From the NCBI GenBank assembly GCA_964564245.1, contig CAZMAK010000001.1, forward strand, positions 48,989 to 112,988: a stretch of 64,000 nt of DNA. Direction: 5' to 3'. This stretch comes from an uncultured Ectothiorhodospiraceae bacterium (GTDB lineage Bacteria; Pseudomonadota; Gammaproteobacteria; UBA9214). The notes beneath the pieces were generated by a model. It was not told the DNA's origin, made no database searches, and saw nothing but the letters and a program-made list of their open reading frames with translations. Shown in pieces: positions 1-64,000 of the stretch. The position numbers were made by a program, and so were the translations under genes. Numbering within the stretch: position 1 is the first letter of the stretch; every line of letters starts with the position of its first letter.

Positions 1-1
1 G

Positions 2-176
2 TTTCTCGACGGCACCGCGGCGCTGCACCGGCTGAACCCGTTCTTCACGCGCAGTGAGGGCCCCGGGCTGCAACGCACCTATACCTTCGACTACAGCGTC
101 GACGGTTTCGGCCGCCGTACCGGCTGCGTGATCCTGCGCAACCGCCGGATCACCACCGTGTTGCTCGATGGCTGAT
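2..176 (+). CDS. 3' end of a gene of unknown function (partial; start is before the window)
   Basis: Open frame from the window edge ending at TGA 174-176. The ATGGCTGA overlap with the next ORF start at 168 suggests translational coupling. Confidence 0.3.
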
Positions 177-536
177 ACCCCGCTTTCGGTGGATGAATTC
201 CGTGCCGGACTGGCTGACCGCGGGGAGGACTACCAGCTGCTCGGGCGACACGGGGATGACGAGGTCCGCATCCGCTTTACCGGCACCTTCGAGGGTGCAG
301 ACATCCTCTGGGATGCCACGCTACGGGCACAGGGCAAACACCACCCGGGCAGGCAGTTCATCGACATTGCCGGAAGCGGGCATCCACTGCGGCGTATCGT
401 GGTCGGGCTGAACGTGGACACCCTCGACCGGGCGACCCTGCTCAAAACAATCATCATGGTCAGGAACTACAAACGGCTGCATACCGGGCGCCACGAGTTC
501 GGCAAGCCGGGTGATCGGGACGCCACGCTGTTATAA
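168..536 (+). CDS. hypothetical protein (122 aa)
   Basis: ORF track. The ATG overlaps the upstream stop. No recognisable motif. Confidence 0.4.
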   Translation: MADTPLSVDEFRAGLADRGEDYQLLGRHGDDEVRIRFTGTFEGADILWDATLRAQGKHHPGRQFIDIAGSGHPLRRIVVGLNVDTLDRATLLKTIIMVRNYKRLHTGRHEFGKPGDRDATLL

Positions 537-569
537 TCCCCCTCAGCCGGACCATCCCAGGAATGCAGC

Positions 570-809
570 ATGCCCTATTACATCTACATCGTGACCAGCA
601 ACTTGTCATCGGCATCGAAGTCGGTCACCCGGGTCAGCGAGTTTGACAGCTTCAAGCAGGCAAAATCCGAAGTCAGGCGACTGCGTACGGAACAGCCACT
701 GGCGGATAACCAGATCTACAAGGTCATGTTCGCGGATGATGAGGCCGAGGCGGAAAAGAAACTCAGGGAAGTGCGCGAGGAACCCATTGCCAGGGAATGG
801 GAAAAATAG
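570..809 (+). CDS. small hypothetical protein (79 aa) with a highly charged C-terminal half
   Basis: ORF track. 33-nt gap after the previous gene, same strand. KE-rich helix-like C-terminus. Confidence 0.4.
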   Translation: MPYYIYIVTSNLSSASKSVTRVSEFDSFKQAKSEVRRLRTEQPLADNQIYKVMFADDEAEAEKKLREVREEPIAREWEK

Positions 810-821
810 CATCCGGCGACC

Positions 822-1286
822 ATGGACGAGCAGCAGTACAAGACCACCTATCTGGCCGTCAATGAACGGCGCTGCGTATTTGAAAAGGCGATCAGTTCAC
901 GACGCAGCACGTGCAGCAAGTCGGTGCGTTTCCACATTGCGGACCGGGAAGGGATTTCCTGCAAATCCGCCGCGGGCAACGCGCTGTGCACGGAATTGCT
1001 GAGCCTGATGCGCAGCAATGCCCGGTTTGCCCTGCACCTGACGCATGCCGAGGGACCGTTGCCGCATGCCAAGGAGATCCGGGTTCAGACGGGTGGCATG
1101 CTGGGGCTGCAGTCGGTCCTGTATCCCGACCGGCAGGGGCTGACGGATGTCGATGACATCATCGGCCTGATCGATGCCGGCCTGCAACGCTACAGCAGCC
1201 TGGAACGGTTCCCCTTCGAGCAGATCGTCCAGAACATCGTGCACTTCGAGGGCCGCCGGAAACACGGCAGCCGCGACGAGGACTGA
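822..1286 (+). CDS. hypothetical protein (154 aa) with four Cys
   Basis: ORF track. 12-nt gap after the previous gene. Fourth member of a co-directional cluster of unknown genes. Confidence 0.4.
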   Translation: MDEQQYKTTYLAVNERRCVFEKAISSRRSTCSKSVRFHIADREGISCKSAAGNALCTELLSLMRSNARFALHLTHAEGPLPHAKEIRVQTGGMLGLQSVLYPDRQGLTDVDDIIGLIDAGLQRYSSLERFPFEQIVQNIVHFEGRRKHGSRDED

Positions 1287-1305
1287 TCGGGCCGCTCCGG
1301 CGCCG

Positions 1306-1980
1306 TCACTTGCCGCCCAGGAATATCGTGTCACTGACCACCGGACTGAGCGTTTCGACCACGGCATCGTTCAGCGTGGAATGCCGACGCACCTGGAAAT
1401 AGACGCGCTTGGTGCCGCTGCCGGGACTCAGCACGAATGGGGACGAGGCTGTGAAGTCCTGCCAGCTGGCATCACTGAAATCGGCGTGCTCGCTGGCACG
1501 GTACTGGGTCACCTTGCCGGACACGGAGGCATCTAGCGTCACCTTGCCTGACCCGGTCCGGGCCGCACCCCGGTTGATCACGAAATGCGTGACCTGCAAC
1601 CCGCCATGCCGCTGCGCGCTCGCCGTGCCTGACGTGCTGCAGACCGGTCCGCCACCACCACCGGTCAGTGAAAGCACCAGCATGCGACTGGTACTGGATG
1701 TGACCAGTCGTTCCTGTTCCGATTTGTAACCGTCCCTGGACGCGGTGACCAGTAACTCTGCACGCGGCAGGGATTCAAACACGACGTACCCGTTGGCATC
1801 CGTGACCTTGCCCCCGAACTGGTCAATCCGCGCCTGTGTCCCCAGGCAGACCGAGACCCCGGCCATGGGCTTGCTTGCACCCCGCTCAAACACACGCACC
1901 CGCAGATCCGCTGCCTGGACTGCCTGCAGCGCAGCGAAGTACAGCAGTACCGCCGACATCACACACCCTAGCCGTTTCAT
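1306..1980 (-). CDS. secreted protein with a carboxypeptidase-regulatory-like (transthyretin-like) beta-sandwich domain
   Basis: Signal peptide MKRLGCVMSAVLLYFAALQAVQA. Segment DLRVRVFERG...GVSVCLG...TDANGYVVFESL is typical of CarbopepD_reg-like domains. Start chosen at MKRL inside the track ORF. Confidence 0.5.
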   Translation of the reverse strand: MKRLGCVMSAVLLYFAALQAVQAADLRVRVFERGASKPMAGVSVCLGTQARIDQFGGKVTDANGYVVFESLPRAELLVTASRDGYKSEQERLVTSSTSRMLVLSLTGGGGGPVCSTSGTASAQRHGGLQVTHFVINRGAARTGSGKVTLDASVSGKVTQYRASEHADFSDASWQDFTASSPFVLSPGSGTKRVYFQVRRHSTLNDAVVETLSPVVSDTIFLGGK

Positions 1981-2110
1981 AGACACACCCCGCCGTGATA
2001 GGTCACACATTCACCGGTCATTACCGGGAACCGGTTCATTAAACATCCATCGGCATCAATAACAGAATATTGACAGAATTACCCGGACTGTCCGCACATT
2101 CCCCCGGCAT

Positions 2111-2668
2111 TCAGTCCCCCGTGCCCACCGGCGGCCGCGCTGCCAGTTCCAGCAGGACCTTGCGCAGGTCCGCTTCCAGGACCGGGAAACTCAACGCGTG
2201 GTGGACCGGGAGCCGGTCACGCAACTTGTTGAACGGAGAACTGAATTCTTCCTCGTAGAATACGATCACCCGGGTGCCGGGTAAACGTTGCACCACCGCC
2301 AGCAGGGACTCCAGGCTACTGGTCCGGTCGCGGAAATCGGACTGAAAGTTGTATTCCGCCACGATTACGTCGGGACAGCGCCGTCTGATCCCGGCGATGG
2401 CCTTGCGCATGCGCGTCTCGACGATCACCTCATAGCCGAGGCTTTCGTAGACCGGCCGGAAATTCGGATATCCACCCAGTTCGATGATGGAAAGCAGGAG
2501 TTTCTGTCCCGGTTGATCGCCCACGCTGCCGTCTCGAATCAGTGCGCGGCGTGCCGCCGGCAGGACGAATCCGTCGCCGGCCATGCCCTGGCGAACCGTG
2601 CAGATGCACCTGCCCGGACCCGGCCAGGCGCTCCGCCGTCCACTGCCTGCCGGAAATGGATCGGACAC
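2111..2668 (-). CDS. CheY-like pseudo-receiver domain protein (non-canonical)
   Basis: Alternating beta/alpha pattern: LLLSIIE, YEVIVE, DVIVAEYNF, RVIVFYEE. The phospho-acceptor Asp position holds Glu. GTG start per track; alternative ATG (MAGDGF) near 2584. Confidence 0.3.
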   Translation of the reverse strand: MSDPFPAGSGRRSAWPGPGRCICTVRQGMAGDGFVLPAARRALIRDGSVGDQPGQKLLLSIIELGGYPNFRPVYESLGYEVIVETRMRKAIAGIRRRCPDVIVAEYNFQSDFRDRTSSLESLLAVVQRLPGTRVIVFYEEEFSSPFNKLRDRLPVHHALSFPVLEADLRKVLLELAARPPVGTGD

Positions 2669-2679
2669 ATCCCGTCAAG

Positions 2680-2862
2680 ACACTGACGATATATATCTAT
2701 CCGATTGTATTTATTTAAAAATATTTTCATCTCCATATTTTTTAATATTTTATTAATTTAGATATTGCTTATTTAAGCGTTTGCTTATATATTTATTACT
2801 GTCCTTGCTGACAACACAAATTCCAACCAACTCATACACAAACTGACTGACAGGAGAACGAC
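2680..2862 (+). promoter_or_regulatory. AT-rich promoter island upstream of the Gly/Tyr-repeat protein gene
   Basis: About 180 bp of AT-rich sequence (tatatatctat...atttatttaaaaatatttt...) in an otherwise GC-rich window. RBS CAGGAG 7 nt before the ATG at 2863. Exact -35/-10 not assignable. Confidence 0.4.
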
Positions 2863-3204
2863 ATGAAGACTATCGCAACAGTAATTACGGCCGCCACTCT
2901 GGCAATCGCCTCTACCGCCGCTTCCGCCTGGGGCTGGGGTCCTTACGGCAACAACGGTTACAACAACAACGGCTGGGGCGACGGCTGGGGCGACGGCGAC
3001 GTCGACGGCGGCTTTAACATGAACTTCAGCGGGCACGGTAGCGGTCGTGGCTACGGTCGTGGCTACGGTCGTGGCTACAACAGCTACTACGATGGTTATG
3101 CCCCCTACGGCTATGCCCCCTACGGCTACGCCCCTTACGGCTATGCCCCGGCTCCCGCTCCGGTCGCCCCGGCTGCCCCGGCTACCGACACGACGACCAG
3201 GTAA
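2863..3204 (+). CDS. secreted Gly/Tyr-rich tandem-repeat protein, sulfur-globule-envelope-protein-like
   Basis: Signal peptide [22 protein letters not shown]. Mature part is low-complexity: (GYGR)x3, (YAPYG)x4, GWGDG repeats, Pro/Ala tail. Has RBS, AT-rich promoter and intrinsic terminator. Size and composition match Sgp proteins of purple sulfur bacteria. Functional call is an inference. Confidence 0.55.
3043..3078 (+). repeat. 3 x 12-nt tandem repeat (ggtcgtggctac) encoding (GRGY)3
   Basis: Read directly in the sequence, in frame with the sgp-like ORF. Confidence 0.85.
3097..3150 (+). repeat. 3.5 x 15-nt tandem repeat (tatgccccctacggc) encoding (YAPYG)n
   Basis: Read directly in the sequence, with minor third-position variation. 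Confidence 0.85.
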
Positions 3205-3232
3205 CACGGTCTGTCAACCCGGTAAGGCCGGA

Positions 3233-3263
3233 CGGGGGGACCAGCAGGTCCCCCCGTGTTTTT
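3233..3263 (+). terminator. rho-independent terminator of the sgp-like gene
   Basis: 10-bp GC stem cggggggacc/ggtcccccc(g) with a 4-nt loop, followed by gtTTTTTat. Lies 29 nt after the TAA at 3202-3204. Confidence 0.65.
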
Positions 3264-3289
3264 ATCTGCGGGAAGAACCGGTACGGACC

Positions 3290-3622
3290 CTACTCGGGTG
3301 GCATGTCGGTCAGGTTGGTCTGACAAAGCACCCCGCGCATGGTGCCGATCAGGTCAAGCAGCTTGTCGTTGCTGACACTGTAGTAGATCCGGTTGGCGTC
3401 ACGGCGTGAACGAACGATGTTCTTGTTGCGCAACTGGTCCAGGTGCTGGGAGACATTGCTTTGTGAGGTACCGATCTTCTCGACGATCTCACCCACGGAC
3501 ATCTCCTGGTTACCCAGGGTGCAGAGGATCTTCCAGCGCAGTGGATGTCCCATCGCCTTGAGGGCTTCAGCAGTGAGTGTGATATCCTCTTCCGGCAGGT
3601 TTTCTTCGATGTCCGCCATCAA
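3290..3622 (-). CDS. ArsR/SmtB-family HTH transcriptional regulator (two-Cys, SqrR/BigR-like arrangement)
   Basis: HTH segment MSVGEIVEKIGTSQSNVSQHLDQLRNKNIV is typical of ArsR. Cys in alpha2 (KILCTL) and near the C-terminus (GVLCQT). RBS AGGAG 6 nt upstream of the ATG. Confidence 0.8.
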   Translation of the reverse strand: MMADIEENLPEEDITLTAEALKAMGHPLRWKILCTLGNQEMSVGEIVEKIGTSQSNVSQHLDQLRNKNIVRSRRDANRIYYSVSNDKLLDLIGTMRGVLCQTNLTDMPPE

Positions 3623-3695
3623 TTGCTCCTGGTCATGCTGTTCCTAGTGTACGATCTGTCCCTCGACCTGCAAACCGTGACCCTCCCTGGCCGGT

Positions 3696-4547
3696 TCAGC
3701 AGGACTCCATACGAGTATACCCCGTCATATCCTTTGCAATGCAGATTATGTCCGTGATTACACCGTTCTCATCCTTGATCGCGGTACGGGAAAACAGGAT
3801 CGGCACCCGGCGCTGGTCCTTGGCGATAAAGCTTGCCTCGATGCTGCTGATGGTACCGGTCCGGATCAGCGCCTCCAGCCAGGTACCCATGAATGCATTG
3901 GCCCGCTCGGCCTCTTCCTCTTCGAACACGTCACCGATCGCCATGCCCAGGAGCTCGCTCTCCGGGTAATCCAGCAGGTGGCAGGTGCTCGGATTGACGG
4001 CGGTGATTTTTCCTACGGGGTCAAGCACCAGCAACGCCTCGCCCATGTTGCTGATGATCTTTTCCAGGTAGGTACGCGCCTCGCGCAGCTCACGGGTCCG
4101 CTCCTCGACCAGCGCCTCGAGCCGCGTGTTGAGTTCGCGCTCCTTCTCGATCAGCCGCAGGTAGGTGCTGATCTTGTTGATGAGCTGGTTGTCGTCGATC
4201 GGCTTCAGCAGGTAGTCGGCGGCACCGACTTCATAGCCCTTCTGCTGGAATTCATCGGTCTTGTAGGCCGCGGTAAGAAAGATGATCGGGATATCCCGGG
4301 TTTTCTGGCGTACCTTGAGCATGGAGGCCGTCTGGAAGCCATCCATCTCCGGCATCTGTACATCCAGCACGATCAGGTCGATGCGGGGATTGTGCAGCGC
4401 GATGTCCAGTGCGGCCTGCCCGGAATTCGCCTCCAGCACCTCGACGTCCATGTAGCGGTTGATCAGCGCCCGCAGTGTAAACAGGTTGTTCTCGATATCA
4501 TCGACGATCAGGATCCGAAAACCGGCGTAACGTTTCCTGTCTCCCAT
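3696..4547 (-). CDS. response regulator, receiver plus PAS domain
   Basis: ILIVDD...DLIVLDVQMPEMDG...IIFLTA receiver motifs. C-terminal PAS-like region. Stop/start overlap with the upstream kinase. Confidence 0.8.
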   Translation of the reverse strand: MGDRKRYAGFRILIVDDIENNLFTLRALINRYMDVEVLEANSGQAALDIALHNPRIDLIVLDVQMPEMDGFQTASMLKVRQKTRDIPIIFLTAAYKTDEFQQKGYEVGAADYLLKPIDDNQLINKISTYLRLIEKERELNTRLEALVEERTRELREARTYLEKIISNMGEALLVLDPVGKITAVNPSTCHLLDYPESELLGMAIGDVFEEEEAERANAFMGTWLEALIRTGTISSIEASFIAKDQRRVPILFSRTAIKDENGVITDIICIAKDMTGYTRMESC

Positions 4548-6898
4548 CAGATTTCCCCGCTGCTGTTGCCGGTGCCGAGATAGCGGTCCAGCAGTGATTT
4601 CAGTTCTGTTGTGTCAAGCGGCTTGATGACGCAGTCGTTGGCGCCGGATTCCCTGCACATGCGCAGATCCCTTTCGTCTCCCACGGCGGTCAGTGCGATG
4701 ATCGGCAGATTCTGCAGCTGCGGCTGCCCGCGGATACGCCGGATGGTTTCGTAGCCATCCATGCCGGGCATCATTATATCCATAAACACCAGGCTGAATT
4801 CACCGTCGGTGGACAGTGTTTCCAGCGCCTCCGGGCCATCGCCGGCGGCCATGACCTGCAGGTTCCAGCCCTCCAGCAACGGCGTCAGGGCCAGCAGGTT
4901 ACGCACATCATCGTCGACCAGCAATACCCGTGCCGCGCCGTAATCGGCCGCGGGAATCGCCTGTTCCGCCGGCTTGCCGGGACGGACCGCCGGGAGCGGC
5001 CCGGCCGGCATGTCATTCGTATCGGCGGGCATCTCGGCAGGCAGGTACAGGGTGAAACTCGATCCGGTACCGGGTGTGCTCTCTGCGCGGATGTCACCGC
5101 CGAGCAACCAGGCCAGTTCACGGCTGATCGTCAGCCCCAGCCCGGTGCCGCCAAAGCGCCGGCTGGTCGAGCCGTCCGCCTGCTTGAAGGCCTCGAACAC
5201 CAGGTCGAGCTTGTCCGGGGCGATGCCGATCCCGGTATCCGTGACCCGGATACACACCGGGTAACTGATGCCACCCGCCGATTCCTCGCCCAGCAGCTCG
5301 AAACGGATGCCGCCATGGCTGGTGAACTTGACCGCATTCGACAGAAAATTGATGAGGATCTGGCGGATTTTCTCGCCATCGCTGATGACCGTCTCCGGGG
5401 CCGCGGGATCCACCGTGAGTTGCAGGGTCAGCCGCTTTTCATCCAGTTGCGGCCGCATCAGGTCCTGCACATGATCCAGCAAGCTGCGCAACTGCACCGG
5501 CTCCCTGACCAGGGTCATCTGCCGGGCCTCCACGCGGGACAGGTCCAGGATATTGTCGATGAGCGCCTTCAGGTCGGTACCGGCGTCATGGATGACCCGC
5601 GCCTGGCGGACCTTGTCCTCCGGCAGATTTCCTTCCGCGAGCATCTTGGAAAGCAGCAGGATGGAATTCAGCGGGGTGCGTAACTCGTGACTGACGTTGG
5701 CCAGGAATTCCGACTTGTAGCGATTCGATTCCTCGAGCTCGGCGGCGTAGTCATGCAGGGCACGGGTGTTGGCTGCGTGGGTTGCGGCCAGCCGCGTCAG
5801 GTTCTGTCCCAGTTCCTGCAATTCCCGCGGCTGGGACCAGGCGAACACCACGCCCTCGTCCCGCTCCAGCACCCGGGCGATCCGGTCGGTCAGTTCCTGT
5901 CCCAGACGCTCGATCCTGACCGCGATCAGCCGGGCCACCACGAACACCACCACCAGCAGGCCGACCACGATCAGCACGACACGCAGTTCCACCGCACGCT
6001 GCAGGGTGGCCAGTGGCGACGCGTCCACGCTGCGCCCGACCCAGAGCGTGCCGTAGTCCTGCGTATAGAACAGGGGCACCCATAACACCTGCTGGTTGCC
6101 GTATTCCCACAGGCCCAGTTCCCCCTTGCTGAACAGCTGCTGCAGACCCTGGAAGTCATCGAATGCGGAACTGCGCCGGGTCTCACCGTTCGCCGAGGGC
6201 AGGTACTGGCCGTCTCCGAGCACCCAGTAATTGCCCCGGTAGGCACTGGCCAGCCCGCCCAGGTCGAGATACACGATGACCGTGCCGCGCGGCTCGGGCA
6301 TCTCGCCCGATTCCGTGGGCATGGCCGGTATCATGACCGGGCTGATCAGGCTCATCTGCATGAACCGGTTTGGCGCGGTCACGCTGGCACCGCGGTCAAA
6401 CATGATCGGCCCGTTCATGACGGCGCCCGGACGCAGGGTCTTGCTGGCCTCGAGCAGTTCCGGGTTGATGGCCGCGTGCTTTTTCTTCCGGACCTCCATG
6501 CGCCCCGTGCTCTTGTTGCGATCCAGCCAGAACTCCGGGCTCCCGTCGGTCCTGAGAAACAGGATCTGCGTTACGTCCAGCTGGTCACTCAACACCTGGT
6601 TCACCCAGTTCACGTACGCTTTCCGGGAAGCATCGAGTTCCTGCTGATTCTGTTTCGACGTGGTGGTGCGCAACAACCCGGGCTCAGGCATCTTGGCAAG
6701 CAGTCTTGCCGTCTCGTGACGCCGCGCAAGGTGCTGGTCCAGGTCGCTGAACTCGGCGCGCAGGTTCTGCAGGTGTGCCTTGTGATACAGCAATTCGATC
6801 TTGTCAAAGATCATCGGTACATTGATCACGAATGAAACCAGCAGCGGTACCATGCTGAACAGGATCAGGTACAGGGAAATCCGGGTACGCAGCTTCAT
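4547..6898 (-). CDS. hybrid sensor histidine kinase (periplasmic sensor, TM, HisKA, HATPase, C-terminal receiver)
   Basis: H-box SHELRTPLNS. HATPase G-boxes DTGIGI and GGTGLGL. C-terminal VLLVDDD...MDIMMPGMDG receiver. Confidence 0.85.
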   Translation of the reverse strand: MKLRTRISLYLILFSMVPLLVSFVINVPMIFDKIELLYHKAHLQNLRAEFSDLDQHLARRHETARLLAKMPEPGLLRTTTSKQNQQELDASRKAYVNWVNQVLSDQLDVTQILFLRTDGSPEFWLDRNKSTGRMEVRKKKHAAINPELLEASKTLRPGAVMNGPIMFDRGASVTAPNRFMQMSLISPVMIPAMPTESGEMPEPRGTVIVYLDLGGLASAYRGNYWVLGDGQYLPSANGETRRSSAFDDFQGLQQLFSKGELGLWEYGNQQVLWVPLFYTQDYGTLWVGRSVDASPLATLQRAVELRVVLIVVGLLVVVFVVARLIAVRIERLGQELTDRIARVLERDEGVVFAWSQPRELQELGQNLTRLAATHAANTRALHDYAAELEESNRYKSEFLANVSHELRTPLNSILLLSKMLAEGNLPEDKVRQARVIHDAGTDLKALIDNILDLSRVEARQMTLVREPVQLRSLLDHVQDLMRPQLDEKRLTLQLTVDPAAPETVISDGEKIRQILINFLSNAVKFTSHGGIRFELLGEESAGGISYPVCIRVTDTGIGIAPDKLDLVFEAFKQADGSTSRRFGGTGLGLTISRELAWLLGGDIRAESTPGTGSSFTLYLPAEMPADTNDMPAGPLPAVRPGKPAEQAIPAADYGAARVLLVDDDVRNLLALTPLLEGWNLQVMAAGDGPEALETLSTDGEFSLVFMDIMMPGMDGYETIRRIRGQPQLQNLPIIALTAVGDERDLRMCRESGANDCVIKPLDTTELKSLLDRYLGTGNSSGEI

Positions 6899-6998
6899 CC
6901 GTCACCTTCGGGACAGCAATTGCTCATATGACCGCCTGGACCGGCGGACAACACTGTAACACGGGCGGCACGGGGTTCCGCCACTGCCAGGCCGCCCG

Positions 6999-7751
6999 CT
7001 AGTCCAGGTAGCGTGCCTGCCACTCCAGGAACTTGCCATGGGCATAGGCGGCATAGGACTCCGGGTCGGAAAACCGTGCGGGGTCGATGGGATCGTAGAT
7101 ATAGAAGTTCACCCGGTTATTGCGGGTGGTGCTCATATGCCAGATCTTGTGCAGCAGGGTCTGGGGATCGCGCCATTCAAAATCGTCCTGGGACTCGTAG
7201 TGGAGGAATACCGGCAGGATCGGAATGCCGCTACGCAGGGAAATGTCGAACGCCCCGTAACGGAATGACTCGAAGATGCGCCGGCCCTTGCAGCCGCCCT
7301 CCGGATACAGTGCGATGTTCCTGCCGTTGCGCAGTTCACGATCGATTTCCTCCGCCGCGGCATTGCGCGATTCCTTCGACTCACGCTGCACGTAGAGCGA
7401 CCCGGAGGCGGTGCTGATGCGACCGACGATCCACCAGTCCCTGACCTCGATCTTGGCCAGCGAATGCACCGGAAACACCGCCGGTATCCCGATATCCTCG
7501 AACGCCGAGGGATGGTTCGCGATCAGGATGTACTGCTTCGGCAGGCCCTTGCCGGTGTATTTCTGGTGGACCCGCAGATCGACCCCCAGTGCTCGCACGA
7601 AACTGCGCGCCCAGAAGCGGAACAGCGGGAAGTAGCAGGTACCGACCAGCGCCCGCGGCAGCCATGACAGCAGGTACATGAACAGGGTGAACACGGCGAG
7701 CTCCGTCCAGCAGAGGATTCGCCAGGCCAGTCTGGATACGAAACGGATCAC
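6999..7751 (-). CDS. lysophospholipid (1-acyl-glycerol-3-phosphate-type) acyltransferase
   Basis: NHPSAFED (HX4-5D-like) and YPEGG motifs. N-terminal TM segment. Directly downstream of the secretin gene on the same strand. Confidence 0.7.
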   Translation of the reverse strand: MIRFVSRLAWRILCWTELAVFTLFMYLLSWLPRALVGTCYFPLFRFWARSFVRALGVDLRVHQKYTGKGLPKQYILIANHPSAFEDIGIPAVFPVHSLAKIEVRDWWIVGRISTASGSLYVQRESKESRNAAAEEIDRELRNGRNIALYPEGGCKGRRIFESFRYGAFDISLRSGIPILPVFLHYESQDDFEWRDPQTLLHKIWHMSTTRNNRVNFYIYDPIDPARFSDPESYAAYAHGKFLEWQARYLD

Positions 7752-7900
7752 CGCCCCTGCCTGCTCCTGTCGTTACCCGACGCCTGCATCTTAGCAGTCA
7801 CGTACCACACCTTGCCACAGGCGGCACGGGGCCGGCGCCCGGCATGCCGGGCCACGTGCCGGTACCGTACTGTCCCGCACGAAGGTGTTCCAGGCACCGG

Positions 7901-9307
7901 CTAGTACAGTACCCCGCTGTCCGCATCTTTCCCCGGGGCCGCCGTCCTGCTCCGTGTATCGCCCAGCAGACTCTTCAGCGAGTCCTCGATGTAACCGTGA
8001 TTGTTCAGCTCATGGTCGATTTCCCGGGGCCGCTTCTCGAGCTGCTCGGCCGCCGCGGCGACCTTCGGTGCATTTCCGCCGTCCAGCGGGACCTTGTCAT
8101 TATCGATCAGGTAGGGTGTCACCAGCACGATCAGCTCCGAGTTGTCGCTCTTGTGCAGGTCGTTCGAAAACAGCCTGCCGAGCACCGGAATATCGCCAAG
8201 CACCGGCACGCCTTCGCGGTTGCTGTTGTCATTGCGGGTGATCAGGCCGCCGATGAACACCGTCTGCCCGCTTTCAACCAGCATGGAAGTGGTAACCTCC
8301 GCCGTCGTCTGGTTGAGGACGTCCCCGCCGCTGACCTCGGGGTGTATGTTCAGGAAAATCCGCCCCTCCCCGTCCACGGACGGCTTGACCTTCATGATGA
8401 CACCCACTTCCTGGAACTGGACCGAGGTGGTGGTGACGTTGTCGATGGTGGTGGTGACGTTATAACCGAGTCGTTTGCCGATGATGGTTTCCGCCTCCTG
8501 GTCTTCCAGTGCCAGCAGCTTCGGCGTGGACAGGGTGCGGGTGCGGCCGCGCGTACGCAGGCTGTCCAGGAAGGCCTGTACGTTGGGGGTGACATAGTTG
8601 AAGTACAGACCGGGTGAACCCGCGTTCCCCAGACCCTGGGTACCGATCGTGGCGTCACCGGAGCGAAACACCCGGGTCCAGTCCAGGCCCCAGGATTCCT
8701 GGTCGGTCAGCGATACCTCCAGTATCTTCGCCTCGATCAGGATCTGGCGCGGCTGGCGGTCCACTGCGCGGAGCATCCGTTCCACGCGGCCGAGGAAGTA
8801 CGGTGTGTCCTCGACGATCAGCAACCGCCGCTCCGGCAGCGTCGTGATCTGTCCGTAACTCGACAGGTGTGACTTGAGGATCCCGGCCACCACCTCGGGG
8901 TCGGAATACTGCACCTTGTAGGTGCGCACCTCGGTCGGTCCGCCCGGATCGGACTTGCCGGCCTGGTCGCGTTCCACGATGAAGTAACTGCCATTGCGGC
9001 GTTCCACACCGTACCCGGCCGAGGAGGCGATCGAACGGATGGCGGCATCGACCTCCACGCCGTACAGGTTGACGGAAACCTTGCCCTTGACGTTTTCGGA
9101 AAGCAGGATGTTCACGCGCGCGGTACGCGACAGCATCTCCATGACCTCCGCGATGCCCACATTGCGCAGGGTCAGCGTGATCTTGCCGTCATGGTAGATA
9201 TCCTCCGGCGCAGCGCCGTGTGCCGGCAGGGCCAGCAACAGCCACACCACCGGCAGCAACAGCGCCGGCGCGAGCCGGGATCTACCATGTTCCGCTTGTC
9301 TTTGCAT
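7901..9307 (-). CDS. type IV pilus/MSHA-type secretin (GspD/PilQ/MshL family)
   Basis: Signal peptide. Secretin C-domain motifs VPVLGDIPVLGRLF and LIVLVTPYL. Start chosen at MQRQAEHG, with GGAGAGG just upstream. The track ORF extends to 9385. Confidence 0.85.
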   Translation of the reverse strand: MQRQAEHGRSRLAPALLLPVVWLLLALPAHGAAPEDIYHDGKITLTLRNVGIAEVMEMLSRTARVNILLSENVKGKVSVNLYGVEVDAAIRSIASSAGYGVERRNGSYFIVERDQAGKSDPGGPTEVRTYKVQYSDPEVVAGILKSHLSSYGQITTLPERRLLIVEDTPYFLGRVERMLRAVDRQPRQILIEAKILEVSLTDQESWGLDWTRVFRSGDATIGTQGLGNAGSPGLYFNYVTPNVQAFLDSLRTRGRTRTLSTPKLLALEDQEAETIIGKRLGYNVTTTIDNVTTTSVQFQEVGVIMKVKPSVDGEGRIFLNIHPEVSGGDVLNQTTAEVTTSMLVESGQTVFIGGLITRNDNSNREGVPVLGDIPVLGRLFSNDLHKSDNSELIVLVTPYLIDNDKVPLDGGNAPKVAAAAEQLEKRPREIDHELNNHGYIEDSLKSLLGDTRSRTAAPGKDADSGVLY

Positions 9308-9701
9308 CCTCTCCGACCCCGGCCAGCGGCCTGACCCTGATTTCGCGTTGTACCCCGTTGTTATCGAGTACCACCCTGTCTTCATTAACGGCCATCAGCC
9401 GGTAACCATTGATTTCCTCTCCGATACCGACGATCTTCCCGCCGATATTCGCCAGTGAGTGCGGCCCGGCCAGCACAACCCCGCGCAGTTCCATGGAATC
9501 GTTACCGCCACCGGACTTGACACCGCCCCCGGCAGCGGCGGTTTGCGGTGGCACAAACGGGTTGATGTGCAGTTTCGTGTCGGGTTCCGACGCAAACCCG
9601 GCAAACGGCGGCAGCCACAGCGCCAGCAGCAACCCCAACGTGCGCCCGGCGGCCTGCCGGAACCGGTCTCCACGGGGCTGTTTCCCGCTGCGCTCAGTCA
9701 T
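9282..9701 (-). CDS. PilP/MshK-like periplasmic pilus assembly protein
   Basis: Signal peptide LGLLLALWLPPFAGFA. C-terminal beta-rich region GVVLAGPHSLANIGGKIVGIGEEINGYRLMAVNEDRVVL. Position between the PilO-like gene and the secretin. Start ATG at 9701 with GGGAGG RBS. Confidence 0.45.
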   Translation of the reverse strand: MTERSGKQPRGDRFRQAAGRTLGLLLALWLPPFAGFASEPDTKLHINPFVPPQTAAAGGGVKSGGGNDSMELRGVVLAGPHSLANIGGKIVGIGEEINGYRLMAVNEDRVVLDNNGVQREIRVRPLAGVGEDAKTSGTW

Positions 9702-10257
9702 CCTGCGCCTCCCGGTAGGAAACGATCGTGAAGGTGGCGACCACCCGCCGTGCCGTGTCGGCCGGCGGCCCCGCGGCAAGTTTGAACTGCTGGACCACCA
9801 CGTAGCCCAGTTCTTCACGCAAGTCCTGCAACCACTGGTACAGATCGAAGTAATCACCCGAAACCCGCACGTTGAACGTCACTTCCTCGAACACCTGCAC
9901 CTTGTCGCCCAGGCCGGGCGTCACGCTCAGCAGCTCGACATGATTGCGCCAGGAAATCTCCTGTAGCCGGCCGATGACGAAGGACTCCATCTGGTTCTTC
10001 GGCAGGTCGACCATATCCCCGTGCAACTGCCGGTTCAGCGTATCGACGCGGTCCTGCAAGCGGCTCATCTCGCCCTGCAGGGAATCGCCCTTGGCGGCCA
10101 CGCCTTCCAGCAGCCTGAGCGTGGCCAGCGATTCGCGGTAGGCCCTGGCCTGCGGCCACACGACGTAGCTCACCAGCGCGATAACCAGCGTCAGTGCCAG
10201 CGCGGACATCAGCAGCACGACGGTACGGGGCGGGACCCTTTGCAGGATGGCTTCCAT
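9694..10257 (-). CDS. PilO/MshJ-like inner-membrane pilus assembly protein
   Basis: Single N-terminal TM, coiled-coil, C-terminal beta domain. Gene order M-N-O-P-secretin. Confidence 0.55.
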   Translation of the reverse strand: MEAILQRVPPRTVVLLMSALALTLVIALVSYVVWPQARAYRESLATLRLLEGVAAKGDSLQGEMSRLQDRVDTLNRQLHGDMVDLPKNQMESFVIGRLQEISWRNHVELLSVTPGLGDKVQVFEEVTFNVRVSGDYFDLYQWLQDLREELGYVVVQQFKLAAGPPADTARRVVATFTIVSYREAQDD

Positions 10258-10907
10258 CAGTCTTTCGTCTCGTGCGTATTGACGGTCACGGCGAGATTGA
10301 AATCCACAAACTGGGTCCTGTCGACCAGCGTGGTATTGATGATCCGCACATCCTGGATCTCCGGCTGCCGGTACATGCGCCTGACGAATTCCGACAGCGC
10401 GGAGTAGTCTTTCGCCTGGCCATGGATCTGCATCCGCGTCTCGATCTTCCAGGCCTCGTTGCTCTGCTTGCCATCGGTGGCCGGAATGACGATGAAATAG
10501 CCGTTGCTGGCCGTCTCCGGCCTGTGCTCGACCACGCTCCCGGCCCGGTTGAAATCCCAGGACAGGAACCAGACATCGCCTTCCACCATGGCCCGGTCGA
10601 CCGCCTCGAACATGGCGGAGGCCACCGCGCCTCCGCGCAGCCCGCGCAGCAGCACCAGCCGGCTTTCCAGTTCGGCGCGTTTCCGGTCCAGCTGCGTGAA
10701 CCGCTCGCGCTGTTGCGCCGACACCGCCTGGCGCGCCTGCAGGCCGGCGATCAACCGTCCGGTCCTGATCGCCTGGTAATGCAGCACGCCCAGTGCCAGC
10801 AGCAGGACGACCACCGCCAGTGCGACCGCCACGCCAATATTGAGCGCCTTGCCCTGCAGCCAGATACGACTGCGATAGTCGGCGGGTATCAGGTCGATTT
10901 CAGCCAT
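10257..10907 (-). CDS. PilN-like inner-membrane pilus assembly protein
   Basis: N-terminal IDLIP motif (like the INLLP of PilN), then a TM and a coiled-coil. 8-nt overlap with the PilM-like gene. Confidence 0.6.
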   Translation of the reverse strand: MAEIDLIPADYRSRIWLQGKALNIGVAVALAVVVLLLALGVLHYQAIRTGRLIAGLQARQAVSAQQRERFTQLDRKRAELESRLVLLRGLRGGAVASAMFEAVDRAMVEGDVWFLSWDFNRAGSVVEHRPETASNGYFIVIPATDGKQSNEAWKIETRMQIHGQAKDYSALSEFVRRMYRQPEIQDVRIINTTLVDRTQFVDFNLAVTVNTHETKD

Positions 10908-12036
10908 TTTCGATCAGCCCGTTCATGGCCAGACCGGTGGCAATGGCGATCTCGGGGGAAGGCATGGCAACCGTCACCGGCTGCCTGCCGGCCGTCCGGC
11001 AAAACACCTGCAGCGGATTCGGAATGGTCTGGACCTCGAGCCTGATCAGCGAATTCAGCAGCGCGTCCACGCCGCGCCAGCGCGCCAGGCTGCCCAGCAG
11101 GTAGATACGGCCGATCGGTTCACCGCGTGTCTGTGAGGCGGCGTAGATCAGGGTGCGATTGATCTCCTCGGCGAGCTTGAGAAAATCCGGCTTGAGGATT
11201 TCCTGCAGTGTCACGGAAGTCTCGCGGTCGATCGTGCCGTCTTCACCGGCCCCGCCCTTTACCTGCGGGTCGAGGCTGTTGCCGGCAACCAGCCGCCGCA
11301 CCGGCTCGGTCTCCATGTCCAGCGCTTTGGCCACATGATCCAGCAAGCGGTTCTCGCCGAACCGGACCTCCTGGTCGAACAGCAGGCGCGCACCGGAAAT
11401 CACCGTCATGAAGCTCGACTCACGGCCGAAATTGATCGCCAGCACGTTCTGGTGCTCGCCGCGTTCCCCCATTGCACTGACCAGGCGGCGAATGGCGGAC
11501 GGCCCGATTTCCAGGTGTTGCGTCTCGAGTCCGCTCTTGCGCAGCAGCTCGAGATAGCGGATGACGCGTTCACGCGGGGCGACTGCGACGATCGCCAGGC
11601 GCTCCTCCATACCCTGTTCCGGACGCACCGGCAGATAATCGATCACGTAGTCACTCAGTTCGCCATCGAGCCGCTCCTCCAGAAGCTTCAGGATCGAGAC
11701 GTCGTCCGAGCCGCCCTCGGTAACCGTGTAGGACAGCGGCATGATTTTCACGTCGGAAGACGGCAGTGTCGTGACGATGGCCCGTCCGCGGAACGCATCC
11801 TGCCGCAGTGCCTCGCGCACCAGCGACCGGAACCGTTTCGGCTCGGCCAGCAGATCGTCCAGCGTCCCGGTATAGGGCAGCGAGGCGCTGGCGTGCAGGG
11901 AGATCTCGCCGCTGTGGTCCACGGCAAGCTGCACCAGGTGCAGGGCATGCAGTGCGCACTCCACGCCGATGAACCCGGTACGCCGCGCATTGGCGCCCGG
12001 GCGAACACGGTGCAGGACTTCTGCCAGCGCAGCCAT
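10900..12036 (-). CDS. PilM/MshI-like actin-fold cytoplasmic pilus assembly protein
   Basis: About 380 aa, the size and first position of pilM in pilMNOPQ-type operons. No TM. Confidence 0.6.
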   Translation of the reverse strand: MAALAEVLHRVRPGANARRTGFIGVECALHALHLVQLAVDHSGEISLHASASLPYTGTLDDLLAEPKRFRSLVREALRQDAFRGRAIVTTLPSSDVKIMPLSYTVTEGGSDDVSILKLLEERLDGELSDYVIDYLPVRPEQGMEERLAIVAVAPRERVIRYLELLRKSGLETQHLEIGPSAIRRLVSAMGERGEHQNVLAINFGRESSFMTVISGARLLFDQEVRFGENRLLDHVAKALDMETEPVRRLVAGNSLDPQVKGGAGEDGTIDRETSVTLQEILKPDFLKLAEEINRTLIYAASQTRGEPIGRIYLLGSLARWRGVDALLNSLIRLEVQTIPNPLQVFCRTAGRQPVTVAMPSPEIAIATGLAMNGLIENG

Positions 12037-12184
12037 TGCGGTATCTCTCCCCTTACCCCCGCGATTTCGCGTAGGTTACTGTCTTGAAAAAGGAATCCAG
12101 TACACCGTGATCGGCCGGGCAGGTGCGATCTTGAGGCAGTGTTGCGGGGGCATAAAGGGGGTTGCCCCGGGAAACGGCGACCGG

Positions 12185-13372
12185 TCAGGCCCGGCCCGAG
12201 CCCTGTGCGCGCGGCGGGTCAGCCAGCACCCGGCTGATGATATTGGCGGTCTGGTGGTGCCCGTCCTTGCGGGCCTTGGCGGTGTACAGGGCCTCATCGG
12301 CCTCGTGGTAGATATGTTCCTGCGAGTACTCGATGCCTGCCGGTACACTGGCCAGCCCCACGCTCAGCCAGATGGTCATGCCATTCTGCGGATTCGCTGC
12401 GCGCAGGGCGTCCTGGATCTGTTTCAGACAGGCGATGATCAGCTGCTCCGGCTGCTCATTGATAAACAGCAGCGCGAACTCGTCACCCCCCATGCGGATC
12501 AGGTAACCGTCATCCGCCAGCGCCCGGGTAAAGTGCAGGCTGATACTGCGCAGCACCTCGTCACCGAAATCATGGCCGCAGCAGTCATTGACGGGTTTGA
12601 AGTTATCCACGTCCAGATAGGCAAAATGGAAGGTCCTGTGCTCCGCGTGCCACGCCGCGGTTTTCTCCTCGAAGGTGTTTTTCAGGAACCGCCGGTTCCA
12701 GGCGCCGGTGAGCGGGTCCTTGTTGGACAGGTGCAACATCTTGCGATTCGCCTGCTCCAGCTCGTAACGGGTCTGCACTTCGGACTTGCGGATGGTCATG
12801 TTGCGCGTGACCAGCAGCAGGCTGATCATGCCGGCGCCGACCATGATGAACTGCAACGACCAGAGCGTGGCCATATCGAACCGTTCATAGGACGCCAGGG
12901 TGGACACGGTGAAGGTCAGGTAGATCAGGCCGGTCACCAGCAGCGCCTCGCGCAGCCCCCACGGCACCAGCGGGGCGACCATGAACAGCAGCGCCACACT
13001 GCCCAGCGTCACCTGGTTGAAGTCGCCGGTCTTGTGCGCCAGCAGCACGAAGGCCGTGCCACTGATCATCAGCAGGCTGGTCCCGAGCATGTACAGGGAG
13101 CTGGTATCGCGTGCGACACGTGCCGACACCATGATGTGCGTGGACAGCAGGGCAAGCAGGCCGCTGGTATAGACGGTGAAGTGCGAATACCCGAGGGCAT
13201 AGAACAGCAACGCGCTGGCACTGTAGATGCACAGCAGCACCACGCCCAGCATGACCAGGCCATGGCGGGTTTCCTCCAGTGTCACGCTACGAGCGTACAG
13301 CGCCACGTCATCCGAGTCGTAACTCGATGAAGACCATGACTTTTTCAGCATTTTTGACAGGGCGTTATACAC
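12185..13372 (-). CDS. membrane-anchored diguanylate cyclase (multi-TM N-domain plus GGDEF)
   Basis: RMGGDEFALL GGDEF motif with upstream NKDPLTGAWNRR. Six predicted TM helices N-terminal. Confidence 0.85.
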   Translation of the reverse strand: MYNALSKMLKKSWSSSSYDSDDVALYARSVTLEETRHGLVMLGVVLLCIYSASALLFYALGYSHFTVYTSGLLALLSTHIMVSARVARDTSSLYMLGTSLLMISGTAFVLLAHKTGDFNQVTLGSVALLFMVAPLVPWGLREALLVTGLIYLTFTVSTLASYERFDMATLWSLQFIMVGAGMISLLLVTRNMTIRKSEVQTRYELEQANRKMLHLSNKDPLTGAWNRRFLKNTFEEKTAAWHAEHRTFHFAYLDVDNFKPVNDCCGHDFGDEVLRSISLHFTRALADDGYLIRMGGDEFALLFINEQPEQLIIACLKQIQDALRAANPQNGMTIWLSVGLASVPAGIEYSQEHIYHEADEALYTAKARKDGHHQTANIISRVLADPPRAQGSGRA

Positions 13373-13524
13373 ACCACCGTTATCGGCAGTACGCCGTTAA
13401 ACCATAGCGGGAGAAGCGTGACGCCGAATCCACCTGATACGCAGACAAAACAGATACATGGCCGCCCAAGAGCCGGGCCTTCAGGATCGTTATCCGGAAC
13501 CGCAGGGGAGCGTTTCACGGACCT

Positions 13525-14427
13525 TCAGACCCCGATCGCGAAGCGCGAACCCGGATGCATGCCCTTGGAGCCGGGAAAGATGAGGTACATGACCCCATCG
13601 AGCTGGCATTCGACCGCTTCCCGGATGGCCGCGCACCGCGCGGCTGTCAGGCCGGTGGCCAGCCAGGCAAACTGGGGCACCCGTGACACGAAGGCGTTGT
13701 ACTCGTCCTCATCGGCCTGGCCGACATCGCTTAACAGCCCGGCAAGATGCACAATCGAGGCCTCCAGGGAATAGTCAGCCGATTGCCCGGGGGTATTGTG
13801 CAACTTTACCGGTTCCCACAGGCCTTTCGGCAGTCCCCACTGCTGCAGCAGGTCCCCGCCCAGCCGGGCATAATCAAAGCCGATCACCGCACCTTCCACC
13901 TCGTGCAGCGGGATACCTTCCGTCCGGGCACGCAGCAGGGCCGCCCGGGATTCGTCCGGAATCGACTGGTACATGACCAGGTGCCCGATATCGCGCAGTA
14001 GACCGGCGACGAACAGCCGCTCGCTATCCAGCATGTTGCAACTGGCCGCCAGCAGGCGTGCAGCCGCGGCGCAATATACGCTGCGTGTCCAGAAGGCATG
14101 CATATCCATCACCTCGATGGAAATGCCGGCAAAGGTCTGCGCCACCGAGGTGGCCAGTACCAGGTCGTGCACCTGCTGCGAACCGAGCATGCCGACAGCG
14201 CGCGAAATGGTTTCAACCTTCACGGAAAGGCCGAAATAGGGACTGTTGACCTGGCGCAGCAGGCGTGTGGCGATGGCCGGATCCGTACTGATGACTTCCT
14301 CGATGTCGGCGACAGCATAGTCGGGATCATCCAGCACCGCCTTCAGGCGTAGATAAACGGCCGGCAGCGTCAGCAACTGTGCCTTTGTAGTGACTTTTTC
14401 CCAGAGGCTATTGGTCGGCTGATCCAT
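13525..14427 (-). CDS. HDOD-domain signalling protein
   Basis: HDOD hallmark segments LPAVYLRLKAVLDDPDYAVADIEEVISTDPAIATRLLRQVNSPYFGL and LLRDIGHLVM. Confidence 0.8.
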   Translation of the reverse strand: MDQPTNSLWEKVTTKAQLLTLPAVYLRLKAVLDDPDYAVADIEEVISTDPAIATRLLRQVNSPYFGLSVKVETISRAVGMLGSQQVHDLVLATSVAQTFAGISIEVMDMHAFWTRSVYCAAAARLLAASCNMLDSERLFVAGLLRDIGHLVMYQSIPDESRAALLRARTEGIPLHEVEGAVIGFDYARLGGDLLQQWGLPKGLWEPVKLHNTPGQSADYSLEASIVHLAGLLSDVGQADEDEYNAFVSRVPQFAWLATGLTAARCAAIREAVECQLDGVMYLIFPGSKGMHPGSRFAIGV

Positions 14428-14488
14428 CAGTCGCCCTCCTTTCGTCTCTTATCGGCCACACAAGCGCAGTCCTGACCAGCTTGTTACC

Positions 14489-15419
14489 GGGTCGGACCTG
14501 TTTATCAGACTGATCCTCAAGCAATAAGTGTTCATATTTGGCTAAGGTATGGACCCTAAGCGTCGTTTCCAGGCTAAAAACGCAGTTTCAAGGAGGACAT
14601 GGATGCCTCGTGCACATCGCTATTTCCTGCCAGGCCATATCTGGCACATCACGCATCGCTGCCACAAGCGGCAGTTCCTGCTCAAGTTTGCGAAGGACCG
14701 CAGGGCCTGGGTGTACTGGCTCTATCAGGCACGCAAACGCTTTAACCTGTGCGTACTGAACTATGTTGTGACATCAAACCATATCCATTTGCTGGTTAAG
14801 GACACGGGGCGCGGAGAGATCTCGCGCAGTATGCAGTTGATTGCCGGGCGTGTGGCGCAACAGTTCAACCGACGCAAGGCACGCAAAGGCGCCTACTGGG
14901 AGGATCGCTATCATGCAACCGCCGTGCAGTCGGACGGACATCTGGCAAGGTGCATGGTCTACATCGACCTGAACATGGTCCGGGCCGGGGTGGTGGCACA
15001 TCCAGCGGACTGGGTGCATGCGGGTTACAACGAAATCCAGTCGTTGCCGAAGCGCTACCGCTGCGTCGATGTGGCAGCACTTTCCGCATTACTGGATTTT
15101 ACCGATGCGGATAGCTTGCGCGACGGACTGCGCACGCGAGTGGAACTGGCGCTTGCGAAGGGTAATCTGGAGCGCGACCCAGCGTGGACCATGAGTATCG
15201 CCGTGGGACAGCGCGACTACCTGGACGCGATCGGGCTCGAACTGAAGCTCAGTCATCCGGGGCGGAGGATTGAGGGAGACGCAGATCTATTATGCTTGCG
15301 GGAGGAACCGAGCAGTTATTCGAGCTAAAAAGTGCCAGAAAAGTATGGTCCAAGCTGAGAAATCAGTCGCTCAACCGCATTATGTGATTACTTATCAGGA
15401 TATTGGGAAGGTCCGACCC
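14489..15419 (+). mobile_element. REPtron-like unit: RAYT gene bracketed by inverted REP-like repeats
   Basis: Perfect 11-bp inverted repeat GGGTCGGACCT (14489-14499) / AGGTCCGACCC (15409-15419) flanks the transposase gene. The same core CAGGTCCGAC recurs in the 21-bp repeats at 23726-23747, 23875-23895 and 36807-36827. Confidence 0.5.
14603..15328 (+). CDS. REP-associated tyrosine transposase (RAYT; IS200/IS605-like Y1 HUH transposase)
   Basis: HUH motif NHIHLLV and catalytic-Tyr region GAYWEDRYH. AAGGAGG RBS 6 nt before ATG 14603. The track ORF starts further upstream at 14549. Confidence 0.8.
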   Translation: MPRAHRYFLPGHIWHITHRCHKRQFLLKFAKDRRAWVYWLYQARKRFNLCVLNYVVTSNHIHLLVKDTGRGEISRSMQLIAGRVAQQFNRRKARKGAYWEDRYHATAVQSDGHLARCMVYIDLNMVRAGVVAHPADWVHAGYNEIQSLPKRYRCVDVAALSALLDFTDADSLRDGLRTRVELALAKGNLERDPAWTMSIAVGQRDYLDAIGLELKLSHPGRRIEGDADLLCLREEPSSYSS

Positions 15420-15476
15420 CGTAATGCGCTCCGGGCTTTCTGCAGCAGGATGCGGCCAGCCCTTCCGGCGTTGCGC

Positions 15477-18400
15477 TCACGGCGTGCACTGGATCTGGAT
15501 GTTGTCGAACCAGACTTCATCAGCCCACCCCAGCGTGGAAGAGCTGAGCAGCCGGATGGCGGTCGTACCCGAAATATAGGCACTGATATCCTGGCTGAAC
15601 GACCGGTAGCCGTAATCCGTACCCCAGCCCTGGAAGCGGGTGAGTTCGGTCCACGGCCCCGCCGACCCGTTGCTGGACACCTGCAGGGCCACATAATCGC
15701 TGCTGGTATCCAGCTGGTTGCGGCGATACTGCAATGACAACGTAGCCGTGGTCGCACCCGCCAGGTTGGCCTCGCGCAGCACACCCTCACCACCCCCGTC
15801 GTTATCCCGCACGCGCAGCTGGTTGGTCCCCGGCGTGGCGCTGGCGGTCGAATCGGCCCCGACCCATTCATCACCCGACTGCGCACCGTCTGCCTCGTTG
15901 ACCTCCTGCCAGTCGCCGGTCCAGCTAAGTGTGCCGTCATTGCCGGAATAGTTGTGTGCATTGAAGTCGTCGCGGTAGGTGCCACTGCACCCTCCGCCAC
16001 CGCCGCCACCGCCACCGCCGCCACCGCCACCGGTCGGTGGCACCTGGTCGGCATCCACCAGCACGATACCGCGCGGACGGCTCAGGCCGGAGGAGACGAT
16101 GGTCTCCACGTTGCCGCCGTCGGGATCGGAGCGCTGCACCCGCTGGTTGAGCGCATCGACCCAGTAGATCCGGTCGTGGTCCGCATCGTAGGCGATGTCC
16201 TGTGGCGCGTTCAGCCCGGTCACGATGGTTTCCATGTTGCTGCCGTCGAGGTTGGCGCGCCTGATCCAGTCGTTGCTGGCCCCGCCGGTCCAGTACATCT
16301 TGCCGTTTACCAGGTCCAGCGCACTGCCGACGGCGCCGGTCGGCCCGGTCGTGAGCGTGGTCACGGAGCTGCCATTGACTTTCATGCTCGATACCCGGCC
16401 ACTGCCGAACTCGGTCAGGTACATCTTGCCTGCGGACTTGTCCAGGCTGAGATAGGACGGCCGGTTCAGGGTATTGTTGACGAGCGTGGCGCCGCTGCCA
16501 TCGAGGTTGGCGCTCATGACCCGGCTGGAACCGTTGTCGTGGGTCCAGTACATCTTTCCGCCGGCCACATCCAGCTTGATGTCGAAGGTCACGTAGGCAT
16601 CATTATAGACGACCTCGCTGTTGCTGCCGTCCAGGTTCGCGCGCCGGATCTGGTAATTGTTGGTCCAGTAGAGCTTGCCGTTGACGGTGTCGATATCCAG
16701 CCCGGTCGGGCGGTCCAGCCCGGTCAGTACATCCTCCACATCGCTGCCGTCCTCGTCCGAGCGCTGGATCTTGTTGGCGACATCATCGGTCCAGTACACC
16801 TTCTTCGGCGGGACGGCCGGCACTCCGTCCATGCCCCACTGGATGGCACGCTGCACCAGCAGGCGGCCGTTGTTGTTGAGGTAGTCCCAGTTGAACTTGC
16901 CGGCCCGCCCGACCGGGACCGAGATGATACGAGCAACTGCATTACCACCGCCGAACATCTGTGCACCGGCTTCGATGGCCGAGAGTCCGGTGGCCCCGTT
17001 CAGACGGCCTAACGCCTGCAGGCCCGGCGCCGGGTTGGCGGTGACGGTCGCACCCTCCATAGCGAGGTTCCCGAGCGGGATCACGCCGAGCGGGAACAGC
17101 GCGGTGATGAACTGGGTGTTATCGGCGATCCCGATACTGTCGGTGACGGTGTAGCTGCCAGGATCGGCCACCCCGAGATTATCGTACTGCTCGGCCGGTT
17201 CGGTGATGACGGCGATGGGCGCCCTTTTCAGCCGGTTGCCAAGCGTGGCATCCGCCACGGTGTTGGAAACGTACACGGCATCGTTAGCCCCCATGGCAGC
17301 ATTCATGGTGGACTGGTCGACTCCATCGTCGATCAGTGTCACCACGTAGCCCCAGGACTCGAACAGGGTTTTGCGGGTGATATCCGCGGCGGCGGGAGCG
17401 GCCGCGTTCCCGACCACCAGCAGCAGGCGACCGCTGCCCTGTGGCAACTGGCAGACCACCCCGCATTCGCAGGCAAAGGTCAGCGTGAGTTGCGGGTGCT
17501 GCGCCGCAGCGGGGCTGTCGCTGCTGGTGAAGTCGATATCGCCGGCATTGCCACCGCCCTCGCGTAACAGGAAACCAAAGTTGGGGGCACCATCCAGCCA
17601 GTCCTGGACCTGTGCAGTGACATCCCACTCGTACCAGCCAGGCGCCATGGTGGGCAGGGTTACGCTGTCAATGACCGCGGCATCATAGTCACCGCCGGGG
17701 TTATTCCAGGCGGTCAACCCATCGTAGCTCTGGTAGGTCACACCCGCACCGGGCGGTGGCACCTGGTTGTCAAAGCTGCCTTCCACCCAGGCATGGGTAA
17801 CCCGGTGCAGATCAAGCCGGCCGTTGGACACACCGGAGCCGCCTTCCAGGTACAGACCCAGGTGGGCATCGGTGATGCGCGCGCCGGGCGGCAATACCTC
17901 CAGCGCAAAGCGCAGCAGCACATTGCGGTCATTCTTGATGTTCAGAATGGAGGAAGCACCGAAATTCGTGTTCTTGTGGGCACCGGCCCAGACAAAGGCA
18001 TCCTGCAGCTCGGCACCCGGCTGCAGGGTCGCCGAACTGACCGGCTGATAGAGCGGAATATCGTTACGAACGATGGTGTAGCTGGCACCACTGTCCAGCG
18101 TACCGGTTGCGGTCACCGCGGCGCGGTTGGACAAATTGCCATCCGTATACCTGACCTCCAGGTATGGCCGGTGACTGGCATCGCTGTCTTCCTTGCTGGC
18201 GAACTCCGTGGTATCCGTGCCGAGCAGCGTGGAAGACACGATAAGTACGCCGTAGTTCGGCTGCGCGCCACTGACCCAGCCCTGCACCAGCGCGGTCAGG
18301 TTGACATCGGCATACTGATCCTGCGGCGTGCCGGCCGGGATGCTGGCGACCGTCGAGGCATCGAAACTGGTACCGATGCTGTTCCAGGTCACCGTGGCCT

Positions 18401-18983
18401 CGTCCCAGGACGCGGTCACGCGGTGCACTGTCACCGGCAAGGTGTGTTTGAACCGGGTGACATACCAGTGCGCCACGGCGGACACGATCGTGGCACTGGC
18501 CGGGATGCCGGCATTCTCGATGTCGAAGCGGTAGTAGGGCCGGTCGTAGTTGCCGCCGAGCAGGTTGCTTTCCAGGCGCAGCGTGCCGTCGCTGCCGTGG
18601 TTGGCGTTGCCGTTGTTCTTGTCGATCCAGGCATCGTCGCTGACCGGCACACTGACGTTCGAGATCGTACTGCCCACCTTGTTGACAGTGATGGTGGTCG
18701 AATAGTGATGGGCGCCGAACGGCACGCTGGACAGACCGGTATAGGGACCGCAACCGGCTGTATCGATCTGCTGCAGGGTATGTTGCAGGCCGGCCCTGGC
18801 GACGTACTCCGCCTGCGTGTGCCCGGCCACGGTGCCGGTGGCATTGAGTTCGACTGCAGAGCCATGATTGATCATGAAGGCGACCACGGCAACCAGTGCG
18901 ATCAGCAGCACCACCGGCAGCAGCACGAAACCACGCCGGTCGTTTGCACAGGCCACACGCCGTGTCGATCTGACTCGACTCAC
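15477..18983 (-). CDS. giant minor-pilin/adhesin fusion: GspK/PilX-like N-terminus, two carbohydrate-binding-like domains, YWTD beta-propeller, Gly14 linker, C-terminal lectin-like domain
   Basis: N-terminal RRGFVLLPVVLLIALVAVVAF is a pseudopilin-type helix lacking Glu5, as in GspK. Two copies of a beta-sandwich module ending W(D/V)E(A/G)T/S..W.N. Six YWTD/YWT(N/H) repeats (YWTDDVANKIQRSD, LYWTNNYQIRRANLDGSN, MYWTHDNGSSRVMSANLDGS and others), as in LDL-receptor class B propellers. Gly14 tract. Stop overlaps the upstream pseudopilin start. Confidence 0.7.
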   Translation of the reverse strand: MSRVRSTRRVACANDRRGFVLLPVVLLIALVAVVAFMINHGSAVELNATGTVAGHTQAEYVARAGLQHTLQQIDTAGCGPYTGLSSVPFGAHHYSTTITVNKVGSTISNVSVPVSDDAWIDKNNGNANHGSDGTLRLESNLLGGNYDRPYYRFDIENAGIPASATIVSAVAHWYVTRFKHTLPVTVHRVTASWDEATVTWNSIGTSFDASTVASIPAGTPQDQYADVNLTALVQGWVSGAQPNYGVLIVSSTLLGTDTTEFASKEDSDASHRPYLEVRYTDGNLSNRAAVTATGTLDSGASYTIVRNDIPLYQPVSSATLQPGAELQDAFVWAGAHKNTNFGASSILNIKNDRNVLLRFALEVLPPGARITDAHLGLYLEGGSGVSNGRLDLHRVTHAWVEGSFDNQVPPPGAGVTYQSYDGLTAWNNPGGDYDAAVIDSVTLPTMAPGWYEWDVTAQVQDWLDGAPNFGFLLREGGGNAGDIDFTSSDSPAAAQHPQLTLTFACECGVVCQLPQGSGRLLLVVGNAAAPAAADITRKTLFESWGYVVTLIDDGVDQSTMNAAMGANDAVYVSNTVADATLGNRLKRAPIAVITEPAEQYDNLGVADPGSYTVTDSIGIADNTQFITALFPLGVIPLGNLAMEGATVTANPAPGLQALGRLNGATGLSAIEAGAQMFGGGNAVARIISVPVGRAGKFNWDYLNNNGRLLVQRAIQWGMDGVPAVPPKKVYWTDDVANKIQRSDEDGSDVEDVLTGLDRPTGLDIDTVNGKLYWTNNYQIRRANLDGSNSEVVYNDAYVTFDIKLDVAGGKMYWTHDNGSSRVMSANLDGSGATLVNNTLNRPSYLSLDKSAGKMYLTEFGSGRVSSMKVNGSSVTTLTTGPTGAVGSALDLVNGKMYWTGGASNDWIRRANLDGSNMETIVTGLNAPQDIAYDADHDRIYWVDALNQRVQRSDPDGGNVETIVSSGLSRPRGIVLVDADQVPPTGGGGGGGGGGGGGGCSGTYRDDFNAHNYSGNDGTLSWTGDWQEVNEADGAQSGDEWVGADSTASATPGTNQLRVRDNDGGGEGVLREANLAGATTATLSLQYRRNQLDTSSDYVALQVSSNGSAGPWTELTRFQGWGTDYGYRSFSQDISAYISGTTAIRLLSSSTLGWADEVWFDNIQIQCTP
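15991..16034 (-). repeat. (GGN)14-15 trinucleotide tract encoding a poly-Gly linker
   Basis: Forward strand reads ccTCCGCCACCGCCGCCACCGCCACCGCCGCCACCGCCACC. Protein has TGGGGGGGGGGGGGGC. Confidence 0.8.
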
Positions 18984-19939
18984 AGCGCACCCCCGACCTG
19001 TACCCGGGTATCCAGGCTGACGCTCCGGCCACTGACGGGATCGGTCAGCACCAGCGAGATGGTAACGAGCACCGCGCCGGCGGCGGTCGCCGGCAGACGC
19101 TCGACACGAAACCCGCTGACCTGATCGGCAATGGCGGATTCGATGAAATCGCGCCCGTCCACGACGCCGCTGCCATCCACATCCCAGGGCACCGGCTGAC
19201 GGCGGATCAGCTGTGTACCCTTCAGGTAAAACACCACCGGGTCGAGCCAGTCCTCGTTGCTGGCGCCGTCCTCGTCATCGTCGCTGCTGCTGCCCTCGTC
19301 GACCGTCCCGTCCGCGTCATCGTCGACACCGCAGATGCCCGGACAGCCGTCACCGTTGAGATCAGCACCGGGGTCCTCGTCGGTGTTGCTGTCGTTGTCG
19401 TCGTCGATCCCGTTGACCGGATCGAGGTTGGCGGTCGCCGACTCGTCGTCCGAGTCCGCGGCCCCGTTATCGACCCTGCCGTCCCCGTTATCGTCGATCA
19501 GGTAGATCCCGGGCGCCGCGTCGTTGGTCCAGTCGGCCGGCGGGTCCTCGTCGAAACGGCCGTCGCCGTCATTGTCCGCATCGGGCGTGCCGTTGCCGTC
19601 CAGGTCGGTAACATGATCGAGCGTCACCGCGACCACATTGTTGATGTTCTCCGGGTAGGCGGTCGCGGTATCGTCGTTGAGCGGGACCAGCAGGTGCGGA
19701 CTGCGACCGACCGCCTGCACGATCTGGTCCATGGCAAAGCGCGCATCGCGGTTGAGCGCACCGGTCTCCGAAACCGAGTCGAGGGTATCGAGCACCTGGC
19801 CGGTGACGCCGTTCAGGGCGGCAAGCAGTAGCGCGGACAGGGCCAGCGCCAGCAGCAGTTCGACGAGGGTAAAACCGCGCTGGCAGGCAGACCCCGCCCG
19901 GCTGGAAGCGGCGGGCGAGGGCAATATCGGGCTAGTCAT
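18980..19939 (-). CDS. GspJ/PilW-like minor pilin with an Asp-rich thrombospondin-type-3-like calcium-binding repeat insertion
   Basis: Prepilin motif QRG|FTLVELLLALALSALLLA after a 21-aa leader. Central region has 9 or more DxDxDG/DxDGDG-type repeats (DLDGNGTPDADNDGDGRFDED, DDNGDGRVDNG, DDDADGTVDEG). ATG at 19939 overlaps the upstream gene stop by 8 nt. Confidence 0.65.
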   Translation of the reverse strand: MTSPILPSPAASSRAGSACQRGFTLVELLLALALSALLLAALNGVTGQVLDTLDSVSETGALNRDARFAMDQIVQAVGRSPHLLVPLNDDTATAYPENINNVVAVTLDHVTDLDGNGTPDADNDGDGRFDEDPPADWTNDAAPGIYLIDDNGDGRVDNGAADSDDESATANLDPVNGIDDDNDSNTDEDPGADLNGDGCPGICGVDDDADGTVDEGSSSDDDEDGASNEDWLDPVVFYLKGTQLIRRQPVPWDVDGSGVVDGRDFIESAIADQVSGFRVERLPATAAGAVLVTISLVLTDPVSGRSVSLDTRVQVGGAL

Positions 19940-20423
19940 GGGCACTGCGCAGGGTCTCCAGTGCCGTGTCGCCGATCTCCACCCGCAGCCAGAGCAGGTC
20001 CGCCTCGGTGCCGGTAAACGGGTCAGCATCGCCATCCGCGTTGTCGCTGTCGTAACGCGACAGGTAAACATTGCGGGTCACCGTCCTGCCGTCCTGGAAC
20101 GTGACCGTGTCACTGTAACTGCCCGGCGTGACCCGGCTGCCGGCCGCCGTCGCGGCCGCATCCAGCGCGGCAAACGGCTCTGCCAGCAATTCCTCCATCC
20201 GCCCGGCCACCGCAAAGTGATCCTCGACCCGGTTGGCGTGCGCCCCGGCAGCGGCTTCCCCGGGTGACAGGGCCTCCAGTGCCGGCGCCAGCGCCAGCAT
20301 GATCAGCACGATCGCAATCAGCACCTCGACATAACTGATGCCGGCCATGCGGGCGCAACCGGTTTTACGCACCCTGGCCGGGCGTCTCCCGCACGCCGGC
20401 CGCCACGTCGTTACCCGGTTCAT
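19932..20423 (-). CDS. GspI/PilV-like minor pilin
   Basis: Prepilin-like G|ISYVEVLIAIVLIMLALAP with Glu at +5. The ATG forms an ATGA overlap with the stop of the upstream H-like pilin gene. The track ORF extends further upstream. Confidence 0.5.
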   Translation of the reverse strand: MNRVTTWRPACGRRPARVRKTGCARMAGISYVEVLIAIVLIMLALAPALEALSPGEAAAGAHANRVEDHFAVAGRMEELLAEPFAALDAAATAAGSRVTPGSYSDTVTFQDGRTVTRNVYLSRYDSDNADGDADPFTGTEADLLWLRVEIGDTALETLRSAHD

Positions 20424-20962
20424 TGCACGCTCACCCGGCCGCTGCTGCCGTCCAGGGTCAGTACCCGCTGCCGGCCGGCGATCCTGAACACGAGGCTGGC
20501 CTGCTCCAGGAACACCGGGTACGGTTTGCGGCAGTACGGTGTACCGTGGCCGTCGAACAGCGTTTCTCCGGTGCTCGAACAACTGCCGTGGTATCGGGCG
20601 CTGCTGCTGACCGAATCCACGGCCAGGTACGGCTGTGCCGCCAGGTCCACCGTGTAGGGCTGCCTGCTGAGCGGGTCACGCATGTCATACACCGGTGTCG
20701 GCGGGCTGGTAGTCATGTCGGCACTGAACAGGCGGATGGCCGGCGGGTCCGTGGTGATGGCAAAACCATGGGGAATGCCGGTGCGGATCGCCTCGTTGCG
20801 TGCGAAGCGGATGGCGTCGGCAAAGGCCTGGCTGGCGGCATCCAGCCGCTCCGGACCGGTCGACGACAAAAAAGGGATTGCCGCACTCGCGGCAATCCCC
20901 AGTATTGCGATGACAACCAGCAGCTCTACAAGAGTCAGGCCATGACTACGCAACGCCCGCAT
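20420..20962 (-). CDS. GspH/FimT-like minor pilin
   Basis: MRALRSHG|LTLVELLVVIAILGIAA prepilin signal. Size and position after the major pilin fit GspH/FimT. Confidence 0.65.
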   Translation of the reverse strand: MRALRSHGLTLVELLVVIAILGIAASAAIPFLSSTGPERLDAASQAFADAIRFARNEAIRTGIPHGFAITTDPPAIRLFSADMTTSPPTPVYDMRDPLSRQPYTVDLAAQPYLAVDSVSSSARYHGSCSSTGETLFDGHGTPYCRKPYPVFLEQASLVFRIAGRQRVLTLDGSSGRVSVQ

Positions 20963-20995
20963 CGGTACCGGTTCTCATGCATGCGAGGCTGCGGG

Positions 20996-21574
20996 TCAGT
21001 AGGCGTCGAACTGGGTGCCGCTACTGTCCTTGGACGTGTCATCGGCGATGAACTTGCCGGAGGTGGTGTCATAGCGCCAGCCCCCGCCCGCAGCGGCAGC
21101 GGTCATGTCCAGATCCCCGGTGGTCTCGATGGCCACGGTACCGTTGTGGGTCACCGGATTGGCCGGCAGGTCACCCTTGATGTAGGGGCCGAACGGATAT
21201 TCCACGGCAGCCGTATCCGTTGTATCGGAAATGCTGCAGGTCTGACCGGTGGAATTGGAATAGTATTTCAGCTGCTCGACCACCGCTGCCTGGCTGTCGG
21301 CGGCGCCACTGCCGACCGTACCACCGGTGCAGGTACCGCCACTCGAGGCCACCGCACCCGGGAACGCCCCGCTGTGCTGCTGGGTATACAGGTCAATGGC
21401 GCTGCGGATGCCGGACAGGTCGGAACGCAGTGCCGAGGCGGCGGCATCACCCGTCGAGGAGGCGAACTGCGGCACCACGATCGCGGCCAGGATGGCCAGG
21501 ATGATGGCGACGATCAACAATTCAACAAGGGTAAAACCTTCCTGGTTTGCCCTGTTCCCGTGTAGCGTAGTCAT
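20996..21574 (-). CDS. major type IV pilin / pseudopilin (MshA/GspG-like)
   Basis: Leader MTTLHGNRANQEG then FTLVELLIVAIILAILAAIVVPQF. C-terminal Cys pairs. AGGAG RBS 7 nt before the ATG at 21574. First gene of the G-H-I-J-K series. Confidence 0.75.
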   Translation of the reverse strand: MTTLHGNRANQEGFTLVELLIVAIILAILAAIVVPQFASSTGDAAASALRSDLSGIRSAIDLYTQQHSGAFPGAVASSGGTCTGGTVGSGAADSQAAVVEQLKYYSNSTGQTCSISDTTDTAAVEYPFGPYIKGDLPANPVTHNGTVAIETTGDLDMTAAAAGGGWRYDTTSGKFIADDTSKDSSGTQFDAY

Positions 21575-21882
21575 GGTTAACTCCTGTTCGCCCATATAGT
21601 ATGGTTTGGACAAACGGGGTATCGGCAAGTACCCGGGCGGCTTTAAAATATCAGGTTAATTAAGAGCTTCCAGCCACCCACCGCCATGACCGATGCTCTC
21701 CCGGCGAGCAACCGGATTTAACCATATAAACAGTGGGTTATCTATCTTCCGGACCTGGCTGACGGTGGCAAATCGCTTCAGGCTCGCCAGCTTGCAGAGC
21801 TGTGTGCGGGTAACTACTATAGCCCTGCATACGAGAAAACATATTCTTGCGCATACACAATAATGATTACGGAGGCTCTGTC

Positions 21883-22608
21883 ATGCAATTATTACGCACT
21901 GGCTGCGTGGTTCTCGCCTGTCTCGCAGGAGTTTCTCTAGAGGCCAACGCCCTCACCATTGACTTCGGCACGGTTAAGGATGCCAACGTGCAAAGCGACA
22001 GTTCCGGTCCGCTCGGGGGTGGCAGCGCAATCCTCGATCCCTTTACAAACAGTAGCTACAGCATCGATTCCTACATCGGATTTGATATCGCTGACTTTCA
22101 GTCGCTCGGAAACCCGGCTGTCGACGTTTCCCTCGATCTGTATGGCTTTGCTGCAAGAACCTCGCTGGTCCTGAATATCTATGGACTGAACGATCTGGTA
22201 TCTCCCGGCTGGTCAGAAAGCACCATCGACTGGACCAATGCACCCGGAATACAGTCAGATTCGATTGATCCTGCCACAACGACCCTGTTGTTTTCGGGGT
22301 CGGTCAGCTATACAGCGAATAACGTCATCAGCTTCAGTGACAGTTCTTTTGCTGATTTCATTAACAGCGACACAGATGGCCTGGTCACCTTCATTCTCAC
22401 GCAGCCAACCGCTACCAGCGAAAACCACGCATTCAGCAGCAAGGAATCCTCTGGCAATCCCGCTATCGGTCTCCCGGGTGACTATGCGCCCACACTGCAC
22501 ATTACAGCAGCGCCCGTCCCCGCCGCTGTCTGGCTGTTCGGTTCCGGCCTGCTGGGGCTGATCGTTGTGGCGCGGCGCCGGCACCGCGCCTCAGTGCACC
22601 GCCTGTGA
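21883..22608 (+). CDS. PEP-CTERM-anchored secreted protein with a carbohydrate-binding-like beta-sandwich domain
   Basis: Signal peptide MQLLRTGCVVLACLAGVSLEA. Domain ending WSESTIDWTNAPG is the same module as in the giant pilin-adhesin. C-terminus PVPAAVWLFGSGLLGLIVVARRRHR matches the PEP-CTERM sorting-signal architecture (VPxx, TM, RRR). GGAGG RBS before ATG 21883. Confidence 0.6.
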   Translation: MQLLRTGCVVLACLAGVSLEANALTIDFGTVKDANVQSDSSGPLGGGSAILDPFTNSSYSIDSYIGFDIADFQSLGNPAVDVSLDLYGFAARTSLVLNIYGLNDLVSPGWSESTIDWTNAPGIQSDSIDPATTTLLFSGSVSYTANNVISFSDSSFADFINSDTDGLVTFILTQPTATSENHAFSSKESSGNPAIGLPGDYAPTLHITAAPVPAAVWLFGSGLLGLIVVARRRHRASVHRL

Positions 22609-23715
22609 CAGCTTGAAGATCGGCAGGATCAGCGAACTCACGATCAGACCGACCACGGCACCCATGACGATCAGCATGACCGGTTCCACCATGCGCGAGA
22701 AGGTTGCCAGGTTGCGCGCCAGTTCGCGTTCGTAATAGAGCGCGATCCGCCCCAGCACCAGCGGCAGCTTGCCGGTTTCCTCCCCGGTGGTCACCATCTG
22801 GCTCACCATCGGTGGAATGAAACTCGCGGTCTGGAATGCAGCGGAAAAACCGCCGCCCTCGTTGACCGTTTCCTCCAGCCCGGTCAGGAAGCGGCGGAAC
22901 TCCCGGTTGGCAACCACCTCACGGCAGGCGGACAGGGCGTCCGGCACGCTCACGCCATGTTCCAGCGACAGGCCCAGTACCCGCAGCGACTGGATCAGGT
23001 ATATCCGGGTATAGATGTCGCGCAGGCCGAAGGCCGACAGCTTGAACCGGTCGAGCGCGGCACGACCGGCGTCACTTCGAAGCCACCACACCAGCAGGGC
23101 CACTGCAACCGCCACGCCGGCGCCCAGTTCCGGCCAGTACCGGACAAGGAAATGACTGAACCGCATCAGTACCAGCGTGGTGACCGGCAGCTTGTCGGCA
23201 ATGCTGGCAAACATGACGGCGAACTTCGGGAACACCTCCATCAGCACGAACACCACGACAAACAGCGAGAATGCGATCAGGAAGGCCGGGTAGGACAGGG
23301 CGGAAGTCACGGTACGGCGCAGCTCCATCCGCTTCTCGTCCATGTTTTTCAGCTCCAGCAGCACACTGTCCAGAAAGCCGCCCTGCTCCGCGGCCGCGAC
23401 CAGCGTGACGTAACTGACCGGGAACATGTCCGGGAAGTGGGTCAGTGCCCGGGAAAAGGAATTCCCGCTGGTCACCTGTTCCTGCAGCCGGTTGATGATG
23501 GCCGCCATGGCCGGATTCGCGACCTGTTTGCCCAGCGCGTTCAGCGCGGCATGCAGGGGGGTGCCCGTCTCCAGCAACAGCGACAGCTGCTCGGTAAAGA
23601 AGATACGGTCCTGCACACCGGGCCTGTGTCGCGCAAACAGTCGCGTGCGCGGTTTCGGAGTTGCCAGTGCGGCCTTCCGGGCAGTCTCCCGCAACGCGGT
23701 TATTTCAAGCGCCAT
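22591..23715 (-). CDS. type II/IV secretion platform protein (GspF/PilC/MshG family)
   Basis: Two T2SS-F repeats and three TM segments. Conserved C-terminus GE(E)TGKL...L...YYERE. Confidence 0.85.
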   Translation of the reverse strand: MALEITALRETARKAALATPKPRTRLFARHRPGVQDRIFFTEQLSLLLETGTPLHAALNALGKQVANPAMAAIINRLQEQVTSGNSFSRALTHFPDMFPVSYVTLVAAAEQGGFLDSVLLELKNMDEKRMELRRTVTSALSYPAFLIAFSLFVVVFVLMEVFPKFAVMFASIADKLPVTTLVLMRFSHFLVRYWPELGAGVAVAVALLVWWLRSDAGRAALDRFKLSAFGLRDIYTRIYLIQSLRVLGLSLEHGVSVPDALSACREVVANREFRRFLTGLEETVNEGGGFSAAFQTASFIPPMVSQMVTTGEETGKLPLVLGRIALYYERELARNLATFSRMVEPVMLIVMGAVVGLIVSSLILPIFKLSQAVH

Positions 23716-23725
23716 GCGGGTGACT

Positions 23726-23895
23726 CCTGGGAGCCTGTCGGGCCTGGGCGATCGTAGCGAGCCGTGTGGGAGAACGAGGCCATTTTTCCGATCGTTCGAG
23801 GAGAATAGCCGTCGCTATTTGACGAGGAGGAGCGGAACAATGGACCGCTGTCCCACCGGCGCAGTAGATCAGTCCCAGGTCCGACAGGCTCCTAG
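23726..23895. mobile_element. MITE/REPIN-like element (about 170 bp) with 21-bp terminal inverted repeats
   Basis: CCTGGGAGCCTGTCGGGCCTGG (23726-23747) and its near-perfect inverted copy CCAGGTCCGACAGGCTCCTAG (23875-23895) bound the ATPase-platform intergenic region. 19 of 21 positions match. The left repeat contributes part of the platform gene RBS. The right repeat contains the ATPase stop codon. Confidence 0.55.
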
Positions 23896-25931
23896 ACATT
23901 GATGACACGGGAAACCTCCTCGATCGTGGTTTCACCCGCCCGCACGTGATCCAGGCCATCGACAAACAGATTGCGGAAATCCCGCTCATGTAGATGCCGG
24001 TGCAGCTCGTCGCGCCCCGGACTGGTGGTGATCAGGCGTTGCAACGATTCATCACATTGCAGCACCTCGTGTATACCCATGCGCCCGCGATAGCCGGAAT
24101 CGTAGCATTCGTTACAGCCACGCCCGCGCGCCAGCTGCACCTGCCCGTCCCAGCCGAACCGGCTGATCAGGCCCGGTTCGGCCACATAGCGCGTCTTGCA
24201 GGCCGGGCAGATGACGCGGACCAGCCGTTGCGCAACCACGCCGATCAGTGCGGAGGACAGCAGATACGGTTCCACGTCCATATCGATCATGCGCGTGATT
24301 GCGCCGATCGCATGATTGGTGTGCAGGGTCGACAGCACCAGATGGCCGGTCAGGGCCGCCTGCACGGCGATTTCCGCCGTCTCGCGGTCACGGATCTCAC
24401 CCACCATCACGATATCCGGATCCTGGCGCAGCGTGTGGCGCAGGATGGTGGAGAAGGTCAGGCCGATGTGCTCATGCACCTCGTTCTGGTTGACCACCTC
24501 GATCTGGTATTCGACCGGATCCTCGATGGTCACGATGTTCTTTTCCATGCTGTTGAGGTAGTTCAGCGCGGCATACAGCGAGGTGGTCTTGCCGCTGCCG
24601 GTCGGTCCGGTGACCAGGATCAGTCCGTGGCTGCTGTCGAGCAGGGACTTGAACAGGGTCAGGTTGCCCGCGCTCATGCCGAGCTTGTTGACGTCCAGCA
24701 GCGAACGGTTCTTGTCCAGCACGCGCAATACCACCTTCTCCCCGAACAGGCCCGGCAGTGAACTGAAGCGCAGGTCCACCGCGCGACCCTGGGTACGTAC
24801 CTGGATACGGCCGTCCTGCGGCATGCGACGCTCGGCGATATCCAGGTTGGCCATCACCTTGAGACGGGAGACAATGGCCGGGTGGTATTCGGCACTGAGC
24901 GTGGTGACCTCGTACAACACCCCGTCGATACGGAAGCGTACGCGGGTCCGGTTTCGTGACGGCTCGATGTGAATGTCGCTGGCGCCGTCACGGATCGCGC
25001 GCTGGACCAGCGAATTGACCAGGTTGACGATCGGACTGCCTTCCGCCATCTCGTCGATCGCGGCGTAGTCGTCGCGGGCAATATTCTCGACCACGGTAAA
25101 GTCGGCATCGACATCGCCGATCAGTTCAATGGTGTCCACGTTACCTGCGTAGGCATCGTTGAGGGCGTTCAGGATGTCCTCGCGCCGTGCAATCACCGGC
25201 TGCACGCGGCAACCGGAAAGCTTCTCGACCTCGGCGAACGCGGGCATGGCCTGCGGGTCCGAGGTGGCCAGGAACAGCACATCATGTATCTTCTGCAGCG
25301 GCAGCATCTGCAGGCGTTTCGCAACCCGCATGTCGATGATTCCCGTCACGGCAGGATCGTAGATACCGGCACGCAGGCGCACGCAGGGAATCGACAGCTG
25401 TTCACCCAGCGCGGTCAGCACGTCCTGATCGGACACCCACCCCTTGTCGATGATGATCTGCCCCATGCGCCGCGACGTCCGCTTCTGCAGCTCGATCGCC
25501 TCGGCAATACGTTCCTCCGTGATCAGACCCCGTTCCAGCAGGATATCTCCCAGGCGTTGTGTCCCGCCGCTGCGCGTAGTGCGTTGCACGGGGTCCACGT
25601 CCACCATGGGGACATAACTGGAAAACGAGGTAAGCGTCAGGATATCCAGCACGATCGTGTTGGCTCGCGCCAGCTTCAGCCAGCCGCCCTGCCGTACCGC
25701 CTGTTCCTGGATGTCTACCAGCGCCTCCAGCGCCGCACTGTTGAGCAGCTTGACCGATCCCAGGTCCACTACGAGCTGTGCATCGCCCGGTCGCATGCTT
25801 TCGTTCGCGGCGGCCGTCAGCGCCCGGATATCCTCATCACTGAGCAACGAGGTACGTGGCACCAGCTGGGTCATCACGCCCACGCGGGTACGCAACACCT
25901 CGCTCGTCAGATATTCGGGTGAAACACTCAT
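23892..25931 (-). CDS. pilus extension ATPase of the GspE/MshE family with N-terminal STAS-like domain and MshEN-type c-di-GMP-binding motifs
   Basis: Walker A GPTGSGKT, Asp box, His box, CPACK Zn motif. MshEN motif RLGDILLERGLITEERIAEAIELQKRT at about residue 118. The preceding 110 aa (LVVDLGSVKLLNSAALEALVDIQEQAVRQGGWLKLARANTIVLDILTLTSF) align with SpoIIAA-type STAS domains. 679 aa, versus about 575 aa for canonical MshE. Confidence 0.9.
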   Translation of the reverse strand: MSVSPEYLTSEVLRTRVGVMTQLVPRTSLLSDEDIRALTAAANESMRPGDAQLVVDLGSVKLLNSAALEALVDIQEQAVRQGGWLKLARANTIVLDILTLTSFSSYVPMVDVDPVQRTTRSGGTQRLGDILLERGLITEERIAEAIELQKRTSRRMGQIIIDKGWVSDQDVLTALGEQLSIPCVRLRAGIYDPAVTGIIDMRVAKRLQMLPLQKIHDVLFLATSDPQAMPAFAEVEKLSGCRVQPVIARREDILNALNDAYAGNVDTIELIGDVDADFTVVENIARDDYAAIDEMAEGSPIVNLVNSLVQRAIRDGASDIHIEPSRNRTRVRFRIDGVLYEVTTLSAEYHPAIVSRLKVMANLDIAERRMPQDGRIQVRTQGRAVDLRFSSLPGLFGEKVVLRVLDKNRSLLDVNKLGMSAGNLTLFKSLLDSSHGLILVTGPTGSGKTTSLYAALNYLNSMEKNIVTIEDPVEYQIEVVNQNEVHEHIGLTFSTILRHTLRQDPDIVMVGEIRDRETAEIAVQAALTGHLVLSTLHTNHAIGAITRMIDMDVEPYLLSSALIGVVAQRLVRVICPACKTRYVAEPGLISRFGWDGQVQLARGRGCNECYDSGYRGRMGIHEVLQCDESLQRLITTSPGRDELHRHLHERDFRNLFVDGLDHVRAGETTIEEVSRVINV

Positions 25932-28135
25932 TGGATGCAGCGCCGGGACCCGCCGGTATGCAGGGACTCCAGGTAGCCCGTCAGGGGTGACGGCCTGTCG
26001 ATGCCGTATCCCTGCAGATAGTCCACGCCCATCCGCGTCAACTGTTCGGCAATGGCGTCGTTTTCCACGTATTCGGCAATCGTCTTCAGTCCCATGACGT
26101 GACCGATCTGTATGACGGAAGCCACCATGGCGGAAGACACCGGGTCCTCGAGTATCTGCCGCACGAAGGAGCCGTCGATCTTCACGTACTCGACCGGCAG
26201 GCCCTTCAGGTAACTGAACGAACTCAATCCGGTCCCGAAGTCATCCAGCGAGAAACGGCAACCGATCGCCTTCAGTTGCCCGATGATCGCTAGCGCCGCC
26301 TCCCGGTTACCGATCGCGGCCGTTTCGGTCACCTCGAAACAGAGACAGTCCGGTGCAATGCGGTACTCACCGATCTTTCCGGTAATGTAGGTCGCAAGCT
26401 CCAGGTCGGCAAGCGACTGTCCGGACAGGTTGATGGAGACGATGCCCTGCCCCGCACTCCCGGCGATGCCGGCCTCGGCCAGGCTGGCCAGGGTTGCATT
26501 GATCACCCAGCGATCGATGGACGGCATCAGGTTGAACTGTTCCGCCGCCGGCAGGAAGCTGTCCGGGCTGAGCAGGTGACCGTCCTCGTCGACCAGCCGC
26601 ATCAGTACCTCGAAATGGAACTGTTCGCCGTTCGCGGAAACCGGCCGGATGGTCTGGCAATGCAGCATGACCCGGTCTTCGCGCAATGCCCTCTGGATAC
26701 TCGCCACGCACTGGATGTTACTACGCCGCGTCGCCAGCCCGGTGTCATCCTCACCAAATGCCTGGATCTGGCCGGTGCCCAGCTCCTTGGCGGCCGCGCG
26801 CGCGAGCTCGGCTGATTCCATCGCCTCACCGGCACTGGCGGTCTGCGGCCCGACCATGACCACACCGGTAGCCATCTGCAGGTCGATGGAGGCGGAATCC
26901 AGGTGTATCTGGTCACGCTGCACATGATCGCGCAACATGTACGCGACCCTCACACCCTGATCGATCCCGGTCCTTTCCAGCAGTACGCCATAGCGGCCCT
27001 CGCCGAGATACCCGATGGTATCCGTACCGCGCAGCTTGTTGCGCAACTTCTCGCCGACGATACGTATGACGGTGTCACCGGCCTTGCGGCCGTAGGTCTC
27101 GTTGATGACCTGCAGGCGCCCGATGTCGATATTCAGCAGACAGTGGTGCAGACCTTCACCGCTGGCATCCTGTATGGCCCGCTGCAGCACGGTCTCGAAG
27201 GCATGCGGGTTCATCAGTCCGGTCAGCGTATCGTAGTTGGCCTGCGTGATCTTGGCGATTTTCCGGCCCATGACCTTGAGCAGGTTGCGGTCGCTGTTGA
27301 AAAAGTCCGGCCGGTAGATGTGGTTAAGACAGACCAGCACCCCCTCGATCTCGCCACGGGCGTTGACTACCGGGCAAGACAGCAGCTTGTAGGGGATATC
27401 GAGGGAGAGTTCCTCACGTCGCTGGTCATAGAGTTCATTGATCAGCAGGCAATCGGGCTGTGTAATGGCATACGGCAGGAACTTCCCGGCCAGCACCTCG
27501 AACAGCTCATCGGGATGCAGTACCGGATCGCGCGGGCCGGCGGCATACAGGGTGCGCCTCCGGTCCGGGTAAAACAGCGCCACCATGTCGACATCGAGAT
27601 ACTCGACGTAGCTTTCGACCAGCGATGTCAGTGCGACATTTTCCTGCTCGATGCTGGCGCTCTCTTCCACATCGTAGACCAGGTTCAGCTCGTCGTAGCG
27701 ACCGGCCAGTTCCCTGGCCATGGTATCCAGTTCGACAGTCAGGCGGTATTCCTTTTCCACACACCCCACGATACAGGCGAAGGCCGCGTTCACGGCGGCA
27801 TCCAGCCCGTCGGCGGGCAGCTCGTCACCGGGATCACCCGTGCCGATGAGCCATCCTGCGCACCTGTCGGCCGGTGTGCGGATTTCCATCAGGCAGGTGA
27901 TGATCCCGTCGTTGCGTTCCACCACAAGCCGCCGGCCGGTAGCCGGCACTGCATGGATTCCCGCCGCATCGACGTTGAAGCGTGTCCGGGAAATCTGCGC
28001 AGCGTTGTCCGTATCACCGTCCAGTACCAGCCCGGCACAGTCACACACGTAGAGATCCAGGCCACGCGGCAGTAGCTGGCGCAGCAGCGCGAAATAGTTC
28101 CCTAAACCGATCTGGCTCAACGGACCTGCCGGCAT
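25928..28135 (-). CDS. c-di-GMP phosphodiesterase: sensor (GAF/PAS-like), degenerate GGDEF, EAL
   Basis: EAL-domain motifs EVLMRL, DDFGTG, KIDGSF. The GGDEF position reads GEGRYGV, which is degenerate. ATGA-type overlap with the ATPase start (25928/25931). Confidence 0.85.
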   Translation of the reverse strand: MPAGPLSQIGLGNYFALLRQLLPRGLDLYVCDCAGLVLDGDTDNAAQISRTRFNVDAAGIHAVPATGRRLVVERNDGIITCLMEIRTPADRCAGWLIGTGDPGDELPADGLDAAVNAAFACIVGCVEKEYRLTVELDTMARELAGRYDELNLVYDVEESASIEQENVALTSLVESYVEYLDVDMVALFYPDRRRTLYAAGPRDPVLHPDELFEVLAGKFLPYAITQPDCLLINELYDQRREELSLDIPYKLLSCPVVNARGEIEGVLVCLNHIYRPDFFNSDRNLLKVMGRKIAKITQANYDTLTGLMNPHAFETVLQRAIQDASGEGLHHCLLNIDIGRLQVINETYGRKAGDTVIRIVGEKLRNKLRGTDTIGYLGEGRYGVLLERTGIDQGVRVAYMLRDHVQRDQIHLDSASIDLQMATGVVMVGPQTASAGEAMESAELARAAAKELGTGQIQAFGEDDTGLATRRSNIQCVASIQRALREDRVMLHCQTIRPVSANGEQFHFEVLMRLVDEDGHLLSPDSFLPAAEQFNLMPSIDRWVINATLASLAEAGIAGSAGQGIVSINLSGQSLADLELATYITGKIGEYRIAPDCLCFEVTETAAIGNREAALAIIGQLKAIGCRFSLDDFGTGLSSFSYLKGLPVEYVKIDGSFVRQILEDPVSSAMVASVIQIGHVMGLKTIAEYVENDAIAEQLTRMGVDYLQGYGIDRPSPLTGYLESLHTGGSRRCIQ

Positions 28136-28527
28136 TGCCGCTCTCCTCCGGAATCGTCGTTGCTGAAATATTCCTTCAGCCTGGCCAGCAGCCGGCGGAT
28201 GCTTACCGGCTTCTCCAGAAAGTCCAGGTTGCCTATGCCCTGTGACCAGCGGCGGAGTTCGTCTTCCGCGCGCGCGGACAGGACATAGATGCCGAAGCTG
28301 CGCCCGGGCATCTCCTCGGCGATCCGGTCACACAGGTCCCTGCCGCTCATCTGCGGCATATCGATGTCCGTGATCAGCAGATCCGGGGGATTGCCGCGGA
28401 TTTTTTCCAGGGCCTGGCAGCCGTTACAGGCCTCGTCCGTCGAATAGCCGGCCGCGTCCAGCGCCAGCTTCAGCACCCGGATCACATGTGGTTCGTCGTC
28501 AACGAGCAGAATTCGTTTCCCGGTCAT
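28117..28527 (-). CDS. single-domain response regulator (receiver only)
   Basis: ILLVDDE...DLLITDIDMPQMSG...K receiver motifs. No output domain. Overlaps the kinase stop and the PDE start. Confidence 0.8.
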   Translation of the reverse strand: MTGKRILLVDDEPHVIRVLKLALDAAGYSTDEACNGCQALEKIRGNPPDLLITDIDMPQMSGRDLCDRIAEEMPGRSFGIYVLSARAEDELRRWSQGIGNLDFLEKPVSIRRLLARLKEYFSNDDSGGERQCRQVR

Positions 28528-30383
28528 ACCGCCCGCCTCAGCAGTTCAGCTTCCTTGTCGAACTCGATGACAAATTCCGATCCTTCGCCAGGCGCGCTGT
28601 TCACCGTCAGTGTCCCGTGGTGAAGCTGGATGATCTCGCGCGCCAGCGCCAGCCCGAGACCATGCCCGCTCCTGCGGGACACCTCTTCGTTCTGCGAACG
28701 ATAGAACTTGTCGAATATCTTCTCCTGCTCCTCCGGCGAGATACCGATCCCCTTGTCCCGGACGGATACTCGCACGGTCCGTTCCGTTTCCTCGACGGCC
28801 ATCCTGACCATGCCGTGCTCGTCGCTGTACTTGATCGCATTGGTCAGCAGGTTATTGACAGCGATACGGATCAGGTCCTTGTCCAGCGCCACCGGGCTGA
28901 TCTCGTGGGGCAGGTCGAGCTGGAAATCGATGTGCTTTTCCTGCCCCCCGCGGGCACAGGCATTGAAGGTGTCCTCGAGCAGGTCCCGCAGCTTCACCCG
29001 CTTGCGCTCGATGGATATGCTGCCGGTCTCGATCTTGGTGATGCTGAGGATGTTATTGATCAGCAGGGCAAGCCGTTCGACCTCGTCATGAATGATATTG
29101 GCCGCCTCGATGCGGAACTGTTCGCGTCCGCCCTCCGCGCCCTGCAGCATCTCGCTGTACATCGCCAGGACATTCAGCGGCGTCTTCAGTTCGTGTGAAA
29201 CGTGCGCAACGAACTCTCCACTGCTGTCCCGCGCCAGTTTCTCCGCGGTGATGTCACGGAACACGACCAGGGTACCGGGCGGCTCGGCGGTATCCTGCGG
29301 GGAAAACAGCGGGTAGGGGGAAATCGCGAAGGTGCGGCCCGGCAGCGATCCCGGCGTGTATTCGAGCGCATCGCTGTGATACCCGTGACTCCTGCGACCA
29401 CCCTGGCCGGAAAGAAAGGCAATGATCCCGGGATCCTTGCACCATTCCACCGGCTTCTTGCCGACGATATCCCGGTTGCTGACATCCAGCAGCTGTCCAA
29501 CCCTGGCATTGGCGAGACTCACGGTACCGCTTTCATCCAGCACCAGGACTGCCTCCGGGAACGATTGCAGCACGGACTCGACACGCGAACGCCGGTAACC
29601 AAGCAGCTTTGCCGAGGTCTCCAGCTGTGTACGATCCTCCTCCAGCTCGCCGATCCGGTGTTGAGACGCATCGATGAAGCGGTTGAAACGCTCCATGAAA
29701 TCCTGCAATTCCGCACTCGCGGCAAGCTCCACGCTGCCGGCAAGCCCGTTGCCGCCCATCAGTGTGTCCAGTCGCGTATTGACCTCCCGGACGGGACGCA
29801 CCTCCCTGCGCAACAGAAGATAAAACAGCGGGGTCAGCAAGAAGATCGGCAGGGCGAAGCTCGCCACAAATTCCAGCTGGTCCGGCCTTGGTCCGACGAC
29901 AGGCTGCAGGTATCCGAGACGGACATACCCGGCAAGCTGGTCATGCTCGAACAGCGGGGCATGAAATTCGATCATCTTCCGGTTACTGCCGGGCATCACC
30001 AGACGGCGTTGCCCGACCCAGCCGGCGGGCTCGGTTGGCAACGATGCGGCAGGGACGACGACATCGTTTCCGGCGATCTCCTCCACCATGCGGCCCCCGG
30101 CATCCACGATCTCCAGATAGGCCAGGTCCGAGGTGCCGCGTATCTGCTGCAGGATGGAAAGGATCCCGGCCTTGCCGGTCTCCGGGACAAACCGGGCGTA
30201 GGGGATACGCGTCAGGATGCGGACCAGGCTGGCGCCCTGGCTTTGTATGTTGTTTTCCTCACTGCGCTGCTGGTAGCGAAACAGCAACAGGACGGTGATC
30301 GCGATCACCGCCAGCGACGCAACGATCATGGTCAGCCCGAGTCGCTCTTTTCTCCATGCGCTCGCCAACCTGCTGAGAGGCAT
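28524..30383 (-). CDS. sensor histidine kinase (periplasmic sensor, HAMP, PAS, HisKA, HATPase)
   Basis: H-box VSHELKTPLN. G-boxes DKGIGI and GHGLGL. Two TM segments flanking a roughly 150-aa periplasmic region. Confidence 0.85.
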   Translation of the reverse strand: MPLSRLASAWRKERLGLTMIVASLAVIAITVLLLFRYQQRSEENNIQSQGASLVRILTRIPYARFVPETGKAGILSILQQIRGTSDLAYLEIVDAGGRMVEEIAGNDVVVPAASLPTEPAGWVGQRRLVMPGSNRKMIEFHAPLFEHDQLAGYVRLGYLQPVVGPRPDQLEFVASFALPIFLLTPLFYLLLRREVRPVREVNTRLDTLMGGNGLAGSVELAASAELQDFMERFNRFIDASQHRIGELEEDRTQLETSAKLLGYRRSRVESVLQSFPEAVLVLDESGTVSLANARVGQLLDVSNRDIVGKKPVEWCKDPGIIAFLSGQGGRRSHGYHSDALEYTPGSLPGRTFAISPYPLFSPQDTAEPPGTLVVFRDITAEKLARDSSGEFVAHVSHELKTPLNVLAMYSEMLQGAEGGREQFRIEAANIIHDEVERLALLINNILSITKIETGSISIERKRVKLRDLLEDTFNACARGGQEKHIDFQLDLPHEISPVALDKDLIRIAVNNLLTNAIKYSDEHGMVRMAVEETERTVRVSVRDKGIGISPEEQEKIFDKFYRSQNEEVSRRSGHGLGLALAREIIQLHHGTLTVNSAPGEGSEFVIEFDKEAELLRRAV

Positions 30384-30708
30384 TCCATTACTCCGATCAG
30401 GAAATGTTACAAGGAGGATAGCGGCAGAAAATCACATGGCTTGAACAAGTTATGTTCACCGCAGTGACGTGGAATCACCCCGCCGGGAGGCAGGCTCACC
30501 GTACACGGAAGTCCGGTGGCCAGGAGGAAGGCAGGCGCCTGTCCCCCGGAATCAGGAAACGGGGTCGTACGGCAGGATCACCGGGGGTGGGGACCACCGC
30601 CGGGGGAACATCACCGGCTTCATCCGGCCCGTCCAGGGACCGGCCCGGCGCCAGCGCGAACCTGGATCCCGACGCGGGTACGCAGACCGCGTGCCCGCGT
30701 CCGGCCGG

Positions 30709-31527
30709 TCAGTGGATGTCCGCCAGCAGGTTTGCGATCACGGCCCCGTCCAGCGGTTCCAGGCCATGCTGTACCGGCAAGGTCACCAGGGTTGAACGCC
30801 CGCGCAGCGCCGGCACGTTGTTCATGTCCTGACTGTAGGCCGGCACGATGTAGTCCCCGGGGCCGTTACTGGCTCGCACCACGGAGAAGTATTTGATGTC
30901 CGGATGCGGCTGGTTATTCAGCCAGTACAGGAGGGATCCGGGCCGTGGCCGGACCAGATCCACATACAGGCTCCGGGAACGCATGGCCGTGTGATAGGTT
31001 GCACCGCCAAAAAAGTCGGTAACCAGCGAAACCGGAAACGGGATGTCCGTGGCATCCAGTGCCTCTTCCGCCCGGTCGGTACCCAGGTGCGGAGCGGCGA
31101 TCGTGATCAGGGCCTTCACGTCTTTGGCCCCGCCACGCACCAGTGCCGCCCGCGCCACGACGCCACCGGCAGAGTGCCCGACCAGTATGATCGGCTCGCC
31201 GGGATGATTTGTCCTGATCGATCCCAGGATGTCGTTCAGGAGGTATACCTGGACCAGGATCGGGGCCTCCGATGGCAGGTCAACCGAGTAGACCTTGTGC
31301 GCGGCCTGTGCACCCGGGGCCGGGACCAGCTGCTCACCGCCCGGTCCGGCGACATAGATACCGGCCGGCTCCCAGCCATGCTGCTGCAGGACCGAGGTTA
31401 CACCGCTGCGGTCCCAGGAACCGGCGTCTCCCAGGTAGCCGTGCACCAGCAACACGATGTCGGCACGGGCCGGTTGCACCACCAGGCCGGACAACAGAAT
31501 CAGCCAAACCATCATCCTCTTTTTCAT
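30709..31527 (-). CDS. secreted alpha/beta-hydrolase (lipase/esterase-like)
   Basis: Signal peptide. Nucleophile elbow GHSAGG. LVHGY oxyanion region. Confidence 0.7.
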   Translation of the reverse strand: MKKRMMVWLILLSGLVVQPARADIVLLVHGYLGDAGSWDRSGVTSVLQQHGWEPAGIYVAGPGGEQLVPAPGAQAAHKVYSVDLPSEAPILVQVYLLNDILGSIRTNHPGEPIILVGHSAGGVVARAALVRGGAKDVKALITIAAPHLGTDRAEEALDATDIPFPVSLVTDFFGGATYHTAMRSRSLYVDLVRPRPGSLLYWLNNQPHPDIKYFSVVRASNGPGDYIVPAYSQDMNNVPALRGRSTLVTLPVQHGLEPLDGAVIANLLADIH

Positions 31528-32072
31528 GATTCACCTACCGTATTTTCCGGGTTTCGATCACACCACACTGCCTTCGCAACTTCCTTGCGCATCATCAACT
31601 GCATTGAGGCCGGCCACGTCGCCTCATCCACCCGCTCGAAGCCCGGGAACGGGTCCGGTCTGCGCCTCACCCGCCACCCTGCCAGGCAATCCATCCGGCG
31701 AGCAGACAGTGGCCATGGCCACAACATGATAAATATATAAGCAAATACTAAATTAGACAAGCGGGGATCATCACCAACCGCCTGTCCCCGGCTCCTGGAT
31801 TTGTCCAAGCATTAACATCGAGTTAGCAGACATTCCGCAGGACGGATCGTGAAACATCGTCCAAGTCGGGACCAACGCAGCGACGGTATTCCGGCAGGAT
31901 GGGGTAATATTATTTATATATCATATAGTTATGTAAGCTCCCCCGACCGGCTGAAAAAATATTTTTTTGATAACGCCATATACCAACATTACCCGATTCC
32001 GATATTCCAGCATTTTCAGACCACTACATCACTCCCCTCGGACAGTGCCAAATTCGCGTCAATCTATTGTGG

Positions 32073-32101
32073 TTGACAGGCCACGGCACAGAAGGCGTAA
32101 T
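32073..32101 (+). promoter_or_regulatory. candidate sigma-70 promoter (TTGACA-17nt-CGTAAT) in an AT-rich island
   Basis: TTGACA at 32073-32078. 17-nt spacer. CGTAAT at 32096-32101. Lies about 40 nt upstream of the small ORF RBS. Confidence 0.35.
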
Positions 32102-32140
32102 CATTACTCATTGATCGAACCTTGTTACCAGGAGCGTCTC

Positions 32141-32335
32141 TTGGAAAACATAACCTTCGATGTTGATGAGTTGGCCCTGCTGGACGAGGTTGAACAGGCG
32201 CGACGCCTTGAAGAGGCGGAACGCCGGATCGATGAAGTGCAACGTGCTGCCGCTGGTGATCCCGATTCACTCCTGTGGGTCAAACAGCAGCGACAATACC
32301 TAGTGGATATGCAGCATTTGATATTTACGTGTTAG
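32141..32335 (+). CDS. small helical protein (64 aa, TTG start) or small-RNA transcription unit
   Basis: AGGAG (32130-32134), 6-nt spacer, TTG 32141. LENITFDVDELALLDEVEQARRLEEAERRIDEVQRAAAGDPDSLLWVKQQRQYLVDMQHLIFTC. Followed by a strong terminator. The track ORF extends upstream through AT-rich DNA and is probably not translated there. Confidence 0.35.
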   Translation: MENITFDVDELALLDEVEQARRLEEAERRIDEVQRAAAGDPDSLLWVKQQRQYLVDMQHLIFTC

Positions 32336-32359
32336 CCCGACACGAACCTCCATTTCCGA

Positions 32360-32384
32360 CCCGCCTTCCCGGCGGGTTTTTTTT
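32360..32384 (+). terminator. rho-independent terminator
   Basis: CCCGCC / ttccc / GGCGGG stem-loop followed by a T8 run. Lies 25 nt after the TAG at 32333-32335. Confidence 0.75.
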
Positions 32385-32464
32385 GCGCCGCCCGGCCGGC
32401 CCCGATCGCAATCTCCGCTGGCCGCGGGTACCCTGAACACTGGTACGGATCCGGCAGGTACACC

Positions 32465-32956
32465 ATGCAAATCTGGCTGGCCAATGAACTGCTGCTGATG
32501 CTGGTGGTCGTCAACGGGGCTCCCGTCGCTCTGGGGCTGCTCGCCCGGCGCCGGCTGGATACACCGGTGGACGGCGGACTGGTCCTGCGGGACGGCCGCC
32601 GGCTGCTGGGGCCTTCCAAAACCGTGCGCGGAGTCATTGCCGCCATCCTGGCGGGCAGTGCAGCGGCCCCGCTGGCCGATCTCACGTACCTGCAAGGGGC
32701 CATTTTCGGTAGCCTGGCCATGGCCGGTGACCTTGTCTCCAGTTTTCTGAAGCGACGGCTGGGCCATGCATCGAGCCATTCCTGCCCCGTGCTGGACCAG
32801 TTACCGGAGTCCCTGTTGCCCCTGCTGGTGGTCAACCCGCACCTGCACGCCGGCCCGCCGGAAATCCTGGTTGCGGCGGCGGCCTTCACCGTGATCGACC
32901 TGCTGGTTACCCGGATCATTCGACCGGTCAACCGGCGTGCAGGTGATGCAGGGTGA
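32465..32956 (+). CDS. CarS-like (CDP-archaeol-synthase family, DUF46) CTP-transferase membrane protein
   Basis: Family signature blocks: NGAPV, DGG, GPSKTVRG, GDLVSSFLKRRLG, LDQLPE. Confidence 0.6.
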   Translation: MQIWLANELLLMLVVVNGAPVALGLLARRRLDTPVDGGLVLRDGRRLLGPSKTVRGVIAAILAGSAAAPLADLTYLQGAIFGSLAMAGDLVSSFLKRRLGHASSHSCPVLDQLPESLLPLLVVNPHLHAGPPEILVAAAAFTVIDLLVTRIIRPVNRRAGDAG

Positions 32957-33953
32957 TCTCGGGCGGGCAGTTGAGCCGGATATCCGCCACGCAGGCACCG
33001 GAACCGACCGAGGTATATCCGTGCATGGCCAGGTAACGCCACGCCCCCTTGCAATATTTCCTGCTGCAGGACACGTTACAGACCAGTGCAATCCCGCCCG
33101 GCAGACAAATCTGGCCGCCATGGGTATGGCCGCACAGAACGACGTTGAATTCGGCATGTGCCGCTGAACGATAGATTTCCGGGCTGTGCGACAGCAGGAT
33201 CGATACCACGTCATCGGGGATCGAATCCGCCGTCTTTTCCAGGTTGTCCGCCCTGAAGTAATGCGGGTCATCGATACCGGCCAGATAGATATGCTGCCCG
33301 TCCCGCTCCAGCGCCACGTGCTCGTTCATCAGCATGCGGATTCCCATCTGTTCCATCGCCGGTACCATGCGAATGCTGTCGTGATTGCCCAGCACCGCGT
33401 ACACCTCCCTGTCCAGCGAAGTCCGTAGCTGGCGCAGGCCTTCCAGTGCCGGCTCACAGGGACCGAACGTCTCGGCCCGGTAATCACCGGTCAGCACGCA
33501 TACGTCATACTCGAGATCACGCACCGCGGCTGCCAGCACATGCGGAAAGTCCGGCGCGATGTCCAGGTGCAGGTCGGAAATGTGCAACAGGGTAAAACCC
33601 TCGAATGCAGCCGGCAGGCGCTCCAGCGCAATGTGATTGTGCCGCACCCTGATCCGCCGGGCATTGCGCCGGCTGCGGCCACCGAGCAAGGCCAGCCCGA
33701 GGAGCACGTGCACTAACGGGCGCAGTGCCCGCCAGTTCTCGATGTGAAAGAAATTACGGCCCTGTCCGAACAGCCGGTGCTCGTAAACCCGTTCCATGCC
33801 CAGGCGCTGCCGCAAATGGACCCTGCCTACGCGAGCCTGCAGCGCCTGCAGGGTTTGCTCATCAGGCTCGAAGCGTTGCATGCAGGCATTTTGGGTTTCC
33901 GTTGCCGGTAATGCAATCCTCGTCCGGTCCACAAACCCCGGATGCGGCAGCAC
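32928..33953 (-). CDS. calcineurin-like metallophosphoesterase (membrane-associated)
   Basis: LHISDLHLD, VLTGDY, VLGNHDS and VVLCGHTHGGQ motifs. 3' end overlaps the CarS-like gene by 29 nt (convergent). Confidence 0.7.
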   Translation of the reverse strand: MLPHPGFVDRTRIALPATETQNACMQRFEPDEQTLQALQARVGRVHLRQRLGMERVYEHRLFGQGRNFFHIENWRALRPLVHVLLGLALLGGRSRRNARRIRVRHNHIALERLPAAFEGFTLLHISDLHLDIAPDFPHVLAAAVRDLEYDVCVLTGDYRAETFGPCEPALEGLRQLRTSLDREVYAVLGNHDSIRMVPAMEQMGIRMLMNEHVALERDGQHIYLAGIDDPHYFRADNLEKTADSIPDDVVSILLSHSPEIYRSAAHAEFNVVLCGHTHGGQICLPGGIALVCNVSCSRKYCKGAWRYLAMHGYTSVGSGACVADIRLNCPPEITLHHLHAG

Positions 33954-34285
33954 CGGCAGGTGCTCCGCCCGCAGTGCCGGCCGGCAAACCGCGGTTTGCC
34001 GGCGACCGCTTGCCAGTCAGTGACTTTCTCGAAGACGGAGCGCGAATCCCGAGCGCGTCCCGCGTCAACGGCAACGAACGAACCGACGCGGGCAATCCTC
34101 ACCGGCCCGCCAGGCGGTGCGGCCTGCCGGGAAACGGATGGAGGACAATACCGTCTCATCGAAACCCGGCCTCGACCCGTCCGGCGAAGACTTCCTTCAA
34201 TGGCATGTGAAATGCATGGTTTATACCATACTCACTGCACAACCCGACCTGCGCATCCCGCCCAGGGCAACATGGAGATTTCAGT

Positions 34286-34510
34286 ATGAAAACACTTGAA
34301 CTTCAGTTAATTACAGTTGGGTTGGATGATGGAAAACAGGGCGTGTTCGTGGGCCTGCCACTGGTAACCTCGCAAACGGCAGAAGATTGCGGGCAGGTGG
34401 AAAACATCTGGTTTTCCAATATAAAAGAAGTACCTGACAGCCTGACCATGGAAGAGTTGATGGCACTGATCGGAAAGCAGCTGTTCGACAAGCTGTCCAC
34501 CCTCCAGTGA
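34286..34510 (+). CDS. small hypothetical protein (74 aa)
   Basis: GGAGA RBS 7 nt before the ATG. No recognised motif. Confidence 0.35.
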   Translation: MKTLELQLITVGLDDGKQGVFVGLPLVTSQTAEDCGQVENIWFSNIKEVPDSLTMEELMALIGKQLFDKLSTLQ

Positions 34511-34690
34511 GGTCGAAAAGTCATTTTTCTGTCATTTCATGACCCTTGTGGCCAAGATTTGTCAACAATATGACGTTATTTGCCCCGACCGGGTGTTGTC
34601 ACGGCGCCTTGCCTGAAGCCGGTCCGTGCCGGGCGCGTGGATTCTTGTATATAATCACGCCCGCACTGAACCCGAAAACGGTACCGACCC

Positions 34691-34948
34691 ATGGCGCGCG
34701 TCAAGATCTTCAGTACGGCCAGTTGCCCCTTTTGTACCAAGGCCAAGCAGCTGCTGACCCGGTGGAACATCCCCTTTGAGGAGGCCATGATCGACTCCGA
34801 CGTGACGGCACGACGCGAATTCGCGGCCGTCACGAACGGCGCGCGCACGGTTCCCCAGATTATCATCGACGGTGTCTGCATCGGCGGCTTCACGGAGCTG
34901 ACCGAACTGCACATGGATGACCAGCTGGATCACCTGGTAGAACGATAA
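34691..34948 (+). CDS. grxC: glutaredoxin 3
   Basis: CPFC active site. TVPQIIIDG and GG motifs. 85 aa. Confidence 0.85.
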   Translation: MARVKIFSTASCPFCTKAKQLLTRWNIPFEEAMIDSDVTARREFAAVTNGARTVPQIIIDGVCIGGFTELTELHMDDQLDHLVER

Positions 34949-35064
34949 TCCTCCGCAGGCCGGGAGCACTGCCGGAACACCCGGGCTGCGCAGGCCGGTC
35001 CATCCTCCCGAACCACTGCCACCCCGCCCCTCTGCAATACGGGTTCCGCCGATCCCGGCCGCGC

Positions 35065-35087
35065 TACTTGCCTTCTACAGGCAAGTA
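35065..35087 (+). promoter_or_regulatory. perfect 8-bp inverted repeat TACTTGCC-N7-GGCAAGTA (candidate operator or hairpin)
   Basis: Read directly. Lies 47 nt upstream of the ATG at 35134. No flanking U-run, so not a convincing terminator. Confidence 0.3.
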
Positions 35088-35133
35088 TCGTCCAATAGCA
35101 ATTAAGAAAAAAATATGCCCCTGGAGAAACCGG

Positions 35134-35559
35134 ATGGACTATTCCAACATCATCACCCCCAAGCGTCTGACGAACATGCAGAATATGGAAGTACAGGTGA
35201 ATGGTCCGGACGGCGCCAATCGACTTTATATCTATACGGGCATGGCCGAGGTCGAACTATGTGGTGGCCTGCCTCATCCGCGCTGGTCGCTGGAGGTCGT
35301 CTGTTTCGATATCGGCAGGAAGTATGACTGCGACAGCGGGGAGTCCGTCGTCAAGATCGTTGCCTCCGCCGCCCTGGCGGGCGGGCGCACGGATGGTGTC
35401 GCCAGTTTCGCCGGCTGGCAGATTTTCGGCGCGGCCGGAGAATTCGACGATTCCGACTGCACGGTACGCATGAACATCGCGGCCGGCGCGCGTGATACCC
35501 AGGCCTTCCTGGAACAGATCAGTTTCCAGGTCCATGTACTGGCGAAAGTCCTTTCCTGA
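35134..35559 (+). CDS. hypothetical protein (141 aa)
   Basis: GGAG RBS 7 nt before the ATG. The track ORF starts earlier with TTG at 35068. Confidence 0.4.
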   Translation: MDYSNIITPKRLTNMQNMEVQVNGPDGANRLYIYTGMAEVELCGGLPHPRWSLEVVCFDIGRKYDCDSGESVVKIVASAALAGGRTDGVASFAGWQIFGAAGEFDDSDCTVRMNIAAGARDTQAFLEQISFQVHVLAKVLS

Positions 35560-35668
35560 CAGACCGCTTTCGCACCACAACGGAAACAGCCTGCCGGCAA
35601 CTCACCCGCCAGACGGGATCGGCCGCGTGGCGGGCCACGCAGCGTATGGCGCCGGCCAGGCAGGCGGG

Positions 35669-35917
35669 TTACTGCGCCGCTCTCAGCCGTACACGCCAGC
35701 GTGCCGGGAATTCCAGTATTCCGCGTGAACGGCGTAACGCACGCAGATACAACCGGGAGGCACGGAAGCCCTCGCGGAACGACTGTTTCATAAATTCGAC
35801 CCGGTCCAGCTGACCACCCTTGAGGCCGTGGCGAAAACCGGCACAGAAACGCTCCTTGATCAGGTGTGGCGGAATACGGATACCGACATCATCGGGGCCA
35901 GGATAACAATAGTCCAT
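35669..35917 (-). CDS. small hypothetical protein (82 aa, Arg-rich C-terminus)
   Basis: GAGGTG RBS 5 nt before the ATG. No motif recognised. Confidence 0.3.
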   Translation of the reverse strand: MDYCYPGPDDVGIRIPPHLIKERFCAGFRHGLKGGQLDRVEFMKQSFREGFRASRLYLRALRRSRGILEFPARWRVRLRAAQ

Positions 35918-36084
35918 GGCTGCACCTCACTGGATAAAGATAGCAACAATCAGGGTATCGGCTACCTCCGCCGACCATTAAATTGCTGCAACGGACTGAT
36001 ACAAATAAACTTAATCGCCACTGAAACAATTACATCCGGACGCTGTCCATTAGCATTACCGCTCACCCACAGGCAGAACTCGCT

Positions 36085-36705
36085 ATGAATACATCCCTGA
36101 TCCGGCGCTGGTGCATGGCAATCGCCTGTGCCGGAATTCTCGTCACTCCCTTCGTGAGGGCTGACGGTCCGGCACCGGGCAGTGCCGTGGCCACATTCGC
36201 CGGCGGCTGTTTCTGGTGCATGGAACCGCCCTTCGACAAACTCGACGGCGTCATCTCCACCACCGCGGGTTACACCGGTGGTGACAAGGAAAACCCGACC
36301 TACAAGGAAGTTTCAAAGGGCGGTACAGGACATGCCGAATCGGTACAGATCGTTTATGACCCGAAACGGATCAGCTATGAAAAGCTGCTGGACGTGTTCT
36401 GGCACAACGTCGACCCGACCAGCGCCGGAGGCCAGTTCTGCGACTGGGGTAACCAGTACCGCAGCGAAATCTTCTACCATGACGCGCAACAGAAGCGGCT
36501 TGCGGAAGCCTCGAAGGCCGCACTCGAAAAGTCCAAACCGTTCAAGGAACCGATCGTCACGAAAATCACCGCGGCCGGAAAATTCTGGCCGGCCGAGGAA
36601 TACCACCAGCACTACTACAAGAAGAATCCGTTACGCTACAAGTTCTACCGCTACGGGTGCGGCCGTGACAAACGGCTGGAAGAACTGTGGGGCAAGGCTG
36701 AATAG
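36085..36705 (+). CDS. msrA: peptide methionine sulfoxide reductase MsrA (periplasmic, with signal peptide)
   Basis: GCFWC active-site motif. Conserved YHQ and E-Y-HQ-Y C-terminal motifs. N-terminal signal peptide. Confidence 0.9.
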   Translation: MNTSLIRRWCMAIACAGILVTPFVRADGPAPGSAVATFAGGCFWCMEPPFDKLDGVISTTAGYTGGDKENPTYKEVSKGGTGHAESVQIVYDPKRISYEKLLDVFWHNVDPTSAGGQFCDWGNQYRSEIFYHDAQQKRLAEASKAALEKSKPFKEPIVTKITAAGKFWPAEEYHQHYYKKNPLRYKFYRYGCGRDKRLEELWGKAE

Positions 36706-36806
36706 GCCGGGACAGACCACCCGGCGCTACAACCATGGACAGTACCGGCAGGACGCTACGGGAGATGCGGCCGTTTCTGCCAGCCACACCCCGCCGGACA
36801 TCCAGG

Positions 36807-36827
36807 CCAGGTCCGACAGGCTCCTAG
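36807..36827. repeat. solo copy of the 21-bp REP-like repeat CCAGGTCCGACAGGCTCCTAG
   Basis: Exact 21-mer identity with 23875-23895. Again overlaps the TAG stop (CTA at 36824-36826) of a minus-strand gene. Upstream flank shows partial similarity to the interior of the 23.7-kb element. Confidence 0.7.
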
Positions 36828-37009
36828 TGCCAGAAGAAAAACTCGACGGTCGGATTGCGATAATGCCGCTGTAACTTGCGCTCGTAGTGCGAGATCGCGA
36901 TGACCAGCACTCCCGCCACAACCAGCAACGTGGCGACGATAATCGATAACAGCGGCGGGTAGAGCACCAGCAGCAACCCGGCGAGAATCAGTACCACTCC
37001 TGCAATCAT
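36824..37009 (-). CDS. small two-TM membrane protein (DUF3096-like)
   Basis: MIAGVVLILAGLLLVLYPPLLSIIVATLLVVAGVLVIAIS. Start chosen at an internal Met of the track ORF. Confidence 0.4.
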   Translation of the reverse strand: MIAGVVLILAGLLLVLYPPLLSIIVATLLVVAGVLVIAISHYERKLQRHYRNPTVEFFFWH

Positions 37010-37079
37010 GTTACGCTCCGGATAGTAGTTACCTGTCTGAACCTCGGGGCAAACACGAACAAAATCAAGTGGCACTCCG

Positions 37080-38120
37080 ATGAAAAAGGTCGTCATACAC
37101 ACGCCCGGGGGCTATGACCGCCTGCAGGTCGAAACCCACCCGGATCCCACACCGGCGCCACAGGAAGTACTGATCCGTGTGGCGGTGTGTGGTATCAACT
37201 TTGCCGACTGTGTGACCCGCATGGGACTGTATGCCTCGGCCCGCCACTACGTCGGTTACCCGGTCACGCCCGGATTTGAGGTTGCCGGAACCGTGCTGGC
37301 AACCGGCAGCGACATCAGTGGACCGTCACCCGGCACACCGGTGTTCGCCGTCACCCGCTTCAACGGCTATGCCTCGCAGGTTTGCGTGCCCTGTCACCAG
37401 GTCTTCCCGGTTCCGGAAGCGCTCACCCTCGAGCAGGCGGCGGCCCTGCCCGCCGCCGGGCTGACGGCGTGGTACGCACTGGGCGAACTTGCCCATGCCC
37501 GTCCCGGCGACCGGGTGCTGGTACATTCGGCCGCCGGCGGGGTCGGCAGCATGCTGGTCCAGATCGGCAAGCTGCTCGGCTGTCATGTCACCGGCGTCGT
37601 CGGTGCCGCGCACAAAACGGCTGCCGTGCAGGCACTGGGCGCCGAGGACGTGATCGACAAGTCCACGCATGCACTCTGGCCGGAAGCGGAACGGCTCGCG
37701 CCGGAGGGTTATGACGTCATTCTCGACGCAAACGGTGTTGCCACCCTGCGCGAGAGCTATCGGCACCTGGCCGCCACCGGGAGACTGGTGGTATATGGTT
37801 TTCACAGCATGCTGGTCACGCGCCATGGCCGGCCCGACCGGTTGCGACTCGCACTGGACTGGTTGCGCACCCCGCGCTTCAGCCCCTTTGACCTGACCAC
37901 CCGCAACCGCAGCGTCTCGGGCTTCAACCTGAGTTTCCTGTTCGAGCGGACAGCACTGCTGCAGCGCGGCATCGGGCAGTTGCTCGAATGGACCACGGCC
38001 GGACGCCTGCAGGTACCGCCGATCACCACCTTCCGGTTCGAATCCGTGGCCGAGGCACAGCGCGCGCTGGAATCGCGCCAGACCACCGGGAAGCTGGTAT
38101 TGCTGGTCGACGCGCCGTGA
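37080..38120 (+). CDS. zinc-independent MDR-family NADPH:quinone oxidoreductase
   Basis: GVNFAD-like block. AAGGVG cofactor-binding motif. 346 aa. Confidence 0.8.
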   Translation: MKKVVIHTPGGYDRLQVETHPDPTPAPQEVLIRVAVCGINFADCVTRMGLYASARHYVGYPVTPGFEVAGTVLATGSDISGPSPGTPVFAVTRFNGYASQVCVPCHQVFPVPEALTLEQAAALPAAGLTAWYALGELAHARPGDRVLVHSAAGGVGSMLVQIGKLLGCHVTGVVGAAHKTAAVQALGAEDVIDKSTHALWPEAERLAPEGYDVILDANGVATLRESYRHLAATGRLVVYGFHSMLVTRHGRPDRLRLALDWLRTPRFSPFDLTTRNRSVSGFNLSFLFERTALLQRGIGQLLEWTTAGRLQVPPITTFRFESVAEAQRALESRQTTGKLVLLVDAP

Positions 38121-38287
38121 TTAACCGGTTCGCCGCCACCCGCACAGCCGGAACCCGTCTCAGGCAGGTAAACCGGATGCCAGGAACAGGCGCAGACACG
38201 GCGGGGAGCGGAGTTTACCCGTGTAACCGTGCACCGCAGCCGGGTCCACCACACCGCATTGGCGCCCGCCGGCATTCAGGACGGGTA

Positions 38288-38872
38288 TTATCGGTCGCCG
38301 CCTGTCAGCACACGTTCGATGCGCCGGTCCGGGACCAGCCAGATCAGTGCCACCAGCACATACAGACCGATGGAGATCCACTGCGACCGGAATGCGGACG
38401 CAATGGCCAGCGCATAGATGGCCGGTGACAGCTTGCCTTTCCAGTCCCTGCCGATCGCCTTCTTCAGCAGGGACCCGCTGCCCTGCGAGGCGATGATCAC
38501 CTGCTGCAGGATCCAGTAGGCGATGGCGGCCATCAGCAGCACCACGCCGTAAACGGCGGCCGGCACGGCGGAGAAGTGATTCTCACCCATCCAGCCCGTG
38601 GTGAACGGGATCAGCGACAGCCAGAACAGCAGGTGAAGATTCGCCCACAGCATCGGACCGGTCACCTCCCGGCTGGCATGCAGCATGTGATGATGGTTGT
38701 TCCAGTAGATCCCCAGGTAGATGAAACTCAGCACGTAGCTCAGAAACACCGGCAGCAGTGGCACGAGCGCTGCCAGGCTGTCGCCGTGGGGAACCTTCAG
38801 TTCCAGTACCATGATGGTGATGATGATGGCGATGACGCCGTCACTGAATGCCTCGATCCTGTTCTTGTTCAT
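38288..38872 (-). CDS. TMEM175/DUF1211-family putative K+ channel
   Basis: RIEAFSDGVIAIIITIMVLEL (RxxxFSD signature). Six TM segments. Confidence 0.7.
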   Translation of the reverse strand: MNKNRIEAFSDGVIAIIITIMVLELKVPHGDSLAALVPLLPVFLSYVLSFIYLGIYWNNHHHMLHASREVTGPMLWANLHLLFWLSLIPFTTGWMGENHFSAVPAAVYGVVLLMAAIAYWILQQVIIASQGSGSLLKKAIGRDWKGKLSPAIYALAIASAFRSQWISIGLYVLVALIWLVPDRRIERVLTGGDR

Positions 38873-38879
38873 GCCCGGC

Positions 38880-40276
<1,397 letters not shown>

Positions 40277-40280
<4 letters not shown>

Positions 40281-42013
40281 TCCTCCTCCACGATGGTAAA
40301 GCGCATGGCAAAACGGGCGCCCGGCCCGCTGTCGGGCACCAGTACCAGTGTCGCGCCGCTGGCCTCGACCAGGGTATTGGCCAGCGTCAGCCCGAGTCCG
40401 CTGCCCTGCGCCCGGGTCGTGAAGAACGGCTCGAACAGCCGCGTCATCAACTCCAACGGGATACCCGGCCCGCTGTCCTGCAGATAAATCACCACCTCCT
40501 TTCCTTCCACGGTCGAGCCGGCACGCAGCGTTCCCGCCCCCTCCATCGCCTCCAGTGCATTGCGCACCAGGTTGACCCAGGCCTGCTGCAGCAGGTCCGC
40601 ATCGGCGCGAATGCGGTGCTCACCGTGTGTGTAGTTGCTGATGACCGTCACGCCGTCGCGTCCGGTAAGCATCAGTTGCAGGGCCCGCTCCAGCGGCCCT
40701 GCGGGATCGATCAGCATCAGCTGCGGCTTGCGGTGGCGGGCCAGTTGCTGGAAATCGCGGAGAAACTGGTCCAGCCGCTGGCATTCCTCGCGAATCATGC
40801 GCAACAGGTCGGCGCGCCTGGCCGGGTCGTCCGTTGTCTCCAGCAACCGGGAGGCGGTATTGATCACGCCCACCGGGTTGCGGATCTCGTGCGCGAGGGC
40901 CAGCGAAAGCTCACCGAGAGAGGCAATCTTGTCGCGCTGGAAATCCCGCAACTGCTGATCACGACTCTCGCGCAGTGTCGCAGCCATACTGTTGAAGGCG
41001 CGCGCCAGGTCACCGATCTCGTCACGCCAGGCAATCGGTACGCTCGCCCGGAAATCCTGGGCCGCCACCTTCATCACGCCTTCCCGCAGCAGGGTGACCG
41101 GGCGTACCAGCAGCCGTGACAGCAGCAGACCGGTGCTGGCCGCCAGCAGCGTACCCAGCAGTACCACGGCCAGGGTGACTGCCGCCTGGTCGGTCAGGAA
41201 ACGGGCGCCGCCATGGCGTTCCAGGCCACTGAACAGCACCGCCTCCACCCGCCCGCCGGAGTCGGCGACCGGCGTATAGAGGCCCCAGTACTCCCCGTTC
41301 TCCGCCGTATCGCTGTAGTAGTCGTGCTGCTGCTTGAGGCGCTCGAACGCGACCGGTGGCAGACGCAGCCTGAGCGGGCTGCCTTCCCCGGAAAAGGCCT
41401 TGGCGAAATCCCCGTCACGGGGATAGAACAGACGGGTCTTGAGTCCGCTCATGCGACTGAGACGGCCCAGCAGTGCCTGGTCGAATACGGTACCGAACAC
41501 CAGCCGGTAGTGTTTGGGATGATCGTGGGGGTAACGCACGATGGTGACGGCGGCAAGCAGGCTCTTGCTCCCCTGGTTGGCCTTGAGCACGGCGGTACTC
41601 TGCCCGGGCTCCCAGGCGCTGCCGAGCATGACCTTTGAGGAAGAATAGATCTGACGTCCGCGGGGGTCATACACCTGGATCAGGTTGATGCCGAGCTCCC
41701 GCGCCAGCGGCTCCAGCTGGTGCGGGATCGGAGACTGGCCGGCGACGAACCGGGGTGCCTGCCCGCCGGACAGGTGATCGAACAGGTCGGCAAACAACTG
41801 GCCGTTCTTGTTCAGGGTGTCCAGCCAGTTGCTGTTTACCTGCGCCGCCTCCCGGATCCAGCGTTCGATGGAGTCATCCATGCGGCCGGCCACCCATGCG
41901 GCAGAGAGCAGGCCCGTCACCACCATGGGCACCAGGATGATCACCAGTACGACCAGCAGTACCTTGCGCTGGAGTCGGTTCAGGTGTAACGCGGCTAGCA
42001 GGCTACAAGACAC
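40277..42013 (-). CDS. sensor histidine kinase partner of the NtrC-family regulator
   Basis: HEIRNPVG H-box. HATPase G-boxes. Periplasmic sensor region between two TMs. 4-nt overlap with the regulator gene. Confidence 0.85.
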
Positions 42014-42120
42014 GGGTTTCCTTCAAATTTTGTAGATCAGAATTTTAGCAATTTTTTATAAACGAAACATAAATATTCATAACCTGTTGTTTCATAGTAG
42101 TAATAATTTGAATTTTTTGC

Positions 42121-42136
42121 TGGCCTGCATTTTGCA
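42121..42136 (+). promoter_or_regulatory. candidate sigma-54 (-24/-12) promoter TGGCCTGCATTTTGCA
   Basis: GG and GC dinucleotides are separated by exactly 10 nt, and the TTGCA -12 element matches the TGGCAC-N5-TTGCA consensus. Lies in the AT-rich divergent region between the NtrC-like operon and the Sel1-SulP-ClC genes. Confidence 0.4.
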
Positions 42137-42181
42137 GGAGATCTGGTGCACCAACTCATCCCGCTAGGCAAGACACATACC

Positions 42182-43093
42182 ATGCTACACACAGATGACA
42201 GGAACAAGCGTCTCACAATGACACTGTGGAGCGGTCTGCTCGTGGTCGGCCTGATTGCCTTCCTGGCCGCCCGCGCCGGTGGAATCACCGCCGAGAACGA
42301 ACTCGACTGGCTCACCAGGCTGGCCACGCAGGGCGATGCAGGCGCCCAGCTGCAACTCGGGCTGGCCTATCGTGACGGCCGCTACGGACTGCGCCCGGAC
42401 CCGCGGACCAGCCTCCACTGGCTCACTGCCGCCGGTCAGGCCGGCGATCCCTACGCCGCGGACATGGTCGCCAATGACTACGCCCACGGCACCGGCATCG
42501 CGCACGACATGCAGCAGGCGGCGTTCTGGTGGGCACTGGCCGCCCGCGGCGGCAATGCCGACGCCCAGACAAACCTGGGTGAATACCTGCTGTCCAGTGG
42601 CCGTGACGACCAGGCCGTTGAGTGGCTGCGTAATGCCGCGAGCCGTGGCGACACCCGCGCTCGCACCGACCTGGCGCACCTGTATCGCGAGGACGTGCTG
42701 TCCGAACAGGAGCTGCCCGATGCCGACCTGCTGCGTGGCAACAACCCGTTCGCCGTACTGGGTGAGGAGTTCGATTCCCACGGCCTGAAAACCCTGTTCG
42801 CCATCTGGCACGCCATGCAGAACGACGCGCCGCTGCTGCAATCGTCAGACAAGCTGCTGCAGCGCGCAATCAGCGGCGACCCGCTTGCCGAGTACCAGCT
42901 GGGACTGCGTTACCGCGATGGCGCCTGGGCGGTCAGGCGCGACCCGGTCAAGGCCCGGGTCTGGCTGGAGCGTGCAGCGACCGCCGGCAATCGCAATGCC
43001 GCCGAGGCGCTGGCACAACTGAAGCAGAGCGGCGCGCCTGAGCAATCACCGCCCGGACACATCCTCCAGGCAAACCAGACAACCAATCATTAA
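42182..43093 (+). CDS. Sel1-repeat (TPR-like) protein with N-terminal membrane anchor
   Basis: Repeated AxxxLGxxY..G motifs (GDAGAQLQLGLAYRDG, NADAQTNLGEYLL, DTRARTDLAHLYRED). Start placed at the first ATG downstream of the predicted sigma-54 transcription start. The track GTG at 42146 is less likely. Confidence 0.65.
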   Translation: MLHTDDRNKRLTMTLWSGLLVVGLIAFLAARAGGITAENELDWLTRLATQGDAGAQLQLGLAYRDGRYGLRPDPRTSLHWLTAAGQAGDPYAADMVANDYAHGTGIAHDMQQAAFWWALAARGGNADAQTNLGEYLLSSGRDDQAVEWLRNAASRGDTRARTDLAHLYREDVLSEQELPDADLLRGNNPFAVLGEEFDSHGLKTLFAIWHAMQNDAPLLQSSDKLLQRAISGDPLAEYQLGLRYRDGAWAVRRDPVKARVWLERAATAGNRNAAEALAQLKQSGAPEQSPPGHILQANQTTNH

Positions 43094-43114
43094 CCACCCC
43101 CAAGGAACCCGTTT

Positions 43115-44953
43115 ATGACCAAACCGGAATACCCTGTGTGGCTGCAGAGAGTGCTGCCCGTGCTTAACTGGAAGGAACGTATTACCAGGGACACGCTTCG
43201 CGCCGACCTGATCGCCGGACTGACTGTCGCGATCGTGGTGGTGCCGCAGGCAATGGCCTTCGCCTCCATCGCCGGCATGCCGCCGCAGTACGGCCTCTAC
43301 GCGGGCATGATCCCGCCCATCATTGCCGCCCTCTTCGGCTCCTCCTGGCACCTGATGTCGGGACCGACCACCGCGGCCTCCATCGTGCTGCTTTCCTCAC
43401 TGAGCGCCTTTGCCGAGCCGATGACACCGCAGTACGTCCAGCTCGCCTTCACACTCACCCTGATGGTCGGTGTGATCGAACTGACGCTCGGGCTGGCGCG
43501 CATGGGGACACTGGTCAACTTCATCTCCCACTCGGTGGTGGTAGGCTTTACCACCGGCGCCGCCATTCTGATTGCCGCCAAGCAGCTGAAGAACTTTTTC
43601 GGCGTACCGATCCCGCGCGAAGGTCACCTGTTCGCGACCCTGGAACACTTCGTGCACCAGATCCCCAACATCAACGGCTACATCACGGCAATCGCCATGC
43701 TGACCCTGGTCTCCGGCCTGGTCGTGAAGGCCTTCTATCCCAGGGCGCCGTTTCTGATCGTGGGGCTGTTCTCCGGCACCTTCCTCAGCGTGGGCCTCAA
43801 CCATTTCCTCGGCACCGACGTCACCCACGTCAGTACCGTCGGCGCGCTGCCACAGACCCTGCCGCCACTGTCAATGCCGGACTTCTCCTACGCCACGATG
43901 CACAAGCTCGTCCCCGCCGCCCTGGCGATGACCCTGTTCGCGCTGACCGAGGCGGTCTCCATCGGCCGCGCCATCGGCATCCGCAGCGGCCAGCTGATCG
44001 ACGGCAACCAGGAGTTCATCGGACAGGGCCTGTCCAATATCGCGGGCAGCTTCTTTTCCGCCTACGTGGCCACCGGCTCGTTCAACCGCACCAGCCTCAA
44101 CTACCAGGCCGGCGCGAAGACGCCGGTGAGCGCCATGACCGCCGGGGTCCTGGAGATCTTTATCGTGCTGGCGATCGCCCCGCTGGTCGCCTACCTGCCC
44201 AACGCGGCGATGGCGGGCATCCTGTTTACCGTCGCCTGGGGCCTGATCGACTTTGTGGCTATCAGGCACATCCTGCATACCACCCATTCGGAACGGGCGG
44301 TGTTCATCACCACCTTCGTCGCGACCCTCACCCTCGACCTGGTGTTTGCCATCATGCTTGGCATCCTGCTGTCGCTGGTGCTGTACCTGATGCGGGTTTC
44401 CAAGCCGCATATTGTCAGCCGCGTACCCGACCCGCATCTGCCCAACCGCAAGTTTTCCAGCGTGGTGGAAGGCAATCACCTGACCGAGTGTCCGCAGCTG
44501 CACATCATGCGCATTGACGGTTCACTGTTTTTCGGCTCGGTGGCCTACATCCGCGAAAAATTCGCGCGTCTGGCCAAGCAGAAACCGGAACAGAAACACC
44601 TGGCCATCGTGGCACAGGGCATCAGCTTCGTGGACATCGCCGCCGCCGACGTGCTGGCCAACGAGGCGGAACGGCGGCGCGCCAGCGGCGGCGGTTTATA
44701 TCTTATCAACCCCAAGGACGGACTGTGGCGATCCCTTGAGGAATGCCATGCGCTGGAGAAGATCGGCACCAACAACATCTTCCGCAGCAAGTCGGCGGCA
44801 CTGCACGGCATCTTCCAGAAACTGGACAAGAAGGTCTGCAGCAATTGCAGTCTGAGCACCTTCCGGGAATGTGCCAGTGTCAACTGCAACTGCAAACCGG
44901 ACCCGGCGGCAACTGAATCGGTATTGCCGGTCGAAACCCTGGCAAGCGCCTGA
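43115..44953 (+). CDS. SulP-family anion transporter with C-terminal STAS domain and Cys-rich tail
   Basis: SulP signature region around LTVAIVVVPQAMAFASIAGMPPQYGLY. C-terminal STAS. Extra tail CSNCSLSTFRECASVNCNC. Confidence 0.9.
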   Translation: MTKPEYPVWLQRVLPVLNWKERITRDTLRADLIAGLTVAIVVVPQAMAFASIAGMPPQYGLYAGMIPPIIAALFGSSWHLMSGPTTAASIVLLSSLSAFAEPMTPQYVQLAFTLTLMVGVIELTLGLARMGTLVNFISHSVVVGFTTGAAILIAAKQLKNFFGVPIPREGHLFATLEHFVHQIPNINGYITAIAMLTLVSGLVVKAFYPRAPFLIVGLFSGTFLSVGLNHFLGTDVTHVSTVGALPQTLPPLSMPDFSYATMHKLVPAALAMTLFALTEAVSIGRAIGIRSGQLIDGNQEFIGQGLSNIAGSFFSAYVATGSFNRTSLNYQAGAKTPVSAMTAGVLEIFIVLAIAPLVAYLPNAAMAGILFTVAWGLIDFVAIRHILHTTHSERAVFITTFVATLTLDLVFAIMLGILLSLVLYLMRVSKPHIVSRVPDPHLPNRKFSSVVEGNHLTECPQLHIMRIDGSLFFGSVAYIREKFARLAKQKPEQKHLAIVAQGISFVDIAAADVLANEAERRRASGGGLYLINPKDGLWRSLEECHALEKIGTNNIFRSKSAALHGIFQKLDKKVCSNCSLSTFRECASVNCNCKPDPAATESVLPVETLASA

Positions 44954-45073
44954 CCGTACACCCGTTCCCGGCACCGTGGTGTCCGGGGACGGGCCCTTGA
45001 TCTGTTCCGATACATCCGGAATACCCGCCGGCGGCAGCCCGGCGGCACACACACTGAAAGGAACCTGACCCGC

Positions 45074-46435
45074 ATGTCTCATCGTCATGGCCCCCCGTTA
45101 CGCCATCACATCCGGCGCAGCCAGCGCAAATTCCTGTCACGCTTCGCCTGGAAGACACGGCTGGTGCTGTGGGCCGGTGCCCTGCTGGTGGGCCTGATCT
45201 GTGCCGTGTTCGCCCTGCTGGCCGACCAGGCCGACCACGTGTTTCGCTATCTGACCACATTCGGCCCCTGGGTGCCGCTGGTCGTGACCCCGCTGACACT
45301 GGCCGGACTGGCGTGGGCGACCCGCAACCTCTTTCCCGGCTCGCAGGGCAGCGGCATCCCGCAGGCCATTGCCGCGCTCGAATCGAGCCGCAAGGGTGCC
45401 GTGCTGTCGCTGCGTATCGCCGCCGGAAAGATCCTGCTGACACTGCTCGGCCTGGTGGCGGGCGCCTCGATCGGACGCGAGGGGCCATCGGTGCACATCG
45501 GCGCCTCGATCCTGTACTCGCTGGGCCGCATCGCGCGTTTCCCGCCACGCTACATGGAACGCGGCCTCATCCTCGCCGGCGGTGCGGCGGGTATCGCGGC
45601 GGCGTTCAACACCCCGCTGGCCGGTATCGTGTTTGCCATCGAGGAGATGAGCAAGAGCTTCGAGCAGCGCGCCAGCGGCATCGTGACCATCGGCGTGGTC
45701 ATCGCCGGTGTCACCGCGCTGGCCACGCTCGGGCCGTACCACTACTTCGGCACTTCCGATGCCTTCATGCCGGATACCGCGAGCTGGCTGGCGATCCCGG
45801 TCTGCGGCGTGATCGGCGGCCTGCTCGGCGGGCTGTTTTCCAGTGCGCTGGTCGAAGGCTCGCGCCGGCTCACCCCGGTCGTGCGTCATCACCCCTACCT
45901 GGTCGCGTTTGCCTGTGGGCTGGTGGTCGCCGTCATCGCATACTTTTCCGACTACAGCTCCTCGGGCACCGGCTACGCCACCGCGAAGTCCATCATCACC
46001 GGCACGGCCGACTGGGATCCGCTCTATCCCGTGCTGAAATTCGGATCCACACTGGCCTCCTATCTGAGCGGTATTCCGGGCGGCATCTTCGCCCCCTCGC
46101 TGGCCACCGGCGCGGGTGTCGGCGCCAATCTCGGTCACTGGCTCCCGATCGCCCCGGTCTCCGTGATGATCATCCTCGGCATGGTGGGCTATTTCTCGGG
46201 TGTCGTGCAGTCACCGATCACGGCCTTCATCATCGTCACGGAGATGATCAACGACCAGGACATGCTGCTGGCCCTGATCGCGACCTCCTTCATTGCCTAC
46301 GGGGCGTCACGCCTGGTGTGTCCGCAGCCCATCTATCATGCCCTGTCGCAGGCGTTCCTCAGGTCAGAAGCGGAGACACAGGGCGCCGGCAAGCCGGACC
46401 TGCCCGCACCGGGATCCGCACGTCAGGAGGGCTGA
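45074..46435 (+). CDS. ClC-family chloride channel/transporter (no CBS domains)
   Basis: GSGIP and GREGP selectivity-filter motifs. 10-12 TM. Confidence 0.85.
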   Translation: MSHRHGPPLRHHIRRSQRKFLSRFAWKTRLVLWAGALLVGLICAVFALLADQADHVFRYLTTFGPWVPLVVTPLTLAGLAWATRNLFPGSQGSGIPQAIAALESSRKGAVLSLRIAAGKILLTLLGLVAGASIGREGPSVHIGASILYSLGRIARFPPRYMERGLILAGGAAGIAAAFNTPLAGIVFAIEEMSKSFEQRASGIVTIGVVIAGVTALATLGPYHYFGTSDAFMPDTASWLAIPVCGVIGGLLGGLFSSALVEGSRRLTPVVRHHPYLVAFACGLVVAVIAYFSDYSSSGTGYATAKSIITGTADWDPLYPVLKFGSTLASYLSGIPGGIFAPSLATGAGVGANLGHWLPIAPVSVMIILGMVGYFSGVVQSPITAFIIVTEMINDQDMLLALIATSFIAYGASRLVCPQPIYHALSQAFLRSEAETQGAGKPDLPAPGSARQEG

Positions 46436-46486
46436 GCCACAGGCAACCCGTGCAGCGCGCCACTGCAGCCCGCAGGGCGCTACCGG

Positions 46487-47536
46487 TCACTGTTTCACAG
46501 GCAGGACGCAACGCCGGATTTCCGGACTGTTGCCGGCCGGGACCAGGTTTTCGAAAAACTGTCGCGTGGCCATTTCCCAGGTGTGCTTCAATGCCTCCGC
46601 GCGGCAACGTTCGCGCGAGAGGTCCAGTGCGGCAAGCGCCGCCCGGCCCAGATCCATGTCCAGAAACCCCGTCTCTTCGTGCGTGACCACGTCGACCGGC
46701 CCGGTCACCGGGAAGGCCGCCACCGGTACCCCGCAGGCCATCGCCTCCAGCATCACCAGCCCGAAGGTATCGGTGAGACTGGGAAACACGAACACATCCG
46801 CCGCGGCGATGTAACGTGACAGCTCCCGTCCGAACCGATAGCCGGCAAACAGTACCTCCGGATAACGGCGGCGCAATTCCGCCAGGCGCGGTCCGTCACC
46901 GATGATGCACTTGCTGCCCGGCAGTTCAAGCCGCAGGAACGCGTCGAGATTCTTCTCCACGGCAACGCGGCCGGCACAGGCAAACAACGGGCGCGGCACC
47001 GCCAGCGGCTCCCGCTCGTCCGGGGTAAAGAGCGCCGTATCCACGCCACGCGACCAGCGCACGATGTGGCTGAAATTCCACCGCTTCAGCAACCGCTCCT
47101 GGCTGGCCGTGGCCACCATGGTGCGTTGTGCGGAATTGTGAAAGCGCCGCATGAAGGCATAGGAAACGGCAAGCGGTACCGGCACACGCCTGCGGATGTA
47201 TTCCGGAAACTGGGTATGGTACGACGTGGTGAATGCCAGACCGTTACAGAGACAGTACCGGCGCGCAGCCTGCCCAAGCGGCCCCTCGGTCGCAATGTGG
47301 ATGTGGTCCGGTGCCAGCGCGGCCAGTTGCTTCGCGACGGCGCGGTAGGGACGGAACGACAGCCGGATCTCCGGATAGGTCGGGCACGAAAAGGTGCGAT
47401 GGTCCTGCGGCGTCAGCATGGTGACCCGGTGACCCAGGTCTTGCAGGCTGCCACGGGTCTGGTTCAGGGAATTGACCACACCGTTGACCTGGGGCGCCCA
47501 GGCGTCCGTGATGATCGCAATCGAGGCTGCACTCAT
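46487..47536 (-). CDS. GT4-family glycosyltransferase
   Basis: C-terminal EX7E region FPSLTDTFGLVMLEAMACGVPV. N-terminal MSAASIAIITDAWAPQVNGV. Start chosen at an internal Met of the longer track ORF. Confidence 0.8.
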   Translation of the reverse strand: MSAASIAIITDAWAPQVNGVVNSLNQTRGSLQDLGHRVTMLTPQDHRTFSCPTYPEIRLSFRPYRAVAKQLAALAPDHIHIATEGPLGQAARRYCLCNGLAFTTSYHTQFPEYIRRRVPVPLAVSYAFMRRFHNSAQRTMVATASQERLLKRWNFSHIVRWSRGVDTALFTPDEREPLAVPRPLFACAGRVAVEKNLDAFLRLELPGSKCIIGDGPRLAELRRRYPEVLFAGYRFGRELSRYIAAADVFVFPSLTDTFGLVMLEAMACGVPVAAFPVTGPVDVVTHEETGFLDMDLGRAALAALDLSRERCRAEALKHTWEMATRQFFENLVPAGNSPEIRRCVLPVKQ

Positions 47537-47657
47537 GGCCCACCCGGCATGCAGGCCGGCAGATCCGCTTCGGAACCACGAGTATCTCGCGGCTACATGG
47601 CAGTTTGATGGTGTTTTTGTTACCGGTCCGTGACAGCCGCCGGCATCGCGCCGTGTC

Positions 47658-48305
47658 ATGCAAGGTACACACAACCTTCATGAAACTGTTGCATTGGCGG
47701 CGCATGCTGGCTCACGGGTCAGAACAGGGATGCAACTCATGGCATTGGAAACCTGTGGCAGACTGGGCAGCTTCGCCCGGAAACTCGACAACGTGGACGT
47801 CAGCCTGTGCGCGAGGCTGAACCGGTTCAGCCGCACACCACTGGTACGGGACCTGTTTCGCATCATCAGCCGCGTCGGTGACGGCGTGTTGTGGTACTGC
47901 ATGATGGCCGTCCTGCCGGTGATCGGTGGCTACAGCGGCCTCGTGGCTACCCTGCACATGGCCGGCACCGCCCTGGCCGGGCTGGCCATCTACAGGATCA
48001 CCAAGCTGCTGTCCGGGCGCGAACGCCCCTACGTCCAGCACGGTGACCAGGTCGCCTGCGTGATGCCTCCGCTCGACCGGTACAGCTTCCCGTCCGGCCA
48101 TACCCTGCACGCCGTCAGCTTCACGATGGTCCTGTACGGCTATTTCCCGCAGATGATCTGGGTGCTGATGCCGCTGACCGCACTGATCGCGCTGTCACGC
48201 ATGATCCTGGGACTGCACTACCCGAGCGATGTGCTGGCCGGAGCCGCAATCGGCGCGGCACTGGCGCTGGTGAGTTTCAGGCTGCCGCTGCCAGCGGCCT
48301 GCTGA
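47658..48305 (+). CDS. PAP2-family lipid phosphatase
   Basis: KxxxxxxRP (KLLSGRERP), PSGH and SRxxxxxHxxxD (SRMILGLHYPSD) motifs. True start may be an internal Met around 47730. Confidence 0.75.
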   Translation: MQGTHNLHETVALAAHAGSRVRTGMQLMALETCGRLGSFARKLDNVDVSLCARLNRFSRTPLVRDLFRIISRVGDGVLWYCMMAVLPVIGGYSGLVATLHMAGTALAGLAIYRITKLLSGRERPYVQHGDQVACVMPPLDRYSFPSGHTLHAVSFTMVLYGYFPQMIWVLMPLTALIALSRMILGLHYPSDVLAGAAIGAALALVSFRLPLPAAC

Positions 48306-48334
48306 GCCGGGGGTACCCTGCGCATGGCCCCGAC

Positions 48335-48718
48335 TCAGGCCGGGGCGAAGAAATTCTGGTAAATGATCAGACCCCAGCAGATTGCCGTCATCCACAGGCT
48401 GATGAACACCGCCGCCGAACCCATGTCCTTGGCACGTCCGGACAGCTGGTGGATGTCCGCGCCGATCCGGTCCACGACCGCCTCGACGGCCGAGTTCAGC
48501 AGTTCCACCACCAGCACGAACAGGCAGGTACCGATCAGCAGGCCACGTTCCACCGCCGAGTGGCCGACCCAGAGCGCCGCCGGCACCAGGAACAGGCACA
48601 ACACCAGTTCCTGGCGAAACGCCGCCTCGTTTTTCCAGGTGGCCCTGATACCGGCAATGGAATAGAGCGCGGCATTCCAGACACGACGCATGCCACCGAC
48701 CTGATTATGATTCGCCAT
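48335..48718 (-). CDS. dgkA: diacylglycerol kinase
   Basis: 127 aa, three TM, ELLNSAVEAVVDR motif. Confidence 0.85.
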   Translation of the reverse strand: MANHNQVGGMRRVWNAALYSIAGIRATWKNEAAFRQELVLCLFLVPAALWVGHSAVERGLLIGTCLFVLVVELLNSAVEAVVDRIGADIHQLSGRAKDMGSAAVFISLWMTAICWGLIIYQNFFAPA

Positions 48719-48840
48719 GCTGGCTCCAGCGTTTGCGGCGCTACAGTGTACCTGCAGTCATTTATCCCGGCCATCCCCGCAACCGTGCAGCGGGGCAGTG
48801 CGTTAATAAATCTGCAATATCCGGCTGCTAGCATCCTGCG

Positions 48841-49659
48841 ATGCCTGAAAATCCTGCGCAGCGGGGGCACAAGAAGGTGCATTACCGGACCATCTGGCTG
48901 TCCGACATCCACCTCGGCACACGTGGCTGCAAGGCCGGCTTCCTGCTCGATTTCCTGCGTTCCACCGAATCCGATCACCTGTACCTCGTCGGCGACATCA
49001 TCGACGGCTGGTCACTGCGCCGCACCTGGTACTGGGACCAGAATCACAACGACGTGGTGCAGAAGATCCTGCGCAAGGCGCGCAAGGGCACCACCGTCAT
49101 CTACGTTCCGGGCAACCACGACGAGTTTGCCCGGCAATACGTGGACCTGATGTTCGGCGGCATCGAGGTCAGGAACCACGTCATCCATGAACTGGCCGAC
49201 GGCCGACGGTTGCTCACCCTGCACGGCGACGAATTCGACGGCGTGGTGCGTTACGCACGCTGGCTGGCGATCCTGGGCGACCTCGCCTACCGGGCAGCAC
49301 TGGCACTGAACCACTGGGTGAACGGCATCCGGCGCCGGCTGGGCTATCCGTACTGGTCGCTGTCGGCCTGTCTCAAGCACAAGGTCAGGAACGCCGTGCA
49401 GTTCATCGACAACTACGAACACCTGGTCGCACGCGAGGCCGGCCTGCACGAGGTCGATGGCGTGGTGTGCGGCCATATCCACAAGGCGGAACTGCGCCAC
49501 ATCGACGGCATCCTGTACTGCAACGACGGCGACTGGGTCGAGAGCTGCACGGCACTGGTCGAGACACTGGAAGGAAACCTGGAAATCCTCCACTGGACGG
49601 ACGCCGGCAACACCGTGTTGTTCAGTTCCGCCACGCTGCAGCCCGCCGTGGCGGCCTGA
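48841..49659 (+). CDS. LpxH-like metallophosphoesterase, PlcP-type phospholipase C candidate
   Basis: WLSDIHLG, LVGDIIDGW, VPGNHDE, LHGDEFD and CGHIHKAE motifs. Followed 24 nt later by a GT4 glycosyltransferase, as in plcP-agt lipid-remodelling operons. Confidence 0.6.
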   Translation: MPENPAQRGHKKVHYRTIWLSDIHLGTRGCKAGFLLDFLRSTESDHLYLVGDIIDGWSLRRTWYWDQNHNDVVQKILRKARKGTTVIYVPGNHDEFARQYVDLMFGGIEVRNHVIHELADGRRLLTLHGDEFDGVVRYARWLAILGDLAYRAALALNHWVNGIRRRLGYPYWSLSACLKHKVRNAVQFIDNYEHLVAREAGLHEVDGVVCGHIHKAELRHIDGILYCNDGDWVESCTALVETLEGNLEILHWTDAGNTVLFSSATLQPAVAA

Positions 49660-49682
49660 ACGCAAGGCGGCGGGGGTTCAGC

Positions 49683-50882
49683 ATGAATATCCTGATGATT
49701 TCCGACGTGTACTTTCCACGGGTCAACGGTGTCTCGACCTCCATCGCCACCTTCCGGCGCAGCCTGCTGGAGTCGGGCCACCGTGTCTGCCTGATTGTCC
49801 CGGACTACCTGCGCGACGCTGGTGACGACCCGGACATCATTCGCATTCCGTCCCGTTATCTCGCGCTGGACCCGGAAGACCGGATGCTGAAGTCCGGCGC
49901 CATCCTGTCTCTCGAGGCCGAACTGCGCACACGCGACCTTGACCTGGTGCATATCCAGACCCCGTTTATCGCACACCGCGTCGGCCTGCAGCTGGCCAGG
50001 CGGCTTGGCCTGCCGGCGGTCGAGACCTGCCACACCTATTTCGAGGAATACCTCTATCACTATGTCTCCTTCCTCCCACGCGGCCTGATGAAGGCCGCGG
50101 CCCGTCATTTCACCCGGGCACAGTGCAACCGCCTGGACGCCGTGATCGTCCCGTCCACGGCGATGCAGGAGGTACTGAAATCCTACGGGGTCAGGGTGCC
50201 GCTATCGATCATCCCGACCGGACTCGATCTGGCGCAGTTCACGGGTGGCTCCGGCGCACGCTTCAGGAAGGCCAACCACATCACCGCACAGCAACCGGTA
50301 CTGGTGTTCGTCGGGCGCGTGGCACATGAGAAAAACATCGGCTTCCTGCTGGATGTGGTGGACCGTCTGCGGCCGGCCTGGCCGGATCTCCTGCTGCTCA
50401 TCGCCGGCGAGGGGCCGGCACGAAACTCCCTGCAGACCCGGGTTTCCCGGGCCGGTCTCAAGGACAATGTCCGCTTTGTGGACTACCTGCCGCGTGGCGA
50501 GCCGCTCTGGGACTGTTTCCGTGCCGGCGACCTCTTTGTTTTCGCCTCACCGACCGAGACCCAGGGACTGGTCCTGCTGGAAGCCATGGCGCTCGGTGTA
50601 CCGGTGGTCTCCACCGCGGTGATGGGTACCCGCGACATCCTGCTGCCCGGACGCGGTTGTCTCGTCGCCGAGGAAGAACCCCGGGCATTCGCCGACCGGG
50701 TGGCGGGGCTGCTGGAGCGGCCGGCACAGCGCCGGCAACTGGCCAGCGAGGCCCGTGACTACGTTAGCGGGTGGTCCGCCGGCGAGATGGCCGCGCGGCT
50801 CGTGACGTTCTATACACAGGTACTCGACAATCCCGCGGCAGCGGCAAGCGGTCAGCCGGAACAGGCGACCCGGACCGGCTGA
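49683..50882 (+). CDS. GT4-family glycosyltransferase (Agt-like glycolipid synthase candidate)
   Basis: MNILMISDVYFPRVNGV N-terminus. VFASPTETQGLVLLEAMALGVPVV EX7E motif. Start at ATG 49683, internal to the track ORF. Confidence 0.8.
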   Translation: MNILMISDVYFPRVNGVSTSIATFRRSLLESGHRVCLIVPDYLRDAGDDPDIIRIPSRYLALDPEDRMLKSGAILSLEAELRTRDLDLVHIQTPFIAHRVGLQLARRLGLPAVETCHTYFEEYLYHYVSFLPRGLMKAAARHFTRAQCNRLDAVIVPSTAMQEVLKSYGVRVPLSIIPTGLDLAQFTGGSGARFRKANHITAQQPVLVFVGRVAHEKNIGFLLDVVDRLRPAWPDLLLLIAGEGPARNSLQTRVSRAGLKDNVRFVDYLPRGEPLWDCFRAGDLFVFASPTETQGLVLLEAMALGVPVVSTAVMGTRDILLPGRGCLVAEEEPRAFADRVAGLLERPAQRRQLASEARDYVSGWSAGEMAARLVTFYTQVLDNPAAAASGQPEQATRTG

Positions 50883-50997
50883 CTTCCACCCTGCCCGGCA
50901 TTCCCGCCAGCGGGATTGCGGCTTGTTCCGCGGCGTCGACGCGTGCAAACTCGGCGCACACATCGGGAGACACAGACCACTCCGGGCCGGGCAGAGC

Positions 50998-51573
50998 ATG
51001 CGATCCTTCATCCGTACCGCAGTCTCACTGACCTGGCTGCTCTGCCTGCCTGCCCTGCAGCTGCCGGCACTCGAGCGGCCGTCGCCGCCAGGCGCCTGGT
51101 ACGAGGACGACCGCATGCTGGTCAGGCTGGTGCCGCGCACGCCCATGCAGATGGCCGCATTCTACGAGGCACGCGGCTTCCCGCCGGCCGCGCTGGACCG
51201 GATCCGGCAGACCTGTTTCATCACCCTGACGGTCCGCAACAAGGGCAGGGAAGTCCTGTGGGTGGACCTGGACCAGTGGAAGTTCTCCAGCCACGGCGAG
51301 GACGTTGACCGCCTCGACCGGGGCTACTGGCAGCAGCAGTGGGACCGGATCAGCCTGCGCCAGGCCAGCCGCTCCACCTTCGGCTGGACCCAGTTCCCGC
51401 CGCTTCGTGACCTGCAGCCGGACGAACCGGCGGGCGGCAACCTCGTCTTCCCGGGTAACCTCGACAGCGTGACCGTCGCGGCCGTGCTGCACACCGGCCC
51501 CGACCGCAATGGCCCGCCGATCCGGCTCGGCTTCGGCAATCTTCCCTGCGCGAAGGGAGACGCCGGATCATGA
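50998..51573 (+). CDS. secreted hypothetical protein
   Basis: Signal peptide MRSFIRTAVSLTWLLCLPALQLPALE. No motif recognised. 4-nt overlap with the following thioredoxin-like gene. Confidence 0.4.
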   Translation: MRSFIRTAVSLTWLLCLPALQLPALERPSPPGAWYEDDRMLVRLVPRTPMQMAAFYEARGFPPAALDRIRQTCFITLTVRNKGREVLWVDLDQWKFSSHGEDVDRLDRGYWQQQWDRISLRQASRSTFGWTQFPPLRDLQPDEPAGGNLVFPGNLDSVTVAAVLHTGPDRNGPPIRLGFGNLPCAKGDAGS

Positions 51574-52109
51574 AGCGCCTGCCCAGCACCATCCTGCTGA
51601 TACTGCTGCTGACGATGGCGACCGGTTACGCGCAATCGCTCCCGCCGGGCGTGATGAGTGTCACCCCGAAACCGGCGCCGGCACTGCAACTGAAGGATCT
51701 CGATGGCCAGGCCCGTGACCTGGCCGCAAGCGCCGGTCACTGGCGTTTCGTGCATTTCTGGGCCAGCTGGTGCGCACCGTGCCGGCGTGAAATGCCCGCC
51801 ATCCAGGCCATGATTCCGCTGCTGAAAGACAGTGGCATGGTGTTCGTACTGGTCAACACGGCCGAGACCGAGGACGAGGTCTTCACCTTTGTCGGGAGCG
51901 TCGCGCCCGACCTCGTCCCGCTGCTGGACAGCGACGGGCTGGTGACCGGGGCCTGGCAACCACGCGGCCTGCCGGCGACCTTCCTGGTCGACCCGGAAGG
52001 CCGCATCCGTTACCAGGCACTGGGCGGACGCGCATGGGACAAACCGCAGTACCGGGAATTCCTGCGCCGGCTGGCAGCTACGCCAGCCAGTCCAGCAGGT
52101 AGTAGATGA
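51570..52109 (+). CDS. TlpA/ResA-like periplasmic thiol:disulfide oxidoreductase
   Basis: Signal peptide. WASWCAPCRREMP thioredoxin-fold active site. Confidence 0.8.
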   Translation: MKRLPSTILLILLLTMATGYAQSLPPGVMSVTPKPAPALQLKDLDGQARDLAASAGHWRFVHFWASWCAPCRREMPAIQAMIPLLKDSGMVFVLVNTAETEDEVFTFVGSVAPDLVPLLDSDGLVTGAWQPRGLPATFLVDPEGRIRYQALGGRAWDKPQYREFLRRLAATPASPAGSR

Positions 52110-52311
52110 ACTGCCCTTCGGAGGACTTCGAAGGCCCGACCACGCGGGCCGCATGCCGCTTGTGGTCCGGGTCAGCGGCCTGCAGGGCGGAGTCCCGGTC
52201 CGGGAAGATCTCCACACACCCGGCCGGGTAGCGCTTGCGGTTCTGGCGTGGTGTGAAGATCACGGCAAAGCGCACCTGTGAAACCCCCGTCTCGGGGTCC
52301 GGTGGCACCAT
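52078..52311 (-). CDS. small hypothetical protein (77 aa)
   Basis: Lies 12 nt downstream of sixA on the same strand. 3' end overlaps the TlpA-like gene (convergent). Start chosen at an internal Met. Confidence 0.3.
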   Translation of the reverse strand: MVPPDPETGVSQVRFAVIFTPRQNRKRYPAGCVEIFPDRDSALQAADPDHKRHAARVVGPSKSSEGQFIYYLLDWLA

Positions 52312-52322
52312 ACCCCGCAGGC

Positions 52323-52799
52323 TCACGCGGACTTCCCGCCACACAGCTTCGGATGCAGCAACCACTGGACGATCCAGTGGTCATCCGCGACCCGCTTCAG
52401 GCAGGCCACGCTGCCGGTGCTGAGCGCCAGTGGCTCACGGTCAACCGCGTTACACAGCAACAGGGCCGCCAGCCTGCCCAGGAATGGCATATGCCCGACC
52501 ACCATGGTGTTCTCCTGCCAGACATCCAGGTCGCGGGCAAATTCCTCCACCGGGTCCATCGGGGCAATTCCGGAGATGCGTTCGATATCGTGCCGGTGGC
52601 GAAGCTGCTTCGCCAGTAACGCCGCCGTCTGCTCGGCACGCAGTCTGCCACTGTGCCAGATCCGGTCGACGTGCACGCCGGCCCTGCCCAGCACGGCAGC
52701 CACCTGGCTGACCTCCCGCACGCCCTGCTCGCTCAGCGGCCGCAATGCATCAGGCGACTGGTCCACCGCGTCACCATGACGTGCCAGGTACAGTTTCAT
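52323..52799 (-). CDS. sixA: phosphohistidine phosphatase SixA
   Basis: N-terminal LYLARHGDA (RHG motif). Histidine-phosphatase fold, about 158 aa. Confidence 0.8.
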   Translation of the reverse strand: MKLYLARHGDAVDQSPDALRPLSEQGVREVSQVAAVLGRAGVHVDRIWHSGRLRAEQTAALLAKQLRHRHDIERISGIAPMDPVEEFARDLDVWQENTMVVGHMPFLGRLAALLLCNAVDREPLALSTGSVACLKRVADDHWIVQWLLHPKLCGGKSA

Positions 52800-53716
52800 G
52801 TCGAGTCACCTCCGTTTGCCCGCGCCCCCGGCACCTCCCGGCCTGCAATGAAGTCTACCGCAGCCGCCACCGTGTGCGCATCGTGCAGGATGCGCCCGTG
52901 TCCGAGGCCACGGGTTTTCAGAAAACGCGCACCCGGCCAGGCCGCTGCGATCCGCTCGCCCTGTTGCCACGGCACACTGCGGTCGTCCTCGTCATGGACC
53001 ACCAGGGCCGGCATCTGCAGATGCTGCACATTGCGCACGGTTGAGATCCGGTCCCAGAAGCCTTGTTCAAAGCGCCGTTCCATGCGTGTGCACAGGTCGG
53101 CAATCACCCGGTCATGCATCTCCAGGGTCTGTGCAAAACCCTCCACCAGGAACTGCGCATCCACCGGCGGGCAGAAACAGACCACGCGTTGCGTGCGCAC
53201 CCCGTGGTTCAGCGCAAAGGCCAGCACCATGCCGCCGAAGGAATGGCTGATCACGGCGTGCGGGGCCGTATACCGGTCCTGGATCGCCTGCAGGACCCCG
53301 GCACATTCCAGGATATTGGTGCTGTGCCCGGACGAACCGCCGTGCCCCGGCAGGTCCATCGCCAGCACCTGGAAACCGGCGGCCGTCAACGGTTCGACAA
53401 AGGCCGCCACCTGGCTGCCACGGCCCGACCAGCCATGGACAAACCACACGACCGGTCCCTGCCCCCAGCGGTGCATCGACACCTGTTTCCCGCCCACCGG
53501 CAGGAATTCCTGGCGGGCATCGAGTACCGCGCGCCTGCCCGCCGCGGACTCCGGGAAGCGCCGGCTGCGGAACCACAGCCAGAGTGCCCAGCGGCCCATC
53601 AGGGACGGCAACACGGCACCGACGCGGCCGAACAGAACGCGCATCAGGCGCAGTGACAACGGTACGTCCCGGGGGGTGGAACGTGCACCGTGCAGTTGTA
53701 CCTTGCGCCTTGCCAT
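52796..53716 (-). CDS. alpha/beta-hydrolase fold protein
   Basis: VWFVHGWSG and SHSFGG nucleophile elbow. ATGA overlap with sixA. Confidence 0.75.
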   Translation of the reverse strand: MARRKVQLHGARSTPRDVPLSLRLMRVLFGRVGAVLPSLMGRWALWLWFRSRRFPESAAGRRAVLDARQEFLPVGGKQVSMHRWGQGPVVWFVHGWSGRGSQVAAFVEPLTAAGFQVLAMDLPGHGGSSGHSTNILECAGVLQAIQDRYTAPHAVISHSFGGMVLAFALNHGVRTQRVVCFCPPVDAQFLVEGFAQTLEMHDRVIADLCTRMERRFEQGFWDRISTVRNVQHLQMPALVVHDEDDRSVPWQQGERIAAAWPGARFLKTRGLGHGRILHDAHTVAAAVDFIAGREVPGARANGGDST

Positions 53717-53926
53717 CTGACCTGTCCTCGGGAATCTGCCACAAGCATAGCCATGACCAGCGGAAACCGCTGCGCCGGCCCGGGAGATCCCGGACCGGCG
53801 GCAAAGGGATTCCGGTTTTCAGGGAAATCAGCCGCTTGCCAGCCGCCCTTCCGGATCGGTCAGAAATCCGTATCATGGCCCGCGACCAGCGCCTGGCATA
53901 ATGCCGGGCCGGAAAGCGGAGCAGTC

Positions 53927-54208
53927 ATGGCAAGTACAGTAGATGAACTGACCATACGGTACGAAGAGGACGGAATCGAAACCGTACGCGAACTCGACAA
54001 GCAGATCCTGACCAGGGGTGCCTGGTCCACGGTGATTTTCCGGTACCAGGACTGGGATCGCAGCAAGGAGGCCTACGGGCCGGACAAGTACAGCATCCGT
54101 CGTTACCAGAAACGCAACGGCGAGTACCAGCAGAAATCGAAGTTCAACATCTCCAGCAAGGACCAGGCCGAAAAGATCATCGCGGCACTGCAGGGCTGGA
54201 TCAAATAA
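53927..54208 (+). CDS. small conserved hypothetical protein (93 aa)
   Basis: GGAG RBS 5 nt before ATG 53927. The track ORF extends upstream and is probably non-coding there. Confidence 0.45.
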   Translation: MASTVDELTIRYEEDGIETVRELDKQILTRGAWSTVIFRYQDWDRSKEAYGPDKYSIRRYQKRNGEYQQKSKFNISSKDQAEKIIAALQGWIK

Positions 54209-54584
54209 CCGGGCCGGACTGCGCATCGGCGGTACGGGCCCGGGCCACATCGGCCGCCGTCACCGCGCATTCCTTCAGCAGCGATTCGAGCAGGGCCCGC
54301 TGCTGCGGGGACGAGCTGCCGGATTCGTGGTCGAGCCGGTCAAAGTAGTACGCCAGTGCCGCCTTCACCATGGCCCGCGGCCGGCGGCTGATGTGTACAC
54401 TGCCGGTCTCCGCGGTAATCCCCTGCTCGATCTGACCGGCCAGTTCCAGCAGGGTGTAACGCGCCACCTGGGCACACTCCGAACCACCGACCGGGTAGGC
54501 GGCATGGGCATAGTCGCGAATCGCGCCACACAACAGGTCCCGAACGGGAATGTCGCACTGAATCCTGAGGTTTCCACGGGCCAT
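54201..54584 (-). CDS. hypothetical protein (127 aa)
   Basis: ORF track only. No motif recognised. Confidence 0.35.
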   Translation of the reverse strand: MARGNLRIQCDIPVRDLLCGAIRDYAHAAYPVGGSECAQVARYTLLELAGQIEQGITAETGSVHISRRPRAMVKAALAYYFDRLDHESGSSSPQQRALLESLLKECAVTAADVARARTADAQSGPVI

Positions 54585-55192
54585 GCGCGAATTCTAGCAG
54601 CCGGGCGGAAGCCCCTGCGCACGTCATCCAGGCGCGGCACCGGCCAGGCTGGCCGGTGCAGAGGATCGGTCTGGATGGGCCGGCCCGACGGCCGGCCGGT
54701 CAGGCGCGGCGGCTAACGCCGGCGCCGGGGACTCTCGTCCGCAAATACGTCGAACAGCTGCTCCTGCAACCAGGCATCTTCCTGCATCACCTCGACCTTG
54801 CGCCGGGCAAGGGCTGCGCGCAGGGCCTTCAGTGCCGCCATGCCTTTACGGCGTTTCTTCCGGCCCGGTTTTCTCTTCGGTGCGATATCGTGCGTGACTG
54901 CGCTCATGCTGCCCCCTGACAGTAGCGTCGATTACCACCCCCGTAACAGGGGTTTCACTGGCTATCGGCCTGTCGGAAAAATGGCTTTAATGACATCCGG
55001 CACACCGGGAGCTGCTGTGTCCGAATGTGCAGATCACGCGTATCCTCCTGTAACGGCTCAGGAATCCAGGCAATCCCGAGGTCATTTCGAGGAACCGCCG
55101 GCGCGCCTGTCACGCACAGGAAAAACTTGTTGAATTACGTTATCTTGAAAGAGCTGAATGAATCGCGATATCCGGCAAGGAGGGTTCTGGCC

Positions 55193-55711
55193 ATGCGAGT
55201 CCTGCGCAACATCATCCTGCAACTGCTTCTTTTGCTTTTCATTAGTCCGGCCCAGGCGGGGCCGGTGTATCGCTGGATCGACGCCGGGGGAATCACCCAT
55301 TTCAGCGAGACACCGCCGGTCGACACGGCGGCCACGGTCCAGGTGCTCGAACTGCCACCACCGCCCCCGTACAACCCGGACGATGACTACTACTCGGTCG
55401 CCAACCAGGCCGCGCGCATGGAAGCGGCCCGGCTGGAACGTGACCGGGTACATGCCGAACAGCTACGCGCCGAGGCCGCCCTGCGGCAGGCACAGGCCGC
55501 CGCGGAACCCGTGCAACCCCCCGCCCCGGCCGAGCCGGTGACAATCCCGGTCTACACCTACCGGCACTTCCGGTATCCCGGCTACGGGTCGCCCCCCCGT
55601 GTCGAGCCCCGCCATCACCGTCATTCCCGGCGGCCCCTGCCGCCCGGCGCAGCACCGCGCCCGTTCGATCCCCGTTTCAACCAGCCCGACCGGTGGCTGC
55701 GGTCGCAGTGA
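55193..55711 (+). CDS. DUF4124-domain secreted protein
   Basis: Signal peptide, then the [17 protein letters not shown] signature. Coiled-coil and Pro-rich tail. AAGGAGGG RBS. Confidence 0.65.
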
Positions 55712-55717
55712 GTCGGC

Positions 55718-56035
55718 TTGACGGCCCTGATACACTGTCCACTGAAACCAGACCCTCCCCCGGACATGACCGAAGAACCGGAAAGCCCGCTCCAGTTTCC
55801 CTGCGCCTTCCCCATCAAGGCCATGGGCAAGGCCGGCTGCGACCTGGACCTCATCGTCGTGGAGATCGTGCGCCGGCACGCGCCGGACCTGCACGAAGGC
55901 GCCATCCACAGCCGGACCAGCGGCCAGGGCAACTACGTGGCGGTGACCGTCACGGTCAACGCCACCAGCCGCGCCCAGCTCGACGCCATCTACCAGGACC
56001 TGGTCGATTGCGAAGCGGTACTGATGGCCCTGTGA
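55718..56035 (+). CDS. ybeD: YbeD/UPF0250-family protein
   Basis: [13 protein letters not shown] motif. Position immediately upstream of lipB, as in ybeD-lipB-lipA. Confidence 0.75.
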
Positions 56036-56046
56036 ACCGGCCGCTC

Positions 56047-56694
56047 ATGGATCCCCTGCCGCACGCCGCCACCGGCGACCGGTTCCCGCTGCGGGTACAA
56101 CGGCCCGGCACGGTGGAGTACCTGCGCTGCTGGCGGGACATGCAGGCATTTACCGAGGCGCGCACCCCGGCCACCCCGGACGAGCTGTGGTTCCTGGAAC
56201 ACCCGCCGGTCTACACGCTGGGACGCAATGGCAAGGATGAGCACCTGCTCGACCCCGGCACCATCCCCGTACTGCGGGTGGACCGCGGCGGACAGGTCAC
56301 CTACCACGGCCCCGGACAGCTGGTGGTCTATACCCTGCTGGACCTGCGGCGCCGCCAACTCGGTGTACAATCCCTCGTCAACCGGCTGGAACAGGCGGTA
56401 ATCGACCTGCTGTCCGGTCACGCCATTCACGCCGAACGGCGCAGTGGTGCGCCGGGTGTCTACGTCGACGGGTGCAAGATCGCCGCGCTGGGGCTGCGGG
56501 TGCGCCGGGGCTGCAGCTTCCACGGACTCAGCCTGAACGTGAACATGGACCTGTCACCGTTTACCCGCATCAACCCGTGCGGCTATCACGGCCTGCAGGT
56601 CACACAACTCGCGGACCTGGGCATCGAGATCAGCCCGGACCAGGTCAGTCATACGTTCCAGGCACACCTGGAATCCCTGTTGCAGGACACATGA
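56047..56694 (+). CDS. lipB: octanoyltransferase LipB
   Basis: [21 protein letters not shown], active-site Lys (CKIAALG) and Cys (PCGY). Confidence 0.9.
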
Positions 56695-57638
56695 TGAACA
56701 GCGACGAAAAGAAACAGCGCGGCGCGGCGAAGACGGCCCGCATTCCGGTCAGGATCGAGACCACGACACGGCCGCTGCGCAAACCCGCGTGGATCCGCGC
56801 ACGCTCGACGGCCGACCCGGCGGTCAGCCGGCTCAAGGGGGTGCTGCGCGAGAACCGGCTGCACACGGTGTGCGAAGAGGCATCCTGCCCGAACATCGGC
56901 GAGTGTTTCTCCGGCGGCACCGCCACCTTCATGATCATGGGCGACATCTGCACCCGCCGCTGTCCGTTCTGCGACGTGGCGCACGGCCGTCCCGATCCAC
57001 TGGACCCGGACGAACCGGAGAACCTCGGCCGTACCATCCGGACCATGGGCCTGCGTTACGTCGTGATCACCTCGGTGGACCGTGACGACCTGCGTGACGG
57101 CGGTGCGGGGCACTTCAGCGCCTGCATCGGCGCCATACGCCGGCACAGCCCGCAGATCCGCATCGAGGTACTGGTGCCGGACTTCCGCGGACGCATGGAC
57201 CGGGCACTGGAAATACTCACCTGCACGCCGCCGGATGTCTTCAACCACAACCTGGAAACGGTACCGGGACTGTACCGCAAGGTGCGACCCGGCTCCGACT
57301 ACCAGTGGTCACTGCAGCTGCTGCAACGCTTCCACGCATTGCACCCGGAGGTGCCGACCAAATCCGGGTTGATGCTGGGCGTGGGTGAAACCATGGAAGA
57401 GGTGGAGCAGGTCATGCGCGACCTGCGTGCGCACGACTGCGACATGCTGACGCTGGGCCAGTATCTGCAACCCAGCGTACATCACCTGCCGGTGGAACGC
57501 TTCGTACATCCGGACGAATTCGAACGGCTGGGCGAACTGGGTCGCGCGCTGGGATTCACGCACGTGGCCAGCGGACCGATGGTGCGTTCGTCCTATCACG
57601 CGGACCGGCAGGCGCAGGACGCTATCGGGGATTCCTGA
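56691..57638 (+). CDS. lipA: lipoyl synthase LipA
   Basis: [12 protein letters not shown] and radical-SAM CTRRCPFC motifs. ATGA overlap with the lipB stop. Confidence 0.95.
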
Positions 57639-59427
57639 ACCCGGTTCCGGCCACGGTTTCCACCGCACCGAACGCACCGTACTCGCGCAGCCAGCGCTCC
57701 ATTTCCTCCGCCGGCAACGCGCTGGTGAAGTAGAAGCCCTGTGCCTCGTCACAACCGCGCTCGCACAGGAAATCGTGCTGCTGCAGGCTTTCCACTCCCT
57801 CGGCGATCACTCGCAGCCGCAGGCTGTGCGCCAGCATGATGATGGCCTCGACAATCGCGGTGACATCCGCGTTGATGGCGATATCGCGTACGAAGGAATT
57901 GTCAATCTTGAGTGTATCGATCGGCAGGCACTTGAGCAGGCTGAGCGAGGAATATCCGGTTCCGAAATCATCCAGGCTGATATGCACACCCGACTGCCTC
58001 AGGTCCCGTAACATCCGGCTGCTGTTATGGATGTCCTCCATGAGTACCGCCTCGGTCAGTTCCAGCTCCAGCCAGCCGGGCGATACCCCGGCGTCCTGCA
58101 GGCCGAGTTCGACCATCTGGGAAAACATGGTCTGCCGGAACTGGCAGGCGGACAGGTTCACCGCCATGCGCAACGGCGCCAGCCCCGCATCGGCCCAGCG
58201 GCGCAACTGCTGGCAGGCACTGCGCAGCACCCATTCCCCGATCGGCACGACCAGCCCGGTTTCCTCGGCCGGCAGCATGAAGTCCTGCGGCAGCAGGATA
58301 CCTTTCTCCGGGTGCCGCCAGCGCAGCAGCGCCTCGAGACCGGACACCGCGCGCGTATGCAGGTCGATCTTGGGCTGGTAATGCACCTCGAATTCGGCAT
58401 TGGACAACGCCTTGCGCAGGCCGTTTTCCATGGCCAGACGCTCGAACGCCGAGGTACTCATCGAATGGGTATAGAACTCGTAGTTGTTCTTGCCGTGTTC
58501 CTTGGTATCGAACATGGCGGTGTCGGCATTGCGCAGCAGTTCTTCCACACTGTCGCCATCATACGGGAACACGGCGATACCGATACTCGTGGTTACCACC
58601 ACTTCCTCGGTACCGATCAGGAACGGCACCGTAATGGCGTCGATGATGCGCCGGGCCACACGCGCGGCGTCCTCGGCCTGCTCGATGTTACTCAGCATGA
58701 CGGTAAACTCGTCGCCGCCCAGCCTGGCAACCGGCACTTCCTCATTCTCCAGTTCACGGCCGATGGCGTCACTGCGCCGCAGGCAGGTCAGCAACTGGCC
58801 GGCCACGCTGCGCAGCAGGCGGTCACCGACCGAGTGGCCGAACGTATCGTTGATGCGCTTGAAGTTGTCGATATCGATGAACAGCACACCCATCAGGCGG
58901 TTGTTGCGCCGGGCCGCCTCCAGCGACTGGTACAGGCGCTCGGTGAACATGCGCCGGTTCGGGAGGTTGGTGAGTGAATCGTAGTAGGCCAGATGATGGA
59001 TGGCCTTGCGGCTCTGGCGCACACTTTCAAAGGCCCGCATGGTACGCAGCAGGTAGCGTACCCGGTGTCCGAGAATGGCGTAATTGAGCGGCTTGGTGAT
59101 GAAGTCCGTGGCACCGACCTCGAAGGCGTGGTCGATGGAATCGATGTCATCCAGTCCGGTCATCATCAGCACCGGAATATGCCGGCCCTCGTCCGTGACC
59201 CGGATCGCCTTGCAGGTATCGAACCCGTCCATGCCGGGCATCAGCACATCCAGCAACACCACGTCAGGCTGGGAGTGGCTGATGAATTCCAGCGCGGCCT
59301 CCCCGGTGTCGGCCTCTTCCACGACCAGTCCGGCCTGGCGCAGGGTCTCGCTGACCAGAACCCGTATCATCGGATCGTCATCGACCACCAGCACCAGCGA
59401 CGTACCCTCGATCACGCGCCCTCCCAT
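57622..59427 (-). CDS. response regulator with receiver, GGDEF and EAL domains
   Basis: LVVDDD...DVLMPGMDG receiver. [15 protein letters not shown] motif. [15 protein letters not shown] and KIDNSF EAL motifs. 3' end overlaps the lipA 3' end by 17 nt (convergent). Confidence 0.9.
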
Positions 59428-62363
59428 CAGGCGACCCCCCGTTTGCGTTCCACCTGCAGCGCGGCGACAACCCGGCGGAACTCGGACTCGACGCGCTGCA
59501 GCAGTGCCACCGCCTCACCGAGTTCGCCGCTGCGACCAAGCTCCTCCAGTTCCCGGCACAGCTCCGCCATACGCGTTGCCCCCAGGTTGGCGCTGCCGGA
59601 TTTCATGCGATGCGCATGCTGGCGCACCTGCTCCGCGTCCTGGTCATCGATGGCCTGGCGCAGCCGGTTCATGACGCCGGGACAATCGGAGAGATACAGC
59701 TCGATGATCTTGTCGAGAATGTCGGGTTTGCCGGACTGCTGCAGGCCACGGATATTGTTCAGGGCGGCGGGTTCCAGGACCACATCCGCCTCCGGAACGC
59801 CGTCACCTGCCGCAGTGGACGGGGCGGACTCGTGCTCGACAGGGTCCGTTCCGGCAAACCAGCGGTTGAGCAGTTCCAGCAGCTGCACCCGCGAGAACGG
59901 CTTGCTCAGGTAATCATCCATGCCGGCCTGCAGGCACTGCTCCCGGTCTCCCTCCATCGCATTGGCCGTGACCGCGATGATCGGCACGTGTCCGCCGTCC
60001 TGCGCCTCCCGCTCACGGCGGCGAATCGCGGCGGTTGCCTCGAAGCCGTCCAGTTCCGGCATCTGGCAATCCATCAGGATAAGGTCGTACTGGCTGTGAT
60101 CCAGTGCCTCCAGTACCTCGCGTCCGTTTGCGGCAAGATCCACGCGGCAACCGAGCATCTCCAGCATGGAGATCGCCACTTCCTGGTTTACCGGGTTGTC
60201 TTCCGCCAGCAACAGCCGGATGTCACCGAGCTGCAGCGAGCCTTCCTCGACGTGCCCGGACCCGGCGGTGGCAGCCGGCAGTTCCGCCGCGCCCAGCAGG
60301 GCGTTGTACAGGTCGGACTGCCGTACCGGTTTGTGCAGATAACTGTGAATACCGCTGACCTGTGCACGGCGGGCATCACCGAAACCGCCCACCGAGGTCA
60401 GCATGATCATCGGCGTTTCCGCCACCAGGCGGTCTGCCTTGATGGCACGCGCCAGGGTGATGCCGTCCATACCCGGCATGTGCATATCCAGAATGGCCAG
60501 GTCGTAGGGATCGTTGCGATCGACGGCGACGCGCAGCATGGCCAGCGCCTGTTTGCCGCCGGAGGCCGATGTATGGCGCAGGCCCCAGGCGGCGGTCTGG
60601 TGCTCGAGGATTGCGCGATTGGTGTCGTTGTCATCCACGATCAACACACGCAGTCCGCGCAGACCGTCATGCCCCCGCCGGCTGTCATCCCGGTCCTCAC
60701 GCTTCTGCAGGCGAATATGGAAGTGAAACACCGATCCCACGTTGAGCTGGCTGGTCACACCGATCTCCCCGCCCATCATTTCCACCAGCCGCCGGGAGAT
60801 CGCCAGGCCAAGCCCGGTACCGCCGTAATGCCGCGTGGTCGAGCCATCCGCCTGGGTAAAGGATTCGAAGATGCGTGAACAGGCCCCGTCGGTCATGCCG
60901 ATACCGGTGTCGCGCACCTCGAACGCCAGTGTGACCTCGTGTTCATCCTGCGCCATCACGCCGAGCCTGACGAACACCTCACCCTGATCGGTGAACTTGA
61001 GGGCATTCCCCACCAGATTGGTCAGGATCTGGCGCAGGCGATTGGGGTCGCCGCTCACTGCAAGCGGGGTATCGGGGGCAATCTCGAGCAGCAGTTCCAG
61101 TCCCTTGCGATGGGCCGACTCGGCCAGCAGCTCCATCACCTCCTCGACTGCTTCGCGCAGGTTGAACTCCAGCATCTCCAGCTCGAGCTTGCCGGCCTCG
61201 ACCTTGGAGAAATCCAGGATGTCGTTGATGACGTGCAGCAGTGCCTTGCCGGAACGATGCACCGTGTTGCAGAACTTTGCCTGCTGCTCGTTGAGACCGG
61301 TTTCCATCAGCAACTCGGTCATGCCCAGCACACCATTCATCGGTGTACGGATCTCGTGGCTCATATTGGCAAGAAACTGGGACTTTGCCAGGCTCGCCTG
61401 TTCCGCCGCATCGCGCGCCCGTTTCAGCTCGCGGTCACGCTCGCGGACCTGCGCCAGCATGTCATTGAAGCCTTCAGTGAGTGCACCGAGCTCGTCATGA
61501 CCCGACCAGCGCGCACGCAGCGAGTAATCGCGCTCTGTCTTGACCCGCTGCATGATGCCGGCCAGCTCCAGCACGGGCTCCGAGATGGAACTCTGCAACA
61601 GGGCGGCCAGTACGAAGGCAACCACGATGGAGATCACCAGGATGGCGCCGATCACCATGAAATCCTGGCGTATCTGGGTACGGATCGGCTGCAGGCTGGA
61701 ATGGATGCCGATAAATCCGAGTAGTTCATGGTCCAGGTGAATCGGTGCCACCAGGTCCAGGCTGTGGCTGCTGAAGCGGTAATCGGCCGGTGCGGCATTA
61801 TCCGGATCGCTGGCATAGCGGTCGAGCCCCGGGCTTTCCAGGACTGGCGTTTTCGCATCCGCCGGGTAACTGGCCAGTACCCCGCCATTGGCACGGCGGA
61901 TGGAGGCACTCAGCACATTCGGCTCCGCCTTCAATGCGGCCAGGGTTTCGATTGCCGCACTCCTGTCGTCGAAGGCCAGCGCCGCGGAACTGTTATGCCC
62001 GATCACATTGGCCAGTGCGGTGAGGCTGTCCACCATCCCGCTGCGGATCCGGATCACGTCGTTGGCCATGAATGCGACCGACGCCAGCATCAGCACCACC
62101 ACACTGATCAGCGCCATCATCAGCATCAGCTTCGCGCGAATGGACTTGTTGTGCAGACGCAGAATATTGCCGTACATGCTCATTCCCTGGTGATGACGGA
62201 TGATCGCTGCTGCCGGATCAAGCAAACTGATCCTGAAACCTATCGGCGTAACCGGGAAAAGTTTGACCCGGCCCGCCCGATGCGGACACCGGCAGGGAAC
62301 AGGGGGGAATACGGGAAATATCTTTTTATTACATGGAGTTGCTAAATATACGATCCCGCGCAA
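59427..62363 (-). CDS. unorthodox hybrid sensor histidine kinase (sensor, TM, HisKA, HATPase, two receivers, Hpt)
   Basis: MSHEIRTPMNG H-box. DTGIGM and GGTGLGL G-boxes. Two receiver domains (VLIVDDND..., LLAEDNPVNQ...). C-terminal Hpt with HAHRMKSGSANLGA. Stop overlaps the start of the REC-GGDEF-EAL gene. Confidence 0.85.
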   Translation of the reverse strand: MRGIVYLATPCNKKIFPVFPPVPCRCPHRAGRVKLFPVTPIGFRISLLDPAAAIIRHHQGMSMYGNILRLHNKSIRAKLMLMMALISVVVLMLASVAFMANDVIRIRSGMVDSLTALANVIGHNSSAALAFDDRSAAIETLAALKAEPNVLSASIRRANGGVLASYPADAKTPVLESPGLDRYASDPDNAAPADYRFSSHSLDLVAPIHLDHELLGFIGIHSSLQPIRTQIRQDFMVIGAILVISIVVAFVLAALLQSSISEPVLELAGIMQRVKTERDYSLRARWSGHDELGALTEGFNDMLAQVRERDRELKRARDAAEQASLAKSQFLANMSHEIRTPMNGVLGMTELLMETGLNEQQAKFCNTVHRSGKALLHVINDILDFSKVEAGKLELEMLEFNLREAVEEVMELLAESAHRKGLELLLEIAPDTPLAVSGDPNRLRQILTNLVGNALKFTDQGEVFVRLGVMAQDEHEVTLAFEVRDTGIGMTDGACSRIFESFTQADGSTTRHYGGTGLGLAISRRLVEMMGGEIGVTSQLNVGSVFHFHIRLQKREDRDDSRRGHDGLRGLRVLIVDDNDTNRAILEHQTAAWGLRHTSASGGKQALAMLRVAVDRNDPYDLAILDMHMPGMDGITLARAIKADRLVAETPMIMLTSVGGFGDARRAQVSGIHSYLHKPVRQSDLYNALLGAAELPAATAGSGHVEEGSLQLGDIRLLLAEDNPVNQEVAISMLEMLGCRVDLAANGREVLEALDHSQYDLILMDCQMPELDGFEATAAIRRREREAQDGGHVPIIAVTANAMEGDREQCLQAGMDDYLSKPFSRVQLLELLNRWFAGTDPVEHESAPSTAAGDGVPEADVVLEPAALNNIRGLQQSGKPDILDKIIELYLSDCPGVMNRLRQAIDDQDAEQVRQHAHRMKSGSANLGATRMAELCRELEELGRSGELGEAVALLQRVESEFRRVVAALQVERKRGVA

Positions 62364-62425
62364 GGGCGTCTGGCCGGTGTTTGCCGCGGCCAGGTATCGG
62401 ACCCGCTCGCAGCCCGCCGCCGCGG

Positions 62426-63466
62426 CTACTCCGGCAGCAGGCGTTCCATCAGATAACCGAGGCAGTCCTGGCGAATGATGTTCGTGTCGAGGGTGAACAT
62501 CGACGGCATGAACGCACGGGTACTGCGCAACACCCCGCCCTCCACCGTGAAATAGCGCGCGTACACCGGCTGGTCGTTCTCGTCGAGCACCTCCAGCGGT
62601 ACCGCCAAGCCATCCCGTACCCGGCCCAGCACGGTCCCGGCCGGCAATTCGCGAAAATTCAGGTGATCGATGTCGGCCACCAGTTGCAGGTCCGCGTCGC
62701 CCGGATCAAAACCGAAACCGACCGACTCCGGCACGTACACCGTGGCGACCGTGTGGAACAGGTCCACGTCGTGTGCCGCCACGGCGTGATGCGGGAACTC
62801 GTGCAGACGCAGTACCGCCTCCAGGAAATCCCGTGCATGCCGGGCACCGTATTCCTGGTCCGGCTTGCCGCATTCGATGGTCACCGCCGGACACAGTGCC
62901 GACATGGCCATCGACTGGACCCCGAGTGGCCGGATGAAATACACCACGGTGCGGCTGAACAGTGCCGCCAGCTGCAGGAAACGGTTGTCGATCCGGTTGA
63001 TACAGGCATAGTGTGGATTGATGCCGGTGTTGTTGTGAATGTCGATACTGGCAAACGGCGCGCGCGCCTGCATGCGGCGCACCACCTCCTGCATCAGGAT
63101 TGCTTCCGCCGCCTCCGGCATGGTGGTGCCCGGCCAGACGCGGTTGTAGTCCGCCTGCCCGTCCAGCCGGCGCAAACCGAGCCCGGCGGCGGCCACATTG
63201 CCGAAAAAGACCGACAGCGCGCGCGGCAACACAGCGTCACGATAGTCCCGCAACAGCATCTGCAACGCCGTCAGCCCCGTGGTCTCGTTGCCATGCGCCA
63301 GTACCGTAACAAATACCGGCTCCGGCTGGCGCCCCGGCAGGTGCAGCAGGGTCGGGCCGCCCAGCAACCGCAGCAGTTCCTCGGCACGCGCTTCCAGCAG
63401 TCCGCCCGGCAGCTCGTGCAATTCATTCAACACGGTCATCACGACTCCGTTATCCGGGTATCCCAT
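62426..63466 (-). CDS. succinylglutamate desuccinylase/aspartoacylase (AstE/AspA) family zinc hydrolase
   Basis: LAHGNETTG (HGNE metal-ligand motif) and DIHNNTG blocks. About 346 aa. Confidence 0.6.
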   Translation of the reverse strand: MGYPDNGVVMTVLNELHELPGGLLEARAEELLRLLGGPTLLHLPGRQPEPVFVTVLAHGNETTGLTALQMLLRDYRDAVLPRALSVFFGNVAAAGLGLRRLDGQADYNRVWPGTTMPEAAEAILMQEVVRRMQARAPFASIDIHNNTGINPHYACINRIDNRFLQLAALFSRTVVYFIRPLGVQSMAMSALCPAVTIECGKPDQEYGARHARDFLEAVLRLHEFPHHAVAAHDVDLFHTVATVYVPESVGFGFDPGDADLQLVADIDHLNFRELPAGTVLGRVRDGLAVPLEVLDENDQPVYARYFTVEGGVLRSTRAFMPSMFTLDTNIIRQDCLGYLMERLLPE

Positions 63467-64000
63467 TCATGTACCGGCAGGCCATCCTGCTGGCGACGGT
63501 AACAGGCCGCCGTGATGGTGGCAGGATCACTGGCGCACTGTGCCGCGGCAGCACGCAGCCAGGCGGCACCGGTCTGGCCGCTTTGGACGCGCGCCTCGAT
63601 GATCGACAGGTAACGTTCGCTGTCCACCCGGTTGATTTCCAGCTGCTGCAGACCGGCCCGTGCCAGTGGTACCAGCTGCTGCAACACCAGTGCCCGCAGG
63701 CTGCCGCGCTGCCCGTCCAGCCAGTGGACCTGTGCATCCAGCCCGTGCTGTGCCGCCGCGTAGAAGTTGTCCCGCGCCGTGGAGAATTCCAGCACGTGCT
63801 CCGGTGCCGTGTCCCGTGCCAGCAGGGATTGCACCAGGCCGTGGAAGAACGCCGCATTGGCGATCATGTCCACGATAGTGGGCCCGGCCGGTATCACGCG
63901 ATGCTCGATACGCAGATGCGGCCTGCCATCGTAATCGAAGCCGATCAGCGGGCGGTTCCAGCGCCAGATGGTACCATTGTGCAGGCGCACATGATCCATC
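63439..64000 (-). CDS. carboxylate-amine ligase-like protein (possible GCS2/YbdK family), C-terminal part only; gene continues beyond the window end
   Basis: Open frame running out of the window on the minus strand. Weak family resemblance only. 3' end overlaps the AstE/AspA-like gene start by 28 nt. Confidence 0.3.
   Translation of the reverse strand, partial: MDHVRLHNGTIWRWNRPLIGFDYDGRPHLRIEHRVIPAGPTIVDMIANAAFFHGLVQSLLARDTAPEHVLEFSTARDNFYAAAQHGLDAQVHWLDGQRGSLRALVLQQLVPLARAGLQQLEINRVDSERYLSIIEARVQSGQTGAAWLRAAAAQCASDPATITAACYRRQQDGLPVHEWDTRITES

Follow-up and report, generated by a model that had tools for sequence, protein, structure and literature searches.

A tightly packed kinase-receiver-phosphodiesterase-motor cassette, a probable self-contained switch for adhesive pilus assembly

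We analyzed a 64,000-nt stretch of DNA (hereafter the window) from an uncultured marine gammaproteobacterium. Four consecutive genes on its minus strand encode a sensor histidine kinase (HK, 28524..30383; 619 aa, Pfam PAS-HisKA-HATPase_c), a stand-alone receiver (REC, 28117..28527; 136 aa, Response_reg only), a predicted c-di-GMP phosphodiesterase (PDE, 25928..28135; 735 aa, GAF-GGDEF-EAL) and a pilus/secretion assembly ATPase (23892..25931; 679 aa, STAS-MshEN-T2SSE). Coordinates, overlaps and domains were as given in a preliminary description of this locus. The GC3 of the four ORFs (0.78-0.80) is typical of coding sequence across the window. Both the HK/REC and the PDE/ATPase junctions are 4-nt ATGA overlaps; REC and PDE overlap by 19 nt, as they also do in the closest orthologs (L002-L004). 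A GGAGGAG Shine-Dalgarno sequence precedes the PDE start codon at 28135, and none was recognisable before the ATPase ATG. Taken alone, these overlaps are not remarkable: 14 of 35 same-strand neighbour pairs in the window overlap according to a crude gene call, so that three consecutive overlaps would be expected with a probability of about 0.06, which is only mildly unusual. It is the conservation of the arrangement that goes beyond chance.

The preliminary description regarded the four genes as a single operon. Consistent with this, neither a sigma-70-like promoter nor a convincing terminator was found inside the block. The sole minus-strand terminator-like match is a 5-bp stem within the ATPase coding sequence, and the totals of such matches equal the shuffle expectation. 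Upstream, HK is separated from an alpha/beta-hydrolase gene (30709-31527) by 325 nt (30384..30708, minus strand), presumed to be the promoter region of the cassette. The promoter itself was not located. The region contained no sigma-70 consensus, its sigma-54 matches did not exceed chance, and a search of Rfam found neither a riboswitch nor any other family. The four genes probably form one transcription unit, which in most relatives would include the platform gene as well.

The platform gene (22591..23715, minus strand; GspF/PilC family, inner-membrane protein of 374 aa, Pfam T2SSF 1.4e-52) does follow the ATPase gene, as had been described, after a gap of 176 nt. Here lies an imperfect long hairpin of 163 nt (23730..23892, minus strand), a REP/MITE-like insertion located between the ATPase stop codon and the platform Shine-Dalgarno sequence. 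Its fold energy is -98.8 kcal/mol (z = -6.5) and its terminal arm recurs at 36806-36824. Because no T-run comes after it, the hairpin is not an intrinsic terminator. In most orthologs the ATPase/platform junction measures only about 10 nt. The pilin genes, said to come next, do not directly follow, since a plus-strand gene (21847..22608) intervenes. Convergent with the platform gene and overlapping it by 18 nt, it breaks the minus-strand run; its product is a secreted protein that has a DNRLRE/CBM96 domain and a VPLPA/PEP-CTERM sorting signal, and its ortholog occupies the same place in one relative (L003).

Beyond it, the minus strand carries a pilin block (18980..21628) recognised by N_methyl/GFxxxE motifs and from translations: a GspG-like major pilin of 210 aa (20996-21628), a GspH-like minor pilin (20420-20962) and two further pilin-like ORFs (about 19932-20360, and 18980 to about 19939), in an order also seen in L084. 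Next comes a protein of 1168 aa that combines DNRLRE/CBM96 repeats with a beta-propeller (15477..18983, minus strand), a candidate pilus-associated adhesin or secreted substrate; L006, L009 and L084 also have it behind their minor pilins. Further minus-strand genes encode an HDOD protein (13525-14427), a membrane GGDEF protein in which both GGDEF and DxDxFK are intact (12185-13372), and the alignment and outer-membrane subcomplex (7901..12036), composed of PilM (10900-12036), PilN (10257-10907), PilO (9694-10257), a PilP-like small ORF (~9282-9700) and a secretin (7901-9385). The GGDEF/HDOD pair (12185..14427) is a likely local source of c-di-GMP but no part of the conserved core: L084 and L009 lack it at the corresponding place. 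The hairpin insertion, the interposed opposite-strand gene, and the likely diguanylate cyclase with the HDOD protein had no place in the preliminary description.

This gene content bears on the identity of the controlled machine. We would see the four genes as a signalling cassette dedicated to a type IV filament machine resembling the MSH/T4P kind. Alternatively, the machine might not be an adhesive pilus but a type II-like secretion system, with the neighbouring CBM96/DNRLRE proteins as its exported substrates and the cassette gating secretion. The ATPase, platform and major pilin indeed scored best against the GspE, GspF and GspG models, large CBM96/DNRLRE proteins are conserved within the cluster, and c-di-GMP-binding MshEN ATPases are known from type II secretion as well (PA14_29490, PMC5013675). 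However, all three scores stayed under their cut-offs (equivalog values: 593 versus 630 for GspE, 281 versus 424 for GspF), the PilB model scored the ATPase nearly as high (567), PilM, PilN, PilO and the PilP-like gene accompany the secretin, and GspC/L/M were not detected. The 1168-aa protein is moreover placed after the minor pilins, as for a tip adhesin. We consider a secretion system unlikely.

In the ATPase, an N-terminal STAS domain (residues 1-110, nt 25602-25931) and a flexible linker precede the MshEN tandem c-di-GMP motif (residues 126-178, nt 25398-25556; the remaining MshEN extends to about residue 262) and T2SSE, which carries a GPTGSGKT Walker A and a CxxC...CxxC zinc motif. The tandem, RLGDILLERGLITEERIAEAIELQ and RMGQIIIDKGWVSDQDVLTALGEQ separated by KRTSR, fits the published motif definition with its 5-residue spacer (PMC5013675). 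NCBIfam NF053729 scored 64.7 bits against a cut-off of 38, PDB sequence matches were PilB, GspE and MshE, and the AF2 model (pLDDT 87) was superimposed by Foldseek on MshE with c-di-GMP (5HTL) at TM 0.83-0.85 and rmsd 2.0-2.3 A. Among 60 orthologs, G128, Q149 and Q178 never vary, position 126 always holds either Arg or Lys, and the Arg at 155 is kept in 59. Motif, profile score and modelled fold point to a c-di-GMP receptor, as claimed earlier. The N-terminal domain has a true STAS fold, although its TIGR00377 score is below the cut-off. Its Foldseek matches are STAS antagonists; the model resembles the anti-sigma-factor antagonists SpoIIAA, RsbV, RsbS and TM1442 at TM 0.70-0.86, and S65 falls on Ser59 of TM1442 in the alignment, where the antagonists have their phosphorylated serine. 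A surface motif of D56, S65 and GGW82-84 is nearly invariant (S65 in 58 of 60 orthologs). Unlike in these antagonists, STAS is here fused to an ATPase, and a scan of about 58 predicted proteins of the 64-kb window turned up neither an RsbW-type kinase nor a PP2C phosphatase. The domain may serve as an additional docking or partner-switch input on the motor.

The PDE consists of an N-terminal domain with no assigned family (residues ~1-110; too poorly predicted to model, pLDDT 49.5), a conserved helix ELxxMAxELxxRYEELNLVYD (~130-155), a GAF domain backed by a profile match to PDE6/PDE2 GAF domains (169-294, nt 27254-27631), a GGDEF domain that is catalytically dead but keeps its RxxD I-site (299-454, nt 26774-27241) and, last, an EAL domain that is intact (479-715, nt 25991-26701). 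The previously reported motifs EVL, DDFGTG, KIDGSF and GEGRYGV are all present. On alignment to 5XGB and 61 orthologs no catalytic EAL residue is missing: E509, R513, N569, E601, E604, D631, D632, K652, E688 and Q708 are invariant in all 62 distinct sequences (32-99% identity), in agreement with the intact EAL domain assumed before. The GGDEF active site is lost (GEGRY, without the catalytic Lys). The degeneracy ascribed to this domain therefore holds for the window PDE but not as a family trait, as 21 of 62 orthologs retain the GGDEF letters. The family-wide loss is that of the catalytic Lys of DxFK (missing in 62/62), while degeneracy of the GGDEF signature is specific to the window's subclade. 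The RxxD I-site is retained in 60 of 62. This I-site, the GAF and the N-terminal domain are additions to the preliminary description.

Among solved structures, the one nearest to the GGDEF-EAL part is 5XGB (PA0861; E = 1.4e-98, residues 296-718), entitled only 'Uncharacterized protein PA0861' in PDB, which we take to be P. aeruginosa RbdA. RbdA (PAS-GGDEF-EAL) is a phosphodiesterase whose EAL domain is active and whose GGDEF domain is regulatory, and the window PDE is predicted to be the same. RbdA keeps GGDEF and DxFK, and GTP binding activates its EAL domain, whereas the window PDE has lost the GTP-site residues and is left with only the I-site. Nor is RbdA known to be linked to a pilus operon.

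In HK, two predicted TM helices, assigned by reading the translation, flank a periplasmic domain of ~130 aa, followed by a linker, PAS, HisKA and HATPase_c; a family search with residues 1-194 gave no match. The H-box reads HELKTP (HELK(S/T)P in 37 of 39 orthologs, with His and Glu invariant in all 39), and its HExxT motif predicts phosphatase activity too. In REC, Response_reg (residues 6-117) is the only Pfam match, which bears out the earlier view of a receiver without an output domain, and the phospho-acceptor/switch pocket is complete (D10, D11, D54, S84, K105). D54 and K105 are kept in 47/47 orthologs, D11 and position 84 (Thr or Ser) in every variant listed, and position 10 is Asp or Glu.

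About 58 dereplicated lineages with a STAS-ATPase were recovered from genomes and metagenomes, the relatives being uncultured MAGs or metagenome contigs throughout. Among those whose contig reaches far enough to be testable, the PDE was found immediately upstream of the ATPase in 44/44, REC upstream in 42/42, HK upstream in 33/33 and the platform directly downstream in 31/31. When searched from the PDE side, full-length PDE orthologs occurred at 10 of 80 genome loci and a STAS-ATPase adjoined all ten, as opposed to none of 70 generic GGDEF-EAL loci. The HK/REC junction is 20 nt or less in 41/42, and the 4-nt ATGA overlap is the commonest PDE/ATPase junction state (23/42). The closest relatives (L002-L004) have a PDE/ATPase gap of ~90 nt, which means that translational coupling there is not universal. 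The cassette is tightly packed and widely conserved. The preliminary description had wired kinase, receiver, PDE and motor together; the gene order behind this is invariant in every testable related lineage. This comparative evidence is the new contribution here beyond the single-locus observation. While the parts are familiar, neither the kinase-receiver-PDE-motor wiring nor the fusion of STAS to a motor has been described before.

The best reading, with a probability of roughly 0.55, is that HK phosphorylates REC and the phospho-receiver acts on the PDE, which lowers local c-di-GMP and turns the MshEN motor and pilus assembly off. We infer the phosphotransfer, the REC target and the c-di-GMP effect on the motor. 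An envelope or redox-type signal would set receiver phosphorylation via the kinase, the phospho-receiver would bind the PDE and alter its EAL activity, and the altered PDE would set the c-di-GMP level at the MshEN site of an ATPase translated from the same mRNA. If V. cholerae MshE, from which the sign of regulation is borrowed, is a guide, the c-di-GMP-bound ATPase would drive pilus extension and attachment, so that an active PDE would switch the pilus off. Two further PDE inputs might be c-di-GMP itself (I-site) and a GAF ligand. Termination-reinitiation at ATGA, with no Shine-Dalgarno sequence for the ATPase, would tie ATPase synthesis to PDE synthesis, favouring a local PDE-receptor pair. 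In favour of this direction, binding of c-di-GMP is required for MshE/PilB function; against it, the ATPase rate of C. perfringens PilB2 in vitro was unchanged by c-di-GMP (PMC11656802).

MshE itself shares with the window ATPase the tandem 24-residue motif with 5-residue spacer, the fold and a GspE/PilB-type core with zinc motif, and the MSHA pilus cluster likewise contains PilMNO-like genes and a secretin. MshE lacks a STAS domain, and the enzymes that set its c-di-GMP are encoded elsewhere in the V. cholerae genome. In the window, by contrast, PDE, kinase and receiver lie directly upstream in the same operon, and the predicted c-di-GMP-degrading enzyme adjoins a motor that carries its own putative receptor site. 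The genes for PdeK, PdeR, FimX, PilZ and PilB of Xanthomonas are dispersed rather than gathered in one operon. Their logic would be shared: a kinase activates an EAL phosphodiesterase, local c-di-GMP falls and the extension ATPase responds, in this case through PilB localisation (PMC11656802). Differences are that PdeR has its receiver domain fused to the enzyme, and that PilB does not bind c-di-GMP and needs the adaptors FimX and PilZ, whereas the window receiver is a separate protein and its ATPase has a predicted MshEN site; the genes annotated in the window cluster included neither PilZ nor FimX.

That REC acts on the PDE is favoured because REC always lies between kinase and PDE, and because the modules seem separable, as seen at one locus with the HK-REC-PDE triad and no ATPase (L033) and in one clade with an orphan STAS-ATPase and no HK, REC or PDE (L082/L083). 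A serious rival, possible though doubtful, has parallel inputs: the phospho-receiver would bind the ATPase, at STAS or elsewhere, and change its activity or localisation, and the PDE would independently set c-di-GMP through its GAF, N-terminal and I-site sensors, with the kinase having no control over it. The PDE does own sensor domains, REC and STAS-ATPase occur together in every testable lineage, and STAS, with its nearly invariant surface motif, is a protein-protein switch module. There is also experimental precedent in receiver-only proteins that act below a kinase and, by binding pilus motors directly, change ATPase activity: EmvR of X. oryzae represses PilB (PMC11973254) and DrdR of X. 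campestris enhances PilB/PilT (PMC13507683). Yet these are orphan genes, not encoded with motor or PDE, and their PilB targets have no STAS and are therefore uninformative on it. The triad-only locus, the orphan-ATPase clade and the position of REC beside the PDE, which it overlaps in the window, all speak against direct binding.

In P. aeruginosa FimX, a catalytically degenerate EAL domain serves to sense c-di-GMP. FimX (REC-PAS-GGDEF-EAL, the first, third and fourth domains degenerate) resembles the window PDE as a degenerate-GGDEF GGDEF-EAL protein dedicated to a pilus assembly ATPase, PilB (PMC5595344). The PDE could work mainly as a scaffold or trigger enzyme, in the manner of FimX or E. 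coli PdeR, docked on the ATPase perhaps via STAS, with c-di-GMP occupancy of the EAL site and I-site, not the nucleotide pool, controlling the motor. The I-site is the best-kept feature of an otherwise dead GGDEF domain, PDE-ATPase adjacency is obligatory with frequent ATGA coupling, FimX-PilB and FimX-PilZ-PilB complexes are established (PMC11656802, PMC5595344), and a physical complex with an ATPase that has its own c-di-GMP site would give a local module. The window PDE differs from FimX in its sensors (N-terminal domain and GAF) and, as also from LapD, in its invariant catalytic EAL residues; the latter argue that hydrolysis matters. A single ORF that seemed to fuse PDE and ATPase (P0023) looks like a frameshift artefact. 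We regard such a scaffold role as quite improbable. Least credible, and very improbable, is mere co-expression, where kinase and receiver would serve a different pathway, or the receiver would act as a phosphate sink, and the target of the PDE would be the global pool of c-di-GMP. The sequence does not prove physical or kinetic coupling, and several further c-di-GMP and two-component proteins in the window might cross-talk. Still, the order is invariant over dozens of lineages, down to PDE identities of ~32%, with overlapping or near-abutting junctions, which is hard to explain without joint function.

All four genes of the cassette were located on the minus strand exactly where the preliminary description had placed them: HK, the sensor kinase (28524-30383, a 619 aa ORF), REC, the receiver-only protein (28117-28527, 136 aa), PDE, a GAF-GGDEF-EAL protein (25928-28135, 735 aa), and a STAS-MshEN-T2SSE ATPase (23892-25931, 679 aa). 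The third-position GC of these ORFs is 0.78-0.80, like that of real genes in a window of 62% GC. The three overlapping junctions (28524/28527, 28117/28135 and 25928/25931) were likewise all seen in the sequence. HK/REC and PDE/ATPase each meet in an ATGA overlap, and the REC and PDE genes overlap by 19 nt, with GGAGGAG preceding the PDE ATG at 28135; the nearest orthologs share this 19-nt overlap and the same PDE N-terminus. Overlaps are common in the window (14/35 same-strand neighbour pairs in a crude gene call), and overlaps alone are therefore no evidence. No Shine-Dalgarno-like sequence lies 5-13 nt before the ATPase ATG, so reinitiation after termination of PDE would be the obvious start route for translation of the ATPase, and an overlap of this kind suggests that synthesis of the two proteins is coupled. 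A consensus scan of the four-gene block found no promoter-like site and one terminator-like stem, weak and at chance level, which agrees with the single operon that had been proposed. Upstream of the kinase gene no sigma-70 consensus was found. Sigma-54 consensus matches were not above chance (39 found vs 37.7 expected), none of them in the relevant intergenic regions, and Rfam over 18000-33000 (E <= 1) returned two chance-level matches only, with neither a c-di-GMP riboswitch nor another RNA family at the operon or near it.

We scanned one genome per species with PDE as the query, and 80 loci were returned. Most of them (70/80) matched the generic GGDEF-EAL part only and had no pilus ATPase. 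In the ten loci with full-length PDE orthologs (30-59% identity), a STAS-MshEN ATPase lay immediately downstream in every case (10/10); where the contig reaches, HK and REC were found upstream, and the platform gene (inner membrane, GspF/PilC family), pilins and the CBM96 protein downstream. Look-ups and a metagenome scan that started from the ATPase gave 68 further loci, and dereplication at about 90% identity led to 58 lineages. PDE was present in all 44 testable lineages, REC in 42/42, HK in 33/33 and the platform gene in 31/31. The HK/REC junction fell within 20 nt in 41/42, and the PDE/ATPase junction was a 4-nt overlap in 23/42. All carriers are uncultured, namely MAGs labelled Gammaproteobacteria, Thiohalobacterales or Arenicellales and one Lamellibrachia tubeworm endosymbiont; the window also matches JGI metagenome contigs.

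Also from the ATPase side, 1.84 billion cluster representatives were searched exhaustively with the STAS region (phmmer). The search retrieved 245, of which 55 had E <= 1e-10, with the N-termini of STAS-MshEN ATPases as best matches. So small a number means that the architecture is rare. A word-indexed search with the STAS region alone returned no matches, which reflects the sensitivity limit of the index, given the phmmer result. Exceptions to the linkage were of two kinds: i) one locus (L033, 7416-11821) carries the HK-REC-PDE triad without the ATPase, housekeeping genes (dsbB and serine dehydratase) then following, and its PDE has lost the RxxD I-site; ii) two loci (L082, 10001-12022, and L083, 2042-4063) belong to a more distant STAS-MshEN-T2SSE clade with no kinase, receiver, PDE or pilus genes, their ATPase genes converging on a HisKA-REC-guanylate cyclase gene and an FHA gene. 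From these it follows that the triad and the STAS-motor, i.e. the ATPase with its STAS domain fused before MshEN, are separable modules which are almost always joined. One database protein (P0023, a 670-aa ORF of GGDEF-EAL-STAS-MshEN order) was considered as a Rosetta-stone fusion of PDE and ATPase and rejected, as about 40 unrelated residues separate QGY from the start of the ATPase; the ORF is probably no true fusion but the product of a frameshift in a metagenome contig.

The EAL domain of PDE (residues 479-715) scores 211.3 bits against PF00563, with a gathering score of 31.3. The catalytic and metal-binding residues of EAL domains, established by the enzymology of RocR and TBD1265, are ExLxR, N, ExxE, DD(FGTG), KxD, E(G/Y)VE and QG. 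In PDE they are present as E509/R513, N569, E601/E604, D631/D632, K652, E688 and Q708, and they align with those of P. aeruginosa PA0861, which we take to be RbdA and which provides the closest solved structure (PDB 5XGB, E = 1.4e-98). All ten catalytic positions are invariant in the 62 distinct PDE orthologs over which conservation was counted, so the earlier claim of an intact EAL domain survived careful alignment, and PDE is supported by its residues as a predicted active c-di-GMP phosphodiesterase. A catalytically inactive PDE of the FimX type was ruled out because the EAL domain is intact and invariant, not degenerate and binding-only as in FimX. The GGDEF domain had been called degenerate. 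This holds for the protein in the window, where the signature reads GEGRY (378-382) and DIGRL (337-341) replaces DxDFK, but not as a family trait, since the letters GGDEF are kept in 21/62 orthologs; the catalytic Lys of DxFK is absent in 62/62. PDE thus lacks the combination of GG(D/E)EF and the Lys of DxFK that marks a diguanylate cyclase.

Beyond what had been described, PDE contains an N-terminal region of about 110 residues, a conserved helix, a GAF domain and an I-site. The last is RGTD (369-372), the RxxD motif standing five residues before the signature, with R and D kept in 60/62 orthologs; its conservation in a GGDEF domain that is otherwise dead suggests feedback of c-di-GMP on PDE. 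The N-terminal ~110 residues are weakly conserved among orthologs and gave no family match, and the N-terminal 300 aa had 2 matches only in the word-indexed search. A PDB profile search with the N-terminal region recognised the GAF part only, and the AF2 model of this region was poor (pLDDT 49.5) and was left out of the fold search. The helix, ELxxMAxELxxRYEELNLVYD (residues ~129-155, window 27671-27751), precedes GAF and matches no known family. Outside the EAL domain no stretch of PDE is better conserved, R146, Y147 and E149 being invariant, and the helix is a candidate docking site for the receiver.

HK has two predicted transmembrane helices, read from the translation, around a periplasmic domain of ~130 aa for which no family match was found, followed by PAS, HisKA and HATPase_c. 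Its H-box, HELKTP, carries the HExxT motif that accompanies phosphatase activity in HisKA kinases; HELK(S/T)P is found in 37/39 orthologs, with His and Glu invariant. REC was said to lack an output domain, and it indeed consists of a Response_reg domain only (PF00072, 84.6 bits, residues 6-117 of 136). With the acidic pocket, phospho-Asp, T/S and K all present (D10, D11, D54, S84 and K105, conserved among orthologs), it is a single-domain, CheY-like regulator. The receiver is a separate ORF and no REC domain was matched in the PDE protein, unlike the fusion of the PdeK/PdeR type.

The ATPase carries Walker A and a CxxC...CxxC zinc motif and matches the T2SSE Pfam model at 461.7 bits. It scores below the equivalog cut-offs of both GspE (TIGR02533, 593.3 vs 630.25) and PilB (TIGR02538, 567 vs 675.65) and, by these scores, is a member of the T2SSE superfamily that is neither a GspE nor a PilB equivalog. 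Residues 126-178 read RLGDILLERGLITEERIAEAIELQ-KRTSR-RMGQIIIDKGWVSDQDVLTALGEQ, both motifs and the spacer matching the two-motif c-di-GMP site with a five-residue spacer that was defined on V. cholerae MshE (PMC5013675). NCBIfam NF053729 scores the protein at 64.7 bits against a cut-off of 38, and an AF2 model of residues 1-270 (pLDDT 87) superposes on MshE with c-di-GMP (5HTL) at E = 3e-10, TM 0.83-0.85 and rmsd 2.0-2.3 A (Foldseek). Tandem motif, family score and modelled fold thus agree with the preliminary description in predicting a c-di-GMP receptor. Among 60 ATPases, the motif keeps G128, Q149 and Q178 without exception, has Arg or Lys at its first position in 60/60 and Arg at position 155 in 59/60.

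The STAS domain was borderline by sequence, scoring above the cut-off of PF01740 (24.9 vs 22.6) and below those of PF13466 (27.6 vs 29.2) and TIGR00377 (27.6 vs 53.45). In Foldseek, however, the first 110 residues of the AF2 model match TM1081, RsbV, RsbS and SpoIIAA (TM 0.70-0.86), and this superposition on STAS antagonists indicates that the fold behind the borderline Pfam call is really that of STAS. At the phosphorylation position of these antagonists stands S65, which is aligned with Ser59 of TM1442 and kept in 58/60 orthologs; D56, G82 and G83 are invariant. A Pfam scan of the ~58 predicted proteins of the 64-kb window found no RsbW/SpoIIAB-type kinase and no PP2C phosphatase.

The wiring that had been read from the sequence, in which a two-component input would lead to the phosphodiesterase and from there to a c-di-GMP-binding motor, is supported by the domains found, by intact residues for catalysis and binding and by the obligatory linkage of the genes. 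The kinase would set the phosphorylation of the receiver, the phospho-receiver would act on PDE, and PDE would lower the c-di-GMP available to the MshEN site of the ATPase, with GAF and the N-terminal domains giving PDE further inputs. The c-di-GMP-bound ATPase would extend the pilus, as does MshE (PMC11656802). The cassette would then switch the pilus off, or on in case REC~P inhibits PDE. The target of the receiver is the weakest link of this inferred mechanism. The output-less receivers EmvR (PMC11973254) and DrdR (PMC13507683) bind PilB directly and alter its ATPase activity, and REC could act on the ATPase in the same manner; we give action on PDE the edge only because the triad is also found without the motor, and the STAS-motor without the receiver. 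As an extension, which we consider improbable, STAS would make the motor a hub: the STAS domain would bind PDE, and perhaps the phospho-receiver as well, by partner switching, bringing destroyer and reader of c-di-GMP into one complex with a stoichiometry given by translational coupling, and the kinase would assemble or dissolve this complex without changing the cellular c-di-GMP pool. If true, STAS partner switching would have gained a new use, and 'local' second-messenger signalling a test case that is genetically compact.

That c-di-GMP controls type IV pilus motors is well known, and the cassette would overturn nothing established. Functionally closest are the PdeK-PdeR-FimX-PilZ-PilB pathway of Xanthomonas and MshE of V. 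cholerae. In contrast to these, the cassette has its receiver split from the enzyme, a motor that is predicted to read c-di-GMP itself, without FimX or PilZ, and that is fused with a STAS domain, and all components in one conserved operon. In the literature searched, STAS and MshE were not mentioned together. For STAS together with PilB the matches, as far as their available text goes, concerned a subtomogram-average abbreviation, an author name and other topics. The domains of the cassette are thus familiar, but their wiring, although conserved, is undescribed, and the STAS-motor fusion is novel: it gives a pilus or secretion ATPase a regulatory input that had not been described before. To our knowledge, the organisms studied have the genes for enzymes, adaptors and motors at scattered genomic sites, which makes it hard to match each receptor with its partners among dozens of cyclases and phosphodiesterases. 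The cassette keeps sensor, relay, degrading enzyme and receptor-motor together in a single operon throughout dozens of lineages. It thereby offers a minimal four-protein system in which the question of local versus global c-di-GMP pools could be addressed by reconstitution, either in vitro or in a heterologous host. To judge from labels such as Thiohalobacterales and Lamellibrachia endosymbiont, the carriers are uncultured gammaproteobacteria of a sulfur-cycle type, for which surface attachment is ecologically central.

The cassette heads a type IV filament cluster of ~22 kb on the same strand, comprising the platform gene (22591-23715), four pilin-like genes (18980-21628), a gene for a 1168-aa CBM96/DNRLRE protein and a block of PilM, PilN, PilO, a PilP-like ORF and secretin (7901-12036). 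T2SS models give the best scores for ATPase, platform and pilin, from which a T2SS-like secretion system might be concluded; yet all stay under the equivalog cut-offs and PilMNO genes are present, and we therefore call the cluster an MSH/T4P-like filament system, with T2SS-like secretion as the less likely reading. Genes for a membrane GGDEF protein and an HDOD protein (12185-14427, minus strand) lie between the CBM96 giant and pilM and are absent from the equivalent position in two relatives (L084 and L009). The GGDEF protein has intact GGDEF and DxDNFK motifs and no RxxD I-site, and is a plausible local source of c-di-GMP for the same motor.

Platform and pilin genes had been said to follow the ATPase. 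Both are indeed downstream, but a 163-nt hairpin precedes the platform gene and a plus-strand gene converges on it; together with an IS200-type transposase gene, these interrupt the cluster in three ways in this genome. The plus-strand gene (21847-22608) overlaps the platform end by 18 nt; its product is a secreted protein that has a DNRLRE/CBM96 domain and a VPLPA/PEP-CTERM sorting signal, and an ortholog (67%) occupies the same place in the related locus L003. A PEP-CTERM/exosortase substrate gene is thereby linked with a pilus cluster. The hairpin (23730-23892) is near-perfect (z = -6.5) and is inserted after the stop codon of the ATPase gene, ahead of the Shine-Dalgarno of the platform gene. 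A second copy of its terminal arm, GGAGCCTGTCGGRCCTGG, lies without a partner arm at 36806-36824, directly after the stop of a 92-aa ORF, and the element looks like one of REP/MITE type. The ATPase/platform gap of 176 nt against an ortholog median of 10.5 nt marks a local insertion. As a terminator the hairpin was rejected, having no T-run after it and being directly followed by Shine-Dalgarno and ATG. A conserved regulatory RNA was rejected too, for the hairpin is mostly missing in orthologs and L003 carries a different, unrelated long palindrome in this gap (14343-14486, z = -4.5). Judged by these sequences, the same junction has been hit by two independent hairpin insertions. The hairpin may set differential expression of the platform gene. 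The IS200/Y1-type transposase gene (14549-15328, plus strand) lies inside the pilus cluster, on the opposite strand, and may be REP-associated (RAYT-like) and related to the palindromic elements.

Finally, three further pairs of signalling genes occur on the minus strand. A sigma-54 activator (REC-AAA-HTH_8) and a CHASE4-HAMP kinase (38880-42013, 4-nt overlap) form a PilR/PilS-like pair that could drive pilin expression; in front of the pilin gene, the consensus scan found no sigma-54 promoter. The next pair, a hybrid histidine kinase (4547-6898) and a REC-PAS protein (3696-4547) with a 1-nt overlap, follows closely after the genes for the secretin and an acyltransferase and may be another regulator of the pilus cluster. 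A CHASE8 hybrid kinase (REC-REC-Hpt) is joined, again by a 1-nt overlap, to a REC-GGDEF-EAL protein (57622-62363 for the pair). In the latter (57622-59427) the receiver is fused to the enzyme, an internal contrast to the split receiver of the cassette.

Follow-up and report, generated by a model that had tools for sequence, protein, structure and literature searches.

Gene context and repeat architecture of the junction

Genes encoding a T2SSE/MshE-like ATPase and a T2SSF/PilC-like platform protein follow one another on the minus strand of the window, the whole 64-kb stretch of DNA that was analysed, and are separated by a gap of 176 nt. STAS and c-di-GMP-binding MshEN domains are located at the N-terminus of the ATPase, and a GAF-GGDEF-EAL gene precedes it, with a stop codon that overlaps the ATPase start; the region 23892-28135 looks, judging from its domains, like an MSHA-like, putatively c-di-GMP-controlled pilus system. 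The whole gap is bounded by an inverted pair of a 21-mer, CCAGGTCCGACAGGCTCCTAG, which a scan of the window locates as exact copies at 23875-23895 and 36807-36827 and as an inverted copy with two mismatches at 23727-23747, where no match is expected by chance (100 shuffles). The preliminary description had reported this near-perfect pair, its position bounding the entire ATPase-platform gap and the exact third copy at 36807-36827; all three observations were reproduced, the only change being that the left copy starts at 23727 and not at 23726. The features of the locus are as follows.

22591-23715, minus strand: T2SSF/PilC-like platform protein (Pfam and NCBIfam)
23713-23728, minus strand: platform-gene RBS AGGAG (23728-23724) and start codon ATG (23715-23713), native sequence
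23728-23729, plus strand: second target-site copy, degenerate, TG on the plus strand and CA on the minus strand
23730-23892, minus strand (the family's forward orientation being the sense strand of the pilus mRNA): body of the miniature inverted-repeat element (MITE), 163 bp, from the family profile and end-to-end alignment
23730-23748, plus strand: terminal inverted repeat GGAGCCTGTCGGGCCTGGG, 18 of 19 positions matching the reverse complement of 23874-23892
23874-23892, plus strand: terminal inverted repeat CCCAGGTCCGACAGGCTCC, with an 18-nt core, GGAGCCTGTCGGACCTGG, near-invariant in 23 family copies
23893-23894, plus strand: TA target-site copy, forming with element base 23892 the ATPase stop codon TAG (23892-23894, minus strand)
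23892-25931, minus strand: T2SSE/MshE-like ATPase with STAS, MshEN and T2SSE domains (Pfam and NCBIfam)
36807-36826, plus strand: solo terminal repeat CCAGGTCCGACAGGCTCC and TA, within the exact 21-mer, the element interior being absent

The terminal inverted repeats of the window element are 19 bp long with a single mismatch, and those of the family read GGAGCCTGTCGGRCCTGG(G) over 18-19 bp, in a MITE without coding capacity. The window element can be aligned end to end with 22 other copies and scores 138.6 bits against the family profile on the minus strand versus 40.6 bits on the plus strand. Within the 64-kb window the profile finds 23730-23892 and an end at 36804-36824, with no others. At 36807 no likeness extends past 21 nt, no hairpin is present and the profile match is restricted to the terminal repeat, whose TA falls in the TAG stop codon (36824-36826, minus strand) of a 92-aa ORF. 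Of a further insertion, likewise at a C-TAG stop, the 36807 site retains one terminal repeat only. As a separate observation, an AT-rich 32-nt inverted pair, TTGCTTATTTAAGCGTTTGCTTATATATTTAT, 81% complementary, occupies intergenic positions 2765-2796 and 31729-31760 of this window of 63% GC.

Insertion into the ATPase stop codon

Orthologous junctions were compared on contigs retrieved via homologues of the platform protein. In four of these loci (L055, L056, L057 and L100) the junction is empty and consists of the ATPase stop TAG, 11 nt and the platform ATG, reading ...gccTAGgacccgccggcATG in L055/L056 (platform 75% identity), ...atcTAGgaggcgggcgtATG in L057 (70% identity; empty site TAGGAGGcgggcgtATG) and ...gtaTAGgggaatgtttcATG in L100 (80% identity). 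The window junction reads gtcTA/GGAGCC...(163 bp)...GGCTCC/CAggagtcacccgcATG, slashes marking the element boundaries, and 3' of the element CAG, 11 nt and ATG are kept, such that the spacing (T/C)AG + 11 nt + ATG is the same in the window, L053, L055, L057 and L100. The ATPase C-terminus is ...VINV in the window, and orthologues end in ...VIN(V/I/A) at the same TAG. On comparison of sequences the feature is evidently a mobile, MITE-like insertion, as initially proposed, present at unrelated loci and missing from four orthologous junctions.

The 11-nt spacing preserved after the element indicates a duplication of the native TA that lies in C-TA-G. Read most simply, the aligned junctions would mean that the element entered the TA of GTC-TAG-G, that this TA was duplicated and that T later changed to C in the downstream copy. 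The first base of the element is G, which regenerates the stop codon TAG. On this view both the TA of the stop codon and the RBS bases GGAG would be native, the element adding just its first G in place of the native one; the A of the degenerate target copy at 23728-23729 is the first base of the AGGAG. The native RBS and its 11-nt spacer were displaced 165 nt downstream. It had been suggested that the repeat provides the upstream TAG stop, that its left copy supplies part of the AGGAG RBS and that insertion reshaped the stop codon and translation signals. The CTAG end does overlap the TAG stop of a minus-strand ORF in both plus-strand copies; the RBS belongs to the native flank, outside the element, and the proposed reshaping was overstated, the stop TA and the GGAG of the RBS both being native.

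The same junction is occupied differently in two relatives. L053 (359-506; platform identity 88%) has another, distinct element there, about 143 bp long and with ends GCAGGCTGTTGAAAAA, which resemble GSAGSCTGTYGRA of the window element; it lies in the same TA of the ATPase stop and is followed by CAGGAG, 8 nt and ATG. In L054 (3644-4000; platform 70% identical) the junction holds an array of about 350 nt of true REP-like hairpins, with units GTAGGGTGCAC...GTGCACC and GGTGCATGAAATGCACC. Thus, three different repeat families struck one operon junction in related lineages.

Family members and their flanks in other genomes

An exact-pattern scan with the 20-mer TRGGAGCCTGTCGGRCCTGG over genome contigs, with one genome per species, returned 47 loci against a chance estimate of about 4, with one or two exact ends per genome. 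About 25 other genomes carry the same element of about 163 bp, TA-flanked with C outside. The hosts include Burkholderiales (Acidovorax, Rubrivivax, Methylibium, Polaromonas, Ottowia and Pseudorhodoferax), Rhodocyclales, several Gammaproteobacteria, Binatia, Eremiobacterota and a spirochaete MAG; Acidovorax sp. A1169, Ottowia thiooxydans 2709 and the Binatia chromosome OZ243984 are among them. Family likeness begins sharply at (C)TA/GGAGCC. The two-ended elements (n = 27) mostly measure 161-167 bp, the wider family mostly 161-183 bp, and the two-ended elements are bordered by TA at 35 of 54 ends, 16 of the remaining 19 being CA or TG, one transition away. On the side free of the constraint of the search pattern TA occurs at 12 of 24 ends, versus a background TA frequency of 1.9%, and the base outside it is C in 18 of 24; G follows TA in 7 of the 12 elements having TA at both ends. 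In L043 a full element abuts an additional terminal repeat in opposite orientation, with a single TA common to both and no full second element behind the additional repeat.

Matches in Actinomycetota (L006, L008, L023 and L032, in Nocardioides and others) were not counted as family members, having conserved flanks and no partner end; they sit just 5' of a conserved gene and were taken as an unrelated coincidence. Three matches in viral contigs all fall within coding sequence and are therefore attributed to chance. An Rfam scan gave no family at the element region, blastn against PLSDB plasmids and E. coli genomes returned nothing relevant, and a full-text literature search with the terminal-repeat sequence retrieved unrelated primers only. 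No published description of the MITE family was found, nor did searches for a named MITE of Burkholderiales or Polaromonas bring one up, ISfinder and the MITEs of Polaromonas JS666 lying outside the comparison. MITEs are reportedly described in the JS666 genome paper.

A metagenome scan with a subfamily-specific word located copies of the source population at no fewer than five other flanks (L068/L091, L070/L076, L071, L082 and L085), all from the same sample series as the window's strain, together with further copies in other organisms; the source samples are Ga0307417, Ga0307424 and Ga0315556; the L070/L076 copy is an 85-bp deletion derivative. Contigs of the source population terminate inside the element (L002-L005 and L086), as do contig ends L096-L098. 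Positions 1-560 of L001 (identical to L092) join two copies chimerically, linking the platform gene with an unrelated gene's 3' end, and L001 is an assembly chimera through the repeat. The solo end at 36807 is also present in another strain, and contigs on the msrA side break there. The insertion at the pilus junction is kept in all strains having the identical platform protein. The left flanks of L082 and L085, compared with L070/L076, contain extra sequence (..GGCCGGATTCC..) outside the terminal repeat in several source-lineage copies, and the shared GGCCGGATTCC suggests either that one repeat is nested within another or that the unit is a longer composite.

At both ends of several copies from the source lineage, which are about 95% identical to the one in the window, CA...TG stands in place of TA...TA, a pattern not easily explained by neutral decay. 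The replacement of TA by CA/TG (L071, L082, L085, L070/L076 and window 23728-23729) far exceeds expectation from a divergence of about 5%, and these junctions nearly always create CCWGG (CTAGG to CCAGG). By its sequence the pattern recalls the bias that Dcm/Vsr very-short-patch repair might leave, although CCWGG is not over-represented in the 64-kb window.

A hairpin of the whole element

The intergenic region is one long imperfect palindrome with a predicted RNA folding energy of -91.6 kcal/mol (z -7.8; z -7.8 as DNA). Across the family the palindrome is maintained by compensatory changes (28 of 45 pairs), and, as RNA, one and the same strand is the more stable by about 12 kcal/mol in 20 of 23 copies. 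Folding as a REPIN hairpin had been put forward as a check: the whole element folds as a hairpin and each half alone does not, the halves folding no better than shuffled sequence (z 0.14, 1.11, 0.65 and 1.53). The foot of the hairpin is predicted to pair three bases of the platform RBS, and no promoter-like or terminator-like site was found within the element. In the operon transcript the element would form a very stable hairpin partly covering the platform RBS, which could serve as an RNase III or mRNA-stability site, as in Correia elements. A regulatory effect, for instance through RNase III processing, is a conjecture drawn from that analogy.

The RAYT module of the pilus cluster

A Y1-transposase (RAYT-like) gene lies about 8 kb from the element at 14603-15328, with its true start at 14603 and a product of 241 aa; Pfam assigns it to Y1_Tnp, and its NCBIfam REP_Tyr_transpos score is 74.5 bits, under the cutoff of 80. 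The gene is bracketed by a perfect 11-bp inverted repeat (GGGTCGGACCT, 14489-14499; AGGTCCGACCC, 15409-15419). The resulting module (14489-15419) has a GC content of 55.5% versus 63-65% around it and is conserved in synteny inside the pilus cluster, between an HDOD gene and a CBM96 giant-protein gene. RAYT homologues (79-83% identity; 62% in Thioalkalivibrio) are all bracketed by GGGGTCGGACC ... GGTCCGACCCC, outside of which their sequences are unrelated; the inverted repeat therefore belongs to the RAYT module itself. No further GGTCSGACC occurs in the 64-kb window beyond the module. In relatives, the right end of the RAYT module (TTATCAG..TTGGGRAGGTCCGACCCC) recurs in additional solo copies at a distance of 1-2 kb from the RAYT (L058:7700-7760, L060:6660-6715 and L062:2640-2700), which are candidates for the true cognate repeats of RAYTs of this type.

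According to the preliminary description, a 10-bp core of the element's repeat is identical to the RAYT 11-bp repeat. The inverted repeat is real; the 10-mer CAGGTCCGAC has a single match near the RAYT, at 14491-14500, extending 1 nt past the 11-bp repeat, and the right RAYT repeat has 9 nt in common with the element. Among size-matched segments drawn at random from the window, 11.8% have a 10-mer in common with the element. Words of 11-16 nt common to the RAYT flanks and the element are absent, and the 16-mers of the RAYT flanks are unique in the window. As the RAYT repeat is conserved as GGGGTCGGACC, 8 nt are common with the element at the level of the consensus, the overlap with the element end being just GTCGGACC. 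The 8-mer GACTGATC, found in both the left RAYT flank and the element, was rejected as a sign of deeper homology, being part of the RAYT-module sequence TATCAGACTGATSCTCAAGCAA that is conserved in the homologues. The family profile detects nothing at the flanks of the RAYT, nor in the 70 kb surrounding seven loci of RAYT homologues (L058-L064), and a tblastn search found no RAYT in 349 kb of element-bearing loci.

Transposition mechanism and alternative origins

The feature is very probably a 163-bp MITE that inserted in the TA of the ATPase stop codon, duplicated that TA and was moved in trans by a DDE transposase. Such an enzyme would bind the terminal repeats, make 2-bp staggered cuts at TA and move copies in trans. 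We infer mobilisation of this kind because terminal repeats, TA duplication and C-TA-G preference together are documented behaviour of IS630 and ISY100, the bacterial Tc1/mariner elements. IS630 and ISY100 duplicate TA, and IS630 prefers CTAG (PMC2170065, citing Tenzen 1990 and 1991). Models with 3- and 4-bp duplications are excluded by the flank pairs ATAG...CTAT and CTAG...CTAA, and among the 12 elements with intact TA the 4-bp model fails in 7 and the 3-bp model in 5. CTAG is found at just 15 places in the 64-kb window (observed/expected 0.47), six of which serve minus-strand ORFs as stop codons, both insertion sites among them. Since CTAG is rare and often a stop codon, the element seems to 'provide' stop codons; insertions would tend toward stop codons for the same reason.

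Searches of 75 fetched loci, PLSDB plasmids, E. coli genomes and viral contigs yielded no autonomous element with these terminal repeats. The DNA lying inward of 21 solo ends held no autonomous IS, just ordinary genes or elements that had degraded, and a Pfam scan of the 29 window ORFs revealed no DDE transposase. Many accepted MITEs, Correia elements included, have no known parent.

The enzyme would most likely be of the IS630/Tc1-mariner type, with the IS427 group of the IS5 family as a possible source. Derivation of the same MITE from an IS5-family element (IS427/IS5 group), which would also have moved it, is the main alternative and rather unlikely. It draws on the IS5-related MITEPsy1, which likewise targets CTAG (PMC3189936), and on the related element in L053, whose end GCAGGCTGTTGAAAAA looks IS5-like. 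The element in the window has ends starting GG/GAG, which we take to be the form of IS5-family ends. IS5-group elements, however, duplicate 4 nt (CTAG or YTAA), a length that fails here in the 7 of 12 elements given above, and a 2-bp TA duplication with CTAG preference is documented IS630 behaviour. Much less probable is the reading of the preliminary description, in which the feature is a REPIN, with two REP units in inverted orientation that the RAYT (Y1/HUH) at 14603-15328 would move as a single-stranded hairpin. Like the REPINs described in PMC3116915, the element forms one hairpin overall, with ends that are conserved, an interior that varies and changes that compensate one another; one strand consistently folds better than the other, a RAYT-like gene is present 8 kb away and its inverted repeat has GTCGGACC(TG), a core of 8-10 nt, in common with the terminal repeat of the element. 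Against this, the TA duplication and the C-TA-G target are not HUH products. To our knowledge, HUH transposition (IS200/IS605 and RAYT elements) makes no TA target-site duplication. The halves of the element do not fold alone, and its ends are therefore not REPs. A RAYT gene of a REPIN system is flanked by the same REP/REPIN, with abundant common 16-mers (PMC5581495, PMC3116915), whereas the RAYT flanks here have no 11-16-mers in common with the element; the profile is blank at these flanks, RAYT is absent from the 349 kb of element-bearing loci and the RAYT score lies below the NCBIfam cutoff of 80. REPIN-RAYT systems are lineage-specific and vertically inherited (bioRxiv 10.1101/2022.05.22.493013), in contrast to the identical 20-nt end found here across several phyla. 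As these results run counter to the defining features of REPIN/RAYT systems (PMC3116915, PMC5581495), mobilisation by the RAYT is not supported and the proposal is largely refuted: TA is duplicated, the halves are not palindromic and neither an 11-16-mer nor the profile links the two.

Compensatory changes and polarity are also REPIN features and would suit a single-strand intermediate; together with the CA...TG ends of some near-identical copies, they leave a hairpin-based mechanism of that kind a small probability. It is correspondingly improbable that the family moves or persists via a strand-specific single-stranded hairpin and not as a passive passenger of the IS630 type. The strand polarity, a G.T-type asymmetry on one strand and the 28 compensatory pairs fit such a reading, as do the lack of a parent in the searches above and the terminal core GTCGGACC common to the conserved inverted repeat of the single-copy RAYT; if true, a TA-flanked, cross-phylum, REPIN-like element served by an HUH enzyme would be a combination undescribed so far. 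The last alternative, which has only a negligible probability, regards the region as an immobile hairpin, resident in the pilus operon, with a regulatory function as an attenuator, a processing site or an sRNA. A very stable hairpin does lie inside the operon, its structure is conserved by compensatory changes and the insertion is retained in all strains with the identical platform protein; yet it is missing at four orthologous junctions, occurs at unrelated loci in many taxa, has no Rfam match and contains no promoter-like or terminator-like site. A resident hairpin is thus contradicted as the origin, and a secondary regulatory effect of the inserted MITE is possible.

Implications for annotation, assembly and pilus expression

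The element is an ordinary sort of bacterial mini-transposon belonging to a widespread family. For annotation, a compact and easily modelled MITE family is defined by ends GGAGCCTGTCGGRCCTGG, a length of about 163 bp, TA flanks and a C-TA-G target; its members occur in Beta- and Gammaproteobacteria as well as more widely, interrupt metagenome assemblies and give rise to chimeric contigs. In a GC-rich genome an element seeking CTAG gets funnelled onto TAG stop codons. The ATPase-platform junction, one operon junction struck independently by three repeat types in related lineages, therefore offers a natural test case of how inserted hairpins affect the coupled expression of pilus ATPase and platform. 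The tempting link to the RAYT is corrected here as unsupported by the evidence.

Comparison with known systems

Among documented elements, the REPIN/RAYT systems share with the window element a symmetric, hairpin-forming extragenic structure with conserved ends and compensatory changes, and the same genome holds a single-copy RAYT-like gene in conserved synteny. Long-repeat MITEs also show an inverted-doublet hairpin with compensatory changes. The window element differs from REPIN/RAYT systems in its TA duplication, in ends that are not individually palindromic, in RAYT flanks lacking the element's 16-mers, in its low apparent copy number and in its spread across phyla. MITEPsy1 of Pseudomonas syringae, an IS5-related element of 100 bp with 18-nt terminal repeats, targets CTAG like the window family (PMC3189936); it duplicates 4 nt, whereas the window family duplicates only TA, and the terminal repeats of the two are unrelated.

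The Correia elements (CREE/nemis) of Neisseria resemble the window family in being MITEs of 100-200 bp with terminal repeats of about 20-26 bp and TA flanks, often co-transcribed with their neighbours as hairpin RNA, and for neither is a parent transposase known. Correia elements are documented to undergo RNase III processing and to exert regulatory effects (PMC2649163; PMC10969869). The two families are not similar in sequence, and the window copy contains no promoter-like site; in addition, Correia elements exceed 100 copies and belong to one genus, whereas the window family shows one or two exact ends per genome in the 20-mer scan and extends over several phyla.

The window element has terminal repeats starting GGAG, in contrast to the CAG typical of many Tc1/IS630 ends, and an IS630-type transposase with the family's terminal repeats was not found in the loci searched. 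For IS870, the CTAG target is said to complete a stop codon, paralleling the stop-codon junction described here. Short terminal repeats are the sole cis requirement of IS630/Tc1-mariner elements. IS630, ISY100, IS870 and their MITEs, of the Stowaway type, display the same TA duplication and preference for 5'-CTAG-3' as the window family (PMC2170065).

What the first reader, a model, noticed from the sequence alone, without database searches (positions are those of the whole stretch)
46487..50882. Lipid-remodelling gene cluster: GT4, PAP2, DgkA, PlcP/LpxH-like phosphoesterase, GT4
An LpxH-like metallophosphoesterase is followed 24 nt later by a GT4 glycosyltransferase. This matches the plcP-agt pair used for phosphate-sparing replacement of phospholipids by glycolipids.

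Diacylglycerol kinase, a PAP2 lipid phosphatase and a second GT4 are adjacent. An acyltransferase sits elsewhere in the window (6999-7751).

Upstream of the phosphoesterase gene, CTACAGTGTACCTGCAGTCAT at about 48739-48761 has a weak Pho-box flavour.
Basis: partly seen in the sequence, partly recalled or inferred. Interest (0 to 1): 0.55.

Follow-up and report, generated by a model that had tools for sequence, protein, structure and literature searches.

The report
Phosphate-sparing membrane glycolipid gene cluster
This is a five-gene set that most likely lets an uncultured sulfur-bacterium relative swap phosphorus-containing membrane lipids for sugar lipids when phosphate runs short; the pathway is already known from other bacteria, so it is a fairly ordinary new example with a few corrected details.

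Summary
The "LpxH-like" phosphoesterase is not LpxH. It scores 34.6 bits against a cut-off of 134 and is 28% identical to E. coli LpxH. It is 63% identical to the Burkholderia cenocepacia protein of the validated PlcP cluster.

- **Which GT4 is Agt.** The canonical Agt orthologue is the divergent upstream GT4 (46487-47536). It carries the Agt-clade motifs GRVAVEKN and FPSLTDTFG. It matches the gene that follows plcP in 72 of 80 other genomes. The GT4 directly after plcP belongs to a different, Mgs-like clade.
- **The Pho box.** The flagged motif is at chance level (9/14 matches, PWM -6.6 bits). The best Pho-type element of the whole 64-kb window is a double box at 47597-47636 facing the Agt gene. 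A second array faces PAP2, and a weak box lies at 48801-48818 before plcP. All are conserved in position in related genomes.

The same five-gene layout occurs in six other uncultured gammaproteobacterial lineages. DgkA linkage has a Burkholderia precedent; PAP2 linkage appears undescribed.

Verdict: a new member of a known pathway, of modest interest.

The parts
46487..47536 (-). GT4a: glycosyltransferase of the Agt/GTcp clade, the canonical DAG glucosyl/glucuronosyl-transferase of lipid renovation. 349 aa.
   Evidence: Pfam GT4 domains. It carries the motifs GRVAVEKN and FPSLTDTFG, which define the GTcp/Agt clade in PMC8231724. It is 48-58% identical to the GT that follows plcP in 72 of 80 genome loci, including Burkholderia plcP-agt-dagK. 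JGI names an 87%-identical homologue '1,2-diacylglycerol 3-alpha-glucosyltransferase/glucuronosyltransferase'. The AF2 model has pLDDT 89.9 and a GT-B fold.
47581..47586 (-). Candidate -10 hexamer GATACT for the GT4a promoter, 10 nt after the Pho array.
   Evidence: On the plus strand it reads AGTATC. It is identical in the window and L005; the other five relatives carry AGTCTT or ATTCTT at the aligned position. The geometry is inferred, not tested.
47597..47636 (-). Double Pho box facing GT4a. Four 11-bp-phased half-sites: CTGTCAC ggac CGGTAAC aaaa ACACCAT caaa CTGCCAT.
   Evidence: The single-box PWM hits rank 5 and 12 of 127,966 window positions. The double-box score of 23.0 bits is the best of all 127,922 positions. 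The top double-box hit of each of six related loci falls in the same intergenic region. The half-sites are conserved in phase.
47653..47692 (+). Second phased array facing PAP2: GTGTCAT gcaa GGTACAC acaa CCTTCAT gaaa CTGTTGC.
   Evidence: It has the second-best double-box score in the window, 13.4 bits. The block is conserved in all seven genomes. It is weaker than the GT4a array, and assigning it to PhoB is an inference.
47739..48305 (+). PAP2-family integral membrane lipid phosphatase. 188 aa.
   Evidence: Pfam PAP2, 78 bits. The catalytic motifs KX6RP, PSGH and SRX5HX3D can be read in the sequence. It is below all NCBIfam equivalog cut-offs: SepP 58/250, PgpB 37/261, LpxE 26/177. The best solved relatives are an acid phosphatase (7f18, E=4.7e-7, partial match) and Aquifex LpxE (6ebu, E=1.8e-6, the only near-full-length match). 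It is conserved in the cluster in seven lineages. Homologues in Acinetobacter and Ralstonia sit directly after a GT4 gene.
48335..48718 (-). DgkA, prokaryotic diacylglycerol kinase. 127 aa.
   Evidence: Pfam DAGK_prokar, 117.6 bits against a cut-off of 22.3. A dgkA gene is linked to plcP-agt in 12 of 80 genome loci. It forms part of the Pi-induced B. cenocepacia operon BCAL2364-2366 (bioRxiv 10.1101/2023.05.30.542800).
48745..48752 (-). On the minus strand it reads TACACT, a -10-like hexamer 26 nt before the dgkA ATG.
Evidence: A GGAG Shine-Dalgarno sequence lies between it and the dgkA start. The promoter role is inferred.
48801..48818 (+). Weak candidate Pho box before plcP: CGTTAAT aaat CTGCAAT.
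   Evidence: PWM 6.8 bits, rank 44 of 127,966. The orthologous position scores 10.6 in L005, 10.4 in L085, 14.2 in L089 and 10.4 in L090. There is none in L086 or L091.
48826..48834 (+). TGn-extended -10-like element TGCTAGCAT, 7 nt after the box and 6 nt before the plcP ATG.
   Evidence: L089 and L090 have TGCTAGCGT and L005 has TGCCAGGAT at the same distance. This geometry implies a leaderless plcP mRNA. That is inference only.
48841..49659 (+). PlcP: intracellular phospholipase C of the calcineurin-like metallophosphoesterase superfamily, commonly mislabelled LpxH. 272 aa.
   Evidence: All metal-binding motifs are present: D22-x-H24, G-D52, G-N92-H, H128, G-H212-x-H214. LpxH models score 34.6 against a cut-off of 134 and 31.7 against 190. 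Solved LpxH structures match only at E of about 3e-4. It is 28% identical to E. coli LpxH over 127 aa. It is 63% identical over 251 aa (E=2e-121) to a B. cenocepacia member of the PlcP 90% cluster.
49683..50882 (+). GT4b: second GT4 glycosyltransferase, of an Mgs-like clade outside the Agt clade. It is probably co-transcribed with plcP. 399 aa.
   Evidence: Pfam GT4 domains. Its motifs are GRVAHEKN and FASPTETQG, with Glu in place of the clade Asp. The best NCBIfam hits are GlcNAc-PG synthase (124.6/480) and alpha-monoglucosyl-DAG synthase Mgs (122.3/400), both below cut-off. JGI names an 84%-identical homologue '1,2-diacylglycerol 3-alpha-glucosyltransferase'. It is linked to plcP in the seven-lineage cluster, in Thiohalobacter and, divergently, on Thiodictyon plasmid pTs417. 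The AF2 model has pLDDT 87.6 and a GT-B fold.

Best explanation
This is a chromosomal five-gene module organised around diacylglycerol (DAG). It most likely serves phosphate-starvation membrane lipid renovation in an uncultured gammaproteobacterium whose nearest genome is an Ectothiorhodospiraceae MAG.

Proposed steps:
- PlcP (48841-49659) cleaves bulk glycerophospholipids at the cytoplasmic face into DAG and a phospho-headgroup. This frees phosphorus.
- Two retaining GT4 enzymes then glycosylate DAG from UDP-sugars to make phosphorus-free glycolipids. GT4a is the Agt-clade enzyme (glucosyl and/or glucuronosyl DAG). GT4b is an Mgs-like enzyme coupled to plcP; its product is most likely monoglucosyl- or glucuronosyl-DAG, or a second sugar on such a lipid.
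- DgkA returns surplus DAG to phosphatidate and so buffers DAG levels.
- The PAP2 phosphatase probably runs the opposite reaction (phosphatidate or another lipid phosphate to DAG plus Pi), or strips other envelope lipid phosphates.
- Transcription is predicted to be PhoB-dependent. There are back-to-back double Pho boxes between GT4a and PAP2, and a weaker single box just before plcP-GT4b.

Shown here: the gene identities and family placements, the synteny, and the conservation and statistical rank of the motifs.

Inferred only: the enzyme substrates, the glycolipid products, PhoB binding, induction by low phosphate, and the role of PAP2.
For: **PlcP identity.**
- All metallophosphoesterase motifs are present.
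- It is 63% identical (E=2e-121) to a B. cenocepacia protein in the same 90% cluster as the Bcc orthologues of BCAL2364.
- Deletion of BCAL2364 abolishes Pi-stress glycolipids (bioRxiv 10.1101/2023.05.30.542800).
- LpxH models fall far below cut-off. Identity to E. coli LpxH is 28%.

**GT4a is Agt.**
- It has the clade motifs (PMC8231724).
- It is orthologous to the plcP-adjacent GT in 72 of 80 genomes.
- JGI gives a near homologue the KO-style name glucosyl/glucuronosyl-transferase.

**GT4b is linked to plcP** in three different arrangements. Near homologues are named DAG glucosyltransferase.

**DgkA has precedents.** It is part of the Pi-induced Burkholderia plcP-agt-dagK operon, and DagK is PHO-dependent in P. 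putida (PMC5082522).

**Cluster conservation.** The five-gene cluster is kept in seven lineages whose PlcP proteins are 70-79% identical to the window's (L005, L085 and L086).

**Regulation.**
- As a positive control, Pho-box-like sites are enriched upstream of plcP in 80 genomes: 54% reach 10/14 or more, against 8.9% of background segments.
- The double-box score ranks 47597-47636 first of 127,922 window positions.
- In each of six relatives the top double-box hit falls in the same intergenic region.
Against: - There are no expression, lipid or enzyme data for this organism, and every regulatory site is a computational prediction.
- The plcP-proximal box is weak in the window (6.8 bits) and absent in two of the seven relatives.
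- GT4b fails the Agt-clade motif test and reaches no curated family cut-off. Its acceptor and sugar are unknown.
- The PAP2 protein matches no equivalog model. By homology its active site may face the periplasm, which would fit a lipid A or C55-PP phosphatase as well as a phosphatidate phosphatase.
- I could not compare directly with S. meliloti SMc00171, P. aeruginosa PA3219/PA3218/PA0842 or SAR11 PB7211_983/960.
Confidence: 0.78

Rival explanations
1. Only plcP, GT4a and perhaps dgkA form the lipid-renovation unit. GT4b and/or PAP2 serve another envelope pathway. Examples are a glycosylated phospholipid such as GlcNAc-PG, a polysaccharide or LPS step, lipid A 1-dephosphorylation, or undecaprenyl-phosphate recycling with DgkA acting as a polyprenol kinase.
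For: - GT4b lacks the Agt-clade Asp motif.
- Its top NCBIfam hit is GlcNAc-PG synthase, tied with Mgs.
- The best PAP2 matches are Und-PP phosphatase SepP (NCBIfam), an acid phosphatase, and multifunctional Aquifex LpxE, the only near-full-length solved match.
- In Ralstonia, the GT4-PAP2 pair lies next to a DUF2334 gene (the deacetylase family of GpgD) and another GT (PMC12713373).
Against: - GT4b stays next to plcP in three independent gene arrangements: co-directional, spaced, and divergent on a Thiodictyon plasmid.
- No gpgD or gpgF homologue is present in the window cluster.
- All hits to those alternative families are 3-4 fold below cut-off.
- PAP2 shares a Pho-array-bearing divergent promoter region with the Agt gene in all seven genomes.
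Confidence: 0.14
2. The cluster makes glycolipids, but not as a PhoB-controlled phosphate-starvation response. It would be constitutive, or respond to another signal such as salinity, envelope stress or growth phase. The phased repeats would then bind a different regulator.
For: - The window's plcP has no consensus-grade Pho box; the best is 9/14 and 6.8 PWM bits.
- The PAP2-side array contains TACAC and TGTTGC units that fit the PhoB consensus poorly.
- PhoB specificity in this lineage is unknown.
Against: - The GT4a-side double array is the top-scoring Pho-type element of the whole window and of five of the six related loci (in L089 the PAP2-side array ranks first). It has correct 11-bp phasing and a -10-like hexamer 10 nt downstream.
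- plcP orthologues in other gammaproteobacteria (L017, Thiohalobacter L020) carry 12/14 boxes.
- Every experimentally studied PlcP system is Pi-regulated.
Confidence: 0.06
3. This is a lipid A/LPS cluster. The phosphoesterase would be an LpxH-type UDP-2,3-diacylglucosamine diphosphatase, as public annotation says. The PAP2 protein would be a lipid A phosphatase and the GT4s would be core glycosyltransferases.
For: Public pipelines name the protein and its homologues LpxH / UDP-2,3-diacylglucosamine diphosphatase. The only PDB sequence hits are LpxH structures.
Against: - LpxH equivalog scores are 34.6/134 and 31.7/190.
- Identity to E. coli LpxH is 28% and limited to the N-terminal metal-binding half.
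- The protein is 63% identical to the Burkholderia PlcP group, whose members carry the same LpxH label although the B. cenocepacia gene was shown to act in glycolipid formation.
- GT4a has the DAG-glycosyltransferase clade motifs.
- No other lipid A genes are nearby.
Confidence: 0.02

Closest known systems
Burkholderia cenocepacia plcP-agt-dagK operon (BCAL2364-2366)
   Same: It has the same three core functions. Window PlcP is 63% identical to a B. cenocepacia PlcP-cluster protein. GT4a is 52-53% and DgkA 46-47% identical to the Bcc orthologues. The operon is Pi-induced and required for MGDG/GADG formation.
   Different: In the window the Agt gene is divergent and separated from plcP by PAP2 and dgkA, and dgkA is divergent rather than last in an operon. 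A second, non-Agt-clade GT4 follows plcP, and a PAP2 gene is added.
Pseudomonas aeruginosa PlcP (PA3219) with Agt1 (PA3218) and Agt2 (PA0842)
   Same: One PlcP works with two distinct GT4 enzymes, one making MGDG and one GADG, and each transcription unit has a Pho box (PMC8528852). The sizes match: Agt1 is about 351 aa against GT4a's 349, and Agt2 is 406 aa against GT4b's 399.
   Different: In P. aeruginosa the second GT is at a separate locus, whereas here both are in one cluster. If the size match reflects orthology, the partner next to plcP is swapped. No sequence comparison was possible, so the Agt1/Agt2 mapping is untested.
Agt/GTcp clade of GT4 (Agrobacterium Atu2297, SAR11 HTCC7211 PB7211_960)
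   Same: GT4a has both clade motifs, GRVAxEKN and FPSxTDTFG, including the catalytic Asp. It has the typical length of about 335-350 aa.
   Different: GT4a is not adjacent and co-directional with plcP. GT4b, which is, has FASPTETQG and lies outside the clade.
Sinorhizobium meliloti PlcP (SMc00171), the founding member
   Same: It belongs to the same LpxH-like calcineurin phosphoesterase family and is used for Pi-limitation lipid remodelling. This rests on the literature cited.
   Different: S. meliloti channels DAG to betaine lipid (DGTS) rather than glycolipids. This statement is from my own knowledge. No direct sequence comparison was run.
LpxH (UDP-2,3-diacylglucosamine diphosphatase)
   Same: It has the same superfamily fold and metal-binding motifs, and the same database label.
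   Different: The window protein fails the curated LpxH models. Identity is 28%, confined to the N-terminal half. The genomic context is different.
Small membrane PAP2 lipid phosphatases (Aquifex LpxE, E. coli PgpB)
   Same: The three catalytic motifs are present. The size is similar (188 aa against 180 aa) and the match to LpxE 6ebu covers nearly the full length.
   Different: The E-value is only 1.8e-6, and scores are far below the equivalog cut-offs. The substrate is unknown. Linkage to plcP/agt was not found in the searchable literature.

Membership tests
PlcP (LpxH-like intracellular phospholipase C of lipid renovation) | Calcineurin-like metallophosphoesterase with a complete set of metal-binding motifs | tested here: met
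   DxH (D22, H24), GD (D52), GNH (N92), H128 and GHxH (H212, H214) are all present and identical to the B. cenocepacia protein.
PlcP (LpxH-like intracellular phospholipase C of lipid renovation) | Groups with experimentally validated PlcP rather than with LpxH | tested here: met
   It is 63% identical over 251 aa to B. cenocepacia P0377, against 28% over 127 aa to E. coli LpxH. The comparison was pairwise only. No full tree with SMc00171, PA3219 or MED193_17359 was made.
PlcP (LpxH-like intracellular phospholipase C of lipid renovation) | Genomic linkage to a gene for a phosphorus-free lipid (agt, btaAB and similar) | tested here: met
   GT4b lies 23 nt downstream and the Agt-clade GT4a lies 1.3 kb upstream. 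Both are conserved in seven lineages.
PlcP (LpxH-like intracellular phospholipase C of lipid renovation) | Pho box in the plcP promoter | tested here: inconclusive
A weak site at 48801-48818 (6.8 bits, rank 44 of 127,966) is conserved in position, with higher scores, in four relatives and absent in two.
PlcP (LpxH-like intracellular phospholipase C of lipid renovation) | Phospholipase C activity releasing DAG from PC, PE or PG | not testable with these tools
   This needs an enzyme assay or lipidomics.
LpxH | Reaches the curated equivalog score (NF003743 / TIGR01854) | tested here: not met
   It scores 34.6 bits against a cut-off of 134, and 31.7 against 190.35.
Agt/GTcp clade of GT4 - applied to GT4a (46487-47536) | UDP-sugar motifs GRVAxEKN and FPSxTDTFG, with Asp as the catalytic residue | tested here: met
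   GRVAVEKN and FPSLTDTFG are present. D256 and H107 are invariant among 35 homologues. No alignment to GTcp itself was made.
Agt/GTcp clade of GT4 - applied to GT4a (46487-47536) | Orthologous to the GT encoded next to plcP in other bacteria | tested here: met
   It is 48-58% identical to the GT downstream of plcP in 72 of 80 loci.
Agt/GTcp clade of GT4 - applied to GT4b (49683-50882) | UDP-sugar motif FPSxTDTFG with the catalytic Asp | tested here: not met
   It has FASPTETQG, with Glu. It is about 30% identical to Agt-type proteins.
Alpha-monoglucosyl-DAG synthase Mgs (NF049988) - applied to GT4b | Reaches the equivalog cut-off | tested here: not met
   It scores 122.3 bits against a cut-off of 400. 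Similarity only; JGI's name for near homologues is automatic.
GlcNAc-phosphatidylglycerol synthase GpgS (NF053787) - applied to GT4a and GT4b | Reaches the equivalog cut-off and is linked to the gpgD deacetylase and gpgF | tested here: not met
   The scores are 124.6 and 71.3 bits against a cut-off of 480. No deacetylase or flippase gene is in the cluster (PMC12713373).
Prokaryotic diacylglycerol kinase DgkA | Pfam PF01219 above the gathering score, small three-TM protein | tested here: met
   It scores 117.6 bits against 22.3, covering 101 of 102 profile positions, in a 127-aa protein. Lipid substrate (DAG or undecaprenol) was not tested.
PAP2 lipid phosphate phosphatase | Three catalytic motifs KX6RP, PSGH and SRX5HX3D | tested here: met
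   KLLSGRERP, PSGH and SRMILGLHYPSD are present. Pfam PAP2 scores 78 bits. Specific subfamilies (SepP, PgpB, UppP, LpxE) are all below cut-off.
PhoB binding site (Pho box) | Two or more 7-bp TGTCA-type direct repeats with 11-bp periodicity, about 10 bp upstream of a -10 element | tested here: met
This applies to 47597-47636 (-): four phased half-sites, the best double-box score in the window, and the intergenic region that holds the top double-box hit in all six relatives. It is met only as a sequence pattern; PhoB binding is not testable here.

The most novel reading that the evidence does not exclude
The five-gene layout is a distinct version of the PlcP pathway that has not been described, and it is fixed in a clade of uncultured sulfur-cycle Gammaproteobacteria. 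On this reading:
- plcP is translationally coupled to a non-Agt, Mgs-like GT4 clade that represents a second, uncharacterised family of PlcP-partner DAG glycosyltransferases.
- A PhoB-controlled PAP2 phosphatase is a genuine third DAG-supplying or phosphate-stripping arm of lipid renovation.
- PAP2 and DgkA together form a regulated phosphatidate/DAG switch.
- plcP is expressed from a Pho-box promoter as a leaderless mRNA.
Probability: 0.3. Interest if true: 0.45.

Novelty: new member of a known kind. Interest (0 to 1): 0.3.

Why it matters
Lipid renovation by PlcP-Agt lowers the phosphorus quota of abundant environmental bacteria, and in pathogens it alters antibiotic susceptibility. This locus extends the pathway to an uncultured Ectothiorhodospiraceae-like gammaproteobacterial lineage.

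It also illustrates three practical points.
1. The widespread "LpxH / UDP-2,3-diacylglucosamine diphosphatase" label on these proteins is misleading.
2. The GT next to plcP is not always the Agt-clade enzyme.
3. A PAP2 lipid phosphatase travels with the pathway in this lineage and shares its Pho-type promoter region, which gives a concrete candidate for an additional step.

None of this overturns current understanding.

Tried and rejected
It matches the consensus at 9 of 14 positions and scores -6.6 PWM bits. The half that resembles CTGTCAT is not conserved in L005.
- **LpxH identity rejected**. No second lpxH-like gene is in the window. Whether the genome has one elsewhere cannot be seen from 64 kb.
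- **GT4b as Agt rejected**, on motif and identity grounds.
- **Reaching P. aeruginosa, S. meliloti or SAR11 reference proteins failed.**
  - The afdb50 fold library was not installed.
  - The paper supplements hold only locus tags and lengths, not sequences.
  - PMC2806695 is not held.
- **AF2 models with PDB Foldseek** for both GTs returned only generic retaining GT-B enzymes (MshA, BshA, PimA/PimB'). That says nothing about the acceptor.
- **The distant acyltransferase at 6999-7751** was checked as a possible OlsA or PlsC partner. It is below all cut-offs and in an unrelated context.
- **orf216/TlpA downstream of GT4b** is not part of the cluster, because opposite-strand genes separate the two in five relatives.
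- **The promoter/terminator consensus scan** of the region gave nothing above shuffled expectation.

Full report
**Observation.** The region holds five well-supported genes.
- GT4a, 46487-47536 (-), 349 aa, GT4 domains.
- PAP2, 47739-48305 (+), 188 aa.
- DgkA, 48335-48718 (-), 127 aa, DAGK_prokar 117.6 bits.
- A calcineurin-type phosphoesterase, 48841-49659 (+), 272 aa.
- GT4b, 49683-50882 (+), 399 aa.

The phosphoesterase stop codon and the GT4b ATG are 23 nt apart. Four JGI metagenome contigs carry identical genes with the same gene calls. The acyltransferase at 6999-7751 exists. It is a generic PlsC-like protein below all curated cut-offs, and it lies between a secretin gene and a hybrid histidine kinase gene 40 kb away. 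I see no link to the cluster.

**The phosphoesterase is PlcP, not LpxH.**
- It scores 34.6 bits against the LpxH equivalog cut-off of 134, and 31.7 against 190.
- Solved LpxH structures match only at E of about 3e-4.
- E. coli LpxH aligns at 28% identity over the N-terminal 127 residues.
- By contrast, thousands of homologues at 60-83% identity exist across Alpha-, Beta- and Gammaproteobacteria, nearly all auto-labelled "LpxH".

Among 80 genome loci, the Burkholderia cepacia-complex ones show the order phosphoesterase - GT - dgkA. That is the plcP-agt-dagK operon BCAL2364-2366. It was shown to be Pi-induced, and its plcP is required for MGDG, KGADG and GADG formation (bioRxiv 10.1101/2023.05.30.542800). 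The B. dolosa orthologue shares a 90% cluster with B. cenocepacia proteins. The window protein is 63% identical to one of these over 251 residues (E=2e-121), with every metal-binding motif conserved. No second lpxH-like gene is in the window. The rest of the genome cannot be checked.

**Which GT4 is Agt.** In 72 of 80 genome loci, the GT directly downstream of plcP is the orthologue of the window's divergent GT4a (48-58% identity). It is only about 30% identical to GT4b. The biochemical study of the SAR11 enzyme defines the Agt/GTcp clade by GRVAxEKN and FPSxTDTFG, with an essential Asp (PMC8231724). GT4a and all plcP-adjacent GTs that I extracted carry exactly these motifs. GT4b and its relatives carry GRVAHEKN and FASxTETQG.

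JGI's automatic names agree with this split.
- An 87%-identical GT4a homologue is called [quoted passage not shown].
- An 84%-identical GT4b homologue is called "1,2-diacylglycerol 3-alpha-glucosyltransferase".

GT4b's best curated-model hits, GlcNAc-PG synthase and Mgs, are 3-4 fold below cut-off. GT4b nevertheless remains tied to plcP in three arrangements:
- co-directional in the seven-lineage cluster;
- about 240 nt downstream in Thiohalobacter;
- divergent on Thiodictyon plasmid pTs417.

So it is probably a second DAG-directed GT. P. aeruginosa also uses two GTs: Agt1 for MGDG and Agt2 for GADG (PMC8528852). Their gene lengths, 1056 and 1221 bp, match GT4a and GT4b respectively. I could not obtain the sequences, so this mapping is only a lead.

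**Conservation.** The same five genes, in the same order and orientation, occur in several other genomes.
- L005, an Ectothiorhodospiraceae MAG; its PlcP is 79% identical.
- L085 and L086, two large MAG contigs; their PlcP proteins are 70% and 73% identical.
- L089, L090 and L091, three further contigs.

All lie in the same chromosomal neighbourhood: PMSR, a small ORF and usually an alcohol dehydrogenase (absent from L005) upstream, and TlpA-like, SixA-like and alpha/beta hydrolase genes downstream. This points to vertical inheritance in an uncultured gammaproteobacterial clade. DgkA is also linked to plcP-agt in 12 of 80 loci. DagK is PHO-dependent in P. putida BIRD-1 (PMC5082522).

I found no paper that links a PAP2 gene to plcP. 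However, PAP2 homologues at 41-45% identity in Acinetobacter baumannii and Ralstonia sit directly after a GT4 gene. A GT4-PAP2 functional pair is therefore plausible. The PAP2 protein has all three catalytic motifs. It reaches no subfamily cut-off, and its only near-full-length solved match is multifunctional Aquifex LpxE.

**Regulation.** That is chance level: 221 such sites occur in the window, and 37% of random 210-nt segments reach this score.

As a positive control I scored the 200 nt upstream of plcP in the 80 genomes. 54% reach 10/14 or more, against 8.9% of random segments. Two gammaproteobacterial loci have 12/14 boxes. I built a PWM from 17 of these sites.

The same PWM places 47619-47636 (-) at rank 5 of 127,966 window positions, and an in-phase neighbour at 47597-47614 at rank 12. 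In L005, L085, L086 and L091 the single best hit of the whole locus is at the orthologous place. Scoring two boxes 22 bp apart gives these results:
- 47597-47636 (-) is the best of all 127,922 window positions, at 23.0 bits;
- 47653-47692 (+), facing PAP2, is second;
- in all six relatives, the top hit falls in the same GT4a|PAP2 intergenic region.

The GT4a-side array consists of four phased half-sites (CTGTCAC / CGGTAAC / ACACCAT / CTGCCAT). It is followed 10 nt later by a -10-like GATACT that is identical in L005.

In front of plcP there is a weak site at 48801-48818 (6.8 bits). It is conserved in position and scores 10.4-14.2 bits in four relatives. A TGn-extended -10-like TGCTAGCAT follows it and ends 6 nt before the ATG. 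That geometry suggests a leaderless transcript, which is inference only.

It is more simply a dgkA -10 element.

**Mechanism.** The best-supported model has three parts.
- Under phosphate limitation, PhoB activates GT4a, PAP2 and plcP-GT4b.
- PlcP and possibly PAP2 generate DAG and release phosphorus, and the two GT4s convert DAG into glycolipids.
- DgkA recycles excess DAG.

Family placement, synteny and motif statistics are shown here. Substrates, products, PhoB binding and induction are inferred from characterised relatives.

**Novelty.** The pathway, the two-GT scheme and the DgkA linkage are all published. The new elements are modest:
- the lineage;
- the single-locus five-gene layout, with the Agt gene divergent and an Mgs-like GT coupled to plcP;
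- the PAP2 member;
- the back-to-back double Pho arrays.

I rate it a new member of a known kind, interest 0.3.

Noticed in passing
window 34518-34535 (+): The best single Pho-box PWM hit of the whole window is here: AAGTCATTTTTCTGTCAT, 12/14 consensus matches, 16.4 bits. It lies in a low-GC stretch (34-36 kb, GC 0.58) with no convincing gene nearby.
   Followed up: no
window 36824-37009 (-) and 37069-37086 (-): A conserved 61-aa small ORF with two predicted transmembrane helices sits between PMSR and the alcohol dehydrogenase, and is present in all six relatives. A Pho-box-like site (rank 4 in the window) lies 60-77 nt upstream. L086 has its rank-2 hit at the same place. It may be a Pho-regulated small membrane protein.
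   Followed up: partly
window 38288-46435: A six-gene block (TMEM175-like channel, NtrC-type response regulator, histidine kinase, Sel1-repeat protein, SulP permease, ClC channel) lies between the alcohol dehydrogenase and GT4a. It is absent from all six syntenic relatives, so it is a lineage-specific insertion.
   Followed up: partly
window 50923-51573 (+) and 51570-52109 (+): orf216 has no Pfam or NCBIfam hit and probably has a signal peptide from the internal Met. It overlaps a TlpA-like thioredoxin gene by 4 nt, and the two are paired in all seven genomes. In five of them, HbpS-like and DUF1028 genes separate the pair from GT4b, so it is a separate unit of unknown function.
   Followed up: partly
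L092 3687-5561 (A. baumannii CP035931.1); L093 3824-5510 (Ralstonia wenshanensis CP076412.1): PAP2 homologues (41-45% identical) lie immediately downstream of a GT4 gene that is 30-36% identical to GT4a and lacks the Agt-clade Asp motif (the Ralstonia gene has the Glu form, FPSLTETFG). In Ralstonia the pair is next to a DUF2334 gene (a GpgD-like deacetylase family) and another GT. This recurrent GT4-PAP2 pair has an unknown product.
   Followed up: partly
window 48826-48841 (+); L089 and L090 around 5103-5118: The plcP start codon is preceded by a TGn-extended -10-like element that ends 6 nt upstream, and there is no Shine-Dalgarno sequence. This suggests a leaderless mRNA. Some relatives (L086, L091) instead have AGGAG-like sequences there.
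   Followed up: no
P0363-P0383 (Burkholderia proteins); L088 3991-4803: NCBI annotation names the Burkholderia PlcP orthologues and the Thiodictyon homologue 'UDP-2,3-diacylglucosamine diphosphatase'. This is a systematic mislabel of the PlcP family as LpxH.
   Followed up: yes
window 2059-2076 (-): A 12/14 Pho-consensus match, CTGTCAATATTCTGTTAT, lies about 50 nt upstream of a gene for a CarboxypepD_reg-like domain protein (1306-2010, minus strand).
   Followed up: no
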